Origin: Octopus sinensis | Lineage: Eukaryota | Reading direction: 5' to 3' | NCBI RefSeq assembly: GCF_006345805.1 | Contig: NC_042998.1 | Coordinates: forward strand, 77,500,001-77,564,000 | DNA length: 64,000 nucleotides | In this document: positions 1 through 64,000 of the stretch, piece by piece | Layout: each line of letters begins with the position of its first letter | How positions within the stretch are numbered: position 1 is the first letter of the stretch | Position numbers and translations under genes: made by a program | The notes under the pieces: model-generated | Seen by the model: the letters and a program-made list of their open reading frames with translations, nothing else | Databases searched by the model: none | Told to the model about the DNA's origin: nothing

Positions 1-38
1 AAGGGGGTCTGCTCCTAATATATATATATATATATTTG

Positions 39-122
39 TAATCAAAATAAGCAACAAGAATAACTTCGGTAATTTGGAAGTTACCAAATTACCGAAGTTA
101 TTCTTGTTGCTTATTTTGATTA
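39..122. repeat. Perfect 39-bp inverted repeat (hairpin) with 6-nt loop, next to a (TA)n tract
   Basis: 39-77 TAATCAAAATAAGCAACAAGAATAACTTCGGTAATTTGG is the exact reverse complement of 84-122; loop AAGTTA. Confidence 0.95.
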
Positions 123-215
123 TAACCACCCCATGGATTTATATGGTAACACCATACAAAATTCTGGTGCATCTAACTTCAGTACCATATTCATTCTAAT
201 CTAAATTTTGATGAA

Positions 216-265
<50 letters not shown>

Positions 266-637
266 GAAAAAACATTATTATGCAATGCAAACAATGATAG
301 ACAATAAAGCAAATCATAAATAAAAATAAAAAATATCTTTTGAAACATATAACTAGATTACTAAAAATTACAAAAATGAATAAACAATATATAATAAGTA
401 TATAATAAGTAATAAGTAAAAAAACATATATTGTTTATTCATTTTTGTACTTTTTGTGATCTAGTTATATGTTTTAAGAAATATATTTTATTTTTTGTTT
501 ATAATTTGCTTTATGTCTATCATTGTTTGAATTGCATAATAGTGGTTTTTCTCTAATTTATGTATTATATATTTATATTGTGAAATTGTTTTTAATACTA
601 AATTGATTTTTTCCAGTAAGTTTGGATTTATATTCCC

Positions 638-651
638 TATTATTATTATTA

Positions 652-698
<47 letters not shown>

Positions 699-1797
699 TG
701 TTCAGTAGTTTTATTTTTATAGCGTGCTTTCACTTCACTACCGAGCGCAGCTCTGTGTGCCTTGGGTATGTGCTGTGATTTGTTGTGATGCTCTGATTGT
801 TATTTAATGGAAAGTGTTCTGCGTAGGATGTGTGCAGTGCCTAGTAGTGCAATTTTCTGTATGTTATATGTGTTTGTAAGTCCTGGTGTTTTTGTTATGT
901 ATTTGTCTGAATATTTTTTTTTATCATGCCTAATGCACCTACTATGATAGGAATTGTTTCTGTTTTCAGGTTCCACATTCTAGTTATCTCTATTTCCAGG
1001 TCTTTGTATTTTGAGAGTTTCTCCATTTCTTTTAGAGACACGTCGTCATCTGCCGGTATTGATACATCAAGTAGAAAGCATTTTTTTTCTTCATGATCTC
1101 TGACAACTATATCTGGTCTGTTGGCCTTAATTTCTCTATCTGTGTGTATCGGCATATCCCAGAGTATGGTTGCTTTCTCGTTTTCTATGACCTTTTCTGG
1201 TGTGTGCCTATACCATCTTTTTTCTGTTGTTATTCCATAATGTTGGCATAGCTTCCAATGTATGTAGGTTCCAACTCTGTCATGTCTGTGAATATATTCT
1301 TCTTAGCAGGACTGGGCAGCTAGAGATAATATGATTATTGTTTCTTGTCCATCTCCAAATATCTGCAGTTACTTGTTGTAATATTTCTTTTCATTACATG
1401 TTTTTGGTAATTTCTGGTGGGGAGGCTTTGGTTTGTGCTGCAATTAAAAATCCCTCTGTTTCTGCTTTGAGTCCTGAGTTTCTCAACCATTGCTGGGATT
1501 TTTCTTTGTCTATTTCTTTTGCGTTAGTTTAGTGCAGTATTTACCATGAAGGGGCTTTTCTTGCCATCGTTTTATCATGGCTCGTTGCTGTTCTTTTTAG
1601 TTTGGATTTCATTTGTTTTATAGCTTTTGTTGTTTCTCATCATCTTCTTCTTCTTCTTTGTGTTTATTAGGTGGTATGGTTTCTTGTTTGTATTGTCAGC
1701 TTCCTTAAATACTGAGAACAGTTTTTTGTTTTGCTCGTGTTTTGCTGCTATCTGGATCAGTTTTCCTTCCTTCTGAAGTAGGTATTTTGCAGTCCTA
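638..1797 (-). mobile_element. 5'-truncated Dong/R4-type RLE LINE (post-RT region, RLE endonuclease, 3' UTR, (TAA)n tail)
   Basis: ORF 895-1155 has RPDIVVRD..FLLDVSIP..KLSKYKDLE..IPIIVGALG (PD-(D/E)xK RLE domain); upstream minus-strand translation IGLQNYLLQKEGKLIQIAAKHEQ resembles the 51-kb copy; (ATT)n at 638-698 and 1797-1862. Confidence 0.88.
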
Positions 1798-1828
1798 TTA
1801 TTATTATTATATTATTATAGTATTATTA

Positions 1829-1863
<35 letters not shown>

Positions 1864-1869
1864 TAGTAT

Positions 1870-1941
<72 letters not shown>

Positions 1942-2439
1942 GCATGCAAAACATGCACACATGCACGTACACGTGTATACAACATGCGCTCATATACGCT
2001 GATCTTCCGATTACTATCTACAAATCCACGCACAGCTAAGCGGGTACGTAAAATGTGAGAAGCTTACAGTATCTTGATTTCACAAACCTGTATAAGTACT
2101 AAGCTATGTAAGTACTAACTAGGTTCGTCCTTGTTTAACGTTCGATGCGACACTACGGTCTAAAACTGTCAGCAGTTATAGGCAAGAGAGTATGGCCTAG
2201 CTGGAACAACCGTTATGCAATCCATGCAGGTAATCTAGCACAATTTTTTTGTAACGAGAAATCGTTGATGATGATGCTCTCCTTTAAGCTTCTGACAGAT
2301 TTTTCATTTAATCTTATTGTAGAGTATCCAGGTGCTTCTTCAATACACTGCTATGAAATCCATGTATATTGTAGATTACCTTCTATTTCTTTGTTGCGTA
2401 TGTGTGTGTGTGTGTGGTGTGTGTGTGTTGCATGTGGGT

Positions 2440-2660
2440 GTGTGTGTCTATGTGTATTCGTGTTCTCACCACCACAACCGATGTTGGAATGTTTACGTTC
2501 CCGTTACATTAGCGGTTCGGCAAGTGCGACCGATAGAATAGATGCATCGCCTATAAATGAAGAAGTTCTGGGGCGATTTGTTTGATTAAAAATACGCTTC
2601 GAAGCGGTGTCCTAGCATGGCCGCAGTCAATAAACTGAAACAAATAAAAGAGAAAAGATT
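2440..2660 (+). mobile_element. SINE, 3' half with CR1-like tail
   Basis: Ends GCGGTGTCCTAGCATGGCCGCAGTCAATAAACTGAAACAAATAAAAGA, similar to the CR1 3' end at 35911-35959; body resembles an abundant octopus SINE (from recall). Confidence 0.65.
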
Positions 2661-3018
2661 CGAAAAATTAGAACCTATAGACACGTGGCGGGTTATTTAT
2701 CGGTCCGTGTCTATGTGTTCAGTCCTGGCAACCTACTGAAGAAGTAGCACGAGATATAGACTGAAGTTATTTTAATTCAGTCTGTATTTAAGTCTGCAGA
2801 AAACTTGCAGCGTCTAGGATTAAGGTAAATTTTTTTTTTATTTTCCAATCACTTTCTGAATTACAACAATTGGTGGCTTGGAGTTTTAACTGCTCTTTCT
2901 AGCGAGTCAGATATTCTATTCTTCGGGTATCTCTTTCGTGTTTGAACGTACACTGTATTCTTCTATACAGAATATATGTCTATATATTTATATTGTATAT
3001 ATATATATATTATATAAT

Positions 3019-3066
<48 letters not shown>

Positions 3067-3180
3067 ATAAATACCTACATGTACATATATATATATATAC
3101 ATATGCAGACACATATATACAATAAAATTCATAAGGAATATATATATGCATATATATATATATACATACATACATTCATG

Positions 3181-3275
<95 letters not shown>

Positions 3276-3443
3276 TATATTTTATATTTCTATTTCCTTG
3301 TCTAATTATATTTACAATATATTTTGTATAATGCCTTTGCTGTTATGTAATGGTGTAATAAAGTATTGATTGGGTATCATCTGATGGTTGATGTTTGATT
3401 GATTTAAGTATGTTTCTCCATTTTCTAATTTTGTAGTATATAT

Positions 3444-3480
<37 letters not shown>

Positions 3481-3531
3481 GGCGGTGCCCCAGCATGGCC
3501 ACAGCTCCTGATTTGAAACTAGATGAAATAA
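3481..3531 (+). mobile_element. ~50-bp CR1 3'-terminal micro-insertion in (TA)n
   Basis: GGCGGTGCCCCAGCATGGCCACAGCTC..GAAACTAGATGAAATAA matches the CR1 3' end at 35911-35959. Confidence 0.8.
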
Positions 3532-3729
3532 TATATATATATAATATATATAATATATATATATATATTTATATTTTATATTTCTATTTCCTTGTCTAAT
3601 TATATTTACAATATATTTTGTATAATGCCTTTGCTGTTATGTAATGGTGTAATAAAGTATTGATTGGGTATCATCTGATGGTTGATGTTTGATTGATTTA
3701 AGTATGTTTCTCCATTTTCTAATTTTGTA

Positions 3730-3775
<46 letters not shown>

Positions 3776-3778
<3 letters not shown>

Positions 3779-3821
3779 GGTGCCCCAGCATGGCCACAGC
3801 TCCTGATTTGAAACTAGATGA

Positions 3822-3826
<5 letters not shown>
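3776..3826 (+). mobile_element. ~50-bp CR1 3'-terminal micro-insertion (duplicate of 3481-3531)
   Basis: Identical to 3481-3531. Confidence 0.8.
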
Positions 3827-3859
<33 letters not shown>

Positions 3860-3860
3860 T

Positions 3861-4071
<211 letters not shown>

Positions 4072-4443
4072 TGTTGTATTTCGGGTTGATCAAGTTTTCC
4101 TCTTGTTAAATGAACACTCGCACTACAGTTTGTGCGAAAATGGGGAATTTAGGCCGACGATACATACATAAATACATGCATGCAGACACACAGACGAACA
4201 GACATGCACATATGTGCCTGTATATGCAGAATGTATGTATCTAGATATATTTATGCATACACAAAGATACATGCACACACAAACACACACAAACACACAC
4301 ACACACACATATATATATACGATGTAAATACCTACATGTACATTGCGTGTGTTTATTTCTTAAAAAATGACCAAGTCCAAATACAATATCCGTTTCAATA
4401 CACGATATCACATCAGGAATCCTGCAACACAAATTGATAAACT

Positions 4444-4513
<70 letters not shown>

Positions 4514-5233
4514 TATATATATATATAGATATATATATAATATATTATATATATATATTATATATATATATTATATATATATAATATATATATATATATA
4601 TACGCATGCATATATGGGTACAGAGCGTCATCAACAATAGACAATGTGAAATACGAAAACAAATGAATTCAATACGCAAACAACAACTGAAGCAAGTGGA
4701 AAACAGTACAGATAGCACAAAGAGCGACCCTCATAAGTTGTCGGCTGTCCATCGAAATGAGTTCTCATGCTTATTTTTTAATACAAAGCATGACCTAAGA
4801 AAATAGATGACATAACATTTTCTACGACCGTTATTGATCAGATTGCAAAAATGCTGTCTATAAATAAATGCGAGAATAATGTTCTTCATTTCCATAGGGA
4901 ATTCGAATTAAGGCAACGGATCTGCATAAGAGTGAAAAACAAGAGCATACAAGTTGTACGCTTTTGTATGTTGCGTCAGCTATTTTGTTGTTATGCTATG
5001 TATTAAAAAATAAACATGAAATCTGGTCCAGTCGATGAGTTGGTTAATCTGTGGTTTTCTCTATTTTCTAATCATTTGCAGTCATTCCTGATAAACTCTT
5101 GTTTATCCTGTTGTTATCTGCACTCTATGTGTATTATGTGGCTGCACACCAATGACAGGGGATTATACAGGTAACGGCTACCGATAGAATATACGGATAT
5201 TTTATTCCTTAGTCGGTTACTATAACCGCTAAT

Positions 5234-5265
<32 letters not shown>

Positions 5266-5382
5266 TGTGTGTGTGTCAGGTATTACAGGTAATGAATGTA
5301 ATTTTTTCTTTAACTTAATTAGCTTTTTGAAAAGTTGCGTCCAGGATGACTATTGCCATGACTTCGCAGAATTCACGGCCTG

Positions 5383-5417
<35 letters not shown>

Positions 5418-5420
5418 CAT

Positions 5421-5973
5421 GGTGGCTGCCACCTCGATATCGAGTATGGCCATTGCACGAAGCTTAATCAATTTTGTTATCGTGCAATGCCGGTGCAAGA
5501 AGATTTTTTTTTAAAGTGAAGAAAGGCTGTGCACTGAGTCAAAACCACTCACTAAGCAACAGCAGCCATAATCCGAAAAGAAGAACAAGTCAACATCATC
5601 GGTAACCACTGACCTGCAGGCTTGATGTCGGAGTTATCTCAGTTACCTAAATTACCTTCTCCTAGAAGGATGCCCTAACAAAGGCTAGGAGTCCTTCACT
5701 CCCAATGGTTTAACCGCGCGATCGGGTATTCAGTCCGATTTTTTTCTATGTCTCCGCGCATGATATAGCCTTAAGACATTTATTGGATGGCCGTTGACTC
5801 TCAAGAGTTCCTCCGCCCTTTGACGGGTTTTGTTTTTCTTCCCGCAGGGTATCCAATAAGCACCCTCTTCAGCAAGCAAGCTTGGTGGGGTTGCTGGTTT
5901 AGTCGCCAACGATCCGACCATGCAACAGGTTGAACTGAGTTACATGTTACCAGTAGCACTCGAAAGTGACCTG
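5421..5973 (-). mobile_element. ~550-bp non-coding interspersed element flanked by (TACA)n, possibly an RTE-type 5' region
   Basis: GC-richer unique block with sharp edges against (CATA)n at 5384-5420 and 5974-6050; resembles retroposon 5' UTR sequence (recall only); orientation tentative. Confidence 0.4.
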
Positions 5974-6773
5974 ACATACATACATACATATATACATACA
6001 TACATACATACATATAGTACATACATACGTACGTACGTACTATGTACGTACATGAAATGTTCCTTTTCAAATGTTTTTATTGACATTTGATTTACTCTGT
6101 TTGATTGCCTGTTTGTGTATGTATGATTCTTTGTATGTTGTAGTGTGTGTAGGGGTTACATATGTGTGTTTGTGTGAGTCTGCGAGGGCGTCATGCAGAA
6201 TGAACCCCACCGCATTCACATCCACTTTTATTGTTCGAAACAATAACTAAAATGGTTATTTGAAAGTGTTATTTTATCACATTGCTTAAACCACAATGCA
6301 GTTTTATGAATTCGCTTGTACTGGACTTTATTATCACGATAACAGGCAAAGAAAATCAAAATTGCGTGCTTTCTGCAGCCGTTTGCCCACGTGTCATTGA
6401 CAAAAGTTCTCAAAAGAAGAACATAAATATAAGCATTGTATTTAAAGTTTCGTTTCATATTTCATAAAATATTTAGACGGTGGATATTTCTATAGAAAAC
6501 CAGGTTCGGTTTACAAGCTGATGATCAGAAACAAGAAAATCTGAGTACAAATGTGTTATCTGGTACAGCACCAGTAGTTATATTTAAGAAACTTTTTCTA
6601 TGTCGTAAACATGGCAATGTCAGGTATTGAGTGTGTACATCATTCATAAGATTAAGTGTTGCGCAACTTATAACTCAACTGTCTTACGAACTATACAAGT
6701 GAGAATCACTCGCTGTTTACTCAAAATTTCATTTTATACTCCTCGACTCTTCAATTGAGCCCCTTTGTCTCAT

Positions 6774-6821
<48 letters not shown>

Positions 6822-6822
<1 letters not shown>

Positions 6823-8305
6823 TAGAAGAAAACACCGCGTGCTCCATTTCTCGTCCGGCTGCAATCATCAGCTGAGTGCCGTGCTACGCCGCGATTTCGG
6901 CCCATTATGCTCAGTATCTCTCCACACGGTGGGCCCGCAACAGCTGGACGTATTGCGTTGCAACTAGACTCATGCTTGTTCTGTGGTATTATACGCTTTT
7001 ACAAACCTCAACTGCTTTCTCCCCACATTCTTTGATGATCCTCCTCTCAGCAGATACACCAGCCACCTTCAGAAACCTGAGAGACGTCGCTGGGAAACCC
7101 TGTAACCAACATCTAACGCAACCAGTTCACAGATGTAACCCTTCTCCCGAATCTAAGCTACCAGCTCTTCATAGCTCAACAGCTTCCACTCACAGGCCTT
7201 AGCAGTGCTCTCCTCACATGGCACAGTCATCTCCCCAAGGACCACACGTCTCTGACCCTCACCTACCAAAACCAGGTCGGGCCGGAGTGCTGACACCACG
7301 ATGCTTTCAGGCAATGGCTTGTCCACGAACATCTCCCATTTTCTGTCTTCGGCCTGCCGAGGTTTCTGCCTCTTTGGCATAACATATTGATTTCCAAATG
7401 CTGTCTTGCGCAAGCTCAGTTCAGGCACTTGACCTACTCTTGTAGCTGAAGCAACAACATTTAGCACTAAATTGTCTAAATGTATACCATCCAGACTGGA
7501 GTGCTTTGGGGCAAGCTGACAGCATATGTTTGAAGGTGCCATACTTCCAGCACAAGTGGCACTTTGGACTCTTTTGGATACCCCATTTTTGAGATTTGAT
7601 GGAGACGGATGCACATTTACGCAGTCTGGGTCAGGTCTTTCATATATCCTGCACTCAACTGCCACCCATCAGACCACTTCAGGGGTAACTGGAGCATACC
7701 TTGGTTGCCATAAAGGGCGACAGATTAAAGGCACTTCTAGAGGCCAAGACACTTACTTACCATCTTATTGATCTTCCGTTCAATTTTCTCAATCCTCGTC
7801 AGAGAAACTTCATACACTGTTATGGTCCACAGCAGTCTCGGGAGCAACCCAGAATGCATGCACCACACCGTGAACTTCCCTGGCAAACTTACTAGATCAA
7901 TGCTCTTTAGTCCCAACTCTGCCTCCTTCTGCAGTTCAACACCACGATGTCTATCTGTGAGGGGAAACGTGTACCATCTTCTCAGACATTTGACGCGCTG
8001 GTCACGAACAGTTGGTATTTGCTCTCCACCAATACTGAAAAGCAAATTTACGAGCGATCAACCCTTCAGTGAAAGAGCTCTGCTCTTCTTCGGCTTAAAG
8101 GCCACCCGACGCCAGCTGATCAGTTCAGACAATCTATTCAACACGTTTTTTGGCAACATTGATACTCTCCTGCACAATGGTGAGATCATCCATGAACGCC
8201 CTCTGTTTTAATTCTCATTAGTTGAACCTGTGCTCAGGCTTTAAGCTCCTCAGTGTGATCTCTATGACCAACACAAAACGAATTGGGGGAATGGCACAAT
8301 CCATT
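6822..8305 (-). mobile_element. Decayed Hero-type (R2 group) RLE LINE: RT core, thumb, Zn knuckle, RLE, 3' UTR
   Basis: Minus strand gives RAFMDDLTI (RT), IPTVRDQRVKCLRRWY..LPGKFTVW..GLLPRLLW..VYEVSL..IEKIERKINK..LGL, and LRPDLVLVGEGQRRVVLGEMTVPCEE..KLLSYEELV (RLE); stops and frameshifts present. Confidence 0.8.
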
Positions 8306-8339
8306 GCAGGCATATAGAAGAACTCCAGAGCTACCTCTA

Positions 8340-10190
8340 TCATGTTACAGGGCACACAACCATATGCATTCGTCAGGTCCAACTATACAAAATGCAGCTA
8401 CTTACATGGCTGAAATAAAAGCAGCAATCAGGAAGTTGAACAATGGAAAGGCTCCTGGTATGGATAGACTAGGTGCAGAGGTATATAAATATGGTGGTGA
8501 TCATCTTTGTGCAATGTTGACGGATGTGATTCAGAGGGTTTGGCAAAGTGAAGGGGTTCCTACGGATTGGTCTGATGCAACTATGGAGATACTATATAAA
8601 TCTAAATGTGGAAAGGCCGTCTGTGATAATTAACGTGGCATCTCTCTGTTAGCTGTTGCTGGAAAGGTCCTGTGAAGGGCAATGCTGGACAGAATGCTTC
8701 TGCACATTGCTGAAGAGGTTCTACCAGAATCGCAATGTGGGTTTAGGGATATTAGAAGTACTATGGATATGATATTTTCGGCTAGACAGTTGCAAGAGAA
8801 GCGCATCGAAAAGGACATGATTTTGTACCAGATTTTCATTGACCTAACGAAAGCGTTTGATTCTATCAATAGAATTGCACTCTGGAAGATCCTAAAAATG
8901 CTAGAATGCCCTGTAACAATTGTGAGAATGCTTAGAAAATTTCATGAAAAGATGGAAGTGAGTTAATGTTGGAGGGACCTTATCAGGTCTAATTTCTGTA
9001 GAAAATGGTGTAAAGCAAGTTGATATTCCTGCTCCTACACTGTGCGCTATATATTTCTCAATAGTCTTTCTAATAGCTTTAAAAGATTGCTCTGAAGAGG
9101 TCTATATAAGATAGAGGACAACGGGAAATCTTTTCAATCTCAAAAGACTCACCTTGTTGAGTTTCTGTATGCAGATGATTGTGACATGTTGGCACATTTT
9201 CAGAATATGCAGCACATGGTAAAAGCGATTTCTGCAGCATGTGCAGCAATCAATCTAAAAAACTGTTATAATGTACGAGACTGCTCCCTCCAAGATGTAT
9301 ATGGAATCTTTTATAACTGTGAATGGTTAAAGGTTGGACACTGTACCTAGATTTGTTTATTTAGGAAGTACCTTGAGCATTGCTGGTTTTGATGATGAAA
9401 TTTCATACAAAATCAGTAGGGCTAGTTGTGATTTTGTAGGCTTGATAGGCGTCTGCGGAAACAACATAATATATCTTCAAATATCAAAGTTAAGGTATAT
9501 AACACATGCGTCCTACATCTTTGCTATATGGATGTGAGGCATGGGTTGTTTACCGTAGGCATGTAAGGCAATTCAAACGATTTCATCAATACTGTCTGAG
9601 AAAAATTTTGTGGAAAAATTGGAAAATAGTCATTAGTAAGGGGGAGGTGTATGGGAGGAGTGGTAGTAGGAGTATAGAGCCAACTTATTTTGCAAAGACA
9701 TTTGAAATGAGGGTGAGGGACATTTGGTAAGTATGAGTGAAGAGCAACTGCCAAAGCAGCTATTGTATGGTGAGTTGGAAGATAGCAAGAGACCAGCGCT
9801 TAAGCCTAAACTAAGGTTTAAGTATTGCTTTACAAATGCTCTAATACAGACAGGAATTGTAGTTGGTAATTGGGAGAGGAAAGCACAAGACCGTGATGGG
9901 TGGAGAAAGATAGTGTATGATACTTGTTCAAGGTTTGAGAGGGAGCGAGTGAAGTATGAGAGAATTAAGAGGGGGCTTTGAAGTGGGGAACCTGTGGAAA
10001 GTGAGAGAGTGCTGCTTTTTATGTGTGTGGCTTGTGTGCGGAGGTGTTTGAGTCGTGCAGGCCGCGTGAGCCATCAGCATTTTCATAGTTATCGACCCAT
10101 GATAAACAAGGATATGGCTTTTAAAATTCATAACAGAACGTGTGTAAAATGTAGAAGAATGTGCCTCTCAGTTGCAGGTCTAAAAAAAGG
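8340..10190 (+). mobile_element. Decayed 5'-truncated RTE (BovB-like) LINE
   Basis: KAPGMDRLGAEVYKYGG; RGISLLAVAGKVL; LPESQCGFR..STMDMIFSARQLQEK..FIDLTKAFDSINR; LYADDCD; QLPKQLLYGELE..KPKLRFK..WERKAQDRDGWR. Confidence 0.92.
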
Positions 10191-11199
10191 ATGCAGCTGT
10201 GATATATATATTATGTATGTACGCATATATATAGTGGTACATCGGTCGATAAATATCTAGCATAAAAGCGGAATTTCACATATACTTCTTATATTCGTTG
10301 TTCTCAACATCCGTTTCTTTAAGATAAATACCATGAAATGTGAAATTTCATAATAGTGATATATAAGTAAGTCATACATACTTAAAAACAGGGTTTACAC
10401 AAGTTGTTAGTAATATCATGATAGGTTTTGTACAAAAAAAAATATAATTTGATCAACAATTAAAATTATTTAAATTTATAAAGATGTTTATCTTAATGGC
10501 ATTTTATGAAATTCATGTGAAGTTTGTGCTTCATATGTTTTATGCTAAATATGTTACTCTTATAGATCTATTCAGTCGATTATGTCAGTCAGTTCAAATT
10601 AGATTTGCTGACATTTAATAATCTTTTGAAGGTAAACGCCTTTTATTCATTGAGTTCTCAAGTACCGTGATTATATTCTTTGATGCATTACCTAACTTTC
10701 CTATACATGTATATTAATAACTGATTCTAGCTATTGCCAACCTCCTCTAAAGTGTTTTCAATAGTTTAATTTAACAAAAACCTGGATACATCATATTTTT
10801 TACGCTTACTATTCATTATCTTAGCCATAAGTTACTTATTTTCACTATTGGACCAAATATTGTTATACAGTGGAATTACATCTGACTGGCAGGTATTAGA
10901 TTTATTTTTAGCACTGGAATTGAATAGACAGTAACGTGAAGTAGGTGGAACTTTTTTACATATTTGTCGAGGGACTAGCCTTCTGAAGCAACTTTTCTTT
11001 TTGCATACGAGTAATAGGTTAGAAGAAGCAATGCACCACCATTGAATCCTCTGAATGTCGAGCATCTACAAAGGGCTGCGGGTACTTTTCTCACATAGCA
11101 CCATTGAACAGGGGCAATATGCACAGATGGATGAAGAACTGTTATACAAAGAATTCAACACTGAAACAAACTAAGCGTGGCAGACACTCAACTATAATC

Positions 11200-11560
11200 A
11201 TGGTGACTGAACAGAAAATGGTAGAGGAGCTTCGATGTCGGAAAGTGTGTGTGAGGGAGTACCTTTGGAGAAAATAATAGTGGAAGTCAGGTATGCTCCG
11301 CTTGCAACTTTTGAAATCAACGAAAACAAATTTTCTTTCGACTTACTGATAAGAGATAAACCATAAGTGAATCATTATGATTCGGAATTGAAGGTTCAAT
11401 CCAAGATATGCCATTACACTTCTTCATCAAGACCAAAGAAGTCCGAGATCCAGCAATCGTCACAGAAGGTCGTGATGAAAGTTCTTTGCAGATGAAAAGT
11501 CTATCATTCTGTTTTATTTTCTAGAACGTAACTGTATCTTAGAAAAGATATCTAGAAGGA
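11200..11560 (+). mobile_element. Highly decayed mariner transposase fragment
   Basis: Translations ELRCRKVCVRE and LIRDKP*VNHYDSELKVQSK..TSSSRPKKSEIQQSSQKVVM align by eye with mariner RKVCARWVP and IVTGDETWVHHYDPETK..SPRPKK..SAGKVM. Confidence 0.6.
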
Positions 11561-11725
11561 AGAAACTGAACAAGAATATGAACTTATATTTTTAAGCATC
11601 TCTTTTCAAATGTCACCCATATAATACCAATATTATGCTTATTAATCATCTCGTGTAATTATGATAAAGATTTCCAAATTTTAAAAGCTAGTTACCTTTT
11701 GTTTTAACTAATTATGTTGTAGAAT

Positions 11726-12410
11726 TTGGTTTTAGTAATAACAGTCCTCACCAAGTCCTTTGTGAGCCGCTCTCCGGCTATCTATCTGCGGCTTTATATA
11801 GCTATGGTACAACCTCACCTGGAATTTGCATCACCGGTCTGGAACCCCTATCTTGCCCAGGATATTAATCGTCTGGAAGCCGTTCAGCGACGTGCAACCA
11901 AGAGAAAGCCCTCCGTCAGGCATTTGTCATATTCTGAACGCCTTACTTCCCTAGGCACGGATACATTGAAACTCCGACGTCTGGCAGCTGATTTGGCAGA
12001 CACCCATAAAATTATTAACCATCTTACAAACAATAACTCTGAGCACCTTTTCAAACTCCATCTGTCTGACACCCGTGGACATGTTTACAAAGTCAGAAAA
12101 CAGCACAGCTCCCATGACTTTCGGATACATTTTTTCACGCTAAGAGTTGTTGAAGTATGGAACAAACTGCCGGCATCAGTTGTTAGTTGTCGGAACACTG
12201 CATCCTTCAAAACTTCCATGCTTCCTGAGATTCGTCAACACTACACCTGATTTTCTCCCCTCCATACACACGCAAGCATGAATCTGACTCATACACTGTT
12301 CACTTTCCAGACATTTGTACATTACCGCATATACTTTATACGCACTTTTGACAAGTTGTGGTGCACCTGAGGACTGTATACAATAATTTCATTATTAATA
12401 TTATTATTAA
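11726..12410 (+). mobile_element. CR1-type LINE 3' fragment
   Basis: LYIAMVQPHLEFASPVWNPY..DINRLEAVQRRATK..LSYSERL..TLKLRRL..TRGH..FFTLRVVEVWNKLP; ends in an (ATT)-like tail. Confidence 0.9.
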
Positions 12411-12710
12411 AATTACATGACTTACTGAAAGAACTATAGAAGTGGTGAAAACTGTTTCAAGATATCAATATTACTTACCCTGTTTCTTCTAGCACAGGCG
12501 CGCGTTCGCTTGCACACACCCACGCACGTACGCACACACGGAACGCGCGTACACCCCCACACACGTATATACGGTCGTGTCTGTATGTATTAAATGTCCT
12601 GCTATACACACGTAAGTACGAGTAGTATCAGATTGGCATTTAAAAAATTGAAGTAAATTATTGCTCTTTTTAAAATTACATATATCTTAATTTGAAATAA
12701 ATGTATGTAA

Positions 12711-12760
<50 letters not shown>

Positions 12761-12774
12761 ATACATACACACAT

Positions 12775-12805
<31 letters not shown>

Positions 12806-12826
12806 ATATATATATATATATGTATA

Positions 12827-13014
12827 GGGAAAGTTTACGAAAAAAACAAAAGACGAAGACAGGTGGTGTACAAAACAAACAGATGTAATAGTATAGCGCT
12901 CAGGAATAGAAAAGGTCTTTTACGTTTCGAGCCTACGCTCTTCTACAGAAAGGGAAACAGAAAAAAACAAGGAGAGAAAAAAATATGTGTAATGGCTAAC
13001 GATCTCTCTTGGCG
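12827..13014 (-). mobile_element. Hammerhead-bearing short repeat (Penelope pLTR-like terminus) in (TA)n
   Basis: Homologous by eye to 29578-29640, 49538-49880 and 55618-56210. Confidence 0.75.
12916..12952 (-). ncRNA. Minimal type-I hammerhead-like motif, variant core CUGUAGA
   Basis: CUUU-CUGUAGA-A-GAGC(GUAG)GCUC-GAAA-CG-U-A-AAAG: stems I and II pair; palindromic ACGU stem III. Confidence 0.65.
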
Positions 13015-13038
13015 TATACATATACATATACATATATG

Positions 13039-13090
<52 letters not shown>

Positions 13091-13365
13091 AGTGTGAATA
13101 TAGAGATAATTAGAAAGCAGCGATGAAACGAATAACGGGGATATACATAGTAAATAAATACATCGATAGTTATTGATATTACAGTATTACATTTAGCTAT
13201 ATTAATTCAGTTCAGAAGGAAAATCTTTTTTTGGGGAGCAGACACGGATGAGAATAGTTGGCTGTTTTGGACGAATGGTTATAATATACTGTAATATATA
13301 AAAATGATTATTGGTGTAATTTCACGTCTGCTGCCTCTATCTGAAAATAGGCTGTAGATTCGACC

Positions 13366-13375
<10 letters not shown>

Positions 13376-13451
<76 letters not shown>

Positions 13452-13460
13452 CCTACCTAT

Positions 13461-13504
<44 letters not shown>

Positions 13505-13505
13505 T
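13376..13505. repeat. (TATC)n microsatellite
   Basis: Direct reading. Confidence 0.95.
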
Positions 13506-13563
13506 TGCCTGTCTGTCTGTCTGCCCGATTGTTCATATATGTATACTTACATACAAATGTGTG

Positions 13564-13613
<50 letters not shown>

Positions 13614-14039
13614 CATGTACATATACTAGCGTAGAGACACACGCACCACGCACACACTCACACACCTTCTATGTGCTAGTTCTTATTGATATTGCTTGCT
13701 CAGTGCTATAATATGAATTCATAGTTAGTCTGTTAGTCTTTGTTTAACTAACTGTAGCATATGTAAGTTATACAGGTTGTATGATTTATATATACGTATA
13801 CATATCTTTATATACTAACAGATATATCTCTTCTGTGCCAGTGGTGTGAATGATAATTAAGAAGAAAAAAATAGCTATGATGTTAGGAAGATTATGTGTT
13901 TATGTCTCTGTGTGTATTTGTGTTTGTGGGAGTGTACATGTACAAGAGTTATAGGTATTTGTGATGTTGTGTATACAGAAGACCTTTGGATTGGTGGTGA
14001 TGCACACTCTCCCAACTCATGAGTGACATATTTCGCTAC

Positions 14040-14710
14040 TCTAGGCCACATCAAGTTTTGCATAAAGCTTGGTAATACTCACGCTCAAACCATCCAGACT
14101 ATTCAGTAAATGTTTTATGATGATGCCATGGGCAAAACTCAGAAGGGTAGAAGCTCTTCGAACATGGTCGCATCTCAGTGGAGAGCGAGGCATGCTCAGG
14201 CAGGACATCAATAAGCCGAAATAAGGAGTCGATTGAGAAAGTTCGACGACTAGTCCTGGAAGCCTGTCGTAGAAATTACTTTCGAAATGGGAATGAGCAT
14301 ATTCAATTTTAACATTGGTTTTGTGCATGCAAAGAGAGTCGGTATAAAAGTAAAGTTGGATACTTTTTTAACGTACCTCGTAATCCAAGCTTTCCTGGAC
14401 AAGAACAATATACAACTTGTTTAACAGGCACCCTAGTCTCCCGACTTGGCACTGTGTGACCTTTGGCTCTTGTCCAAATTGAAGAACAGGCTGAAAGGGA
14501 AGCGATTTGAATCACGAGAGGAAATTATAACAAAAGTCACGGTGGAGCTCCCTAGCATTCCAGAAAAAGCATTCCGGAGGTGTCAACAGTGGTAGAACCA
14601 CTGAGAGAATCCCCAAGGAAATGTGCTGAAGGCGATTAAATATAATTTGTGAAATGTGCAATTTTTTGTTTCAGGCCCGATGGTCGTATACTTATGGAAC
14701 GCACCTCTTA
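14040..14710 (+). mobile_element. Two abutting mariner fragments, each ending in a 3' TIR plus TA
   Basis: N-terminal IKFCIKLG..EHGRISVESEACSGRTS (14045-14335) then TIR GGATACTTTTTTAACGTACCTCG-TA (14358-14382); C-terminal AP*SPDLALCDLWLLSKLKNRLKGKRF then TIR CGTATACTTATGGAACGCACCTCT-TA (14685-14710). Confidence 0.75.
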
Positions 14711-15188
14711 CATGGACAAAGGAACAATTCATTTAGAGAATTACATCTCGACATATATATAAGTTATATATAACAGCATGTAAAAGTCAAATTTCGCCCA
14801 TGGGTCCCGAGCCTATATCTGTCGATATATCAGGCGTACTTCCATTATGCAAAAGCTTTCCAGTATATCTTAATAAGATAAAAATTTATCATGACTGATC
14901 AAATGCATAATGCATATACATTCATCAACACTATTTTATATGCGCACAAAATGAACACTACTTCACTTCCTCATCACAAAACACCAGAAACAGCTGTAAA
15001 GTGTTGTATGGATTCTCCTTTCTCTTGTGGGTAATGTTACATGAACTCTGCTGGAATCGGCTTGTTTATAAAAACCTGCCATTATAAACTCCGTTCGTTA
15101 TTCCGATTTTATACTATTTTCCCGATAATCATATTTATATTGACTTCTGTGTCTCTAATTTCATAGTTAACTTTATCTATTTCACTTC

Positions 15189-15235
<47 letters not shown>

Positions 15236-15869
15236 TCTCTAATATACCCAAATATTTCGTCTTTATACACTTCAAGACAGTGCTCCAGTTTAGGTTTGGC
15301 CGTGACACCTAAATGAACCAAAATAAGTCAAGAACCACACACAGAAAAGTAGCTTGGATAATACCAACAGTTAGAAGAACTATACAATCAATATATGTAA
15401 TTAAAGTATATCACGAAAATGTAATAAAAGTACTGACGAGCAGTATTCTATAGTGAAATATCATGCGTGACTGTAAACATGAAAGTCAACTTTAATCAAA
15501 ACATTCTAAACTATTGACAGATACTGAAGAAAGTTTGCTCATGTTTACAACTCTTATCTAAATTGAATAAAATAACATAAAAGGCTAGCGGACAGGGAAA
15601 TCAACAAAAAGAATTATCCAGCAACCACATATCGGGAACATTTCTTGTAAAACAGATTATATAAAAAGAAGTGTCCAAAAAAGACTTTTATCTGTATCGA
15701 CTTCCTTTTGCCTATAAAGCACATGTACAAAGATAAATCAAGTTCATTTTAAGTTTTTTTCTCAAGAAACTAAGTTTGTGAAGAAACGGTTTTTGTGACA
15801 CCCTAGACCTAGGAGATTAAGGAAAATATATAAGATGAACTCTCCCGTCGAAGACAACATATGAGCGTT

Positions 15870-16125
15870 GAACTTTTGTCCAACGACCTGCATACATGGT
15901 TTGTTTATATTGATCAATTGGTCGTGCCACACATTAACACACTCTGTCCATCAAATCAATGTTGTCTGAACAGGTGCACAGTGTACAACACGTCAGGTGT
16001 CAAGGTGATCTCAGAGCAACGTAAGATGAAGTGTTTTGCTCAAGAACACAACAAAATAACCTGTCGAAGGAACTGAAACCACGATCTGGTGATCGTGAGT
16101 GTAACGTCCAATCACTAAGCCACGT
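15870..16125 (-). mobile_element. tRNA-derived SINE
   Basis: Minus strand GTGGCTTAGTGATTGG (A-box like), GGTTTCAGTTCC (B-box like), then GTGTTCTTGAGCAAAACACTT central-domain-like motif. Confidence 0.7.
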
Positions 16126-16259
16126 ATATATATATATATACCCATTATTAAAGAAAAATCATTTACCATTTACTCTGGGCTAGGTATCTCATTAAACTCT
16201 CGAGTTCTATACGCACGCAGTTTTCTGCACTTATCAGTCCCCTTCCTCCATTTGCTCTG

Positions 16260-16835
16260 TTTATGTATTGGCAATTACTGTCCACAAGTGGATAATGAGC
16301 TCCATGCATCGTATGGAGTTTCGTTGACTCCCTGTCCACTTCAGGATTCCAGCGCCATACAACACTATTGCGACTGCGCGCGACTTTAATGCTGAAATTA
16401 TGTTTCTGGCATTCAGTTTTGACGCTGATATTTTTCTCACTCGCCGCAGGTGCACTCTTTTTGTCTTTTCCTTCTTGTCGTGGTGTTTGACTCTCTTTGC
16501 CTCAAGTATTCCAAGATATTTATAGCTGGAATGAGTTTGAATTGCCTTCATCATTTATCTACTTGGCAACCAAATGCCTTCTGTCCTGGTATGCATCAGA
16601 GTACATTTTGAGATTCCAAACTCCATCTTAATATCATTGGAGAAAATCTACACAGACTGGATTAGGCCTCAGGTCGGCCATGAACAGCAAGTGGTTCAGT
16701 TTTCCCTTGCCACTTCCCAGAGCATATCCCAGATCATATCTCAACTTTGTTTTCCGTAGTATTTCATTCAGGGGAATCATTCCCAGCACGAATATCAGCA
16801 ACTTATCTCTGGAAGATTCCTCTCTGATTTTCATT
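16260..16835 (-). mobile_element. Dong/R4-type LINE fragment (RT core and thumb)
   Basis: RGIFQ..LIFVLGMIPLNEILRKT..KLNHLLFMADL; YKYLGILEA..RVRKISASKLNARNII.A..RAVAIVLYGAGILKWT. Confidence 0.8.
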
Positions 16836-16849
16836 ATTATCATTGTTAC

Positions 16850-17640
16850 TATTTGATGAAAACTCTGAGCTTATTTTACTGGGTATCATGGAAAGTGTCA
16901 GTTGTCCACAGCCAGCAAACTGAAATGACACTTATTTACCGATCACGCTTTAAGAAGCCCGCGAAGAATTTTTGCAGTTCCAAGTGATGTTGATTTTTGT
17001 AGGTTTTCTATCTTTACATTTGTACCAAGCTTTTTGCACCATGCTGATACCTCCAAGAGCGCCAATTACTATTGGTATCACATCTACTCTCCTCAATGAT
17101 CACGACCTTCGTATTTTCCACTTGAAATAGTCATAGTTATTTAGTCTTTGTTCTTCTTTCTCTTTGATCCTCTTGTCACCGGGACATGCTATGTCAATTA
17201 TCATGCATGTGCTTTTTTTACCACAACAATGTACGATTTCGGATATCTGGTCGGGTGATTGCACTGAATAATTGCATTTCACAAGATTTGGCAATTCTCA
17301 TTCTCGGCAATTCTTTGTGAGGTTTCTCATACCACGCCTTTGCACTTTGTAGGCCGTGATTTCCACGGAGCTCCCAATGGATCATTCTTGCCAAATTATC
17401 ATGTCGTCTTTTGTATTCGCGTTGTGCCAATTTCGGGCATTTGCTAACGAAATGCCATACCATTTCACCCCTCTCACCTCACATTCTACATTTGTCGCTG
17501 ACGGTATTGTTGTCTATTCTGCTCTTCACATAATTGGTCCTTAACGTTTGTTAATGAGCTGCGCATATAAGTGTTTCTCTCTCTATCTTCAGGTCACTCC
17601 GCTTCCTGCATGGCCACCGGTCTTCTGTATCTTAGTGGTT
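16850..17640 (-). mobile_element. Dong/R4-type LINE 3' fragment (Zn knuckle, RLE, 3' UTR)
   Basis: HFVSKCPKLAQREYKRRHDNLARMIHWEL; RPDI..IIDIACPGD; VIPIVIGALG; degenerate TAA tail near 16835-16860; ATT tract at 17644-17678. Confidence 0.82.
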
Positions 17641-17689
17641 AACATTATTATTATTATTATCATCATCATCATCATCATTGTCTTTCAAC

Positions 17690-18047
17690 TCTGTTTCCAT
17701 TTCTTGTGGAGTGTCTCTCTGACACTTAGGGCAGAGATACTGACTGTATACAATGATAGGCCATTAAAATAAAAGGGCACGATTGCTCATTTAGAAAGAG
17801 AAAAGGGGGAAAAGACAGAGAGAAAAAAAAGAAAAAACAAAAACAAATAAACAGCGAAAACAAAGTGGAAAAAAGAAAAGAAAATTCAGTGACAATGCTC
17901 TTCTCACTACGTGTGACGCACCAGTGAAGACAATCTTTTGGATTTCCTGCATGGGTGGTAAGTCAGTGATCATTCTCAAATAATTTTCAGGTCCTACTTT
18001 CCAAGTGCTTCGTCTTGAGATGCCACTATTATTATTATTTTTATTAT
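17690..18047 (-). mobile_element. Dong/R4-type LINE extreme 3' fragment
   Basis: YLRMITDLPPMQEIQKIVFTGASHVVRRALS; 3' UTR (CTTAGGGCAGAGA) resembles that of the 50-kb copy; ATT tracts on both sides. Confidence 0.72.
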
Positions 18048-18073
18048 TATTATTGTTATTATTATTATTATTA

Positions 18074-18135
<62 letters not shown>

Positions 18136-18185
18136 GTTGTTGTTGTTGCTGCTGTTTTGTTGTTGTAGTTGTTGTTATTATTATT

Positions 18186-18785
18186 TCTCTTTATCACATT
18201 TAGTTGACGCTCCTGGAGTGTTGCAAGCGTAGCGGATTTGCTGCCTGCAGCCTTCAATACCATGTTATCCGTTCTTTTCATTTATTTAATACCTTCCTGA
18301 TTATTCTAGCCTAGGAAGCAAACCTTTTGTAACAGTTCTACTAGGTACTCTATTGCATTTTAATTTAAATTCCCTTTGAGGTCTTCTGATACTGTTCCCA
18401 AGGATCCTACAATAATTTTCCCTATCTTCACCGTCTTCATTTTCCATAGCCGGGCTATTTCGCACTTATCAGGGTTGTATTTGTCTATCTTTTCGCCTTC
18501 CTTCCAGATTTTCGTGGGTCAAAGGGGCATACAACATTAACAATATAGCATGTGCGATGCGCCTTCCACCATAACTAGGTTCGATCTTTTATGTTCTAGC
18601 AACTAATCTGTTTCGATTGGTAAATCCCAGAGGATTTTGCTAGTCTCCTATTCCACCACTCTCTGCGATTTGTGCTCATACCACGTATTATCTCTCTCTA
18701 GCTCCATTTTTCGCACATTTCCAACGTAGCACTTTCGCTCACTGATCATATCACCGCAACTTATAACAGTTCTGAGCATTTCGCT
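18186..18785 (-). mobile_element. Dong/R4-type LINE RLE fragment
   Basis: WYEHK..KILWDLPIETD; KEGEKIDKY..EIARLWKMKTV..IIVGSLGTV; tail is the ATT tract at 18048-18185. Confidence 0.72.
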
Positions 18786-18789
18786 AACA

Positions 18790-19430
18790 TTTCAAAAGTG
18801 TTGCATGAAGGTTACCAGCATGTAGCGAAAAAATATCCTCATTTCAAACAGATATTTCCTCAGCCGCGTATTGTAGCCTTTAGACGGAATAAGAATATAA
18901 GAGAATTATTGGCCTCTATATCTGACTCCAAGAAAACGAACATTGGCGTATCTACACGCTGTACCTTAAAGAAAAGCCGCAAGAGAGGTAATCCCTGAAC
19001 ATTGTGTAACAACGTGAGTGAATTGAATTCCATCAGAAATCATAACAGAAATGTTATGATTTATACAGAAGGTGAAACATGTAAAGATTCCCACTTGGTG
19101 TACGCTGCAGAATGCTCGAAACACAAATTAATTTATGTTGGTTGCACAACAGAACAATTAAAGGAAAGGTTTCATGGGCGCAGATTCGACGTCAGGCACA
19201 ATAACAGTAGTTCGACAGAACTTGCTGAACATTTCGTTTCAAGCAGCTGCAATTTCGAAGAAGACTTGAAAGTGCATATTCTCAGAAAATATTCTGAATC
19301 TGCTTCACTTTCACTTCTTCAGAATGTATGAGGAGAAATATGTTTGCGGTTTATTAACATCACGCCCTGGCGGAATGAATAAGATGACAGGAGAATATTA
19401 TCAAATTTATAAAAAACTGTTTGACTAAAT
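18790..19430 (+). mobile_element. Penelope-like element fragment, GIY-YIG endonuclease
   Basis: FPQPRIVAFRRNKNIRELL; TCKDSHLVYAAECSKHKLIYVGCTTEQLKERF..R..ELAEHF; EEKYVC.L.T..PGGMN. Confidence 0.85.
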
Positions 19431-19736
19431 TGTCTTTTTTCTCTCTTTTTCTTTCCTTTTTTCTGTCATCTTCTTTTTTCTGTCATCTTCTTTTTTCTGT
19501 TTTTTTCTTTTCTATCTTTTTCTTTTCGCCTGTTATAAAATTGTGACTTAAACATTGATGATGCCATTCCATCAACGTGTGGATGCTGGTTGCTCTCGTT
19601 CATACTTTACGTTTAAATTTCTGAAATTTTGAATTTTTATCACTTCATATTTCGAACTTGACAAAGACAAACATACTGTTGAAATAACGTTCAACTAATA
19701 AAATATCTTACAATCGAATCGCGCTCTTGTCTTGAC

Positions 19737-19753
19737 TATTATTATTGTTATTA

Positions 19754-19841
<88 letters not shown>

Positions 19842-21295
19842 CATTATTATTATTATCATCATCATCATCATTATTATTATCATCGTCATCATCATCATCA
19901 TCATCATCATCATTTTTTTTACTCAGGTTCGGTCTTATTCTGGGTAGTATTTATGTGTATAACGGGTTACTACCTGTAACCTTAGGTATCCACAAGTTTT
20001 CAGCAATCTTTCAAGTGCTTAGAACCCTCTTGATAATCCTTGCTGTCCCTAAGTGATAAACGTTCTCTAGGAGCTCTACCGGACACTCATTTCAATCTCC
20101 TTCAACACTTTGTCCATATACTATCTTAGTGTTCCCAATGCACTAATTATTATAGATACGACCTTTACTGTTCGTTGCTCCAAATTTTGCCTATTTCAAA
20201 TGTTAAGGGATCGTAATTTTTGATTCTCTTCCTCTTTCTTTATGATCGAGCATGATGGGTCGATAAGTAAGCAACTTCGCTTTTCCTTGTCTATTATCAT
20301 TATGTCTGGTCTATTATATTATATTTTTTTGTATGTTTGAATAGGAAAATTCAACAAAATTTTGCATTTCTCTGACTCCAGCACTCTTTCGACTCGATAA
20401 TTCTACCATGTGTTTTCAGCTTCAAATTTCCATTTCTGGCACAATTTCCAGTGTAAAACTTTTACAACCTGGTCGTGCCTCCATTTATTACATTCCTCCT
20501 CTGCCAATTTGGGGCATTCTGCCAGAACGTGTACCACTGTCTCGTTCCAAGTTCCACAATCTCTATATTCTTCTGACACATTCTCACCATATGGATATTT
20601 TTTTATCAAATTGTTTGTATTTATCGCTTGATCTTAGGCTGCTACAACTAGGCTCTATGTTTCTGTTTTTAATGGCCCCTTTTTTAACCAAGCCCAGTAT
20701 TTTGATCTGTCTGCTCTCTCTATATTTCATTCTTGTCTTTTCTCCTATTACGCGCTTCATCATCTGTCCTTTATTAACTATCTTTAGTAGCTTTTCTGTG
20801 CTGCTCTGTAAATACTCTACTAGTCCTTTTCTTTCAATTTGTACACATTCTTCTACTGCTACTAAGCATCTTCCAACCTGGTCTCTCCTCAACTACAGCC
20901 AGTTGACATCAGCTTTCAGATAGTGGACTCCATACATCGTCAACGATTTCCTAGTTTTCTGCCAAGTTTCTTTAATTTTTGGCTGGTCTATTCTATAATC
21001 CCAACTCCATATCCGATTAAGGGTACTGATCTTGACTTTATTGAATTCGGGTTTGACTGCATTAATTTTCTTACTCCCCTTATGTATTCTCAGCTGGTAA
21101 TTTGTTTCATTTCTTCATTTTTATCTCGTCTGCTTCCACTATTCCCGAGTACTTATACTACTGACCTTTCTCAATCTTCTTCATTGTTTGCCCATATGGC
21201 ATATCACTTCCATGGCTCTCTTTTCAATTCTTCCTCTCTTCAATTTCAATATAGCGCACTTTTCTATCCCCTATTCCATACCTACATCATTTGAG
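19737..21295 (-). mobile_element. 5'-truncated Dong/R4-type LINE with long (TAA/TGA)n tail
   Basis: VEECVQIERKGLVEYL; ETVVHVLAECPKLAEEECNKWRHDQVVKVLHWKLC; tail 19737-19912. Confidence 0.85.
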
Positions 21296-21579
21296 AAAAT
21301 GCAAATAGTATGTACACGACTTTCAAGCTATATATATATATTTTTATATTCCCTCATTAAATTACCCTAAATATATTTTCCAAAGAGAATACATTCCCCG
21401 AATATATTACCCATTGTTGACATGATATTAATTACTACCTCAATAATTGTACCGTCAGGTACATATTCTTCGTAGTTAATTCATCACGAATTTGGCGGAT
21501 ACTGCGCTTCTTGTACTTTGCTGAGGTGAAAATAAATTTAAGCTATGCTAGAATTATCTGGATATCTAGCATAGTTACA

Positions 21580-21657
<78 letters not shown>

Positions 21658-23989
21658 TATATATATATTTCCGAGTTAAATTTATCATGGTTTATTCATT
21701 AAACATGTTAAGTCTATTGTCTTTAATTATTGGCATGTTGTTGATAGAGAATGATTATGTGTCCCATTAACCCATGGCATTCGGCTGATCAATTAGTTTA
21801 GAAATAAGGCTAAAATTCAACTTGAGAAATATATTTTGATCAATGTCAGTGTTTGTCCAGTATGGTCGTATCATAGACTTTTGGAAGCCACAAACATAAA
21901 TTAAATGAATGCTTTAACTTCATTTATACTGCTAGAGATCACCTAATACAATTTTTGGCCAGGAGATACTCGAATGTCAGAATCATTTAATACTTGTATT
22001 AAATCTCTTCGTTAGTGCATGAAGTCACTTCAGTTACTGTTCTTAACCTTCAGGTAAGTATTCGTTTGAAAGTAAAAAAAAAATCGCTTTTAAGAAGTAT
22101 TGTAGTGGTTTCAATTTCAACAACAATGATATTCAACACAGATACAGAAACTCTGATTATGTAATTTCCTTTATAGTAAATGAATTAATGTCATTAGCTA
22201 GGGTTCATCGCAATTAGAATGGCTATCCAATATTGTAGATCTGAAGAACGTGGAATAAAACACTATTGACATGAACCACCGATTCAGCAAGTACCATAGC
22301 TGCTGCGGGGTTTTCGGTTTTATTAGAGTTGAAAGATATTTCCAACATACTCAAAAGTTGATTCCAACATTGTTAGTATCAACTAAGCTAAACTTTCCTA
22401 ATGTTTTATGATTGGATGACGCCGTATCGGTACGTGATCATGTTTTGCGGAGAGTTATTCATTGAGGAAAGCATCTAAAACATATTGCGTGTGATACATT
22501 AAAATTGCACACAAATAGGTGAAATTGTAATAGTTACTAACATCAACACGAATTCGGCAAGCAATATCAGATTTAAGCATCATAAATGTATTACCATGGT
22601 GTTATAAATGAGGTTACACGTTGATTTGAGAACGAAACAATAAATTCATTGTCTGTTTTTAAACAAATTTGTTACTCTTCTACGTGATTGAAAAATGCTC
22701 TAGAAATCTTATTAGGAATAAGACAGTTGACTATACCAACTGAATTTTGTGCAGCAGAAATTCAGTAGTTATTAATTTATTCTATAACTTTACTGACAAA
22801 TAATAATATTGTGAAATTCATGTTTGTTTCAACATTATTAATACATTGACTGACATGATATATTTACAATAGTGTATCGAAAGGATGAACAAAGCTGGTT
22901 CTCAGATGTACTAATTTATGAGCTGCCATGAAAACGTTAAGGACACAGCAAATATGCTCTTGGGACGACAAACCAAAATTTAGTGCTGTTCTTAACTCTA
23001 CACGTGCAAAACACACCACTATGCAATTCAGCCACTTGCTGTCAATGTATAAAATATTTTAAACTTATAAACAGTTTGGGTGCACATGAAATGTATGTTG
23101 CTTTGCCAAATTTTAAATATTTTTATATAACATCTACCCGTAAAGTCGAACAAAAACTAGAACTATAAAATGATGAGTTATGTGAGGAGTTATTAAACTG
23201 ATTGTAAATTTGATGAGTTGTACTTTTAATTCAGTTCTTTTAACTCCACCAAAGCGAAGACATTGGTGTTTAGGTCCAGATCATTGCTTGTCGACATCCC
23301 TTTTCGTATGTAAAGAGGCAGATTTTGTTATTCAAATCCAGGCCAACCGTAATCAAGCGTCACAAAGAGTGAAGACATAGCTATGATAATATAGTTTTCC
23401 TACTGACAAAATCTAACTGGGAATGAATTTTCAGATGTAGTTCCTTCATACGTGGCATACAACTTCAAAGTGATGCCGAGCGAATCCCCTTCGTTGACGA
23501 ATTGTATTCATGTTGTTTAGGTTCAAATCAGCTCAAACCGAGCAAACACATAACCAATAACACTCCTGCCATAAACATTCGGCTTTTAAAAATAATATGG
23601 AGCAATATATTTAGTATGCCATTCCTTGTTTCTAGTGGTTGGTGCTAATGTTTTGAATATGATTTGTAAATTTTTTGATCTTCTGTAGATTCTACGAAGT
23701 GCTGGTTAACTATCGGAAGAATAAACTTTGTGCCGATTTCCTTCGACTTTCTTTGTATTGGAATCATACCACATATTTTGAGAGAAGTGCGTGTTTGCTT
23801 GTAATTAAACGTGAAAATATATGCATCTTATACTCTCTTCATTGATAGGTTTGTTTCTGCATATCAGTAAATTCTGGAGGTACCCCATGGAGGAGTGCAT
23901 GAGAACAACCTTAACAACTCACTAACATCAATAATCAAAACTTTAATTCGATTCTCTTGCTGAATTAGTCCCACTAGGATATTTTGAAC

Positions 23990-24310
23990 TTTCTGAAGAC
24001 GTTTTCATTTGTTCTTTAATCTAATGAGGGTTTGTAAAAATGATGGTCACGTTGTTTGGTGAAGATTGAGGAAGAGTTTGTCATGTGTTTAGAGCATGTA
24101 GATGTATGTTGGCTTGTTTGTTTCATGTAGTTCATATACATATTTGCTGTTTCAATACACTCAACACTATGGATGTAAGTTGAGTGATATTTACTACACT
24201 TTCAAGATTCTTTGTTAAGTATTGTTTTCATTTCTAGTTTATTTGTGAAAGTCTTTGATATTTCGTTTAGAATTTTATGTGCCTGAGTTTAATATCGGAT
24301 TATATATGTT
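23990..24310 (-). mobile_element. Possible very old Penelope-like relic
   Basis: Minus strand YNPILN..KILNEISKTFTNKLEMKTILNKES resembles the PLE linker before GIY-YIG; weak. Confidence 0.3.
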
Positions 24311-24424
24311 TAGTGTAGAGCCGTCGCTTTCAAGTTGTGTCTATGCTCTGTGCGACTTCACGGCTTCAAATTCTCAAGTGAACTTAAAGTTCAATGAGAA
24401 AAGACTGTAACTTTGAATTTACCC

Positions 24425-24560
24425 CCATATATGGTACTACCGTTATCAACTACAAAGGAATGAATCGAAAATTTGAATATAACGCTATTTGAATTCAATG
24501 TGCAGAAAGGTAGAATGAATATTGCAAAGCATTTAATCAGGCATTCTAACCAGCCTGCTA
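24425..24560 (-). mobile_element. Decayed SINE (same family as 38185 and 44035)
   Basis: TGAATTCAAAT..TTCATTCCTTTGTAGTTGATAA..AGTACC. Confidence 0.5.
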
Positions 24561-26127
24561 TTGTGCGAGTATTATCAGTTATGATCTTTCTGTGACACTT
24601 ATTTGTTATTTGACTATGGATCTAGTTGTGTCTATCCTGTTTTTGTCTGGCCTAATACATACGAGAATCGACTATCTGACATACACACTGCTTTTTCTGA
24701 CACTTGGATGACGCTCTAGGCAAGTTTTGTTACTGTATCAAAATGGCGTAGCAACGCGAGGAGGATTCCATTTTGACTTCTTTTATATGCTTGTACTTAT
24801 AGTGACAAGTATGTGAACGTTGGGACACTCCGTGAAAATGAGCTACTCCTCGCATATCCACATGGTCTTTTGTTTGAAGCATTTTTTCTTCCTGTTCAGA
24901 GAATCGCTTGATAAGGTTACTATACCACTGGAGAGAATATGGGACTTGCATAGAGTTGTTTCATTCAATGTCTATTGTCGAACGATTATAGACGAAGGCA
25001 GAGCTGGAATAATTTATCATGTGTCTCTTACGTGGTCAGAAATTTAATGACTTAGATACTAAATGTTTGGCTAAATTGGCTGCTACTGAATAATCCCGGC
25101 CACTTAGTGTTTCATTTTGTTATTTACTTTCAATACGACGTCTATCTGCATCAGTTGGCAATGTGTTAGGAACATATTTTATTCTTCTGCGCGTAATATA
25201 TGTTTACGTATTGCAGTAATAAAGCTGATATTTTACCTGCTTTGCAGGTACTAAATAGAAGATAGATGCTATTTGTAAGATTTTCAATAGTAGCAAGTAC
25301 AGGAATGAAAAAGAACAATTCGTACTTTACAATTTCTAATCAGTCCTTTTGAACAAATGCCCGTGTTTTATACTAAAGACGTGTAACTAAATACTTCAAC
25401 AATAATACATTTTCCAGTGGATAAACATCTGAGTAGTCGCCCGAAATGTTAGAAATAACAGCATAATCAGCCTGAAATATTTCCCCGTCTTAAAATGATA
25501 TATGAAACAGTGTACATCCTGATGGAAAGGCGAAAGTGCAAATGTCATGGATAAGACGTCTTTATATATAGAATCTTTAAATATAGAACTGCTTGACAGC
25601 AGTAGTTTTAGAGTTAAACAACAACCACAAGATCAACAACAATAAAAACATTAATTACACGACAATGACAATAAATAAATATTGTATCACAGCTGCTCTA
25701 ATAGTATTTTGGCGTTTTTGCAATCTGAAATATTCCATTACATAAACTAATAAAGTGTAAACATGTTTATCTACAGCAGGCTTTCAAAGATAGTAATTTA
25801 TATGTAACCTGTTACAATGACTTCTATTGTAATGAGAAATGAGAAATGAGAAATGATAATCACTACAGCTAGCGATCAGGTGTCTTTAGCTGAAAGGTAA
25901 TGAAAATAGTGTTGTAATATTTAAGAAATGTCAATAAATGAAAAATAAAATTGAATTTAAAAAAATGGTAAAATAAATAAAAGAATATGTAACAATTTGT
26001 TAAAAAAATCTGAAGATACAAAAACAAATATAAATGTCAACATATACAATGAAAGTCTGAAACATGAAGAATTAAAAATGTGTAGTTAGTTTACTGTCAG
26101 AATCTCTCTCTCTCTCCCTCTCTCTCC

Positions 26128-26479
<352 letters not shown>

Positions 26480-28153
26480 GACGTCACCGTCATAGTGTCT
26501 AGCCACGAGCACATCGAGCTGGTCGGCGAGACACTGAAAAACTACGAAGCGGTGACAGGAGCGAAAATCAACCGGGAAAAGTCAGTGGGCTTGCGACTAG
26601 GCACCTGGAGAAGCAAGCCCATGCCGTCCACCAGCGCCTCCGTCGTGGGACGCTGGACCGACGGCCCGGTTGAGTTGCTCGGGGTCTGGTTTGGTCCGGA
26701 CCTCCAAGTGGAGAAGAACTGGAACGAGATAACGAGTAGGGTGGTCACTCTCGCCCGGCAATGGGCCGAGAGGAAACTGTCCCTAAAAGGTCGAGCGGAG
26801 GTGGCGAACACGTACATCGCGTCCGTCATCTACTACCGCCTGACCGTCGTACCTTGTCCCGACCCTACCATCACCAAACTACAACGCATCCTCTTTCGCT
26901 TCTTGTGGAAAGGATGCGTCCCGATGGTCAGGCGATCCATTTGCTGTCAACACCCGTTAAAAGGAGGGCTGGGCATGCCGTGGTTGATGATGCGCAGACA
27001 CGCGCTGAGACTGCGACATCTCTGGCTCTATGTAGACGACGGTGAACAGGTGTGGTCGCCGTTTGTGAGGCACGCTTTCCCGCAGCTCGTCTCCATGACC
27101 TAACTGCAGTCGTGGATCAAAAAGAGGCCGAGGAAGGGCGAATGGCACCGCGAGTGTCGCGTTGCTCTCAAGCAACTCTGCCGTCCTGGGTCGACCTTAA
27201 GTGACTTCAACACAACCAAAGCATTCTATAGGGGTTTAGTGGAGGGGAGGTACGACGACGAGCTCGGGGCGAACTTGGACGTCGACGAGGAGTACCTGAC
27301 CCGCCTGTTCGGGACGACTTTCGGGCCAGGGCCCATGGACAACTTCCAGAGATCCCTGGCCTGGCAGTGCTACCGAGAAGCGCTACCGTTCGGGATAAGC
27401 TCTACAGACACGGCTCGAGAAACACGGGGCCGACCTGCCCGAGATGCGGTCAGAGCGACGAAACCGTTCTGCACGCACTCGTTCAGTGTCCAACAATTTC
27501 CGACCTGTGGGCTTATGTCGAACAACTGCTGTCACGTGTGGGACGAGTCGGTTTATCAGCTGAGTCTATCGTCAATATTGTCACGCCTCCTTCCTTCAAA
27601 CGGGAAGGAAGAGCTATTTTCATCATCCTTGTGGCTATGGCGAAAGAATGTATCTGGTGGACGCGTCTGAAAGGATTGGAAACAAACACTTTCCTCTCTG
27701 GTCAATCTCTCATCAACTTCTTCAAGTACCACTTGAAAAGGAAAGTGAGAGTAGAGAGGCAAGTTTTGTCTAGCGAATGTTTTAAAAAAAGATGGGTGAA
27801 TGTAGCAAGAATGGCACGTATGAATGACGAAGCCACCTTGAGCATAGTCCTATGAACCCAGAAATCGAAAACAGAGAGTTGCTTATTTGCAAAAAAAAAA
27901 AAAAAAAAAAGAAATATAAAATGTGACTTCATTGACCGAGGTTACCGTGGTCTTTTCCGCAGGCTTTTCTTTCCACGGGTAAACCTCACCTGTCCTCCCC
28001 TTTACACTTCATATTGACATTTCTGTGATAACGATCCCTATTGATCATTTTTTTTTCCTCTCCCCCCCCTTTTTTTTTTTTTTTTTTTTAACCCCCCTTA
28101 TTTTTGTCCTCTTTCTCTCCTTTTACGATCCCTTTTGATCGAACCTCCCCCTT

Positions 28154-28187
<34 letters not shown>

Positions 28188-28259
28188 CCTTCAAAAGAAA
28201 AGCTCTACCTTGTAATTTGTTCTATCTGTGTGCAGCCCTGTGTGGCTAATAAAGAAACA
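26480..28259 (+). mobile_element. 5'-truncated Tx1-type (L1 clade) LINE inside a (TCTA)n array
   Basis: Starts at (D)DVTVIVS just after the RT active-site motif; YEAVTGAKINREKS..LLGVWFG..WAERKLSLKGRAEVAN..FLWKG..GGLGMP; C-terminal CPRCGQSDETVLHALVQC; AATAAA near 28250 then (TCTA)n 28260-28365; GC-rich with few disablements. Confidence 0.9.
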
Positions 28260-28305
28260 TATCTATACATCTATCTATCTATCTGTCTATCTATCTATCT
28301 ATCTG

Positions 28306-28360
<55 letters not shown>

Positions 28361-28721
28361 CTCTCTATATATATAGAATATATGTGTGTGTGTGTCTGTG
28401 AGCATGTTTGCGTGCGGGCGTTTGTGTGTATGTATGTTTGTATGTGTGTATGTGTGTATGTGTATCTATGTTTTTAAGTAAGGTGATGTACAAAACAATT
28501 TAACATTAAATTGAAAAGGTGAACAAAACTTTTATTAGAGTACATATAAACATTTTGCAAGGAAACGATTCGATGTGACTTCGAAATTTGAGCTTCCTCA
28601 CATTGTCCATGTAACATCTATATTCATCGGCTTTGCTGCTTACAGCTGATATATACACATATACATACATACATACATACATACGTACATACATACATAC
28701 ATACATACGTACATACATACG

Positions 28722-28756
<35 letters not shown>

Positions 28757-28848
28757 GTGTATATATATATATATATACATACATACATACATACATACAT
28801 ACATACATACATGCGTACATATATGTGTGTGTATATATATATATATAT

Positions 28849-28898
<50 letters not shown>

Positions 28899-29069
28899 TA
28901 TATATATACCTACTGAAATATACGTGTACATACTCACACGTACACATACTTACGCACAAACACATACACGCAAATGCAGACAGACAATAAAGATACATAC
29001 TTGTGAGTATATCTGCATTTATGTTTATGTGTCTATATGTGTGTTTTGCGTTTGTGCGTGTGAGCATGA

Positions 29070-29102
<33 letters not shown>

Positions 29103-29117
29103 ACACACACACATATA

Positions 29118-29168
<51 letters not shown>

Positions 29169-29577
29169 AGCACCAACACACACACACGTATAGATATTTC
29201 ATCGACCGCACATAGCGTATGTATTTTGCTTGATCGCCGGTTCGCTGTAGTATAATGCTTTGGAGACGATTCTCCCTGACACCGGATGTTAAAGCACCTG
29301 CAAGTCATAGACGAAATAACTTACTTCGATTCCCATTCTGGAGCAATGGACAAGGATATTTCTTTTTAATTTTGTGGCTTATCAACATCACGAGCCAAGG
29401 GTGAAGTGAATCGCCAGTTTATGACGATATACAAATAACTTAAGAAACATTAGCTCCTACTCAAATGTGTGAGAACCATTGCAACGATGCATATGTAAAA
29501 TTCAATTTTATATATATATACATATGTGTGTGTATGTGTGTTTAGTGTGTGTGTGTGTGCGTGTATATATATATATA

Positions 29578-29640
29578 GGGAGAGTTCACAAAAAAAGACG
29601 AAGACAGATGGTGTAGACAACAAACAAATGTATTAGTATA
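29578..29640 (-). mobile_element. Terminal fragment of the hammerhead-bearing repeat family (ribozyme absent)
   Basis: GGGAGAGTTCACAAAAAAAGACGAAGACAGATGGTGTAGACAAC matches 12827 and 55618 ends. Confidence 0.7.
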
Positions 29641-29782
29641 ACCCTTGGCTTTTTATCTGATTACGCAAAAATATTCTTATATACACACGCTCTCTCTCTC
29701 TCTCTCTCTTTATATATATATATATATATATTGAGAGATAGAGATATATATAGATATACATAGATATAGATATCCATATATA

Positions 29783-29821
<39 letters not shown>

Positions 29822-31563
29822 GTACATATTCATAGATATATACATACACATATACCCAGACGCACACAAATACGGATGTTTGCGTAGTCGCATGTGCTTC
29901 GCCCAATTTCATTTCAAGTTTCCCATTTCAGTACTATCCGCATCAAACTAGCATATATCCCCGTATACTACACCTGGTCGTCGTCTGCGCTGCAAACGAT
30001 GACCAATCTTTGCGGTGTTTTGAATGACACAATTCAAGATTCAACAATGATAACGCTGGAAAGTGCAGAGGATTTGTTGGAATTCACTTCAACCCTCTGA
30101 CAAGAATTGACACTTAAAAATAGCAATTTCATTTTAGGCGCACTTTGGTTATAACGATAAATAAGAGACAAAGGCAAGGTCTGAAGTGGTGCGAATGGTC
30201 TTTTGTGACTCCATTGTTCACACACAGACCATATCAAGTTGCCCTTAATGGAGTGGAAGGTGGAACAAAACTAGGAGGAACCTAGTAAATATAATCATTA
30301 TACACATATATAACTAAGTTTGCAGAAAATAAGAGATATTTCTCCAGTAAAAACGTGTTACAAAATATTAAAAGATTATCAAGTCCAAATTTCAATAATG
30401 TAAGTATTATCCAAGCACAAAATATAACACCTATTTTCTGAAAATGAAAAATAGTGGTGATATTAATAAATTTATAGCTTATTTTTTTTACAAAAATTCC
30501 TGTTTTAACTGATTACAGATGACATTTTAAAGGAACAAACAATTGAAATTTAAAATGTTACCCTTTATTGCCAGCAAAATGACAAGTATTGAACAAAGTG
30601 ATACACATATATACATATATACATATACATATATATATATATATATACATCTGTGTATGTATGTGTGTTTGCGTGTGTGTGTATGTGTGTGTGTGTGTGT
30701 ACATATACATTCATACGTATATATGGATATATATAAATAATAAATAATAAATAATACAATATATATATATATATAAAAGACCCTTTTTTAGTTGTCATCT
30801 ATCTACTCTTCATTTCGAGCATTCCATGATAATATAAGTCTTCAAAGACAGTTGCTTCCATAAATTTTAAAATAAAATTTAGGATTTATGGAATGTCAAA
30901 GTTGAACAAAAGAATCACAGTGGAGGCATACAAATAATCCAAACGAAAACCAACATGGAGGCTCTTTAGACCAGCACGAGAGAAATATAGCGAACACTGG
31001 GAAAACCCTTTTTTGAAAAGAGAAAAAATAGAAGAGGAGGAAATCGCGTCCGATTGTTTAAACGTCCGTGCAAGAAAATAAAGATGGCCGCGTGAGGAAA
31101 AGAAAGATTGACGATGGTCACGTGTGAGCAACGAGGAGAGTGAGATAGAGAGAGAGAGAAAGAGATAGAAAAAGAGAAAGAGGAGGCAGATATATATATA
31201 TATATTATATATATTATATATAATATATATATATATTATATATATATAAATCGGTGAAGGAGGAAGGGGAGAAAAGGGAGTTAGAGAAGGACGAAGGAAG
31301 AGAATAGTATAGAGTAGATAGAGAGTGGCATCAAAAAGATGAAGATAAACTTGGAAATCGATGCATCGCGTTTAATTAAATAATAAATACTAAATAATAA
31401 ATAATATAATATATACATATATAGAAACAGGACGTCACCAACGGTGCAAATAGCATGAAATGCGTAAACAAAGGAAGGAAAAACTAGTAATATACACAAA
31501 CAACGAGACAACATAGAAAAGAGGACAAGTTAACACAGAGAAAGGACCCTAAATATATATATA

Positions 31564-32496
31564 GGCATTTAAAAGGTGGAGAGGATAGAATACAAAATGG
31601 GCAGACATCAGCCGGTAAACATTCCAGTATGTCTATTGGAATTTGTTAGATGGATACAAACACATTTATTAGTAGTACAGCATATCAAATATAAAGAGTT
31701 GGTAATTGCAAGAACAAGAGTGTGGAAGCATATAATCATATAGGAACAGGTGATTGAATGAGTACATGAGCAAATGAGCAAATTGTCAGTAGGTGCTAGT
31801 TCCTTACGCCCGTTTTTGCCAAGAGGCAACGAAATCTTCCAGGTTGTCTCCATATGTTGAGAGTTATGTAGGGATGAACATGTATGACTTGGATAATGAA
31901 TGTGCTCCAGACTTCTTCAGCGAGTTTAAGTGGTTGACAGTGCTAACACATATAAAAAGAGTTAATAATAGCTACAGTGTGTTTGTCTTTAAAAAAAAAG
32001 TAGAAAAAGAATATGAGTAAGAACAAGAACAAACATGAGGATGTGGGTGATGTACATCTTAGCATAATGATTTGGGTATAGCAAGGGGAAATAAGATACA
32101 AACTTTCTGTGATGTATTATCAGATCCATTTTATTTCATCCAATGGTGAATAGGTGAATAAGTTCGTTCTCAGAAATGGGTTTCTTCAGGAAGGATAATT
32201 TTAAGCAGTAGTTCACATGTTTACATAGAAATTCAGTGATGGGTTTGAAGGTATTGGTCCGTAATGCACCTACTAACAATCTGCTCATTTGCTCGTGTAC
32301 TCATTCAATCATCTGTTCCCATATGATTATATGCAATTACCAACTCTTTATATTTGGTATGCTGTACTACTAATATATGTGCTTGTATTCATCTAATACA
32401 TTCTAATACATTGGAATAAATAGACATTCTGGAATGTTTACCTGCTGAAGTCTGTCCATTCTGTATCCTATCCCCTTCCTTATTTGCCGTTTAAAT
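31564..32496. repeat. Diverged inverted repeat, ~230-bp arms (31564-31796 and 32266-32496), ~470-bp spacer
   Basis: e.g. GATTGAATGAGTACATGAGCAAATGAGCA versus TGCTCATTTGCTCGTGTACTCATTCAATC; roughly 85% identical by eye with indels. Confidence 0.9.
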
Positions 32497-32647
32497 CAAC
32501 TTTTACCCCCACTCGTATATAACACTCAATTGCAAGATTGCCACGCAAAAACTAACACTTGGCTATGAAAAATTAGGTACGCTACCTGCAGTTTATTGGA
32601 TAGGTACTATCCCTCAGTTGGTTTCTCAACCTCTAACTCACACAGAA

Positions 32648-32680
<33 letters not shown>

Positions 32681-32732
32681 ATATATTATTATATATATGT
32701 ATAAAATTATTATAATATATATACATATATAT

Positions 32733-32795
<63 letters not shown>

Positions 32796-32812
32796 ATATA
32801 TATACATATATA

Positions 32813-32900
32813 TAAATTGATCAAAATAAAATGAAAACATGATGCGAAGGATTCAGCGGAATCCTTCGCATCATGTTTTTATTTTATTTTGATCAATTTA
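32813..32900. repeat. 42-bp inverted repeat (one mismatch), loop AGCG, next to (TA)n
   Basis: 32813-32854 pairs with 32859-32900. Confidence 0.95.
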
Positions 32901-32985
32901 CTCACCACCTACACCACCAAACGGTATACACAGGTGCTTATAATTATCAAGTACTCACCCCGAATTTCTATACTCAACTCTATAC

Positions 32986-33030
<45 letters not shown>

Positions 33031-33164
33031 GTAAAGATTATAAATATTATTGCCGCCTGCACATAACGTTGCCTCTATAAATTCAGTGAAGCTTTACATA
33101 GCGTCATACAGTTAACGACTGTTATTTCCAGAAACCAGTAGTGCCTTGTTGTGCCACTATTGTC

Positions 33165-33221
<57 letters not shown>

Positions 33222-33264
33222 ATATATATAATATATATATATATATTATATATATATATATTCA

Positions 33265-35959
33265 TATACAAGCCATGTAGGCAAGTTTGAAGACTGCCTT
33301 ATAAAAATAGAAGTTCTAATCACATTAGAACAACACATAAGTGTACTTCTTATGGGAGACTTCAATCTACCCAATGTCAGTTGGCCCGAGGGCCTTTCTC
33401 TCCTAGGAATGACAAGATGTGAACGAGGACAGGCGAGGTCCCTCCTGAACCTCATCAACACCCTGTACATGGAGCAAGTAATACTCCAACCAACCAGGGC
33501 AGGTAACACACTGGATCTCTGCTTCACAAATAATATGGATCTCATCCATAATGTGAAAGTGACACCGACACTACTCTCGGATCACAACATGGTAGAGCTG
33601 ACCATGTACGGGCCAAAGGAAAGCATAGACATGCAGCCTACAAGAAACCCTCAGAATCTTTCCAGCTTGAACTTCCATAAGGCAAACTGGAAACAAATTG
33701 AGAAAGAGATCCTTAAAAAAACTGGCCTGAGTGTCTCTCCTCGCCAGACATCGACGTGAAACTTCAACAATTCATGTCTGTAATGCAAGCCATATGCTAC
33801 AAATGTGTCCCAGAGAGAAAGGCCACTGTACACAAGAACAAAATCTCCAGAGAGAGGAAAATTCTAATGAGACGGCGTACAAAAATTTCAAATCGCCTAA
33901 ACAAACAAATTGAAAGCAGTGAAAAGTCCCGCCTGAAAATGAAACTGTTGGAAATTGAAAAAGGTCTGCAAATCTCCCATGAAAAGGAAAGAGCAGACAA
34001 AGAAGCCTGGGCTATAGACAACATAAAATCTAATCCCAGAGCTTTCTACAGGTATGCCAAAGAAACAGCTACGGTTCACTGTAGGATAGGGCCACTCCTT
34101 GAAAGGGATGGCACACTCACAGGAAATCCAATGAGGGTAAGTGAAATACTAAATGAGCAATTCAAGAGTGTTTCCACCCCACCCCTTGGGCATTTCCAAA
34201 TCAGCAATCCAACTGACTTCTTCACCACTGCAGATATGGGGTCTGAGGCGGCGATGATTGATTACATCAATATAAAGGAAGACGATGTAATAAAGGCTAT
34301 AGATGAGATGAAAACAAACTCAGCTACTGGCCCCGATGGATTCCCGGCAATCCTTCTAAAAGTATGTAAGAGAGTCCTAGCAAGACCACTGCAGTCTCTC
34401 TTTCAGAGCTTCCTTGCAACTGGCAAACTTCCAAGAAAACTGAAGGAAGGTAAAATATGCCCTATTCATAAAGGAGGTAGCAGAGCGGAGGCCAAGAACT
34501 ACAGACCTATCTCTCTGACCTCACACATCAGCAAGGTCATGGAACGAATAGTCAGAAGGAAAAAAATCGCCTTCCTTGAAGAAAATAACTTGCTGTCTGA
34601 CACCCAACATGGTTTCCGACCAGGAAGAAGCTGCTTAACTCAGCTCCTACAACACTATGACTGGGTGCTGAAACGACTGCTCAACCACTCAAATGTGGAA
34701 GTGATATATCTCGACTTTGCAAAAGCCTTTGATAAAGTCGATCATGGAATGATATGTCACAAACTGCGTGATCTTGGCATAGTTGGAAAATTGGGAGAAT
34801 GGCTTCATGACTTTCTGGAGGATAGAAGCCAGGTGGTAGTAGCCAATGGGGCCACTTCCATTAACACGCAAATAGTGAGCGGTGTTCCGCAGGGCACTGT
34901 TTTGGGACCACTACTGTTCATAATGGCCCTCTCAGACATGCCCTCAGCCACGCAGAGAGCCACGATCACAAGTTATGCAGATGATACAAAAGTTTCACAG
35001 GCAATACAGAACCCTGAAGACACTAAGCACCTGCAATGTGAGCTGGACAAAATATACAAGTGGGCTGAAAAGAATAGCATGTAGTTCAATGCTGAAAAGT
35101 TTTAAGCTTTATGCTATCAGCATGCAAAACTGAATGCAATACCCAATGAATACACTGGACCCGGAGGGATTTCAATCCCAGAGGCACAATCAGTGCGTGA
35201 CCTGGGTATTCACATGAGTGATGACGCGACCTTTCATGTACATGTTGCTAAACTGGCAATGAAATGTAGACGGCTGGCCGGATGGATTCTTAGAACCTTT
35301 AGAACAAGAGAACAAGAAACCATGATGGTCCTCTGGAAGACACTTGTCCTAAGCCACTTTGACTATTGCTCTCATCTATGGTCACCATCCAGTGTCAAGT
35401 TGATCACAGAACTTGGGGCGATCCAACGAAGCTACACGAAGAAGATAGCCTCTGTGCAGCATATAAGCTACTGGGAAAGACTCAAGAGATTAAAACTCTA
35501 TTCCTTGGAGCGTAGGCGAGAAAGATATGCCATAATATACATCTGGAAGATCCTGGAAGGACTTGTCCCAAACTTTGGCATCGAGAGTCACACAAATGCC
35601 AGAACCGGGCGCCACTGCGTGGTACCAAGGACTCCAAATTTGCCATCAAGATGTAGGACAAGATACTGTGATAGCCTGGGCTTCAAGAGGCCCACAGCTC
35701 TTCAATATCCTCCCGAAGGACCTGAGGGACCTGCATGGTGTAGATGCGGATGTCTTTAAAGTAGGACTGGATCTCTTCCTGTCAGGTGTCCCGGATGAAC
35801 CAACTTCACGGCAGGAGGTGCAGATGAGGGCAGCTGCATCGAATTCTCTCATGCACCAAATGGCAGTTGCTAAAAAGCATTTGTGAGGCAAAATCATGTA
35901 GCAAACCAAATGGCGGTGCCCCAGCATGGCCACAGCTCATGAGCTGAAACTGGAAAAAT
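33265..35959 (+). mobile_element. 5'-truncated CR1-type LINE (end of APE, RT, 3' UTR) with stops and frameshifts
   Basis: MGDFNLP..NTLDLCFTN..SDHNMV (APE); ATGPDGFP..NYRPISLTSHISKVME..QHGFRPGRSC..YLDFAKAFDKVDH..GVPQGTVLGPLLF..YADDTK (RT); 3' end GGCGGTGCCCCAGCATGGCCACAGCTC. Confidence 0.95.
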
Positions 35960-36645
35960 CATATGCGTGTGTGTATATATGTATACACACACACACACGC
36001 ATATATACATGTATGTATGTATGTATGTATGTATTCATTCATGTAACTCAATTTCTGTGTATATAAACATACATACAATATTTGATGTGGTGTACAGATA
36101 CTATATATTGAGGAAAAAAGAGGGAGTCACAATTTTGGATAATTCTTTATCAGCGCTTTTCTTCATTTATTGAACTCGACCAAGACAAAATGAAAGGGAT
36201 AAAAACAGAACATCCGATTCATATAAACGAATAAATAAACGTTTCTTTTTAAGATTTTGATTTTGTGTTGACGAGTTCCACAAACAAACGAGGCGTTATA
36301 AAGAATTATCCAAAATTCTGACTGCCTTCTTTTCTCAATATATACATATATATATATATATGCACCCACATGAACAACAGGAACATCCATGTACAAGTGG
36401 TGGCTTAATACCAGTTACATGGTTTCAAATATTCGTGGTTTATTCTCTTAAGTATATGCAATAAAACCTGGAAACCGGCAAGTTACATGTTTACATTTTA
36501 TGCTGAATAGGGATATGTCATTACGCCAAATGTTGCACATACAAGCGCACACGCACAACCGCACATGTGTTTAAGAATATATCTATATCTATATCATATC
36601 TATATCTACATCTATATCTCTATCTATCTATCTATCCATCTATCT

Positions 36646-36682
<37 letters not shown>

Positions 36683-36739
36683 TATCATCTATCTTCTATC
36701 TATCTATCTATCTATCTATATCTATCTATGTATCTATCT

Positions 36740-36828
<89 letters not shown>

Positions 36829-38184
36829 TATACATATATATATATACAAACATACATATACACATGGACACATAGCATACAAGTATATATATTTGTGCAC
36901 TTAGATACGTATAAATATGCGCATAAACATGAAGTATTCATGCATTGAAATGAGATCCTATATGCAATTAAATATGCATGCACTGAGGCAGACCTAAGTA
37001 CATTCACAGATATTGCACTCCAGCAAACGATTTCTGGGAAAACATATTACGTAACAGACAACACACATGTAAAGACGGTTAAGAGAATAACGCTTTCATC
37101 ATTCATATATTGGTTTCACATCATTGTTTTGCTTACACTTCTTTATTTTCAATTATGCTGTTTGGATCTTTTATTTTTTTTCTTTACATAATAATTCATA
37201 AAGAAGTAAATACTTCGACTGCCTTTATTTCTTTCGTAAACATTTTCTAGCATTTTATTTTTTCAACAATTAGCTTATATTTTTTATTCATATTTTCTAT
37301 ATTTAAGTTTGATTATTTATCTTTAGTTTTTGTTTCATTTTCTATCGAAGCTTTCTTTTTTCATTTTTCTAATTACATTTTTTAATGTACATCTCTTATT
37401 TTCTTTGAATGCTTTGCACTGCACCACACCACGTTATTGATATTGCTTGTAACTGCACATCTCATCATCTCCATAGGATTAATAAACTTTCACATGCACT
37501 GGCATAGGCGCTAAAACCATCTTTCTCCCTATCTAACCCCTAACACCCAAATTCCGCCTAACTCTTTCTCCGCATGTGTATATACATACTTATATGCATA
37601 CATATATACATACGTGCATACATACGCATACACCTATATACAGATATATTTATATATATATATATAAATACTAACAAGTGTGTGCGTGTGTGTGTGTGTG
37701 TGTGTATATAGTGTACAGGCTGTGTTTGCATCTATATTATATGTATAACAACATGTATGCTTACTTATCAGTTTTGGACTTGTCGACCTCTGAATGGAGG
37801 AAACATACGTAAAGAAAATAAACAAATGCACACATTCACACTCCCAAAGTGCACATATGTACACATTTGCATTTCCTGGCTGTCTACGAATGAAAGACCT
37901 CCATGAAGAAAAAAAACAAAGATATAATATCTATTGTTTCTGCTATAGATGCAATACTCGTGATCTACATGGAGAATTTATCGATGGAATCATATTTCTT
38001 TATCAATCTCGGAAAGATGTAAGACAAAGATGAGTTTGACGTCACTTGAATAAAGAACGAAAATAGTCATATTATATATCACAAGCTATTTTCTCTGATG
38101 CCCTAACAAAACTGCCAATCCACTGCTGTTTTAAAATCAAATTTTAATATTAGCCACATCAAAGTCAAAGAGCTTATAAAATCT

Positions 38185-38362
38185 TTACCGCACCGGCCAA
38201 AAAGCTTTCTGGGATCTCACCCGTCTCTACCTCTTGTGAATTTAAATTCCACCGAGGTCGGGAGTCGATAAAATAAGTGCCCGTTGAGAGCTAGGGTCGA
38301 TACAATCGACTAGTCTCCTCCCCCAATTTTTTGGCCTTGTGCCAATATTTGAAATCCATATT
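38185..38362 (+). mobile_element. SINE
   Basis: AAATTCCACCGAGGTCG..GTCGATAAAATAAGTGCCCGTTGAG..GGGTCGATACAATCGACT..GGCCTTGTGCC; matches 44035-44220. Confidence 0.65.
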
Positions 38363-39349
38363 AGTCATAATTTTTTATATAAGCACGACTTTGCAAATTT
38401 GGTGGAAGTTATACTCGTTTATTTTATACTAAGAATGCTAGATGCTATTAAGCCTCGTCGTGTTGTCTATATCATGTATTCACAAGCAACTGTGTGCTTA
38501 GACGAAGTTTGTGGCAACCGATATTGGGAAACAGGGAAGAAACTATCAATAGCATTACGAATAGACACTGCAAAATAAAAACCTATTATTTATAACAGAA
38601 GTAGTATTAGGGTTAAAATGGTCATATGTAGCATACTTAATAATAAATATATCGTGAAAAGCCAATTTGCTGAACAATTTTCGTTTGCCTCCAAAAAATA
38701 TTTTTAAATAGAGGACTTTTATAAGAGGTATAATCTCAGAACGAATATTGCAGCAAATTACCTTTCACAATGAATTTACATTAAAATGATAAATGAAAAA
38801 TGACCTCTGCCTATAATCATAACGGATATTGTATTATAATTACATTTCTCCTTTTACAAAATGTCTCGCTTGATATTTCTTATATTCGCTTCAATTTTCA
38901 CTCTCTGTGCTTGTTTTAATATTTATGTTTAATTTGTTCAATTTAATCGTTTCAGTCGACAAACAAAAAAAATATCTGAACAAACGCAGAGAAGCAAAAA
39001 CTTTAAAAATATATAACAGACCTTCATACAATATATGTTGGAAAGAAAAGTTTTTTTTTTAAGCCTGGCTACAGTTGTGTATTCATCATAAGATAAACAA
39101 ATCTCCAACCATGCCAAGTCTTTATAAACAACAAATTGCCTAACCCGAATGTAATTTTAGAGACCTGACTAAACGTCTGCCAAAAGAAAGAGTATAGAAA
39201 TGAATCAGTCGGCTGCACAGCAAAGGTTTATATCAGATTATCTTGGGATGCATTTAAACCATCGCACTGAAATATTCACTGAATATTCACTGAGCAGAAC
39301 CTTGTACTAGTAACCTCTATCCCATAAAATATGTACGAAACTGTTTTTA

Positions 39350-39452
39350 AACAAAACATAAGTTTTGGGGCCGATTTGTTCGACTAAAACTTTTCCATGC
39401 GGTGACCTAGCATAACCGCTGACCACTAAATGAAACACGTAGAAGATAAAAG
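39350..39452 (+). mobile_element. SINE 3' tail (CR1-like)
   Basis: GGGGCCGATTTGTTCGACTAAA..GCGGTGACCTAGCATAACCGC..TGAAAC; homologous to 2560-2660. Confidence 0.55.
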
Positions 39453-40818
39453 TTATGAAGAGTCTGAGAATTACTTGAAAAGTTAATGGGCGTAGGAACG
39501 GTATTGACTGAAACAAAACAATTTTTTCCTAATTACGCATCTGTGTGTAAATATGCTGTTATAATTATTCAAGAAAAGGTGATTTTTAACAACTAAATAA
39601 ATCTCCATCCTTAGAATTTGTTTGATAAAATCGATTAGCGTTAAACGTTATCCTATGGAAGTCTTACACATTTTTATAATTCGACTTATAGATTGTATTT
39701 GTAACTTGCGTACAAGCTGAACAATTTTCCTGAAAAATATGCCCGATTGCCGATTAAACATACTTTCATTAATAAATATACTATTATTTTTCGCTTGAAA
39801 TGTGTATCTATATTCTAGGTAGAAAAGCTAGAATGTTTTTTTATATACATTTTCCATTTCAGAGAAGTTGAATAATGGATATATGTATTGATGGACAAAT
39901 CCAATAAATATGAGACCCGTTCTAAGAAACAAAGATTTATCATTTGAATTTCGATAATAACAAAATTATTTTCACGTCCTGTATATCAGAAATATCTTGC
40001 ATAATACCTGGTTTCAGTTTTGGTTAATTTCATTATTCTGGATATTAGAAGAGTTGGATGTTTTCCTCTTAGCAGGCCGCTGTTCAAGACCATTTCATAA
40101 ACATTGATTAACGTAATAAGTGAACCAATGGTTATAGTAATAATGTAAATGTATAACATTGGCTGAAAGTTGAACAAACCGAAATACTTTACCGTAAATG
40201 TCTTAGAATTTCGAAACAATGCTAACAAACACTGGATTGTTACCCTACATAAAATTATCATAAGTCAAACTATTAAGCATAAATATTTCCAGTGGCAAAT
40301 TTTCATTATTCTAATAACTGAAAATTGTATGAAATCTTGTTGTATTTTGGCATTGTATAAATTTCCTGTTCAGACTGTGAGCTACAATCGTATTTCTAGC
40401 AGCTGTCAGCAGTTATATTCAAGCACTGCTTTCTTTTGTAAAATGAAAGTGTGGATTCGTGCCAACGTTAATAAACGCACCCAAACAGATGAAACATTTT
40501 TATTTCCGTTACTTTCAATGAGCATGCTTACCCAGGGCACTTTTTCTCAAATGGCATACCCCGGACAACAATCAGTAGGGAAGAGAGAACATCGTCATCT
40601 TGGAATCAGCTCATACTCTTATACGATTTCTACAATTATTTCACGTCCACTGCATAAATTTCTTATCTTTTCATAGTGAGACACATCACTACATCTCTAC
40701 ACTTTTGCTTGCTCAACAATTATCATCTTTTTCAGCATACTTCCAAACTGCTGGTAATGTTTGAAGCGTCAACATGTTTGGACTTATTATAGACCCATAG
40801 ATTTCTAAGGCATGAATG

Positions 40819-40884
<66 letters not shown>

Positions 40885-40902
40885 ATACAAACACACACAT
40901 AT

Positions 40903-42885
40903 AAAGAAATATACGGACCTTCCACACATGGACAGGCTCCTCTGAAGAGTAAAGACGGAGCGACCATCCTGAAAAGCAACACCGAAATAGGAGACAGATG
41001 GAGAGAACACTTCGATGACCTCCTCAATCACAAGGCTACCATCGACAAAAGCATACTTGACATGATTCCTAAAGAGGCCAAAGATTACTCTCTCGCTCGA
41101 ATTCCATCCCTCGAAGAGGTCAAAATTGCTATCACAGCGATGAAGAACAACAAAGCCGCGGGTCCTGACGGAATCCCAGCTGAGATCTACAAACTGGGAG
41201 GTGATTTTGTCCAACACCAGCTCCACCAACTCTTGGTCAAAATCTGGACAAATGAAGTTGTACCATCCGACTTCAGGGATGCAAGCATCATTACCATTTA
41301 CAAACGAAAGGACGATCATTCTGAGTGTGGAAATTACAGGGTATTTCCTTATTAGCAACTGCTGGGAAGATTCTTACACGGATCCTGAACAACCGCCTCA
41401 AAACGCTGACAGAGAGGATCCTTCCTGAGACGCAGACCGGCTTTAGGCCATCACGAAGCACAACCGACATGATCCTCACGCTGCGACAGCTACAAGAAAA
41501 ATGTCGTGAGCAACACTAACCGCTCTATTTGGCCTTTACCGACCTATCCAAAGCCTTTGATCGTGTCTCACGAGAGCTCCTCTGGGATACTCTCGCCCAG
41601 TATGGATGCCCAGATAAGTTCATCCGGATCCTGAAACTCCTCCACGACAATATGCACGCCAGAGTCCAGACCGACGCAGGCAGTTCTGAGCCCTTTAAAG
41701 TCACCCTCGGAGTGAAGCAAGGCTGCGTGATAGCGCCAACTCTCTTTACCATCTTTATTGCGACAGTGTTGCACATCATACTAGATGACCTTCCACCTGG
41801 CATCGAGATCTCGTACAGAATGGACGGCAAGCTTTTCAACCTCGCTCCCCTCAAAAGTACGTCAAAGACAATGACGCGAAGCTTGCTAGTGTTCCAATAT
41901 GCCGACGACAACAGTGTAGCAGCTTACAGAGGGGATCACCTCCAACAGATCCTAAATGTCTTTCATCATGCATATACTAAACTTGGACTGAGCATCAACA
42001 TCAAGAAGACTCACTTACTCTACCAACCTCCTCCCAATGCCCGTGTTGACAACCCGCTATCGATTCAACTCGAAGGAATTCCTCTGGAAAATGTGAACCA
42101 TTTCTGCTACCTTGGGAGCCATCTGTCAGCAAAGGTAGACCTCAGCGATGAAATCCAACACCGTCTAAAGTGTGCAGGAACAGCTTTCGGCAAGCTTCGA
42201 ACAAGAGTTTTTGCTGATCTGGACATCCGAACCGAAACCAAACTCATGGTATACAGGGCAGTCATTATTCCAACCCTCCTTTACGCACCCGAAACCTGGA
42301 CCCCGTATAGTCACCACCTGAAAACGCTCGAGAAATTTCACCAACGCTGTCTTCTGAAGATCCTTAACATCAGCTGGGAAGACAGAAGAACTAACGTCAG
42401 CGTGCTACAAGAAGCAAAAATGACCAGCATCGAAGCCTATGTCATCAAAGGCCAACTAAGATGGAGCGGCCACGTGGTTAGAATGACTGACGAACGACTT
42501 CCCAAACAGATCTTCTACTCCCAACTCAAAGACGGCAAGCGTACAAAAGGAGGCCAGAAGAAACGCTACAAGGACTCCCTGAAAACGAACCTCAAAAAGT
42601 GTGACATCGATTTCACTAACTGGGAGGAAACGGCAAAAAACAGACCACTCTGGAAAACCACCATCCATGAGGGAACGGTGACTTTCGGGTCGAAAAGGTC
42701 TGCAGAGCTGGAGGAGAAAAGACGACGACGGAAGGAGCGCCAACAACAACCACGTGCGACTCTCCCTTCCGGCACTGGATGTGCGCACTGCGACCGATCT
42801 TTTCAAGCAAGAATTGGTCTTATCAGTCACCTACGGACTCACCAGTAAATTTGCGCGAAGACCATCATCCTCGACCTTGAGGGAT

Positions 42886-42893
<8 letters not shown>
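40903..42893 (+). mobile_element. 5'-truncated RTE (BovB-like) LINE, relatively young
   Basis: KAAGPDGIPAEIYKLGG; AFTDLSKAFDRVSRELLW; GVKQGCVIAPTLF; FQYADD; CAHCDRSFQARIGLISHLRTH; 3' stem-loop ATCCTC..GAGGGAT; 439-aa open stretch 41529-42848. Confidence 0.95.
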
Positions 42894-42943
<50 letters not shown>

Positions 42944-43025
42944 TATAATACAGTGATTGTTTCGTGTCAGGAACAAAAAAATTAATAGGACTGCTATAGA
43001 AGTGCTCTATTGAAAGAGACAAAAA

Positions 43026-43851
43026 TATCAAGCTAAAGTTATTGAACAAACAAATGCAAGGTCATCCGCATAACATTTCATAATTCGAACATTTAATCAT
43101 AGAATATACATATAAACATCCCGCAAGATGGAACATAATTCATCTGTACAAGCATACAAGCATATAATAATAATATGGTGCGAGGAAAAAAAATTTTTCA
43201 TCACAGTTTTAGCGATTCAGAAAAATACATTTTTTTTTTAAACCATTACCACACCTAGAAAGTAAAAATATAATATAAAGCAATATATAAAAATATATAG
43301 GTATATAAAAATATATAAAAAATATATATATATATACATATAGGAGCATATAAAAATATATAATATATATCATGTAAATAAAATAAAAGTTCATCGTTTA
43401 GAAATCTTATTAAATAATTATTCAAGTAAATAGAAGCCTTATAGTTAAAAAGGGAACCATATTTACTTATCCCTATGGCCATTTTAGGGGTGTATTATGT
43501 TTAAAGCATTGGGGTGCATCCATATATGTATATGTATATATATATTTTATATATTTTTATATACCTATATATTTTTATATATTACTTTATATTATATTTT
43601 TACTTTCTAGGTGTCGTAATGTTTTTTTTTTTTAATGTATTTTTCTGAATCGCTAAAGTATTAACACTAAACTGTGATGAAAAATTTTTTTGTGGCACCA
43701 TATTATTATTACATGCTTGTATGCTTGTACAGATGAATTATGTTCCATCTTGCGGGATGTTTATATGTATATTCTATGAATAAATGTTCGAATTATGAAA
43801 TGATATGCGGATGACCTTGCATTTGTTTGTTCAATAACTTTAGTTTGATAT
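43026..43851. repeat. Inverted repeat, ~315-bp arms (43026-43341 and 43522-43851), ~180-bp spacer
   Basis: e.g. CATCCCGCAAGATGGAACATAATTCATCTGTACAAGCATACAAGCAT versus its reverse complement near 43713-43760; few substitutions and one ~12-nt indel. Confidence 0.93.
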
Positions 43852-44034
43852 ATATATATATATACATACAGTGTTTTTGTGTTTTCTGTCACTGTTTATT
43901 CTCTACTACCGCTTCACGAGCGGTGAGGTGAGCTTACGTCTCCGCCATCTAGATATTCGGCAAAGAGAGCGATAAAATAAGAAGCAGGTTTAAAAATAAG
44001 TACCGTGATCTATTCGTTGAACTTAAATTCTTGA

Positions 44035-44220
44035 TGACTGACTCCCGACGGACAAAAAGTGCTTAGCGGCATCTCTTCCGAATTTACTGTGTTGAAATAC
44101 TGCCAGGGCCGGTTCACCTTTCATCCTTTTGGGGTCGATAAAAAAACAGTACCAGCTATAATCAACTTGCACTCTCCCTCGAAATTACTCGTCTTGTTCA
44201 AAAATTTTATACCAATATTT
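44035..44220 (+). mobile_element. SINE
   Basis: GCTTAGCGGCAT..CCTTTCATCCTTTTGGGGTCGATAAAA..GTACCAG. Confidence 0.65.
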
Positions 44221-44490
44221 TTGCATCCGCAATATATTTTGAAGTTTCCACATTTTTAACTCCATTTGATTTTATGTCTCATATTACTGCCACTAACTTA
44301 CATTTGTACAACTGCCCAATCCCCAAGCCATCGCTTCTGTCGTTGAAATTCCTTCTTTTCGTCTTTATTTACTTCATTTTATTTATACATATTCTTTATA
44401 GTTCGGAAGTTCATTTATGTACTCATCTGTTACTTTCTCAATTGAGTTTTTCCATTGAGGTCTTTGCCCACCATATTTCTCTCCCCTATA

Positions 44491-44600
44491 TCAAAACACA
44501 TTCTTCTTCTTCTTCTTCTTCTTCTTCTTCTTCTTCTTCTTCTTCTTCTTCTTCTTCTCTTCTTCTTCTTCTTCTTCTTCTTCTTCTTCTTCTTCTTCAT
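44491..44600. repeat. (TTC)n microsatellite
   Basis: Direct reading. Confidence 0.95.
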
Positions 44601-44839
44601 CCTCTTCTTCTTCTCTGCTCAGCCCTTTTCTTTACTCATTTTCTTTTCTCTTTCTTATTTTCCTTCTTCCTGTTCTTTGTTAATTTCTGTTTTACTTTTC
44701 ACTTGTCTACTTTTCTTTTTTTATATTTTACATCACTTCTATTTTCCTCTTTCTATTTTTCTTACTTGTGTTTTTTTCTTTTTTTCTGGTCATCACATAT
44801 TTTCTCTCCTCCACCTTTATACATTCTATATCGATGTAA

Positions 44840-44887
44840 CTTGACTGAAGACCCTGTGCACACACAGGCGAAACTTAGAGTAGCAAG
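44840..44887 (+). ncRNA. Near-intact type-I hammerhead ribozyme motif
   Basis: CUUGA-CUGAAGA-CCCUGUG(CACA)CACAGGC-GAAA-CUUAGAG-UA-GCAAG; core intact; mismatches at 10.1:11.1 and 1.1:2.1. Confidence 0.75.
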
Positions 44888-44970
44888 AGACTGATTCAAC
44901 TGAAGTATAATACATTATCATTTTCCAATATACGATTAAGTAAAATTTTCCGACAATCAACATTAAATCT

Positions 44971-45029
<59 letters not shown>

Positions 45030-45509
45030 TATATATATATGTGTGTGTGTGTGTATGTATGTGTCTTTATATGTATGACTCATATTATATGGACATATAT
45101 ATTAAAAATCACAATGATTTTATCACATGCAAGTGAGAAACATTTTTGTACACCAATTAAATAAATGTAAAATCGATTTTTAGCAAGTAAGTACTTTCAC
45201 ATAATAATGGTCGATTTAAAGTTGGAATTTGAAATTAAAATTCAGATACTAAACATAAGTGTAAAAATAATTCTTCTATTATAAAAGATCATTATATCTT
45301 TATAAGCAGACGAATAGCAGTTTTTATGGTCTTTGCACTTTGCCAAGGTTAATAAGATAGATTTGGTTGATGGTCTGTTTGACCATTCAGATATTTTGTT
45401 GCATGCAAGGAAGGGCTTGTTTCAGTATGTTATAAAACGTTTGCATACTAAAGGTGATAGAAGAGTGATATACAACACACACACACACACCACACACACA
45501 CACACAAAC

Positions 45510-45571
<62 letters not shown>

Positions 45572-45679
45572 GTATATGTATGTACATCTATGCACACACA
45601 TACATACACACATACTCACATACATTCATCGCACACACTGCCACAACATACACACAGACACACTCACACATCACACATC

Positions 45680-46597
45680 CAACACCTACGTACGCGCATA
45701 CTCGCAGGCACGCGCACATACGCACTTACGACGCCGCTCGCGTTGCATACGCGTCGCATACACCTCGCCCTTGGACCTGACGAGACCTCCCGCCCGTTCC
45801 TGGGACCGTCGCGTGTCGTTGGGTTTTCCCACGCCTGTCTCCGCGGTACCACTCTTCCATCTTCCCCTCAGCTGGAGTCCTTTTTCCTTACCCTAACCCC
45901 CCCCTTTTTCGTTACACACACGCGCACACATATACACACCTTGCCTATATATATACATCACTCTTACACACATTCAATCTACTCATTAATACCACCACGA
46001 CACTGGACACACACACACACTACTACTCAACACACGCTGGCACGCTACATACGCCCCCACCCCTTCCCCTCCCTCCCTTCCTCCTTCCTTCTTTTTCTTA
46101 CTACTGACCTCCCTTCCCTTCCTTCCTTTTTCTTAGTACTGACCTCGTCTGCTAGCTGACCACTAGTCTCGCCCTACCTCACACGCCTACACACAGACGC
46201 ACACACTAACACACACATATTTTTTTGTTTTTCATCTCGCCTCACACACACACATACACACACGCACATGCACACACTCACACATACACACACATCTGTT
46301 GGGTTACCAACCTTGTCTCCACTCTTTTGCCTTTAAAAACCCACTTTGCTCTTGTTATCGTCAACATCCGCCTTTCACCATGTGCAACTCGTAAACACCA
46401 GTCGTCTTTTTTCTCTTTCCCTGTTGCCCGCTCTGGGATCTTTCTTTTCCCTCTCTTCCTTCTTTATGTTTCCGACGAAGAGCTCCGCTCGAAACGTCAT
46501 ACCTCCCTGCTTCCATCTCCTGAGCGCCTATTAATAATAATACTGTAATTGTTCCTGTTGTTGTTGTTTTTTTGTTTCCCTTTTGGATTAAAATTAT
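45680..46597 (+). mobile_element. Penelope-like 3' region: CA/pyrimidine-rich UTR, hammerhead, terminus in (TA)n
   Basis: Same layout as 55618-56210 on the opposite strand; sequence after the ribozyme (CCTGAGCGC) is homologous; 5' boundary approximate. Confidence 0.5.
46466..46503 (+). ncRNA. Minimal hammerhead motif, core CCGACGA (U4C), GUC site
   Basis: GUUU-CCGACGA-A-GAGC(UCC)GCUC-GAAA-CG-U-C-AUAC; stem I has one mismatch. Confidence 0.65.
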
Positions 46598-46643
46598 ATA
46601 TATATATATATATATTATGTATATATATATGTATATATATATA

Positions 46644-46681
<38 letters not shown>

Positions 46682-46687
<6 letters not shown>

Positions 46688-48140
46688 CCTACATATAATA
46701 TGTATATAATTAAGAGACAAAACCTTTAGTAAGTAATTCAATTAATAGTGAAAGGTATTATCTATAATAAATCATATAGAAAGAATTTAGATATATTACA
46801 ATAAATATTATCCTAAAAATCACTAAATTAAATAAACATTAAATTGACTACGCGTGTTTCGTGACTATATATTTAAATCGATGATTTTAAAATCGATAAT
46901 ATTAAAAGTTAATTTTAAACGTTAAACTAAGAGATTAGCGTTGCTAAGAAATCTGTCACGTTAAAACATAACGTAAATAATAAATATAGGATAAATAAAT
47001 AGAAATCTGTATTTTAGGGGTGAAAATAAATAAACTTGACGTGATTTACCATTTACTGAGAAAAAGTCTAAATTCTCAATAATTTAAAACTAAAACTTTA
47101 TACGTAATATAATAAAATAAATTTCGATAAATTAATATATATTCATCAATTTATTTATTTATTTTATAAACACCTTGGTTTAATCTTATTCTAGGTTACA
47201 CTTCATAATCTACGGCTAAATTATACTCATTATACTATTACAAATTATAACTATAAATTTGTAACATAAATCAGGGTTTATATATATATACGCAAATTAG
47301 ATAAACTTATTACATAAGTAATTTAACCTATGTCTACAATTAATTTTTCTCTCATCTAGGTAATTAATGAATATTTTTATTATTAGATAGTAATATCTGT
47401 ATAAATTCATTTGTACATTGTAAACAAAAATTATTACCCATTCGATAAGACTTAACTTTACAAACTATCTCCAAATTTAAATTATACTTAATTCCTTTAG
47501 ATTTCAATTCCCATATATATTTGCTAAGGCCAGTAGAACTAATCAATGTTTTATTCTTAAATGAATGCATGTGTTGAGCCACCATTAATTTAATTTTATT
47601 AGAAGTCGAGCCCACATAAATCGCATTTAAATTATAACTATTCCTATTAATACTATCATCTCTCAGAGATATAAAGCATTTATATACTACATCATCCACA
47701 TTACATTTATGTTTAAATTTACATTTTGTCTTATCTATGCATGTAGAATTAATTATATTCTGCTCATTATTATTATTGGAATAATTATTTAATTTGTTAA
47801 TGTAAAATTTATTCAGCTTCAATTTATTAAAAGAAGAAATAATGTTACCAACAGTGTTAGTAGTAGAATAACCAACTCCAAAATTATTACTAGAAAACTT
47901 GTTATTATAATTTTAAATCGAATTAATATCAACTTTTAATATTATCGATTTAAATATATAGTCACGAAACGCGCGTAGTCAATTTAATGTTTATTTAATT
48001 TAGTGATTTTTAGAATAATATTTATTACGATATATTTAAATTCTTTCTATATGATTTATTATAGATAATATCTTTCACTATTAATTGAATTACATAATAG
48101 AGGTTTTGCTTCTTAATTATAGACATATATTAGATATTAT
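46682..48140 (-). mobile_element. Penelope-like element fragment (GIY-YIG) bracketed by an inverted copy of its own 3' terminal ~230 bp
   Basis: ORF 47364-47822 CNVDDVVYKC..IYVGSTSN..HMHSFKNK..TGLSKYIWELK..CLQC; arms about 46682-46911 and 47922-48140. Confidence 0.88.
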
Positions 48141-48238
48141 ATATTTATATATTTTGAAATATTAATTTAGTATTGCTTAATTGAACTTTTCCCTGTAAGT
48201 TTGGAATTTTATATTCCCTACTATTAATAACATATGTA

Positions 48239-48295
<57 letters not shown>

Positions 48296-48778
48296 ATATA
48301 TTATAGATAGAAAAGTAACACACGAGCCGATATGTATCAGGAAATTAAGAGAAGGTAGATAATGCTAAAATAGTTTTATCATGAAGAACATTATTTTAGG
48401 ATATGGGGGCAGTCAGAGGAGACATTTAACAGTATTAATAGTGAGGATGCAATGATGCTAATGAAAATTATACATATAATCTTATTCAGTTATTCACAAC
48501 CTATCCTCACTTCTTTTGTCCCAGTACGATTTAAATAAGACGGTGCTTTATTGTAGCTATGTGTTATTTGGACTCTTATTTCTAGCAGTACTGGAGCTGA
48601 AAAACGCCCTCAGTCACATTAGTGACGTATATATTTTGACCATTCCGTTGAAAAATTGCTATTTATAAGATTATATATATTATATATATATATATATTAT
48701 ATATATATATATATATATAAATAATAGAAATATTAAATTTCTAATATCTCAGAGATATAAGCAGAGGTGGAACGATAG

Positions 48779-49150
48779 AGCAGTTGTATACTGTCAACTT
48801 AACGTGACAGTCCCATAAAAGGAATCACACCGCCGCTATTTAACCCTTGGAGGCAACAACGCTTCCTGTCGGCTTTGACACATTTCCTGTGTCCTTGTGA
48901 TTACAAAGGGGAGACAAGCACCCCCAACAGCTAGGCAGCATCTACTCCAGACTGATGACGAGCAAGACTCAAAACATATCTCTGGGTGCAGGTCTAGCTG
49001 TTGGGGGGTGCTTGTCTCCCCTTTGTAAACATAAGGACACAGGAAATGTATCAAAGCCGACAGGTAGCGTTGATGCTTCCTAGGGCTAAATAGCGATGGT
49101 GCGATTCCCTTTATGGGACTGTCAGGTTAAGTTGACAGTATACAACTGCT
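48779..49150. mobile_element. Fold-back element: ~158-bp inverted arms with a hammerhead motif in the loop
   Basis: 48779-48936 versus 48992-49150, about 14 differences counted by eye (~91%). Confidence 0.9.
48946..48986 (+). ncRNA. Minimal hammerhead motif, probably inactivated (G12A)
   Basis: UCCAGA-CUGAUGA-C-GAG(CAAGA)CUC-AAAA-CAUA-UC-UCUGGG; AAAA and ACAUAU are each one G>A change from GAAA and palindromic ACAUGU. Confidence 0.7.
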
Positions 49151-49157
49151 ATTTCTC

Positions 49158-49198
<41 letters not shown>

Positions 49199-49316
49199 AT
49201 TATATATATATATTATCTATATATATATATATATATAATATACACACACTCACATGCACACACACACGCCTTCGTCTTTTGTCTATTTTCATAAAGCTTC
49301 CCGTTATATATATATA

Positions 49317-49367
<51 letters not shown>

Positions 49368-49368
49368 T

Positions 49369-49427
<59 letters not shown>

Positions 49428-49537
49428 TATATTATATTATATTATATTATATTAAATTAGAGATAAAACCACTATTAGGCAAATCAAACATTGAAAATCA
49501 TAACCCAATACATAGAAAAAAAAAATATATATATATA

Positions 49538-49880
49538 CAACGAACAGGTGCATTAGTTTAACGCTCGGGAAGGTGAGAGAGTCTTTTACGTTTCGAGCCT
49601 ACGCTATTCCACAGAAAGGAACACGAGAAATAAACACCGAGAGAATAAGAAAAAAAACTTTTGGAGCTAGCAGTCAATAATGGCGGCTGGCTGGACAAAG
49701 GTAGTTAGATAAGGGAGCTAGGAAGAAGGGGAGATTATAAAGTATTGGTGATCCGAAAACGAAGGGGCGCGGGCGTTAGTATGTGAGAGTGCGTGCCTGT
49801 GGATAGGGGCTGGTGTCTTTGATGTATGGATGTGTGCGTCTATAATGTGTGGGTGTGTGGATGATGGTGTGGGTGCTGGG
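49538..49880 (-). mobile_element. Hammerhead-bearing repeat (family of 12827 and 55618)
   Basis: Shared GTCTTTTACGTTTCGAGCCTACGCT..ACAGAAAG block; CA-rich upstream region on the minus strand. Confidence 0.7.
49582..49618 (-). ncRNA. Minimal hammerhead-like motif, variant core CUGUGGA
   Basis: CUUU-CUGUGGA-A-UAGC(GUAG)GCUC-GAAA-CG-U-A-AAAG; one stem II mismatch. Confidence 0.6.
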
Positions 49881-49990
49881 AAACAGGTAAGGGTTGGCAA
49901 CGAGGAGGGCGTCCAGCCATAGAGAATCTTCTTCTACAAATTCTGTCTGACTCATGCAAGCATGGAAAAGTGATCGTTAAATGATGATGT
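49880..49990 (+). mobile_element. SINE 3' fragment
   Basis: GGTTGGCAACGAGGAGGGCGTCCAGCC..CATGCAAGCATGGAAAAG..GTTAAATGATGATG; homologous to 53330-53505. Confidence 0.6.
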
Positions 49991-50107
49991 AACCACAGTA
50001 AGGATTATCTTTTCATCCATGTGAAGTCAACAAAGTAAGTCTCAAACGATTGTACCACCTTCAAAATATTCAGCTTTGTTAGACATCGTCATTATCCTTA
50101 TTACATC

Positions 50108-50148
<41 letters not shown>

Positions 50149-52728
50149 TATTATTATTGTTGTTATTATTATTATTATTATGTTTTTTCCTTCTTTCTTC
50201 AAATTTTCTTCCGTTTCTCGCCGAGTGTTTTCCATACACCTAGGGCAGAGAAGGGCATTGTATGCATTCCCAGATTACACGCGCAAATTCACAGATAAAA
50301 TATGTATTTAAAAATTAATAAATAAATTCATGGATGAATGTTATTTTCACAGCGATAGCGCTCTTCTCAGTACATGAGCCGTTCCAATTAATATGATTTT
50401 TTTGCACTTCCTGTAGGGATGGTAAGCCTGGAATCATTTTCAAATAGGTTTCATTGCCTTTTTTTTTATCATTCCTAGAGATCATACAATCACTGGTACT
50501 GTAGTCGCCTTGAGATGACACATTTTTTTCAATTTCCATTAGCAGGTCTTTATATTTACTAATCTTGTCAAATTCTTTCGCCGCTATATTGTGATCACAG
50601 AGAATACTCATGTCAATTAATAAACACATCCGTTTTGTCTGATCTTTTATAATGATATCCGGTTTATTGGCTTTTATAGTCATGTCGGTCTGCAAGGGGA
50701 AGTCCCATAGAATCGACACATTTTCTCCCTCAGTCACAGCTTCAGGATGATATTTATACCATTTGTCAACGGTTTTGATTTTATAATGCCGACATATTGT
50801 CCAGTATAAATACTGGCCGACTCTGTCATGTCTTGCTTTATATTCTGCAGGTGCTAAGACTCTACACCCTGAGATTATGTGGTCTATTTCAATCTCATCG
50901 TTACAGAATCAGCATTTTGGGTCAGCTCCATTTTTTATCACATTGGCTTGGTAGTTCCGGGTAAATAAGCTTTGGTCTTGAGCAGCTAATATGAAACCTT
51001 CACTCTCTGCTTTTAGCCCTGAACTTCGTAACCATTGGTGCGTGTGTTTCTGGTCGACATCAGCTTGTTTGCTACGGGCCACATACTTGCCATGGAGAGG
51101 TTTCTGTTCCCATCTGCTAGCTAAATTTTCAAGTGCTTTTGTCTTTGCAATTAATTTTCTTTTCTTTGCAGCTGCAGTTGGCGCATTTCATTCAGCCTGC
51201 TCAATCTGGTGGGTATGTAAGAGATCAGCAGCGAATTTTTTGCTCTCTTTGAGAATAGAGTGATGTTTCTTAGGTCTTTCATGCTTTTCAACAAGTTTTA
51301 GCATCCAATCGTTGGTTGTTTCAAGGTATTTGGCCAGTCCGATTGTGGTGGTTTTGTATGTGAGTTCAAGCTGGATCAAACCTCGACTTCCCTGAGCTCT
51401 GGGAAGGTAAAGGCGATCCACGTCTACCTTTGGATGGTGCATCTTATTACAAGTCAGTAGCTTGCGGATTTTCCTGTCAATTTTCATTATTTCACTAGTA
51501 TTCCAGTTGCTACTGAAGCTATAAAGAACAACTGGTACTGCTAAGGAATTTATGGCTAAAACCTTATTATATGCATTCAGCTCAGACTTCAGGACTGCTC
51601 GAACTCTTCTATAACATTTTTTCCTAACCTTCTCTTTCATGCTTGCATGCTGGATACCAGAGCCTTCATTTATTCCTAGGTATTTATAGGTCTGTTCCTG
51701 CTCAAGTTCCTTTATTACTATTTCGACATCTAATTCGATTGAACTAGACTTTACCAATTTCCCTTTCTTAAAAGTGGCTTTGGCACACTTTTCAAGGCCA
51801 AACTCCATCCCGATATCATCACTGAATCCTTTCACAGTATGTAATAATCCTTCAAGCTCTTCATCATCCTTGCCATATAGCTTTAGGTCATCCATATAAA
51901 ATAGATGGCTTATTTTCTTGTTGTCAATTTTGTAGCCATATCCTGTTCTATTCAGTTCACTTGTGAGTGGTATTAGTGCTATGCAGAATATTAGTGGTGA
52001 AAGTGAGTCACCTTGGAAAATTCCACAGTTTATGCTAATGTTGTTTGAGTGCAATACTCCATTAGGATGATATAATTGGTGCTTCATGTTCTATAGTGAC
52101 ATATTATACTTTAAAAAATCTGAAATCATAGGAGAAATTTTGAAAATGTCCAGCGATTTCAGAATCCACGAACGTGGTATGCTGTCAAAGGCTTTTTTAT
52201 AATCAATCCATGAAGAGCTGAGATTTCTGCGCTTGTTATGGCAGTTCTCAAGGATCATGCGATTAATTAGGAGCTGATCTTTGCATCCGTATGAGCCTCG
52301 TCTGCATCCTTTTTGTTCAGTGGGAAAGAGGTTATTCTCTTCCATAAACGTATATGTTTTCTCTACAATAGATGTCAAGATCTTATAGGTAGTAGATAAA
52401 CATGTTATAGGCTGATAGTTTTTTGGGTCTTTCGTTTTGTTATTTTTGGGGAGGAGGTAAGTAATACCATTTGCCATCCAATGTGGTGTTTTTTTTCGGG
52501 TCTTTCATAATACTATTAAATAGTATTACTAACATTTTGTGTGCGGACGAGAGTGATGAGAGCTAGAAATTTGGTACTCTATCAATACCAGGGGATTTCC
52601 ACTTATGAGCCTTCGTTAGTGCTCTCCTTAGATCGGCGATTGAGATGTCTTCCCATACCTGTTCTTGTAGATTTTTGTAATCATCTTGGGTGCGTTTGAT
52701 CCACTCATCTTGGGTGCGTTTGATCCAC

Positions 52729-52730
<2 letters not shown>
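50108..52730 (-). mobile_element. Largest Dong/R4-type LINE copy (RT, RLE, 3' UTR), 5'-truncated, with frameshifts, inside (ATT)n
   Basis: GITYLLPK..NYQPITCL..EQKGCRRGSYGCKDQLL..WIDYKKAFDS; GIFQGDSLSPLIF..HLFYMDDLKLY..YKYLG; ILWDFPLQTD..KPDIIIKD..LIDMSI..KISKYKDL; ATT tracts 50108-50180 and 52730-52910. Confidence 0.95.
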
Positions 52731-52807
<77 letters not shown>

Positions 52808-52824
52808 CATTATTATTATTATTA

Positions 52825-52859
<35 letters not shown>

Positions 52860-53329
52860 TATTATTATTATTATTATTATATATTATTATTATTATATTA
52901 TTATTATTAATATCACTGAGATGTATCCAGTATTGTTGTGAGAGATTTCTTTTCGTCTCTCTTCCTCTTTTGTTTTGTTATATATTCTCTCAGTATCTTG
53001 ATGTATCTGTTGTTGCTAAGATAGCTAATTGACTTTTAGCAATCATCAACTTGATGATTACTAAATGACCTTCAATTTATTGTTAATTCTGAGTGCTACT
53101 GTTGCTCGAGTAAACTTCAAATATATGAAGAGTAAAGACTATGCTAATTGTCAATAAATGCTTTTAGTGGTTATTATGATATCCTTACTCCATAATAATC
53201 ATTTTGGTGGGAGTGTAAGCAGGTGGGTAGATAATACTATCTATAAAATATTAAAACAGGTTGTTGAGGTGGGCTTCTTTCATTTCTTTTTCTCGTTTTT
53301 TCTTTCCTGTCTTGCAAGTTATTGGTGGC

Positions 53330-53505
53330 CTCACTAGTACCAGTGGCATGAGAAAAGCAACCAGTACACTGTGTATGGTTGTTGGTGTTAGGAAAAGCAT
53401 CCAGCTGTAGAAACCACGCCAAAGCTGACACAGGCGCTTGATGCAACCCTGCTCACCAGATCCTGTCGAATCATCCAGTCCATGCCAGCATGGAAAATGG
53501 ATGTG
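53330..53505 (+). mobile_element. SINE 3' part
   Basis: TTGGTGTTAGGAAAAGCATCCAGCTGTAGAAAC..CCATGCCAGCATGGAAAATGGATGT. Confidence 0.6.
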
Positions 53506-53658
53506 CTAGTGTGTGCGGGGTGGTGTGTTGTGGTATGGTACTGTGTGATGTGGTGTAGTGGTGTGTGGTGTGGTGATGTGTGATGTGGCGGTATTGGGGT
53601 GTGAGGATATGAGAGTGGGGTATGTGGATGCGAGGGTGGAGTATGGGTTTGGGTGAGG

Positions 53659-53689
<31 letters not shown>

Positions 53690-54060
53690 TATGGTAAATG
53701 AAAGGTGGAAGTAAGCTACCGGGTGTAAACCATTCGTTTTATTATCCATTATATATATATATGTATATATGTGTGTCTATGTATACGTGCTTGTGTGTGT
53801 GTGCGTGGGTGTGAGTATGTGTGTGTGTCAGGGGTGTCATCTATTTGTGTGCTGGAATTATGTCGGTGCTTCGAACACAAATACATTGTGTATACACGAC
53901 GGCGTTGAACAGAGTATCCATGAGTGATGTTTCTTTTATGTCAGCACTCATTGGTTATAACAGAAATTACAGTAGAAATACTTTCACAAGGTTTGTGGTA
54001 CGAAGAATACGCTTAGTTATTTTGAGAATGGTTTAGTAACCACTTGGTTATGCTTGTAGT

Positions 54061-54423
54061 GGAGGCGCAATGGCCCAGCGGTCATAGGATCGCGGTTTCG
54101 ATTCCCAGACCGAGCGTTGTGAGTGTTTAGTGAGCGAAAACACCTAAATCTCCACGAGGCTCCGGCAGGGATGCTGGTGATCTCTGCTGTACCCTTTTAC
54201 CACAACTTTCTCTCACTCTTACTTCCTGTTTCTGTTGTACCTGTATTTCAAAGGGCCGGCCTTGTCACTCTCTGTGTCACGCTGAATATCCCCGAGAACT
54301 ACGTTAAGGGTACACGTGTCTGTGGAATGCTCAGCCACTTACACATTAATTTCACGAGCAGGCTGTTCCGTTGATTCGGATCAACCGGAACACTCATCGT
54401 CGTAACCGACGGAGTGCTTCCAT
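54061..54423 (+). mobile_element. tRNA-derived SINE, near full length
   Basis: A-box TGGCCCAGCGGT 54071-54082, B-box GGTTTCGATTCC 54094-54105 (short spacing suggests a head deletion); 3' stem-loop CGTCG-TAAC-CGACG. Confidence 0.75.
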
Positions 54424-54456
54424 AGGTTATGCTTGTATTCTTTAGACAGGTGTTTA

Positions 54457-54660
54457 TACGAGGTCTGATCAATAAGTATCCGAACTCTTGCCATAGTAAC
54501 GAAGCTAAAGCATGTAGAGTGAAGTTTCTTGGCACATATTGATCTTGAACATTGTTGTGTATGTGCACTAAGTTGTAAAGTTCTAGCTTACTTTCGCTGT
54601 TTACAGCAATGCTTGGAAGGAAGGTGTGAAGCGTGTGATCGTGGTGGCACAGGGGTCTAT
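54457..54660 (+). mobile_element. Mariner 5' end (TA plus TIR)
   Basis: TA-CGAGGTCTGATCAATAAGTATCCG; its reverse complement resembles the 3' TIRs at 14358 and 14685. Confidence 0.6.
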
Positions 54661-55397
54661 CTGTACGAGATTAATTTAATCAACGAAGTATATGAGCATC
54701 ATCTTTCACTCCCGATAGTACTGGGTTCTTGAAGCTAAATTGTTCTTTAGAATTTCCTGGCATGCATATTCTCTGTTACCAAACTAATACCAAATACTCA
54801 ATAATAATTATGCATTTATGATTTGTTTACAGATATTTTTCTTACTCTTACAGGCAAGTTTTCTCATTCATTATTCAAATTAGGAATCTGCAATTTAGTA
54901 ATCAGCGCAGTGGCAGTCATTGAGTGTGTCACAGCAAAATGCTGGTGCATTCCTTTTTTCAATTACAATGTTATTTTGCCGAAACTCATTTGTTTTTACT
55001 CTAGAATAGTGTTCGAACTATGAATATTCATTATTCGTTTACAGAATAAACAAGTTGCGCGACAGTTAATTCTAAGTTGGGTAAAAATGAATGAAATAGA
55101 ACGCAGTGATGCACGTTGATTGATAAGAATGCTTCTGAGTACCAAATATCCAATTAAGAAAATTAATATTTATTATTTGATTTTAGTACATAAATCAAGT
55201 AGGCCTAGAGTCAGCTTCGTTTGGTGCTTGCTCTAATGCTTTTGAGGAAGAATTTGAATCCACTGCAACTAAAATGGTTAAAATAACGCAGGGTACATGT
55301 TTTCATGCCATATTCGTACATACGTACATCTATTCCATACGTACATATCTATGTATCTAACTACCTATCTGTTTGTCTGTCTATGTATGTATGTATG

Positions 55398-55453
<56 letters not shown>

Positions 55454-55478
55454 CACGTATATGTATGTATATATATAT

Positions 55479-55513
<35 letters not shown>

Positions 55514-55561
55514 CAGACACGTATATGTATGTATATATATACACATATATACATATATATA

Positions 55562-55617
<56 letters not shown>

Positions 55618-55618
<1 letters not shown>

Positions 55619-56210
55619 ACGGGAAGGTTTACGAAAATAAACAAAAGACGAAGGCAGGTGGAGTACAAACAAATGTATTAGTATGGCGCTCAGGAATAGA
55701 AATAGAACAAGTCTTTTACGTTTCGAGCCTACGCTCTTCGACAGAAAGATACACAGAAAAGAAACAAGGAGAGAAAAAAATGCGTGTAGGAGCTAACGGT
55801 CCATTATGGCGTACTGACTTCAGGCAGAAGTCAGAGGTTAGACGCTAGAGGGATAGTAGGGGAGATAACAGGGTCAAGTGACTTCGCCCCAACACGAAGG
55901 TCCGTGTGTGTATAAGAGAGTATGTATGTGCGTGTGAAAGAGGGCTGGTGGTCTGGACGTGTGTATGTATGTGTGAGTGTGGAGATATGGGGATGGGTGA
56001 GTGAGTGGTGTGTTGTGATATGATATGTGTATGTATGTGTAGGTGTAAAGATGTGGGGATGGGTGTGTGGGCAGTGTGCTGTGGGTGGTGTGTTGTGATG
56101 TGATGTGTAATGTCGTATGGTTTAGTGTAGTGTGGTGTGATGTTGTGGGGAGGGGGTGCGAGAGTGGGGAAAGCCCATATGGGGTGTGGGTTCGGCTGGG
56201 GGTTGGGGTG
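55618..56210 (-). mobile_element. Hammerhead-bearing repeat with CA-rich upstream region, both ends in (TA)n
   Basis: Longest copy of the family; terminus ..GTAAACCTTCCCGTT then TATATA. Confidence 0.75.
55712..55749 (-). ncRNA. Minimal hammerhead-like motif, variant core CUGUCGA
   Basis: UCUUU-CUGUCGA-A-GAGC(GUAG)GCUC-GAAA-CG-U-A-AAAGA; 5-bp stem I and 4-bp stem II perfect. Confidence 0.7.
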
Positions 56211-56636
56211 TATATATATATATACAGTCAAAAATTGTGAAGCATGACTGTCAACACTACTACATGAACCCGAAGATTGCAGAATTCAATGCATGAAAGT
56301 ACTAGTTCAATCAGAATGAATATTTAACATTCTACTATTTCATTTTATTTTATTCAATTATAATATATTATCTTATAATATATCATTATAAGATTGTAAA
56401 TAAAACGTGAAAATCAGACAGGTTGGAATTCTTTTTATAATATATATATATATATATAATATATATATATATATACCAATTAAGGACTGAACACGAAAAG
56501 GTGGACAGTCAACATGCTAGATATAGACGTCAAATCGCCATTCTCCACAAGGATTATGTTCTCAAATAAAAATAAAATTCAGCACGACCTAAAGCAATGG
56601 ATGAGACAAAAGAAATATACTAAATGGAATAATTAC

Positions 56637-56696
56637 CTACGTACTGCAGTTTCAGCTATTAATATCACAAGGATATCTGTAGCTTCATCAGCGTAG
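56637..56696 (-). ncRNA. Intact type-I hammerhead ribozyme (minus-strand copy)
   Basis: Reverse complement of 57058-57117. Confidence 0.88.
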
Positions 56697-57057
56697 TTTG
56701 TTATGAGCATAATATGCTGTACTAGATGAAAAACGGTACCGGAGTCCCGCATGCAAAAAGTACAACCTATTACGTTCGGATGTATCTTTCGAATGCCTCT
56801 ACTTTTGGCGCGCTGATAATCTGGTTTTAATTGACTAATATCAATTTCTACCCTTAATTTTTAAATATGAAATATATGTTCTCAAACCGATAAATTGACT
56901 GCTGCTAATTATTGGCTGCAGGCTAGTTTTTCGATTATCAGCGCGCCAAAAGTAGAGGCATTCGAAAGATACATCCGAACGTAATAGGTTGTACTTTTTG
57001 CATGCGGGACTCCGGTACCGTTTTTCATCTAGTACAGCATATTATGCTCATAACAAA

Positions 57058-57117
57058 CTACGCTGATGAAGCTACAGATATCCTTGTGATATTAATAGCT
57101 GAAACTGCAGTACGTAG
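57058..57117 (+). ncRNA. Intact type-I hammerhead ribozyme
   Basis: CUACG-CUGAUGA-AGCUA(ca GAUAUC cuugu GAUAUU aa)UAGCU-GAAA-CUGCAG-UA-CGUAG: all core positions canonical, stems I and II perfect, stem III palindromic ACUGCAGU. Confidence 0.88.
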
Positions 57118-57447
57118 GTAATTATTCCATTTAGTATATTTCTTTTGTCTCATCCATTGCTTTAGGTCGTGCTGAATTTTATTTTTATTTGAGAACATAA
57201 TCCTTGTGGAGAATGGCGATTTGACGTCTATATCTAGCATGTTGACTGTCCACCTTTTCGTGTTCAGTCCTTAATTGGTATATATAAATATTTTAATCTT
57301 CGGATTCTTTTTAATGTGCTAGACCACTGGTTTTAATTGACTAATATCAATTTCTACCCTTAATTTTTAAATATATATATATATATATATATGAAAAATG
57401 TATGGTAAATAACATACCATACGATATAGCACATACTGAGTGTAAAA

Positions 57448-58203
57448 CCGGACGGGAGACAAACATAGAAGGTTATCAACCAATTGCTAATACATAGTTT
57501 TGTACCTTTTATAAGACAGAGCTTTATAATTGGCGGCGCCCGCAAAAAATTCTTTTTGCGGAGAATTCAGGGTCGAGAGCAGACATAACAAAGCAAAATG
57601 ACACAGAGTGTGATTTAGGTCGGTGGACAAAGTCGAGCAAAATATAGCGTTAGGGCAAAGAAGATAAGAATAGTAGGTAACGCTTAGAAAAAGTCCTAAA
57701 TGAAGGAAAGCCAAAGAATCTGCAACTGATCAGATCTGGACAAGTGTAGGTGGGTCAACAGGCAGAGGAGAATGACAGCAAGGAAAAGGGAGGAAGAGAG
57801 AAAGAGAGAGTGAATAAAAAGGGAATGCCTGCAGATGTGCAAAGAGAGAGAGAGAGACAGAAAGTCTGCTATATAGGTATATGGACAAAGTATAAATGGA
57901 GTGGTTTGTTTTATGTTGCAAATATACGCTGTTGGTATTTTGGTTGCTTTGAAATTATAATTTCTCCACCGTTTTCTAGTTACTGTGTTATTTAAAGAAA
58001 TATGCTAGATATAGACGCCACTGAAATTTCTCTTTCTTTTTAATGACACACATCTATAATATACATCGGCAGAGTTATCCTTACAGTTCTTCAGACGAAA
58101 TGACTGATTGTCATTTGTAAATAAAATAATGTTTACAGTTTTAAATTCATATGTTAAAGTTTTAAATTCATATCTGAAACTTGTCAGCTCATTTGAAGAA
58201 ATC
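57448..58203. repeat. Two-module repeat: module A 57448-57577, module B 57670-58203
   Basis: A is the reverse complement of 61821-61972; B is a direct diverged copy of 61305-61820. Confidence 0.85.
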
Positions 58204-59099
58204 TTTACGAATCTCTGTATATGATTATATGGTACTCATTATGTCGATGTGTGAGTAACCAACATGATCAAGCTTCTTCACGTATTTGTCTTTAACTATG
58301 TTTAGGATATTCTTATTCGATCGATGTTTCTTCCTAGTCAAACAATATATCAAAACCAATAACATTGTCAATCATGGCTACCAAGTGCAGCATATATCGT
58401 GACATCTCTGTATGAATTATGACATAAATTCTCTGCTGCAAACTTTTAAGAAGGAACCAATCAACAGCGATGTTGTTTCTTACTAACTAAATAATCAACT
58501 ACGCTAAACTAAGTTTATCCAGCACGCAGGTCCAGAATGACATTGATACACACATAATTTCAGCTGACACTATGACATTAACTTCCTTATCTATTCGCGT
58601 TAAGATAGATACAAATTTATTCACACAAAAACACGCACATATGCTGTAACGGGCTTCATATAGACATACGACATATTAAAAATTAACTTCTTGCAAAAAC
58701 AGTGTTAGGTTGCAATAGTAAATGTAATTATTGCTCGAGATGTTAGTTATCGCCATACCATCAACTGGTATCTTGCATGTAGCATGATGCAAATTTTAAA
58801 CGGTTTCATTGCCAATGATTTTAGAGACTGCAATACTCAGGTTTCATAATAAGTCACATAACGTGATGGGATACATTGTATAGTTATACTGTAGGTCAAT
58901 ATTGCCTGTGTTGCTGTTGTTTTTATTGGTAGAAACAGTTCTGCTACGAAATAATTCCTTTACAGTCAAAAGTTTCTATTTAGTAGACTTGATATCAAAT
59001 TCCACTAATCCTAATATTGTTTTTTTTTCCTGTGCGGTAATTAGATTCAGCACAAGTGTTGTAAGGACTGGGTTTCATAGATCCAAGCACTTCCATGGA

Positions 59100-59340
59100 T
59101 AAATGATTATCATAATAGCAGGCTTTTGAATTCAAATTCTGTCTCGTTTGGTTTTCACATTATTTCTATACGGCAGCTCATCTTCAAGAAAGGGATTTGT
59201 ACATGCTGAAGTGATATTTTTACGTGTACCTGTAAGCATTGTCCGATGTAAAGTTAAGGCGATCTTATTTCTCAAATAGTGATGAATTAAATGACTAACA
59301 TGACGAAACATTGTCACATTTCGTAAAAGTTTAGGGCCCC
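59100..59340 (-). mobile_element. Possible piggyBac transposase relic
   Basis: RNVTM..YLRNKIALT..TGTRKN loosely resembles piggyBac RNVTMDNWFTS..KLT.VGTLRKN. Confidence 0.25.
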
Positions 59341-59469
59341 CGTGCCAAAGCATTACAATGTCCCTGTTAGTTTTGTTGTTGTTATGGCGAAGGTTGACAC
59401 AATTGGTAAGTTGCAGCAGAAAATATTTCAGGTTATTTACTTACCAGTCAGCTAATTGGGAAGATGAAC

Positions 59470-59850
59470 TCAGTGACTTGGTAAGGTTCTTAAGCTTATC
59501 AAAGGAATCTGCAGAAGTCCTTCCGTCTCACCTAAAGGTAAAAAGCCTTCTTAAAGAAGGTTCACTAGACACGATTGGCTCACTAGACATGTTGAATATC
59601 TTCCGTTTCTTCATAGAAAAATGATGTGTTATTGTATTGCATAAACATTGAGTGACTGCTTCGGAGGATATGGCATTAGGAGAGTATAATGAAAGTGATT
59701 AGCAGAATATTGATTTGATTAATGTTCAGCTTTATAATTGAAATATATTGTTATCTGTTCCAATTCCTCAGTCTACAAGACTAGCAGATAAATACGAAGT
59801 TGTTAAAGAAGCGCAAGTGAAGATTAAGCACCACAATCAACAGTAGTATA
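59470..59850 (+). mobile_element. Decayed DNA transposase, Chapaev3-like (CMC superfamily), middle part
   Basis: ELSDLVRFLSLSKESAEVLPSHLKVKSLL and SVPIPQSTRLADKYEVVK..KIKHHNQ match recalled motifs ELNDLVRDL.LSK..AELL.SRLK and SVPIAHST.LKEKYE..KIKY.EHQW; family name from recall. Confidence 0.6.
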
Positions 59851-59854
59851 TATT

Positions 59855-60040
59855 CGGGATCTTTTCTATTCTGAAGCCAGTTTTTTCAAATTTTTACTAC
59901 TGAACCAAACAATTTGAAACTTCGTATACTGGTAGAATGTGTCAAAAGTAAACTTAATTGTAAACCAGAATGAAAACGGAATTGTAACTTCTAAGTTTAA
60001 CGTTGTTTAATAATTAGAATTTTAACCAATGATATTCCGT
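59855..60040 (+). repeat. Interspersed repeat (probable DNA-transposon end); diverged inverted relative at 60880-61075
   Basis: Shared GGATCTTTTC..AATTTGAAACTT.GT.TACT..TAGA and TTTTAACCAATGA motifs. Confidence 0.45.
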
Positions 60041-60477
60041 CATTCGGCTTTATTTTATTTACTCCGTCTCGACCACCAATTTCGTGACGTATTAAACATC
60101 TTAAATGTAAACAAGCTATAGTCAGCCACCTTCTAATAACAAAAGTTTGTCTTTGAAGTTACCGTCTAGGGGAAGCATTGATGTACATGTGTGTGTGTGT
60201 GTGTTTGATGGGGTGAGGGAGACAGTATGTTGTGTAAGTGAAGTGCTTCTGTTAGTGTGTGTGAAGAGACAGAGAGAGTAATGTGTGAAAGAGAGAGATA
60301 ACTGAATTTTTTTACTCGGTGTATGTGTATATGCCTGAATGTATGTGTGTATGTATCTGTGTATGTGTATGTATGTATGTATGTATGGCCGATTCAATGT
60401 AATTTTTTACACATACACACACACACACATACATACACACACACATGCAGACATACATATACACATACACCGAGTAA

Positions 60478-60544
<67 letters not shown>

Positions 60545-61304
60545 TAATTTATAAAAATATGGTAAAGTAAAAAAATTACTTAACCACACACCGAGCTTTT
60601 TAGAAATAGCAGCCCAAACTTTCTCAACTGCAAGAAAAAGTCTCCCAGACAATGCATACTCAGAAATAATTCACATACGTATAAGAGAAAAACAACGAAA
60701 ATCACATGGATTCTCCGATATATGTTATAAAAATATGGATTCTCCGATATAATTTATAAAAATATGGTAAAGTAAAAAAATTACTTTACCACACACAAAG
60801 CTTTTTAGAAATAGCAGACGTCACAAAACTGCTTTCAACGTCACACTAACAGATCGCAGTAACGTTTTAGATATGAAAACAAGCAATCTCATTGGTTAAA
60901 ATTCGCAGTTTTAATCTACGATTAAAGTCATAAAATAGATTTTTCTCAAATAAACTAGTTCCAACTGGCGAATAAACTAGTTCCACTCTATGAGTACACA
61001 AAGTTTCAAATTATTTAGTTAACTAGAAAGATCTGGGGTCCTGGCCACAAATTTGAAAAGATCCTATATTCGTAGACTTTAAGATGGTCACCGTTTCTTT
61101 TGGCAACAAAGTGGTTCCACCAAATATCAATGCTTTTTATGTATGTGAGACAACAGAACCAGGGAAAAAATTGGGTTATCTAAAAACAGACGCAGCGAAC
61201 ACCAGTTCCTGGGTCTTTTATTGTGGTTGAAGAGTCTTTATTTCAACTGAGAAAAATTATTGCACTTACAATCGATATAAAACTTGGCATTATTAAGCAG
61301 TTTG

Positions 61305-61972
61305 ATAGTAGGTAACGCTTAGAAAAAGTCCTTAAGGAAAGAGAGACAAAGAATTTGTGACTGGTCAGCTCAGGACCAGTGTAGGTGAGTCACATAACAG
61401 TAACAGGCAGAGGAGAATGACAGCAAGGAAAGGGAGGAAGAGAGACAGAGAGAGGGAATAAAAGGAGAAAGCCTGCAGGAATGCAAAGAGAGAGTGACAG
61501 AAAGTCTGCTATATAGGTATATAGACAAAAAGTATAAATGGAGTGGTTTGTTTTATGTTGCAAAGTATCCGCTGGTGGTATTTTGTTTGCTTTGAAATTA
61601 TAATTTCTCCACCGTTTTCTAGTTACTGTGTTATTTAAAGAAATAACCATTGCAACTTTTCTTCCTTTATAATGACTCACATCTATAATATACATCGGCA
61701 GAGTTATCCTTACAGTTCTTTAGACTACATGACTGATTGTCATTTGTAAATAAGATAATGTTTAGTTAATGTTCTAAATCTCAATTCATATCTCAAACTT
61801 GCCAGCTCGTTTGAAGAAATGCCCTCGGCCATGAATTCTCCGCAAAAGAGTTTTTTGCGGGCGCCGCCAATTATGAAGCTCTCAGTCTTACTAAAGGTAC
61901 AAAACTGTGTATTAGCAATTGGTTGATAACTGTTGAAGAATAAGGGACCTTCTGTGTTTGTCTCCTGTCCGG
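61305..61972. repeat. Second copy of the two-module repeat, order B then inverted A
   Basis: See 57448-58203. Confidence 0.85.
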
Positions 61973-62034
61973 ACTATGCTTTTACTATAGCCACAGTATA
62001 TTTTCCAGCCTGATGAATAGATGAAAAGATGATA

Positions 62035-62280
62035 CTTGGTGGTATTTGATGGTATTTGATGGTTTTTCATGGGCCTTAAGTCAGGAAATTTATGGAAGAT
62101 GGGAACTTACAAAGACAATTAAATTCATTGAAGTAGCAGCGTGAAATTTATTTGTAATAGTTTTAAATGACTCTGAGTAACAAGAAAACAGCCAACTATG
62201 CTGAAATAGTCGACAGTTAACACCATGCTGGAGAGCTTTCAAATGTTGGGAGCAATTATGAACACAAATCTGCTCTAAGG
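62035..62280 (+). mobile_element. Decayed Chapaev3-like transposase, C-terminal part
   Basis: GP*VRKFMEDGN; LSNKKTANYAEIVD..TMLESFQMLG match recalled GIFDGPQIRKL.KD and LGNKKA.NY.E+V..ML.SF..LG. Confidence 0.55.
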
Positions 62281-64000
62281 GACCCTAGTTTAGGTTCAGA
62301 TGTTTTGACAACAACGAAAAGAAAACTTTTGTAGGCCTTTGTACAGCTAGGCTTAGATAATATAATATTTTTAATGGAAATATTTTTCAAGTGAACAACA
62401 GATGCAACAAATTTCCATTGCTTTTAAAGTGAGTAGAAACAGAAGGGAACTTCCTAACACAATCACTGCTGTATTAAAGAATGAATATCAATATTATCTG
62501 GTTTCTCGTTGATTTGTTTTTTCAAGTAATGACTCGGGATTATGCTTCTAGTGCAAATAATATTTAAAAGAATACTATATAGAACTTATTGTAATAAAGA
62601 AAAATAAATATTTACGGAGTACATGTATACATTGCGACACTCGGAAAGATACCCCACCTAATTGTCCTCTAAATATATCGATTGCATATGCATCTGTTCC
62701 CTATGTACAGACTGACAAAGAGTTCAATTATTTTCATTCCAAATTGTGTGAAAGAATTTTAGATATCATAACGTTCGTCTTTGTGTAATATACCTTGAAA
62801 AGTTCGTGACGAATGACAGTCACTAGATACAGCCTTCATAATAAGATATACAGTTTCTCTACTCCACTCTTTGATGGCCATAGAAGTGTTATTGTGAGAG
62901 GCAAGAAATTATCTAAAGGGAGTTTTGTTGGAAATACACTGGATACTATTGCCACCAGTGTGGTTTGCTTTTATAAATGACATCGTCATAAGAGACTTGC
63001 CTTTCGCTCAAAAGTTGACTGCATGCTAAACTTTAAAAACTACATACCGCAGCCTGTCCAGAATGCGTAGTCACGTTAACAAATTGAAATAGGAAGGTAG
63101 TCGTTTCCATTTATCATGGAATAGAAAACAAGATCTGCTCTATACACGCAGTACCCTTAAATGGTGCAAAGATGGATATTGACATTGAAGAAAGGACGAG
63201 ACGCAGAGTGGTTGCATAGTCAACTGCACAGTGTGAGTAGTTTAAGGTGGAGTTTTATTGATACGGCTTTTTACTAATATTCTTGATATTCTTAAAACGA
63301 TAGAAAGAGTATGAAATACAATTAATTAACGAGAGCAGAATGAAAGAGAATCTGTGTATGCCATTTCCTCTAAAGTCGAGGCGGCTTTCCACAATGGCTT
63401 GCAGAAACTGAACTGTATTGTGTTCCTGTAAAAGTACAGCTATCTTCAACGTTGATTGTGAAGGAAATGAAGCGGGTAAACGCCCGCTTTCCATGATGTT
63501 ACATTGTAAGTCATTATTTGACTGCAAGAAATTGAAAAACGTAACATGTATGGTGCAGTGCATTCGGGAGCGAGTAAGACGGCTACAAATGTAACGTATA
63601 TTGCAGCAGACAAAAACAAACGGGAAACAAAAGTTGTCATATTTATGATGCGAGTCATGAAAAAGTGTACTGCTGTAAGGAATTTAGAGTAACCAGGTGC
63701 ATTAGGTCTTGATATTCTGTCACCTGCCAACATTTGGTGTGTATGTTAGTAGCCTACGAATTTTCGTTGGCAGAATATGCTTCGGAACATTACCAGATTA
63801 CTGATTCATAAAACAATGATGCACTAACATTAATTCAGTGATTATCAATAAAAATTTGCACTAGTTGTTCTCTACAACAAGGACGAGAAATAATTGCTAA
63901 TATACATATGCTGAAAATGCACTGACCAAAATAAATTTAAGACCTAGGCTTATGAACGGGCTAATTGCCCTGCTGGAAAATATATCGCGGTGGCATTTGA

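What the first reader, a model, noticed from the sequence alone, without database searches (positions are those of the whole stretch)
12916..12952. Three-copy hammerhead family with non-canonical CUGUNGA core (A6U)
Seen: copies at 12916-12952, 49582-49618 and 55712-55749 all have U at position 6, which is A in the canonical core, while the freely variable position 7 is A, G and C. Stems I and II, GAAA, palindromic ACGU stem III and a GUA site are retained. A related copy at 46466 keeps A6. Inference: the family amplified with an A6U core, so it is either an active natural variant (perhaps cleaving as a dimer) or shows that cleavage is not needed for its spread.
Basis: partly seen in the sequence, partly recalled or inferred. 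Interest (0 to 1): 0.75.

Follow-up and report, generated by a model that had tools for sequence, protein, structure and literature searches.

The report
Mutated minimal hammerhead in a retroposon
The window holds four copies of a roughly 190-base jumping element that carries a stripped-down hammerhead ribozyme motif of the kind known from Penelope-like retrotransposons; three copies share a change (A6 to U) at a normally invariant catalytic position, which probably cripples self-cleavage, so this is a mutated member of a known class, not a new ribozyme.

Summary
The motif lies on the minus strand at 12916-12953, 49582-49619 and 55712-55749, and on the plus strand at 46467-46503. It reads stem I, then C-U-G-U-N-G-A, an extra A, GAGC-loop-GCUC, GAAA, C-G, U-A, then stem I. 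The three U6 sites are not independent finds: they are copies of one dispersed retroposon of about 190 bp. The element ends next to (TA)n microsatellites and also occurs as 5'-truncated copies. The fourth copy keeps A6 but has U4C.

The motif matches the minimal type I hammerheads described for Penelope-like elements (PLEs): no loop 3, palindromic C15.2-G16.2, an unpaired base after A9, G10.1-C11.1 and a short stem I. Its 18 specified bases are identical to a family of more than 90 copies found in metazoan (probably coral) host DNA in metagenomes. That family has a CUGACGA or CCGACGA core and a GUC site.

The hammerhead block is much better conserved than the rest of the element, so U6 was inherited from a source copy that went on amplifying.

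Activity was not tested. Published mutagenesis says changes at A6 and in the U-turn give low activity, and PLE minimal hammerheads cleave poorly even with an intact core. I therefore favour "cleavage not needed for spread" over "active variant". The genome-wide consensus could not be checked. Interest is modest.

The parts
12826..13013 (-). Full-length copy 1 of the ~190-bp retroposon. Its 5' end reads 'tacgcca...' and its 3' end '...cgtaaactttccc'. It is flanked by AT-rich microsatellite on both sides.
   Evidence: nhmmer hit 13002-12826; alignment A1; sequence
12916..12953 (-). Minimal hammerhead-like block of copy 1. Stem I 5' arm 12949-12952 (CUUU); core CUGUAGA 12942-12948 (U6 at 12945); extra A 12941; stem II GAGC 12937-12940 and GCUC 12929-12932, with loop GUAG; GAAA 12925-12928; C15.2-G16.2 12923-12924; U16.1 12922; A17 12921 (predicted cleavage 3' of it); stem I 3' arm AAAG 12917-12920.
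12897..12904 (-). Second conserved block CCUGAGCG, about 13 nt downstream of stem I. It is present in all four copies. Function unknown.
55621..55812 (-). Full-length copy 2 of the retroposon. It has the same 5' start as copy 1. (TA)n lies at its 3' end (55382-55618).
55712..55749 (-). Hammerhead-like block of copy 2: core CUGUCGA 55738-55744, 5-bp stem I (UCUUU/AAAGA), stem II GAGC/GCUC, GUA site (A17 at 55717).
49534..49651 (-). Copy 3, incomplete at both ends (model positions 20-137). TA-rich sequence lies at its 3' side.
49582..49619 (-). Hammerhead-like block of copy 3: core CUGUGGA 49608-49614. Stem II 5' arm is UAGC (49603-49606), so G10.1-C11.1 is replaced by a U/C mismatch. GUA site (A17 at 49587).
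46422..46599 (+). Copy 4, a diverged member of the family on the other strand. (TA)n lies at its 3' end (46595-46708).
46467..46503 (+). Hammerhead-like block of copy 4: core CCGACGA 46472-46478 (A6 kept, U4C), extra A 46479, stem II GAGC/GCUC with loop UCC, GAAA 46491-46494, CG, GUC site (C17 at 46498). Stem I is poorly paired.
29578..29646 (-). 5'-truncated copy with the 3' third only and no hammerhead block. It ends '...ctctccc' followed by (TA)n.
49265..49301 (+). 5'-truncated copy (last ~37 nt), inverted relative to copy 3. It ends '...cttccc' next to (TA)n 49305-49452.
18999..19328 (+). Remnant of a GIY-YIG endonuclease ORF of PLE type. It shows this genome has had PLEs, which are candidate mobilisers. 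It is not physically linked to any copy.
   Evidence: Pfam GIY-YIG E=0.0026, below the curated cut-off. Four of six long relatives scanned carry a C-terminal GIY-YIG domain, and three of them also RVT_1.

Best explanation
These are dead-on-arrival genomic copies of a short (~190 bp) non-autonomous retroposon, or the 3' part of a longer element. Its RNA carries a minimal type I hammerhead motif of the Penelope-like-element (PLE) class.

Proposed mechanism (inferred):
1. The element is transcribed in the hammerhead sense.
2. It is copied back into DNA by target-primed reverse transcription starting at its 3' end, at or next to (TA)n microsatellites.
3. The enzyme comes in trans, most likely from a PLE reverse transcriptase/GIY-YIG endonuclease.
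4. This gives a fixed 3' end and occasional 5' truncation.

In an intact relative, two motifs would pair through the self-complementary ACGU to build helix III, then cleave after GUH. In the subfamily seen here, a source copy acquired A6U and kept producing copies. The fourth, older copy carries U4C instead. The U6 core is probably catalytically crippled, so self-cleavage was not required for these insertions. The strong conservation of the block suggests it still mattered to the source element, for a reason not yet known.

Shown: family membership of the copies, their anatomy, orientation, 3' ends, block conservation, and homology to canonical-core minimal hammerheads. Inferred: the mobilising enzyme, loss of activity, and any residual role.
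For: One repeat family:
- Four motif-bearing copies plus two 5'-truncated copies (nhmmer; alignment).
- Flanks are unrelated apart from microsatellite.

A retroposon read in the hammerhead sense:
- Five copies end in 'YttcccN' next to (TA)n.
- Two copies keep only the 3' end.
- There are no tandem arrays of about 190 bp.

PLE-type minimal hammerhead traits, all listed in PMC4209133 and all present:
- no loop 3;
- palindromic 15.2-16.2;
- an unpaired base between A9 and G10.1;
- G10.1-C11.1;
- a 4-5 bp stem I.

Homology:
- GAAGAGC-N3/4-GCUCGAAACGU recovered at least 120 metagenome loci.
- About 90 of them form one family with CUGACGA or CCGACGA cores and GUC in 84 of 92.
- They lie on metazoan host contigs.
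- Copy 4 differs from that family essentially only in loop II.

Constraint on the block:
- 2 of 38 columns vary among the three U6 copies, against 47 of 92 outside (p=1.6e-7).
- Counting substitutions only, pairwise p = 0.024, 0.0005 and 0.0003.

Precedent for a non-canonical core amplifying: in the related family U4 is T in 64 copies and C in 59, as two subfamilies with distinct flanks.

Activity:
- A natural A6C variant cleaves at <0.1 per min (PMC3088659).
- CUGA-turn mutants have low activity (PMC9901934).
- PLE minimal hammerheads cleave poorly even as dimers (PMC4209133).
- Naiad PLEs proliferate without canonical hammerheads and prefer (TA)n targets (PMC8557442).
- All copies span the predicted cleavage site, so they were not copied from a monomeric RNA cut there.

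PLEs exist in this genome: GIY-YIG remnant at 18999-19328.
Against: - No copy lies in a recognisable PLE pseudo-LTR or in tandem. The reverse transcriptase between copies 3 and 2 looked by eye like an R2/restriction-like-endonuclease LINE, not a PLE (Pfam finds only RVT_1 there).
- Stem II is 4 bp, shorter than the 6-8 bp reported as typical for PLE minimal hammerheads.
- Only four copies could be examined. The true subfamily consensus at position 6 is therefore unknown.
- Strong conservation of the block despite U6 is not what a purely dead motif predicts. It leaves room for a functional U6 motif.
- No stem covariation was seen, either here or in the related family (only A-U to G-U at 10.2-11.2).
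- Rfam hammerhead models do not match. They also miss canonical-core relatives, so this carries little weight.
Confidence: 0.62

Rival explanations
1. The U6 motif is a functional natural hammerhead variant. Two copies in one transcript, or two transcripts, pair through ACGU to form helix III and cleave after GUA despite U at position 6. This processing is part of the element's life cycle.
For: - The block is far better conserved than the rest of the element in the U6 subfamily.
- The only core position that varies among the three copies is N7, the one position free to vary.
- Stem I, stem II, GAAA and the UH site are kept in two of the three copies.
- Rare natural core variants with residual activity are documented (PMC3088659).
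Against: - Changes at A6 and elsewhere in the CUGA turn give low activity in every published data set I could read.
- No paper in the library reports a natural A6U hammerhead.
- In the related family, A6 is A in 121 of 127 copies and U in 2.
- The copies here are single, kilobases apart and never in tandem.
- A 4-bp intermolecular ACGU helix is weak. ViennaRNA prefers a rod-like fold in which U4-G5-U6 pairs with A15.1-C15.2-G16.2.
- All genomic copies span the predicted cleavage site.
Confidence: 0.12
2. The conserved half of the motif (G8-A9-A, stem II, GAAAC-GU) is kept for a non-catalytic reason, for example as a recognition or priming structure for the reverse transcriptase or as an internal promoter element. 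Under this reading the U-turn half (C3-A6) is free to change.
For: - All 18 bases of that half are identical between copy 4, the U6 copies and the metagenome family, while the U-turn differs (U4C or A6U).
- U4C and canonical subfamilies are equally abundant in the related family.
- The role of PLE minimal hammerheads in vivo is described as unknown (PMC7761336).
- In vitro cleavage is poor (PMC4209133).
Against: - In the related family, A6, G5 and C3 are still well conserved in copies that were not selected by the search pattern. The U-turn is therefore not generally free.
- No protein-binding or promoter evidence exists.
- The resemblance of GGCUCGAAAC to a pol III B box is partial, and no tRNA-like structure was found (ARAGORN; Rfam).
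Confidence: 0.15
3. The resemblance to a hammerhead is accidental. A repeat family happens to contain CUGUNGA...GAAA with short complementary stretches.
For: - The core fails the consensus in every copy.
- The stems are only 4 bp and show no covariation.
- Rfam finds nothing.
Against: - The descriptor gave 0 hits in 300 shuffles. My analytic estimate, not a tool result, is about 1.5e-4 per window.
- The motif has class-specific traits that were not part of a generic hammerhead search, namely the extra base after A9 and the palindromic 15.2-16.2 (PMC4209133).
- Its 18 specified bases are identical to a large canonical-core family in other animals.
- The older copy has A6 and a GUC site.
Confidence: 0.03
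4. The element is a tRNA-derived SINE. The conserved blocks are pol III A and B boxes read on the opposite strand (TAGCGCTCAGG ... GTTTCGAGCC).
For: Partial matches to the A-box and B-box consensus lie about 27 nt apart on the plus strand of copies 1-3 (by eye).
Against: - ARAGORN finds no tRNA-like gene.
- Rfam at E<=10 finds no tRNA or SINE family in 12700-13200.
- No T-arm can be drawn.
- The 3' end and the 5' truncations show the RNA sense is the hammerhead strand, antisense to these boxes.
Confidence: 0.03

Closest known systems
Minimal type I hammerhead motifs (min-HHR) of Penelope-like elements and their dispersed solo copies (Cervera & De la Pena 2014, PMC4209133; Lunse, Weinberg & Breaker 2017, cited but not readable here)
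   Same: - No loop 3, and self-complementary 15.1-16.1 (ACGU).
- Unpaired base between A9 and G10.1, and a G10.1-C11.1 pair.
- Stem I of 4-5 bp without a defined loop 1.
- Mostly dispersed single copies, in an invertebrate-type genome that also holds PLE remains.
- Association with (TA)n, 5' truncation and an inverted partial copy, as described for PLEs (PMC8557442).
- 18 of 18 specified bases shared with a large canonical-core family.
   Different: - The core is CUGUNGA (A6U) in three copies and CCGACGA (U4C) in one.
- Stem II is 4 bp rather than 6-8 bp.
- No copy sits in a pseudo-LTR next to a reverse transcriptase/GIY-YIG ORF, and none is in tandem.
- H17 is A in the U6 copies.
Metazoan non-LTR retrozymes (Cervera & de la Pena 2020, PMC7229834)
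   Same: - Short (170-400 nt), non-coding, AT-rich non-autonomous elements with a type I hammerhead.
- Thought to be mobilised by PLE enzymes.
   Different: - Retrozymes are tandem repeats with canonical hammerheads (stable or dimeric helix III, loop-loop contacts), and they produce circular RNAs.
- The copies here are single and dispersed, with a minimal motif, a mutated core and a defined 3' end next to (TA)n.
Schistosome Sm-alpha/Sj-alpha SINE-like retroposons with hammerheads (Ferbeyre et al. 1998, cited in PMC6765202)
   Same: A short interspersed retroposon that carries a hammerhead motif internally.
   Different: - Sm-alpha hammerheads have the canonical core, a real helix III and proven activity.
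- Sm-alpha also has a pol III promoter region.
- None of these is seen here.
Natural hammerheads with core substitutions (Perreault et al. 2011, PMC3088659)
   Same: A substitution at the otherwise invariant A6 in a natural sequence (A6C in phage Bcep176).
   Different: - That case is a single bacterial-virus locus with measured, low activity.
- Here the base is U, it is shared by an amplified eukaryotic repeat subfamily, and activity is unmeasured.

Membership tests
Hammerhead ribozyme (catalytic definition) | Conserved box C3-U4-G5-A6-N7-G8-A9 | tested here: not met
   The box reads CUGUAGA, CUGUGGA and CUGUCGA (U6), and CCGACGA (C4). Every copy has one departure at an invariant position.
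Hammerhead ribozyme (catalytic definition) | Conserved box G12-A13-A14 followed by A15.1, with U16.1 and a non-G base at the cleavage site | tested here: met
   GAAA, then C-G, then U, then A (three copies) or C (one copy), in all four copies.
Hammerhead ribozyme (catalytic definition) | Three helices around the core (I, II, III) | tested here: inconclusive
   - Stem I is 4-5 bp in three copies and poor in copy 4.
- Stem II is 4 bp in three copies, with its first pair broken in copy 3.
- Helix III is possible only between two molecules, through ACGU.
- There is no covariation.
Hammerhead ribozyme (catalytic definition) | Site-specific self-cleavage | not testable with these tools
   Needs in vitro transcription and cleavage assays. 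The literature predicts low activity for A6 or U-turn changes.
Hammerhead ribozyme (Rfam covariance models) | Score at or above the gathering threshold of an Rfam hammerhead family | tested here: not met
   No hit at gathering threshold in the window, nor at E<=10 in 12700-13200. The same models also miss canonical-core minimal hammerheads in 8 related loci at E<=1, so this test has no power for the minimal class.
PLE-type minimal hammerhead (Cervera & De la Pena 2014) | No helix III or loop 3 of its own; positions 15.2-16.2 palindromic | tested here: met
   A-C-G-U directly follows GAA in all four copies.
PLE-type minimal hammerhead (Cervera & De la Pena 2014) | Unpaired nucleotide between A9 and G10.1 | tested here: met
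   An extra A in all four copies.
PLE-type minimal hammerhead (Cervera & De la Pena 2014) | Conserved G10.1-C11.1 pair | tested here: met
   Present in three of four copies; U/C mismatch in copy 3.
PLE-type minimal hammerhead (Cervera & De la Pena 2014) | Short stem I (4-5 bp) and enlarged stem II (6-8 bp) | tested here: inconclusive
   Stem I of 4-5 bp is met. Stem II is only 4 bp. The related metagenome family also has 4 bp.
PLE-type minimal hammerhead (Cervera & De la Pena 2014) | Location in the pseudo-LTR of an element encoding reverse transcriptase plus GIY-YIG endonuclease, or as solo or truncated derivatives of such elements | tested here: inconclusive
   - No reverse transcriptase/GIY-YIG ORF lies next to any copy.
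- The nearest GIY-YIG remnant (18999-19328) is 6 kb away on the other strand.
- The solo-copy state with (TA)n association and 5' truncation is compatible (PMC8557442).
- A parent element could not be sought in the source genome.
PLE-type minimal hammerhead (Cervera & De la Pena 2014) | Sequence homology to minimal hammerheads with a canonical core | tested here: met
   18 of 18 specified bases are identical to a family of about 90-140 copies with CUGACGA/CCGACGA cores and a GUC site.
Metazoan non-LTR retrozyme | Head-to-tail tandem repeats of 170-400 bp, each with a canonical type I hammerhead | tested here: not met
   TRF shows no ~190-bp array at any copy. The copies are single and 3-30 kb apart.
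tRNA-derived SINE | tRNA-like 5' region with pol III A and B boxes in the sense of the retroposed RNA | tested here: not met
   - ARAGORN finds 0 genes.
- No tRNA hit at E<=10.
- Box-like strings lie on the strand antisense to the retroposed RNA.

The most novel reading that the evidence does not exclude
A minimal hammerhead with U at position 6 is kept under selection in an amplifying retroposon lineage. That would mean one of two things. Either the dimeric PLE-type hammerhead tolerates A6U in vivo, making this a genuinely new active core variant. Or the G8-stem II-GAAAC-GU half of these motifs has a conserved non-catalytic job, such as recognition by the PLE reverse transcriptase. The second option would also explain why U4C subfamilies amplify equally well in other animals, and why these motifs cleave so poorly in vitro.
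Probability: 0.2. Interest if true: 0.6.

Novelty: new member of a known kind. Interest (0 to 1): 0.3.

Why it matters
The in vivo role of the thousands of minimal hammerheads in animal genomes is described as a mystery (PMC7761336). A subfamily that kept amplifying, and kept the motif conserved, after losing an invariant catalytic base would be a natural experiment. So would a parallel U4C subfamily in other animals. Both would bear on whether self-cleavage is needed for these elements to spread, or whether the motif serves another purpose. On the present evidence, this is one more mutated member of a known class, seen in only four old copies.

Tried and rejected
- **Rfam.** Gathering threshold on the whole window and E<=10 around copy 1 gave no hammerhead. 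A control on canonical-core relatives also gave none, so this test is uninformative.
- **PLE framed by copies 3 and 2.** I tested whether they frame a PLE, since both are on the minus strand with a reverse transcriptase between them. Rejected: Pfam finds only RVT_1 there and no GIY-YIG domain, and by eye the ORF tail looks like an R2/restriction-like-endonuclease LINE.
- **More copies from the same species.** All attempts failed:
  - an 18-mer in viral contigs, 0 hits;
  - a 22-mer in metagenomes, 0 hits;
  - a 20-mer in prokaryotic genomes, one chance bacterial hit, L125;
  - protein searches with two LINE ORFs, best identities only 71% and 66%, and the fetched contigs L001-L004 hold no family copy.
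- **tRNA-SINE reading.** Rejected (and strand logic).
- **Similarity to LINE 3' ends in the window.** None found.
- **PLE ORFs next to the related metagenome copies.** Mostly solo copies next to host genes.
- **Dimer folding.** RNAcofold gave generic hairpin-duplex dimers, not an ACGU helix III.
- **Register shift.** Treating the U as an insertion fails, because G8 and A6 would then be lost in the other copies.
- **Literature access.** The Lunse et al. 2017 paper and the supplements of PMC4209133 are not held.

Full report
**1. What is in the sequence**

The motif is on the minus strand at three sites. Read 5'->3', copy 1 is CUUU-CUGUAGA-A-GAGC-GUAG-GCUC-GAAA-CG-U-A-AAAG (12953->12916). Copy 2 (55749->55712) has CUGUCGA and a 5-bp stem I. 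Copy 3 (49619->49582) has CUGUGGA and UAGC instead of GAGC, which breaks the G10.1-C11.1 pair. The related copy is on the plus strand (46467-46503). It reads CCGACGA-A-GAGC-UCC-GCUC-GAAA-CG-U-C and has a poorly paired stem I.

Five points need adding:
- the strand of each copy;
- the extra A after A9;
- the broken stem II in copy 3;
- U4C in copy 4;
- 'stem III' is only the loop-less, self-complementary ACGU.

**2. Chance**

A descriptor for a loop-less hammerhead was run on both strands. It required at most one core mismatch, an optional extra base, stem II of at least 4 bp closed by G-C, GAAA, a complementary 15.2/16.2, U, a non-G base, and stem I of at least 4 bp. It found only copies 1 and 2, and nothing in 300 dinucleotide shuffles of the window. 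My analytic estimate is about 1.5e-4 hits per window.

A much looser descriptor added only obvious noise. The string GAAGAGC-N3/4-GCTCGAAACGT with up to three mismatches matches only the four copies, against 0.00-0.02 expected.

**3. One family, not three finds**

nhmmer with a seed alignment shows that all four motifs sit in copies of a single dispersed repeat of about 190 bp:
- 55621-55799 (-)
- 12826-13002 (-)
- 46422-46599 (+)
- 49534-49651 (-)

There are also two short fragments, 29578-29646 (-) and 49265-49301 (+). Flanks are unrelated apart from microsatellite.

In the hammerhead sense, copies 1 and 2 start at the same 'tacgcca'. Five copies end in '...YttcccN' directly next to (TA)n, and the two fragments keep only that 3' end. 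There is no tandem array. This is the signature of a retroposon whose RNA is in the hammerhead sense and which is reverse-transcribed from its 3' end. The hammerhead block lies in the middle, so every copy spans the predicted cleavage site.

ARAGORN finds no tRNA-like gene, and Rfam finds no tRNA or SINE family. The A/B-box-like strings lie on the wrong strand.

**4. What kind of hammerhead**

Cervera and De la Pena (PMC4209133) defined minimal type I hammerheads of Penelope-like elements (PLEs). Their traits are:
- no helix III or loop 3;
- palindromic 15.2-16.2;
- an unpaired base between A9 and G10.1;
- a conserved G10.1-C11.1 pair;
- a stem I of 4-5 bp;
- action as dimers with low activity.

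They occur by the thousand, mostly as dispersed single motifs, and shrimp PLEs are among the carriers. The window motif has all of these traits except the longer stem II.

PLEs also show 5' truncation, adjacent inverted partial copies and a bias for (TA)n targets (PMC8557442). All three are echoed here.

The window holds a remnant GIY-YIG ORF at 18999-19328. Its Pfam E-value is 0.0026, below the curated cut-off. Of six long relatives scanned, four carry a C-terminal GIY-YIG domain, three of them together with RVT_1, which is the PLE architecture. It is not linked to any copy.

The reverse transcriptase between copies 3 and 2 looked by eye like an R2/restriction-like-endonuclease LINE. Pfam found only RVT_1 in it and no GIY-YIG domain.

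**5. Relatives elsewhere**

The source species could not be reached. About 90 of them form one family:

GCU-C[U/C]GACGA-A-GAGC-UAAC-GCUC-GAAAC-GUC-AGC

They lie on contigs that also carry TRIM-NHL, bHLH and Pogo-type ORFs, so this is animal host DNA. The sample series suggest coral. That fits the more than 6000 type I motifs, mostly minimal, reported in Acropora (PMC7229834).

Copy 4 of the window differs from this family essentially only in loop II.

An HMM census gave 141 copies:
- A6 is A in 121 of 127 copies and T in 2.
- U4 is T in 64 copies and C in 59.
- The U4 states are split between two subfamilies with distinct flanks.

A subfamily with a non-canonical core has therefore amplified as well as the canonical one in another animal.

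Some copies form head-to-head palindromes (L030 213-281). Rfam at E<=1 detects none of these canonical-core motifs, so Rfam's silence on the window means little. Pair counts in this family are compatible with stems I and II, but the only change seen is one-sided, A-U to G-U.

**6. Is the U6 state inherited, and is the block constrained?**

Among the three U6 copies, the 38-nt block has 2 variable columns: N7 and G10.1 in copy 3. Outside the block, 47 of 92 columns vary (Fisher p=1.6e-7). Counting substitutions only, the pairwise tests give p=0.024, 0.0005 and 0.0003.

Three parallel A-to-T changes are implausible. U6 was therefore present in the source that produced these insertions, and the block was kept while the rest of the element drifted. 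It also argues that the block mattered to the source element.

The test cannot say that the function was cleavage. With four old copies (15-35% divergence outside the block) it cannot give the genomic consensus either.

**7. Activity**

Nothing here measures activity. The readable literature gives four pointers:
- A natural A6C variant has k_obs below 0.1 per min, in line with earlier core mutagenesis (PMC3088659).
- In a comprehensive single- and double-mutant scan, all CUGA-turn mutants had low activity except the C3-G8 swap (PMC9901934).
- Canonical PLE minimal hammerheads cleave poorly even as dimers (PMC4209133).
- No natural A6U hammerhead is reported in the searchable library.

ViennaRNA folds the U6 block with stems I and II plus an extra U4-G5-U6 / A15.1-C15.2-G16.2 pairing, which closes the core. 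The copies are not in tandem, so a cis dimer is unavailable at these loci.

**8. Verdict**

The finding is a real hammerhead-derived motif. It is best filed as a new, core-mutated member of the known class of PLE-type minimal hammerheads, carried by a short (TA)n-associated retroposon.

It is also unsurprising for this class, because Naiad PLEs proliferate without canonical hammerheads (PMC8557442).

The conservation of the block despite U6, together with the parallel U4C subfamily elsewhere, leaves a modest chance of something more interesting: a tolerated core variant, or a non-catalytic role for the conserved half of the motif. A genome-wide census and simple cleavage assays would settle it.

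Noticed in passing
window 12897-12904(-), 49562-49569(-), 55687-55694(-), 46519-46526(+): A second conserved block, CCYGAGCG, lies about 13-20 nt downstream of the hammerhead block in all four copies. It repeats the GAGCG of stem II, so it could pair with GCUC as an alternative helix. Its function is unknown.
   Followed up: partly
window 18702-19328 (+): Remnant ORF with a weak GIY-YIG match. Four of six long relatives scanned carry a C-terminal GIY-YIG domain, three of them with RVT_1, i.e. a Penelope-like element endonuclease fragment. Downstream lies a T-rich 17-bp repeat (19456-19511) and (TAT)n.
   Followed up: partly
window 50318-52826 (-); also 898-1302 (-) and 16166-18075 (-): Decayed LINE copies. 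The 50318-52826 copy has a Pfam RVT_1 match; the other two were not scanned. By eye they carry a CCHC motif (HIISGC...RH) and a restriction-like endonuclease tail (R2/NeSL-like). The closest database proteins are only 71% identical.
   Followed up: partly
window 33232-35883 (+): A LINE with endonuclease/exonuclease/phosphatase and reverse-transcriptase domains, including a 442-aa open frame. It is followed by an (AT)n array at 36577-36846. The best named relatives are from a cephalopod (Argonauta hians, 57%) and a crab (Chionoecetes opilio, 43%).
   Followed up: partly
window 56463-56821 and 56933-57291: A 359-bp inverted repeat, 99.7% identical, with arms 111 bp apart. It is either a very young hairpin-forming duplication or an assembly artefact.
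   Followed up: no
window 46670-46901 and 47924-48152: Inverted repeat of about 230 bp (90-92% identity) enclosing about 1 kb, immediately 3' of copy 4. It may be the terminal inverted repeats of a DNA transposon.
   Followed up: no
whole window: Extreme microsatellite load: 66 TRF rows at score 80 or above in 64 kb, mostly (TA)n, (TAT)n, (ATCT)n and (CA)n. GC is 35% and CpG observed/expected is 0.76. This resembles a decapod-crustacean-type genome, but the species could not be identified.
   Followed up: partly
loci L005-L124 (metagenome contigs, probably coral host DNA): The related minimal-hammerhead family is split almost evenly between a canonical CUGACGA core and a CCGACGA (U4C) core. 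The two are subfamilies with different flanks, and some copies form perfect head-to-head palindromes (e.g. L030 213-281).
   Followed up: partly
loci L008, L009, L010, L011, L017, L023, L030, L063: Rfam 15 hammerhead models do not report canonical-core minimal hammerheads (no helix III) even at E<=1. This whole class is invisible to standard Rfam annotation.
   Followed up: yes
window 3235-3941: A 294-bp unit repeated 2.1 times and an 84-bp unit repeated 2.4 times (GGCGGTGCCCCAGCATGGCCACAGCTCCTGAGCTGAAACTAGATGAAATA...), both embedded in (TA)n. This may be another microsatellite-associated repeat family.
   Followed up: no

What the first reader, a model, noticed from the sequence alone, without database searches (positions are those of the whole stretch)
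48779..49150. 372-bp rod-like fold-back element with a hammerhead exactly at the apex
Seen: ~158-bp arms about 91% identical, so old enough not to be an artefact. Most of the 55-nt loop is a minimal hammerhead (stem I CCAGA/UCUGG, CUGAUGA, short stem II, UC site) with two G>A changes, one at a CpG. There is no ORF. Inference: the transcript would be a viroid-like rod that self-cleaves at its tip. It could be a retrozyme-like or hairpin-primed non-autonomous element, or a MITE that captured a ribozyme. I do not recognise this architecture as a named class.
Basis: partly seen in the sequence, partly recalled or inferred. Interest (0 to 1): 0.85.

Follow-up and report, generated by a model that had tools for sequence, protein, structure and literature searches.

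The report
Decayed Penelope-type hammerhead inverted-repeat remnant
The fold-back and its hammerhead-like tip are real, but they are most likely the dead remains of an ordinary Penelope-like retrotransposon insertion, a kind that routinely lands as two head-to-head truncated copies, and not a new class of self-cleaving rod-shaped element.

Summary
Positions 48779-49150 form a 372-nt fold-back with 157-nt arms that are 91% identical and a 58-nt loop. In the loop, 48947-48985 is a type-I hammerhead motif that is not chance: a generic descriptor gave one hit in the window and none in 200 simulated windows. The motif has the features published for Penelope-like-element (PLE) minimal hammerheads. 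The core is broken, with G12>A and a spoiled helix-III palindrome. This hammerhead type needs a second copy to cleave.

The architecture is not new. The repaired motif retrieved at least 120 metagenome loci carrying the same hammerhead, some beside RT/GIY-YIG ORFs. Of 86 distinct loci, 62 have an inverted truncated copy just upstream. In 7 of these the hammerhead sits alone in the loop, as here. The same window holds a younger fold-back (56463-57291) with an intact hammerhead in each arm, and further hammerhead-bearing fragments at (TA)n repeats.

Best reading: two 5'-truncated copies of a PLE-type 3' end joined head-to-head, with only the longer one reaching the hammerhead, then neutral decay.

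Not shown: arm homology to a named PLE, and genome copy number. The arms found nothing in any collection available.

Interest is low.

The parts
48779..48935 (-). Left arm. I read it as an inverted, 5'-truncated copy of the element's 3' tail that stops 8 nt short of the hammerhead.
   Evidence: 91% identical to the reverse complement of 48994-49150. Its outer end coincides with that of the right arm. This is expected if both outer ends are the element's 3' terminus.
48936..48993 (+). 58-nt loop: 11 nt, then the hammerhead, then 8 nt. It is the extra 5' part of the longer (+) copy.
   Evidence: Sequence; fold.
48947..48985 (+). Degenerate type-I minimal hammerhead. Stem I is 48947-51 with 48981-85. 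CUGAUGA is 48952-58. The extra nucleotide C is 48959. Stem II is 48960-62 with 48968-70. G12>A is at 48971. A13 to A15.1 are 48972-74. The helix-III palindrome remnant is 48974-79, with G16.2>A at 48978. C17 is 48980.
   Evidence: It is the only hit of a generic descriptor, with 0 hits in 200 simulations. It scores 19.6 bits, E 1.5e-3, as the second-best hit of a covariance model built from 40 unrelated PLE-type hammerheads. Its features match PMC4209133.
48994..49150 (+). Right arm: the 3' tail of the longer, sense copy. The hammerhead lies 165 nt from the outer end.
   Evidence: The layout parallels the intact fold-back at 56463-57291, where the hammerhead lies about 161 nt from the outer end.
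48672..48723 (.). (TA)n microsatellite 55 nt left of the element; the likely target context.
   Evidence: PLEs show an insertion bias for microsatellites, with (TA)n marked as a preferred target (PMC8557442).
49155..49240 (.). (CT)n then (TA)n, starting 4 nt beyond the right arm.
   Evidence: The purine-rich left flank (48751-48778) is only about 50% complementary to it, so extension of the arms into the flanks is not established.

Best explanation
This is a dead relic of one insertion of a hammerhead-bearing Penelope-like retroelement, or of a short RNA mobilised by one, into a microsatellite-rich spot.

Proposed history (inferred):
1. The element's RNA carried a minimal type-I hammerhead about 165 nt upstream of its 3' end.
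2. As is usual for this class, the insertion was heavily 5'-truncated and came as two copies joined head-to-head.
3. The + strand copy (48936-49150) keeps 11 nt, the hammerhead and the 3' tail.
4. The inverted copy (48779-48935) is cut 8 nt downstream of the hammerhead.
5. The two tails therefore form 157-nt arms, and the hammerhead is left alone in the loop as a by-product of unequal truncation, not by design.
6. Both arms and the ribozyme then decayed neutrally. The arms now differ by about 9%, and the ribozyme carries G12>A and G16.2>A.

Today it cannot self-cleave and has no evident function. If transcribed it would simply be a long hairpin RNA.

Shown here: the anatomy, the hammerhead type, the neutral pattern of arm differences, and that this layout is common for this hammerhead class, including in this same window.

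Inferred: the PLE parentage of the arms, the single-event origin of both arms, and the orientation.
For: 1. The hammerhead is real and of the PLE type.
- It is the unique descriptor hit.

2. The repaired motif is a natural family.
- It found at least 120 metagenome loci.
- Stem I was not imposed by the search pattern, yet it pairs and covaries: 16 cells changed on both sides against 5.4 expected, reached by 0 of 500 shuffles.
- Some loci have ORFs beside the hammerhead with YVDD and GIY-YIG motifs.

3. Inverted partners are the norm in that family.
- 62 of 86 distinct loci have one within 700 nt, at many different spacings. 44 partners hold the whole hammerhead, 11 are cut inside it and 7 lack it. 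In those 7 the single hammerhead sits in the loop. L088 folds the same way as this element.

4. The same window holds parallel cases.
- Fold-back 56463-57291 has 359-nt identical arms, each with an intact hammerhead about 161 nt from an outer end that abuts (TA)n.
- A second hammerhead-like family has 3' ends at (TA)n, and two of its fragments lie within 500 nt of this element.
- A GIY-YIG-like remnant lies at 19.1 kb.

5. The arm differences show no wobble bias: 3 G:U against 5 A:C on the + strand, plus 5 transversions. This fits decay of a once-perfect DNA duplication.

6. The outer ends of the two arms coincide. This is expected if both are the element's 3' terminus.

7. Published descriptions of PLE inverted 5'-truncated copies and microsatellite bias are in PMC8557442.
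Against: - No homology of the arms to any PLE was shown. The arms found nothing in the window, metagenome, prokaryote-genome or viral collections, and no eukaryotic repeat library was available.
- The window holds no intact PLE ORF, by tblastn with two metagenome PLE ORFs.
- The longer copy stops only 11 nt upstream of the hammerhead, which centres the ribozyme neatly in the loop. In the seven analogous metagenome cases the upstream spacer is 43-527 nt, so this tidiness is somewhat unusual.
- Rfam hammerhead models do not hit the motif. They also miss the intact hammerheads of this type, so this says little.
- The comparison family was fetched with a pattern derived from this motif, so the covariance-model E-value is partly circular.
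Confidence: 0.7

Rival explanations
1. A dedicated hairpin-shaped non-autonomous element. The family consensus would itself be a rod with the hammerhead at the apex. One version is a linear DNA copy of a rod-like, retrozyme-type circular RNA opened at the loop opposite the ribozyme and mobilised by PLE enzymes.
For: - The hammerhead is almost exactly centred in the loop, with 11 nt and 8 nt spacers.
- The size of 372 nt falls in the 170-400 nt range of animal retrozyme monomers (PMC7229834 abstract).
- Solo monomers are common.
- Both arm ends coincide.
Against: - It is single-copy in the window, and no relative was found in any collection.
- The arms are near-perfect complements, and their mismatches show no G:U bias. 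Evolved RNA rods are imperfect.
- The same layout arises at varied spacings as a truncation variant in an unrelated family.
- One hammerhead cannot excise a unit.
Confidence: 0.1
2. A solo 5'-truncated hammerhead-bearing retroelement end that was later turned into a palindrome by a DNA-level event, such as a replication template switch or hairpin repair, unrelated to the insertion mechanism.
For: - The inner arm boundary lies in the palindromic AGCTAG/CTAGCT sequence, which could serve as microhomology.
- The flanks are microsatellites prone to replication errors.
Against: - The high frequency of inverted partners for this hammerhead class (62 of 86 loci) and in this window points to the insertion process itself.
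- A later event would not be expected to end exactly at the element's outer boundary on both sides.
Confidence: 0.1
3. A MITE or fold-back DNA transposon with 157-bp terminal inverted repeats that happened to capture a ribozyme in its middle.
For: Long inverted ends and no coding capacity.
Against: - No direct repeat of 7 nt or more occurs in the flanks; the only flank-adjacent 6-mer has its other copy 42 nt from the left arm.
- There is no second copy in 64 kb.
- The middle consists of little except the hammerhead.
- The hammerhead type is the one tied to PLEs (PMC4209133).
Confidence: 0.05
4. Chance resemblance or assembly artefact.
For: Rfam gives no hammerhead hit.
Against: - The fold z-score is -28.
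- The descriptor gives 0 hits in 200 simulations.
- 9% arm divergence is not what a chimeric-read palindrome looks like.
- Rfam also misses intact hammerheads of this type.
Confidence: 0.02

Closest known systems
Minimal type-I hammerheads of Penelope-like element terminal repeats (Cervera & de la Pena 2014, PMC4209133; Lunse, Weinberg & Breaker 2017, as summarised in PMC6765202)
   Same: - Type-I topology with a short stem I.
- CUGAUGA box and an extra nucleotide before stem II.
- G10.1-C11.1 pair.
- Tiny palindromic helix III (ACAUGU type).
- Mostly found as scattered single motifs from truncated elements, sometimes as pairs on opposite strands 100-700 bp apart.
   Different: - This copy has A instead of G12 and a broken palindrome.
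- Stem II is only 3 bp, whereas most published PLE examples have 6-8 bp.
- No adjacent PLE ORF.
Complex tandem/inverted insertions of Penelope-like elements (Evgen'ev & Arkhipova 2005; Craig et al. 2021, PMC8557442)
   Same: - Severe 5' truncation.
- An inverted 5'-truncated copy placed head-to-head so that inverted repeats flank the unit.
- Microsatellite target context.
   Different: - Here both copies are tiny (157 and 215 nt), so the whole insertion is just a hairpin.
- Parentage of the arms is unproven.
- No 30-40 bp 'tail' was identified.
Animal non-LTR retrozymes (Cervera & de la Pena 2020, PMC7229834; Li et al. 2026 preprint, 10.64898/2026.07.22.740005)
   Same: - Non-coding and a few hundred nt long.
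- Type-I hammerhead.
- Related to PLE terminal repeats; solo monomers exist.
   Different: - Retrozymes are defined by tandem units with one hammerhead per unit that release circular RNA.
- Here there is one hammerhead, no tandem repeat, and a DNA-level inverted duplication.
Fold-back at 56463-57291 in this same window
   Same: - Head-to-head inverted copies of a hammerhead-bearing 3' end.
- Hammerhead about 160 nt from the outer ends.
- (TA)n at the ends.
   Different: - Arms are 359 nt and identical, so it is young.
- Both copies reach past the hammerhead, so there are two intact ribozymes, one per strand.
- The sequence family is unrelated.
Avsunviroidae and viroid-like satellite RNAs
   Same: Highly self-complementary RNA carrying a hammerhead.
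   Different: - Those are replicating circular RNAs with imperfect rods and hammerheads of both polarities embedded in the rod.
- This is a genomic DNA palindrome with a dead ribozyme in its loop.

Membership tests
Hammerhead ribozyme, type I, PLE 'min-HHR' variety | 5' core box C3-U4-G5-A6-N7-G8-A9 | tested here: met
   CUGAUGA at 48952-48958.
Hammerhead ribozyme, type I, PLE 'min-HHR' variety | 3' core G12-A13-A14 followed by A15.1 | tested here: not met
   AAAA at 48971-48974. G12 is replaced by A at a former CpG. From established hammerhead biochemistry, G12 is the general base, so this copy should be inactive.
Hammerhead ribozyme, type I, PLE 'min-HHR' variety | [quoted passage not shown] | tested here: met
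   CCAGA/UCUGG, UC at 48979-80, GAG/CUC and C48959. It is the unique hit of a descriptor requiring these features, with 0 hits in 200 simulations.
Hammerhead ribozyme, type I, PLE 'min-HHR' variety | Palindromic positions 15.2-16.2 / loop 3, allowing a dimeric helix III | tested here: not met
   ACAUAU is one G>A change from the palindrome ACAUGU. The ACAUGU form is the one present in at least 120 natural loci.
Hammerhead ribozyme, type I, PLE 'min-HHR' variety | Match to a curated or independent covariance model | tested here: inconclusive
   Rfam gives no hit at E<=10, but Rfam also misses intact examples. My own model, built from 40 metagenome hammerheads, gives 19.6 bits, E 1.5e-3. That family was retrieved with a pattern derived from this motif.
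Hammerhead ribozyme, type I, PLE 'min-HHR' variety | Self-cleavage | not testable with these tools
   Needs an in vitro transcription assay.
Penelope-like element insertion (truncated remnant) | Sequence homology of the non-ribozyme part to a PLE 3' end or pLTR | not testable with these tools
   No eukaryotic repeat library or source genome was available. The arms gave 0 hits in the window, metagenome, prokaryote-genome and viral collections.
Penelope-like element insertion (truncated remnant) | RT plus GIY-YIG ORF | tested here: not met
   The element has no ORF. tblastn with two metagenome PLE ORFs found nothing significant in the window. This is expected for a 5'-truncated remnant, so it does not exclude derivation.
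Penelope-like element insertion (truncated remnant) | Inverted 5'-truncated copy adjacent head-to-head, forming inverted repeats | tested here: met
   Arms. The same arrangement occurs in 62 of 86 loci of an unrelated PLE-type hammerhead family and at 56463-57291.
Penelope-like element insertion (truncated remnant) | Insertion in or next to microsatellites | tested here: inconclusive
   (TA)n and (CT)n lie within 55 nt on both sides. The whole window is microsatellite-rich, so this is weak evidence.
Animal non-LTR retrozyme | Tandem head-to-tail units, each with a hammerhead | tested here: not met
   There is one hammerhead, and no tandem array other than microsatellites.
Animal non-LTR retrozyme | Circular RNA product | not testable with these tools
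   Needs RNA data.
MITE / fold-back DNA transposon | Target-site duplication flanking the terminal inverted repeats | tested here: not met
   No direct repeat of 7 nt or more was found in the ~55-65 nt flanks searched on each side.
MITE / fold-back DNA transposon | Many dispersed copies | tested here: inconclusive
   Single copy in 64 kb and absent from a 21.6-kb Octopus sinensis locus. The genome-wide count could not be tested.

The most novel reading that the evidence does not exclude
The element is one member of an undescribed family of hairpin-shaped, PLE-mobilised non-autonomous retroelements. In such a family the hammerhead would be placed at the tip of a long double-stranded rod by design. 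One possibility is a DNA copy of a rod-like ribozyme-bearing circular RNA opened at the opposite loop. Two transcripts could then pair through the ACAUGU palindrome at their tips to form the active dimeric ribozyme.
Probability: 0.08. Interest if true: 0.6.

Novelty: new member of a known kind. Interest (0 to 1): 0.2.

Why it matters
It matters little as a discovery. It adds one decayed example to the thousands of truncated hammerhead-bearing PLE ends already known in animal genomes.

Its use is mainly cautionary. A hammerhead sitting neatly at the tip of a long hairpin looks designed. It falls out naturally when PLE-type insertions arrive as head-to-head copies truncated at different points.

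The window as a whole is a compact illustration of this in what appears to be an octopus genome. It holds three hammerhead-like families, several head-to-head structures and (TA)n-associated ends.

If the minority reading were true, it would link PLE integration to hairpin or circular RNA templates. That would bear on the unresolved PLE transposition mechanism.

Tried and rejected
1. Rfam, whole window at gathering threshold and 48700-49250 at E<=10, gave no hammerhead. I rejected this as evidence after showing that Rfam also misses intact hammerheads of this type.

2. I translated the longest stop-free frame across the loop (96 aa) to fish for spurious ORF calls on sister copies. No candidates were found.

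3. Exact look-up of two window ORFs in the assembly index found neither on record.

4. Arm patterns were scanned in metagenome, prokaryote-genome and viral collections, with 0 hits each.

5. tblastn of two metagenome PLE ORFs against the window gave nothing significant. It did draw attention to a GIY-YIG-like remnant at 19.1 kb.

6. The arms were aligned with the window's second hammerhead family. The scores were no better than shuffles.

7. The target-site duplication search found none.

8. I tested whether the arms extend into the (AG)/(CT) flanks. Complementarity is only about 50%, so this is not established.

9. I asked whether the inverted copies begin at the ribozyme cleavage site, which would imply a self-cleaved RNA template. 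They do not, neither here (13 nt downstream) nor in the metagenome set.

10. The hammerhead-like hit at 44845-44882 has no Rfam or model support and is left as a weak candidate.

11. Homologues of the 152-aa ORF in the AT-rich neighbour were sought and none found.

Full report
**1.

Reading 48500-49450 and the repeat finder show an inverted repeat centred near 48965.
- A gapped alignment gives arms 48779-48935 and 48994-49150, 157 nt each. They differ by 13 substitutions and one indel in a C-run, about 91% identity.
- As RNA the 372 nt fold into one rod of -280.8 kcal/mol, against -106 +/- 6 for shuffles, z = -28.
- The 58-nt loop contains, at 48947-48985 on the + strand, CCAGA-CUGAUGA-C-GAG(CAAGA)CUC-AAAA-CAUAU-C-UCUGG.
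- This is a type-I hammerhead layout with a 5-bp stem I, an intact 5' box, a 3-bp stem II and a UC cleavage site.
- It has A in place of G12 (48971, a CpG>CpA change) and ACAUAU where ACAUGU would be palindromic (48978).
- No real ORF exists.

**2. The hammerhead-like motif is not chance**

A generic minimal-hammerhead descriptor was used. It requires:
- CUGANGA;
- 0-1 extra nucleotide;
- a stem II of at least 3 bp closed by G-C;
- GAAA with at most one mismatch;
- U-H;
- a flush 5-bp stem I.

It hits only this site in both strands of the window. It hit nothing in 200 simulated 64-kb sequences.

Rfam gives no hammerhead hit. Rfam also fails on intact hammerheads of the same type in metagenome loci and at 57058-57117, so that negative result carries no weight.

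**3. What kind of hammerhead it is**

Cervera & de la Pena (PMC4209133) describe the minimal hammerheads of Penelope-like elements (PLEs). Their features are a short helix I, a nucleotide inserted between positions 9 and 10.1, a conserved G10.1-C11.1 pair, and a tiny palindromic helix III.
- Because of that helix III, the ribozyme is expected to work only as a dimer of two copies.
- Activity in vitro is low even then (also PMC6765202).
- The loop motif shows each of these traits, counting the palindrome as one change away.
- They also report that most such motifs are single, from truncated PLEs, and that pairs occur 100-700 bp apart on opposite strands.

**4. Relatives from elsewhere**

The arms found nothing anywhere.
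- From memory, and not verified with tools, the project codes are termite-gut sets, so the contigs would be host insect DNA.
- All contigs show a stem I that the pattern did not impose. It covaries: 16 cells changed on both sides against 5.4 expected, reached by 0 of 500 shuffles.
- Several contigs have ORFs beside the hammerhead with YVDD and GIY-YIG motifs. Pfam gives RVT_1 at 1.3e-6 and GIY-YIG at 1.7e-3, both below the curated cut-offs.

These are PLE terminal hammerheads of an unrelated family. Their layout is as follows:
- Of 108 sites, or 86 distinct loci, 62 have an inverted copy of the 'hammerhead + 3' tail' within 700 nt upstream.
- The spacings differ from locus to locus (35 distinct values among the 44 whole-hammerhead cases), so these are independent events.
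- In 44 loci the inverted copy includes the whole hammerhead. In 11 it is cut inside the hammerhead. In 7 it stops downstream of it, which leaves a single hammerhead in the loop between two arms.
- L088:270-520 folds into exactly such a rod with an intact hammerhead in the apical loop.

A covariance model built from 40 of these hammerheads scores the window's loop at 19.6 bits, E 1.5e-3. It is the second-best hit in the window. This is partly circular, because the family was fetched with a pattern taken from the motif.

**5. The same window supplies its own parallels**

(a) Positions 56463-57291 form a fold-back with 359-nt arms that are 100% identical and a 111-nt loop.
- Each arm holds an intact type-I hammerhead, at 57058-57117 on + and mirrored at 56637-56696 on -.
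- Its sequence is CUACG-CUGAUGA-AGCUA...UAGCU-GAAA-C-UGCA-G-UA-CGUAG.
- The hammerhead lies about 161 nt from outer ends that abut (TA)n.
- In the element under study the hammerhead lies 165 nt from the outer end.

(b) A second family has a hammerhead-like motif and about 95 nt of tail ending in (TA)n.
- Copies lie at about 55.7 kb and 12.9 kb, about 85% identical over 224-239 aligned nt.
- Fragments at 49268-49323 and 49580-49645 abut the (TA)n at 49305-49452 from both sides, within 500 nt of the element.

(c) An AT-rich unit at 46657-48169 has 236-nt inverted arms around 1 kb that holds a 152-aa ORF.

(d) A GIY-YIG-like reading frame survives at about 19.1 kb.

**6. Best explanation**

The element is two 5'-truncated copies of the 3' end of a hammerhead-bearing PLE-type retroelement, joined head-to-head.
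- The + copy (48936-49150) reaches 11 nt past the hammerhead.
- The inverted copy (48779-48935) stops 8 nt short of it.

This accounts for the following:
- The outer ends of the arms coincide, because both are the element's 3' terminus.
- There is only one hammerhead, and it sits in the loop.
- The context is microsatellite-rich.

The arm mismatches are 8 transitions and 5 transversions. On the + strand, 3 are G:U and 5 are A:C. This shows no sign of selection for RNA pairing and fits neutral decay of a once-perfect duplication. The two changes in the 39-nt hammerhead (5%) match the roughly 4.5% per-arm divergence.

How PLEs make such inverted copies is unresolved in the literature. PMC8557442 attributes it to the endonuclease's way of resolving the intermediate. 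Snap-back self-priming of the cDNA would give the same product.

**7. What it does now**

It most likely does nothing.
- G12 is the general base in the established hammerhead mechanism, so the A at 48971 should abolish cleavage.
- The ancestral form would also have needed a partner copy to build helix III.
- One cleavage site cannot release a unit or a circle.
- If transcribed, the 157-bp stem would be an ordinary long hairpin RNA and a possible Dicer substrate. This is an inference and was not tested.

**8. What remains unproven**

I could not show that the arms belong to a named PLE. I could not count copies in the source genome.
- The window's LINE at 40905-42894 is 96-97% identical to Octopus sinensis chromosome CM016862.1, so the window is probably from that genus. 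No octopus genome could be searched by DNA.
- The tidy centring of the hammerhead (11 and 8 nt spacers) is tighter than in the seven metagenome analogues.
- This keeps alive, at low probability, a reading in which the hairpin with an apical hammerhead is itself the unit of a family.

**9. Verdict**

The structure is real and the ribozyme relic is real. The interpretation as a new self-cleaving rod-like class is not supported. It is a new, dead member of a known kind.

Noticed in passing
window 56463-57291: A young fold-back with 359-nt arms that are 100% identical and a 111-nt loop. Each arm carries an intact type-I hammerhead (57058-57117 on +, mirror 56637-56696 on -) with a palindromic helix III (ACUGCAGU). 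The outer ends abut (TA)n. The first 47 nt of the loop (56822-56868) recur at 57329-57376, beyond the right arm. Because the arms are identical, an assembly artefact should be excluded.
   Followed up: partly
window 55612-55850 (-), 12789-13001 (-), 49580-49645 (-), 49268-49323 (+); L121 12315-12367: A multi-copy family with a hammerhead-like motif, UCUUU-CUGUNGA-A-GAGC-GUAG-GCUC-GAAAC-GUA-AAAGA. U replaces the normally invariant A6 in all four copies, including one in Octopus sinensis. Position 7 is free (C, A, G or U), as in true hammerheads. A tail of about 95 nt ends in (TA)n. It could be an unusual core variant or a ribozyme-derived motif kept for another reason.
   Followed up: partly
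window 46657-48169: A very AT-rich unit with 236-nt inverted arms (86% complementary) around 1041 nt. The middle contains a 152-aa ORF (47364-47822, - strand) with GIY-YIG-like spacing (VVYKC...IYVGST...H...E). (TA)n lies on both sides. No Pfam hit and no homologue in the 5.8-billion-protein collection. It may be another head-to-head truncated PLE.
   Followed up: partly
window 19098-19260 (+): A reading frame with a clearer GIY-YIG signature (LVYAAEC...LIYVGCTTEQLKERFHGRR...LAEHF). It is probably a PLE endonuclease remnant. tblastn to a metagenome PLE ORF gave only E = 1.2.
   Followed up: no
window 44845-44882 (+): A hammerhead-like string, CUGAAGA-C-CCUGUG-CACA-CACAGG-C-GAAAC-UUAGA-GUA, with a 4-bp stem I. 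It has no Rfam or model support and the pattern count is within chance, so it is a weak candidate.
   Followed up: partly
window 40905-42894; L121 9437-11392: This LINE copy is 96-97% identical at the DNA level to Octopus sinensis chromosome CM016862.1. The window therefore probably comes from Octopus or a very close relative. The window is dense in LINE reverse-transcriptase fragments and in (TA)n, (CT)n, (CA)n and trinucleotide repeats.
   Followed up: partly
metagenome loci L001-L120: A large hammerhead family, CCUC-CUGAUGA-U-GAGCAC..GUGCUC-GAAACAUGU-A-GAGG, followed by about 65 nt with AAUAAA. 72% of distinct loci carry an inverted truncated partner within 700 nt, and most contigs lack long ORFs. 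The inverted arrangement is far more frequent than a tandem one in this sample.
   Followed up: partly

What the first reader, a model, noticed from the sequence alone, without database searches (positions are those of the whole stretch)
56470..57285. Intact hammerhead ribozyme present on both strands through a perfect 350-bp inverted repeat
Seen: fully canonical core, perfect 5-bp stems I and II (II extended by a further 6-bp helix), 8-nt palindromic stem III and a GUA site. There is one copy per arm, pointing outward, with both ends in (TA)n. Transcription in either direction gives a self-cleaving RNA, and read-through gives a 350-bp dsRNA. Identical arms imply a very recent event, so the parent element may be active, or else a fold-back assembly artefact.
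Basis: partly seen in the sequence, partly recalled or inferred. Interest (0 to 1): 0.85.

Follow-up and report, generated by a model that had tools for sequence, protein, structure and literature searches.

The report
Inverted retroelement pair carrying hammerhead motifs
In what looks like an octopus genome, a small non-coding retroelement with a hammerhead ribozyme motif lies as two identical head-to-head copies in a (TA)n microsatellite, the layout already described for Penelope-like retroelements, so it is a young example of a known kind and not a new one.

Summary
The two arms are perfectly complementary over 354 nt (56468-56821 and 56933-57286), or 359 nt with one mismatch, around a 111-nt spacer. 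Each arm carries a 60-nt hammerhead motif pointing outward (+ 57058-57117, - 56696-56637). The core is canonical, stems I and II are 5 bp, stem II has a further 6-bp helix, helix III is the palindrome ACUGCAGU, and the site is GUA. These are the only two matches in the 64 kb; 2500 resampled windows gave none.

Cautions: no Rfam hammerhead model matches, even at E<=10. The 10.1-11.1 pair is A-U, not the usual G-C. No relatives could be reached, so covariation and copy number are untested.

Interpretation: the short palindromic helix III marks the metazoan hammerheads that are thought to act as dimers. The head-to-head arms, a 40-nt extension on one side only, the (TA)n junctions and the lack of any ORF match published Penelope-like element (PLE) insertions. 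I read it as a PLE-type solo-pLTR or non-autonomous insertion made in one event less than about 1 My ago.

A monomer does not form helix III, each transcript carries one sense copy, and a read-through RNA buries the motif in a -677 kcal/mol hairpin. This is a known kind and of modest interest.

The parts
56436..56475 (.). Left (TA)n microsatellite, about 21 units. It forms the junction with the 3' end of the inverted copy and is the presumed target.
   Evidence: Tandem Repeats Finder; sequence.
56468..56821 (-). Left arm: the inverted copy of the element, sense on the - strand. Its 3' end faces left and its 5'-truncated end is at 56821. The unique part is 56476-56821.
   Evidence: Inverted repeat. 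Perfect complementarity over 354 nt checked base by base. blastn 100% over 343 nt.
56637..56696 (-). Hammerhead motif on the - strand. Predicted cleavage is after A56642.
   Evidence: Descriptor scans.
56821..56877 (+). X1, the first copy of a 48-57-nt direct repeat. It lies at the junction of the two 5' ends and contains TTGACT...CCTTAATT...TAAATAT.
   Evidence: Direct repeat family D5, 48 nt at 100%; blastn 57 nt at 96.5%; motif positions.
56878..56932 (+). S, a unique 55-nt segment that extends the right-hand copy 5' of the arm. It contains a third TTGACT.
   Evidence: Sequence. No other copy in the window. TTGACT at 56895.
56933..57286 (+). Right arm: the direct copy of the element, sense on the + strand. 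The unique part is 56933-57278, and it ends in CCTTAATTGG followed by (TA)4.
57058..57117 (+). Hammerhead motif on the + strand. Stem I 57058-62 / 57113-17; core 57063-69; stem II 57070-74 / 57096-100 with a distal helix 57077-82 / 57088-93; GAA 57101-03; palindromic helix III 57104-11; A17 at 57112.
57287..57326 (+). T, an extension of about 40 nt present only at the outer (3') end of the right-hand copy. It is the candidate PLE 'tail'. Its length is 35-48 nt depending on how the (TA)4 overlap is assigned.
   Evidence: Base-by-base comparison of the arm ends. A tail of 30-40 bp at one end is described for PLEs (PMC8557442; PMC3846280; PMC11167929).
57327..57382 (+). X2, the second copy of the direct repeat, followed directly by (TA)11. 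It is either the true 3' end of the element or duplicated target DNA.
57371..57392 (.). Right (TA)11 microsatellite.
   Evidence: Tandem Repeats Finder.

Best explanation
This is one insertion of a small, ORF-less retroelement of the Penelope-like element (PLE) kind, either a solo pLTR or a non-autonomous 'retrozyme-like' derivative. It lies in a (TA)n microsatellite of an octopus genome.

Anatomy (shown):
- The right-hand copy is the longer one. It runs X1-S-arm-T-X2, 56821-57382, about 560 nt, which is 1.1 units of a repeat unit of about 506 nt.
- The left-hand copy is a shorter inverted copy (arm only, 346-354 nt) joined to it head to head.
- Each copy carries a type I hammerhead with a 2-bp helix III closed by the palindromic tetraloop UGCA. 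Read together these form the 8-nt palindrome ACUGCAGU.

Mechanism (inferred):
1. A source copy elsewhere is transcribed.
2. In multimeric or paired transcripts, two hammerheads pair through the palindrome into a double hammerhead and cut after GUA, releasing unit-length RNA.
3. A PLE reverse transcriptase/GIY-YIG endonuclease supplied in trans nicks both strands of the (TA)n target and primes cDNA synthesis on both.
4. Synthesis starts at one of two TA-rich internal sites that follow a repeated TTGACT...CCTTAATT...TAAATAT module. This explains why one copy has an extra 3' extension.
5. The two 5'-truncated cDNA ends are joined, giving identical arms from the outset.

At this locus the ribozyme is probably idle. 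The two copies are antisense to each other, so local transcription through both arms would give a hairpin dsRNA of about 354 bp. That is a plausible small-RNA precursor rather than a self-cleaving RNA.
For: Hammerhead motif:
- It is complete and non-random: the only two matches in 64 kb, against 0.005, 0.02 and 0/2500 matches in resampled windows.
- Two copies are predicted to form the double hammerhead as the minimum-energy dimer, -37.3 against 2 x -15.1 kcal/mol.
- Helix III does not form in a monomer, while stems I and II do.
- Published PLE and invertebrate hammerheads have a short helix I (4-5 bp), an enlarged helix II and a small palindromic helix III, and are thought to work as dimers (PMC4209133; PMC7229834; PMC6765202).

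Insertion architecture:
- The typical PLE insertion has an inverted pLTR head to head with a direct pLTR, plus a 30-40-bp tail at the 3' end of only one of them (PMC3846280; PMC8557442). Here the arms are head to head, with a one-sided extension of about 40 nt.
- Purified PLE protein cleaves and extends both DNA strands and starts reverse transcription at two internal sites that delimit the tail (PMC11167929).
- Some PLE clades prefer (TA)n targets (PMC8557442), and (TA)n is present at both outer junctions.
- Hammerhead pairs 100-700 bp apart on opposite strands are reported in Schistosoma (PMC4209133). Here the two cleavage sites are 470 nt apart.

Element content and host:
- There is no ORF in any frame of the unit and no tRNA-like part.
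- The 3' end of X resembles the 3' end of the arm: local alignment score 26 against a null 95th percentile of 22. TTGACT occurs three independent times in the unit, against 39 on both strands of the whole window.
- The host is an octopus. Penelope families counted as active are annotated in O. vulgaris (PMC13282606).
Against: - No Rfam hammerhead model matches, at gathering score or at E<=10 on 1.2 kb and on 111 nt.
- The 10.1-11.1 pair is A-U, whereas G-C is described as highly conserved in PLE hammerheads (PMC4209133).
- No second copy of the element was found in the window. None was found in any collection reachable here. Family membership, copy number and stem covariation are therefore untested.
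- No PLE reverse transcriptase or GIY-YIG ORF was recognised among the Pfam-scanned ORFs or the ORF lists; the three RVT_1 hits sit in LINE-like ORFs.
- The role of the 48-nt repeat X is unresolved. If X is target DNA, its copy between the two arms needs an extra template switch. If X is element sequence, the one-sided extension is about 90 nt, longer than the published 30-40 bp.
- PLE hammerheads cleave poorly in vitro, and cleavage was dispensable for insertion in the one reconstituted system (PMC11167929).
Confidence: 0.6

Rival explanations
1. DNA-level inverted duplication. A single hammerhead-bearing element copy (X-S-arm-T-X) was already present next to a (TA)n tract. A replication template switch or fold-back repair at the hairpin-prone (TA)n then copied 346 nt of it in inverted orientation. 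No retrotransposition machinery made the second arm.
For: (TA)n tracts flank the structure. The left arm is a strict subset of the right-hand copy. The spacer is asymmetric. The left junction lies within TA microhomology.
Against: This model needs a coincidence with the published PLE geometry of head-to-head copies with a short one-sided 3' extension. It also gives no reason for the inner breakpoint to coincide exactly with the start of the X repeat at 56821.
Confidence: 0.15
2. Assembly artefact. One real copy was turned into an inverted pair by a chimeric or fold-back read, or by mis-joining at the (TA)n repeats.
For: The arms are identical. Microsatellites lie at the borders. PLE tandem/inverted structures are known to cause assembly problems (PMC8557442; PMC3846280).
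Against: The arms are only 354 nt long, with different unique sequence on both sides. The 111-nt spacer is asymmetric and contains a repeat that is also found 506 nt downstream. Missed-adapter or fold-back reads usually give long palindromes that run to the end of the read (general knowledge, not tested here). [quoted passage not shown]
Confidence: 0.1
3. A fold-back or MITE-like DNA transposon with very long terminal inverted repeats and a TA target duplication. The hammerhead-like sequence would be a chance match with no ribozyme function.
For: Perfect terminal inverted repeats are bordered by TA on both sides. No hammerhead hit in Rfam. Stem II closes with a non-consensus A-U pair. MITEs and Tc1/mariner elements are annotated in octopus (PMC13282606).
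Against: The chance of such a motif is 0.005 per 64-kb window or lower, with 0 in 2500 resamples once the palindromic helix III is required. Scaled to one 346-nt arm, this is below about 3e-5. The right end is not symmetric with the left, because of the 40-nt extension and the X repeat. I recognised no transposase-family terminal motif (my own reading, not a test).
Confidence: 0.05

Closest known systems
Penelope-like element (PLE) insertions with inverted pLTRs and a 'tail' (Arkhipova et al. 2013, PMC3846280; Craig et al. 2021, PMC8557442)
   Same: Head-to-head inverted repeat units. A short extension (31 bp, or 30-40 bp, in the literature; about 40 nt here) at the 3' end of only one unit. 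A hammerhead inside the repeat unit. Junctions in a (TA)n microsatellite that hide any target duplication. Solo pLTRs and pLTR pairs without PLE coding sequence are reported.
   Different: There is no RT/GIY-YIG ORF between or beside the repeats, and no autonomous partner was identified in the 64 kb. The extra 48-nt direct repeat X has no exact published counterpart that I found. Membership of a PLE family could not be tested by homology.
Minimal or dimer-type type I hammerheads of metazoan PLEs (Cervera & de la Pena 2014, PMC4209133; Lunse et al. 2017 as cited in PMC6765202)
   Same: Canonical core, a 5-bp helix I, an enlarged helix II and a small palindromic helix III that allows a double hammerhead. 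Pairs occur on opposite strands a few hundred nt apart.
   Different: The 10.1-11.1 pair is A-U instead of the highly conserved G-C. Seen another way, the usually unpaired nucleotide after A9 is here paired with an extra U. Helix II carries a 2x2 internal loop and a 6-bp distal helix. No Rfam hit. Activity is untested.
Metazoan non-LTR retrozymes (Cervera & de la Pena 2020, PMC7229834; Li et al. 2026 bioRxiv 10.64898/2026.07.22.740005)
   Same: Small, AT-rich, non-coding elements with a type I hammerhead whose helix III is 2 bp plus a tetraloop, described as 'similar to invertebrate HHRs'. They are proposed to be non-autonomous derivatives of PLE pLTRs.
   Different: Retrozymes are defined by tandem arrays with at least two hammerheads in the same orientation and units of about 300 bp. 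Here there are only 1.1 direct units of about 506 nt plus one inverted partial copy, so no unit-length RNA can be excised from this locus.
Hairpin-RNA (long inverted-repeat) loci that feed small-RNA pathways
   Same: A read-through transcript would fold into a perfect stem of about 354 bp with a 111-nt loop.
   Different: There is no evidence of transcription or small RNAs here. The Rfam hits to plant MIR families are below gathering score and reflect only the long hairpin.

Membership tests
Hammerhead ribozyme (type I) | Conserved core: C3 U4 G5 A6 N7 G8 A9, G12 A13 A14, A15.1-U16.1, and H17 that is not G | tested here: met
   CUGAUGA ... GAA A...U A is read directly at 57063-57112 and found by the descriptor scans.
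Hammerhead ribozyme (type I) | Helices I and II flank the core, with helix I open (type I topology) | tested here: met
   Stem I is CUACG/CGUAG and stem II is AGCUA/UAGCU plus a distal 6-bp helix. Pair probabilities are 0.54-0.85 for stem I and 0.98-1.0 for stem II in a 579-nt transcript.
Hammerhead ribozyme (type I) | Helix III, or a palindromic substitute that allows a double hammerhead | tested here: met
   The palindrome is ACUGCAGU. The monomer helix III has probability 0.0. The minimum-energy dimer is the double hammerhead with an 8-bp helix III, -37.3 kcal/mol.
Hammerhead ribozyme (type I) | G10.1-C11.1 closing pair of helix II (highly conserved, though not absolutely required) | tested here: not met
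   The pair is A57070-U57100. The conservation is stated in PMC4209133.
Hammerhead ribozyme (type I) | Match to a curated covariance model (Rfam Hammerhead_1, _3, _II, HH9, HH10) | tested here: not met
   No hammerhead hit at gathering score, nor at E<=10 on 1.2 kb or on 111 nt. The short conserved boxes, the 21-nt insertion in helix II and the minimal helix III may account for this (inference).
Hammerhead ribozyme (type I) | Compensatory changes in the helices across related copies | not testable with these tools
   The two copies are identical, and no relatives were found.
Hammerhead ribozyme (type I) | Site-specific self-cleavage | not testable with these tools
   This needs in vitro transcription of monomer and tandem-dimer constructs.
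Penelope-like element insertion (pLTR) | Head-to-head inverted repeat units generated at insertion | tested here: met
   The arms have their 5'-truncated ends inward and their 3' ends outward. The published structure is described.
Penelope-like element insertion (pLTR) | A 30-40-bp 'tail' at the 3' end of only one unit | tested here: inconclusive
   A one-sided extension is present. It is 40 nt (57287-57326) if X2 is flank, but about 90 nt if X2 belongs to the element.
Penelope-like element insertion (pLTR) | Hammerhead motif within the repeat unit | tested here: met
.
Penelope-like element insertion (pLTR) | ORF with a telomerase-like RT and a GIY-YIG endonuclease | tested here: not met
   No ORF in the unit. 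Pfam gave RVT_1 hits in three LINE-like ORFs and no GIY-YIG hit, and nothing PLE-like was seen among ORFs of 52-64 kb. At most, therefore, this is a solo-pLTR or non-autonomous derivative.
Penelope-like element insertion (pLTR) | Sequence homology of the repeat to the pLTR of an autonomous PLE in the same genome | not testable with these tools
   No eukaryotic genome collection is searchable by DNA here. The indirect routes failed.
Metazoan non-LTR retrozyme | Tandem array with at least two hammerheads in the same orientation | tested here: not met
   There are only 1.1 direct units, and the two hammerheads are on opposite strands.
MITE / fold-back DNA transposon | Symmetric terminal inverted repeats bordered by a target-site duplication, in many copies | tested here: inconclusive
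   The inverted repeats are bordered by TA, but the right end carries an asymmetric extension. Copy number is not testable, and there is no other copy in the window.

The most novel reading that the evidence does not exclude
The element is a currently active, roughly 0.5-kb non-autonomous ribozyme-bearing retroelement of octopus. PLE-type two-strand priming would routinely deposit it as perfect hairpin-forming pairs. Each new insertion would then create a dsRNA / small-RNA source against its own family, a built-in feedback between a ribozyme-bearing retroelement and RNA silencing. The repeated TTGACT...CCTTAATT...TAAATAT module would mark the two internal start sites of reverse transcription.
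Probability: 0.1. Interest if true: 0.55.

Novelty: new member of a known kind. Interest (0 to 1): 0.3.

Why it matters
If confirmed, this is a very young insertion of a hammerhead-bearing, PLE-type element in an octopus genome. With zero differences over 2 x 346 nt, I estimate its age at less than about 1.2 My. That uses the rate implied by the published O. vulgaris calibration (Jukes-Cantor (JC) distance 0.09 = 25 My, PMC13282606) and assumes no gene conversion. Such a young copy would point to recent or ongoing PLE-type retrotransposition in cephalopods.

It also offers a clean single-event example for studying how PLE machinery makes head-to-head copies with a one-sided tail.

The finding has a practical side for annotation: this class of dimer-type hammerhead is not reported by any Rfam model. 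The long perfect hairpin also produces spurious below-threshold plant-miRNA matches.

It does not reveal a new kind of ribozyme or a new mechanism.

Tried and rejected
1. Rfam: no hammerhead family at gathering score on the whole window, or at E<=10 on 1.2 kb and 111 nt. The only matches are sub-threshold plant MIR2630, MIR8007 and MIR9563. They align nothing but the long hairpin, so I rejected them as generic.

2. Other copies in the window: none. There is only a 22-nt, 91% match at 57999-58020, which does not extend.

3. Relatives by the protein route:
- The 60-aa and two 39-aa arm ORFs are not on record.
- The 60-aa ORF has no homologue.

4. Relatives by DNA pattern: the hammerhead pattern and a 24-mer are absent from metagenome contigs, and the hammerhead pattern is also absent from viral contigs.

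5. SINE or tRNA origin: no tRNA-like gene in 55-59 kb.

6. Autonomous PLE nearby:
- Pfam found RVT_1 in three LINE-like ORFs and zf-RVT in a fourth.
- Nothing PLE-like was seen among the ORFs of 52-64 kb.
- A 152-aa ORF at 47364-47822 (-) looked GIY-YIG-like by eye. It has no Pfam, PDB or database support, so I did not use it.

7. Coding remnant in the arms: all three forward frames are full of stops.

8. SMRTbell-adapter spacer (missed-adapter chimera): from memory of the adapter sequence, the spacer does not resemble it. The spacer also contains a genomic repeat found 506 nt downstream.

9. An octopus locus fetched for comparison (L001) has no copy of the element.
Full report
**1. What is in the sequence**

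The region 56436-57392 has this layout:

| Part | Coordinates | Note |
|---|---|---|
| (TA)n | 56436-56475 | about 21 units |
| Left arm | to 56821 | inverted copy |
| X1 | 56821-56877 | direct repeat, first copy |
| S | 56878-56932 | unique |
| Right arm | 56933-57286 | direct copy |
| T | 57287-57326 | 40 nt, present on this side only |
| X2 | 57327-57382 | direct repeat, second copy |
| (TA)11 | 57371-57392 | |

- The repeat finder reports 359-nt arms at 100% with 111 nt between them.
- Base by base, the arms are perfect over 354 nt (56468-56821 / 56933-57286), with one mismatch at 56467/57287.
- The outer 8 nt of each arm are (TA)4, so the unique arm is 346 nt.
- The two X copies are identical over 48 nt and 96.5% identical over 57 nt.

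**2. The hammerhead motif**

On the + strand at 57058-57117 the sequence reads CUACG-CUGAUGA-AGCUA-CA-GAUAUC-CUUGU-GAUAUU-AA-UAGCU-GAA-ACUGCAGU-A-CGUAG. The mirror image lies on the - strand at 56696-56637.

- All core positions are canonical, and H17 is A.
- A descriptor scan of both strands of the 64 kb finds only these two copies.
- First-order Markov resamples give 0.095 hits per window for a lax descriptor and 0.005 for stems >=5/>=5. A relaxed dimer-type descriptor gives 0.02. Stems >=5/>=5 plus a palindromic helix III gives 0 in 2500 resamples.
- A single match in a genome of a few Gb would not be proof on its own, because chance alone could give tens of matches. Here the match sits inside a structure that independently carries the marks of hammerhead-bearing retroelements (section 4).

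Two cautions apply:
- No Rfam hammerhead model reports the motif, at gathering score or at E<=10 on 1.2 kb and on 111 nt.
- Stem II closes with A-U where G10.1-C11.1 is described as highly conserved (PMC4209133).

The Rfam miss may reflect the short conserved boxes, the 21-nt distal helix in stem II and the minimal helix III. That is inference, not something I tested.

**3. Folding**

- As a 60-nt monomer, the hammerhead fold scores -10.2 kcal/mol. An alternative fold that pairs C3-G5 with part of helix III scores -15.1 kcal/mol.
- Two copies cofold into the classical double hammerhead, with an intermolecular 8-bp helix III and swapped stems I. This scores -37.3 kcal/mol, against -30.2 for two separate monomers.
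- In a transcript that starts in the spacer (56822-57400), stems I and II have pair probabilities of 0.54-0.85 and 0.98-1.0. The monomer helix III has probability 0.0.
- A transcript across both arms folds into a hairpin of -677.5 kcal/mol with 358 of 359 mirror pairs. The hammerhead is then fully paired to its antisense copy.

The claim that either transcript self-cleaves does not follow, because each transcript carries only one sense copy of a ribozyme of the type thought to need two.

**4. What it is**

The helix III design is 2 bp plus a palindromic tetraloop. Together with the short helix I and the enlarged helix II, this is the published architecture of metazoan type I hammerheads in Penelope-like elements and retrozymes. 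These are thought to act as dimers and cleave weakly in vitro (PMC4209133; PMC7229834; PMC6765202).

The same 2014 paper already notes hammerhead pairs 100-700 bp apart on opposite strands. Here the two cleavage sites are 470 nt apart.

The geometry also matches:
- The typical PLE insertion has an inverted pLTR head to head with a direct pLTR.
- It also has a 31-bp (30-40 bp) tail at the 3' end of one of them only (PMC3846280; PMC8557442).
- Some clades prefer (TA)n targets, which hides target duplications (PMC8557442).
- Purified PLE protein nicks and extends both strands. It starts reverse transcription at two internal RNA sites that delimit the tail (PMC11167929).

At this locus the arms are head to head with their 3' ends outward. 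The left 3' end abuts (TA)n, and only the right-hand copy carries a 40-nt extension. The unit has no ORF in any forward frame and no tRNA-like part.

I therefore read it as a solo-pLTR or non-autonomous PLE-type insertion made in one event. That also explains the identical arms without a separate duplication.

**5. The unresolved repeat X**

There are two readings.

(i) X is element sequence.
- The right-hand copy is then a partial tandem (X-S-arm-T-X, 1.1 units of about 506 nt).
- The whole insertion sits in a simple (TA)n.
- The two copies used different internal start sites.

(ii) X is target DNA and T is a classical 40-nt tail.
- The X copy between the arms then needs an extra template switch onto the target.

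Weak evidence favours (i):
- The 3' end of X resembles the 3' end of the arm (CCTTAATT..TAAATAT). The local alignment score is 26, against a null 95th percentile of 22 and a maximum of 29 in 500 shuffles.
- TTGACT occurs three independent times, in one orientation, in the unit. It occurs 39 times on both strands of the whole 64 kb.

Only other genomic copies or an empty site can settle this.

**6. Host and age**

- A LINE reverse-transcriptase ORF in the window is 88% identical to an Octopus sinensis protein.
- The O. sinensis locus L001 shares 95% nucleotide identity over 1990 bp with window 40905-42894. The window therefore comes from an octopus or a close relative.
- Penelope-like families are annotated in O. 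vulgaris, including 31 families in the table of active elements (PMC13282606).
- That paper equates JC distance 0.09 with 25 My, which implies about 3.6e-9 substitutions per site per year. Two 346-nt arms should then accumulate about 2.5 differences per My.
- None is seen, which puts the event below about 1.2 My at 95%, unless gene conversion keeps the arms identical. This is my own estimate.

**7. Rivals**

- DNA-level inverted duplication at the hairpin-prone (TA)n (confidence 0.15). It would need to mimic PLE geometry by coincidence.
- Assembly artefact (0.10). It cannot be excluded without reads. The short arms, the asymmetric spacer holding a repeat also found 506 nt downstream, and the unique flanks on both sides argue against a fold-back read.
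- MITE or fold-back DNA transposon with a chance hammerhead (0.05). The motif statistics and the asymmetric right end argue against it.

**8. What could not be done**

- No eukaryotic genome collection could be searched by DNA, and the indirect routes failed. Arm ORFs were tried as protein queries and exact DNA patterns were scanned in metagenome and viral contigs.
- Family membership, copy number, stem covariation and the autonomous partner therefore remain untested.
- No PLE ORF was recognised in the window.

**9. Verdict**

The motif and the hairpin are real features of the sequence.
- Novelty: a new member of a known kind.
- Interest: 0.3.

Noticed in passing
window 47364-47822 (- strand): A 152-aa AT-rich ORF whose sequence (..VVYKC..., ..IYVGSTSNKIKLMVAQH.., C-terminal CLQC) looks GIY-YIG-like by eye. 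It has no Pfam hit even at E<=10 (apart from noise), no PDB hit and no database homologue. It could be a decayed endonuclease remnant or nothing at all.
   Followed up: partly
window 26495-27855 (+), 33352-35759 (+), 40816-42848 (+), 51188-52477 (-): Several LINE-type retrotransposon fragments with RVT_1 or zf-RVT domains. The copy at 40905-42894 is 95% identical in DNA to an Octopus sinensis locus (GCA_006345805.1, CM016862.1), which identifies the host as an octopus or a close relative.
   Followed up: partly
window 57448-58202 and 61305-61972: Another repeated element lies just to the right of the finding. 57670-58202 matches 61305-61820 (83%, same strand). 57472-57581 matches 61820-61930 in inverted orientation (90%). 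The two segments are therefore arranged differently at the two loci. It may be a DNA transposon or SINE with a terminal repeat. Not classified.
   Followed up: no
window 56511-56532 and 57999-58020: A 22-nt, 91% match between the left arm and the neighbouring repeat. It does not extend under local alignment (score 34; 0.5% of shuffles reach it). It could be a chance match or a trace of an old related sequence.
   Followed up: partly
window 56831, 56895, 57242, 57337 (+); 56852, 57269, 57358 (+): TTGACT occurs three independent times in one orientation within the roughly 560-nt element, against 39 on both strands of the whole window. Two of these occurrences are followed by CCTTAATT and TAAATAT just before the junctions with (TA)n. 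This may be a recognition or initiation module for the mobilising enzyme. Unexplained.
   Followed up: partly
window 56745-57009: In Rfam E-value mode the long perfect hairpin gives sub-threshold matches to plant miRNA precursor families (MIR2630 at 84.8 bits against a gathering score of 144; also MIR8007 and MIR9563). These are generic long-hairpin matches, not miRNA genes.
   Followed up: yes
window 55382-55618 and 55960-56097: The left flank holds a 237-bp imperfect (TA)n and a TG-rich minisatellite with a 66-nt period. The whole window is dense in TA, TG and TATG-type microsatellites, which produce long spurious ORFs rich in Y, I, C and V.
   Followed up: no
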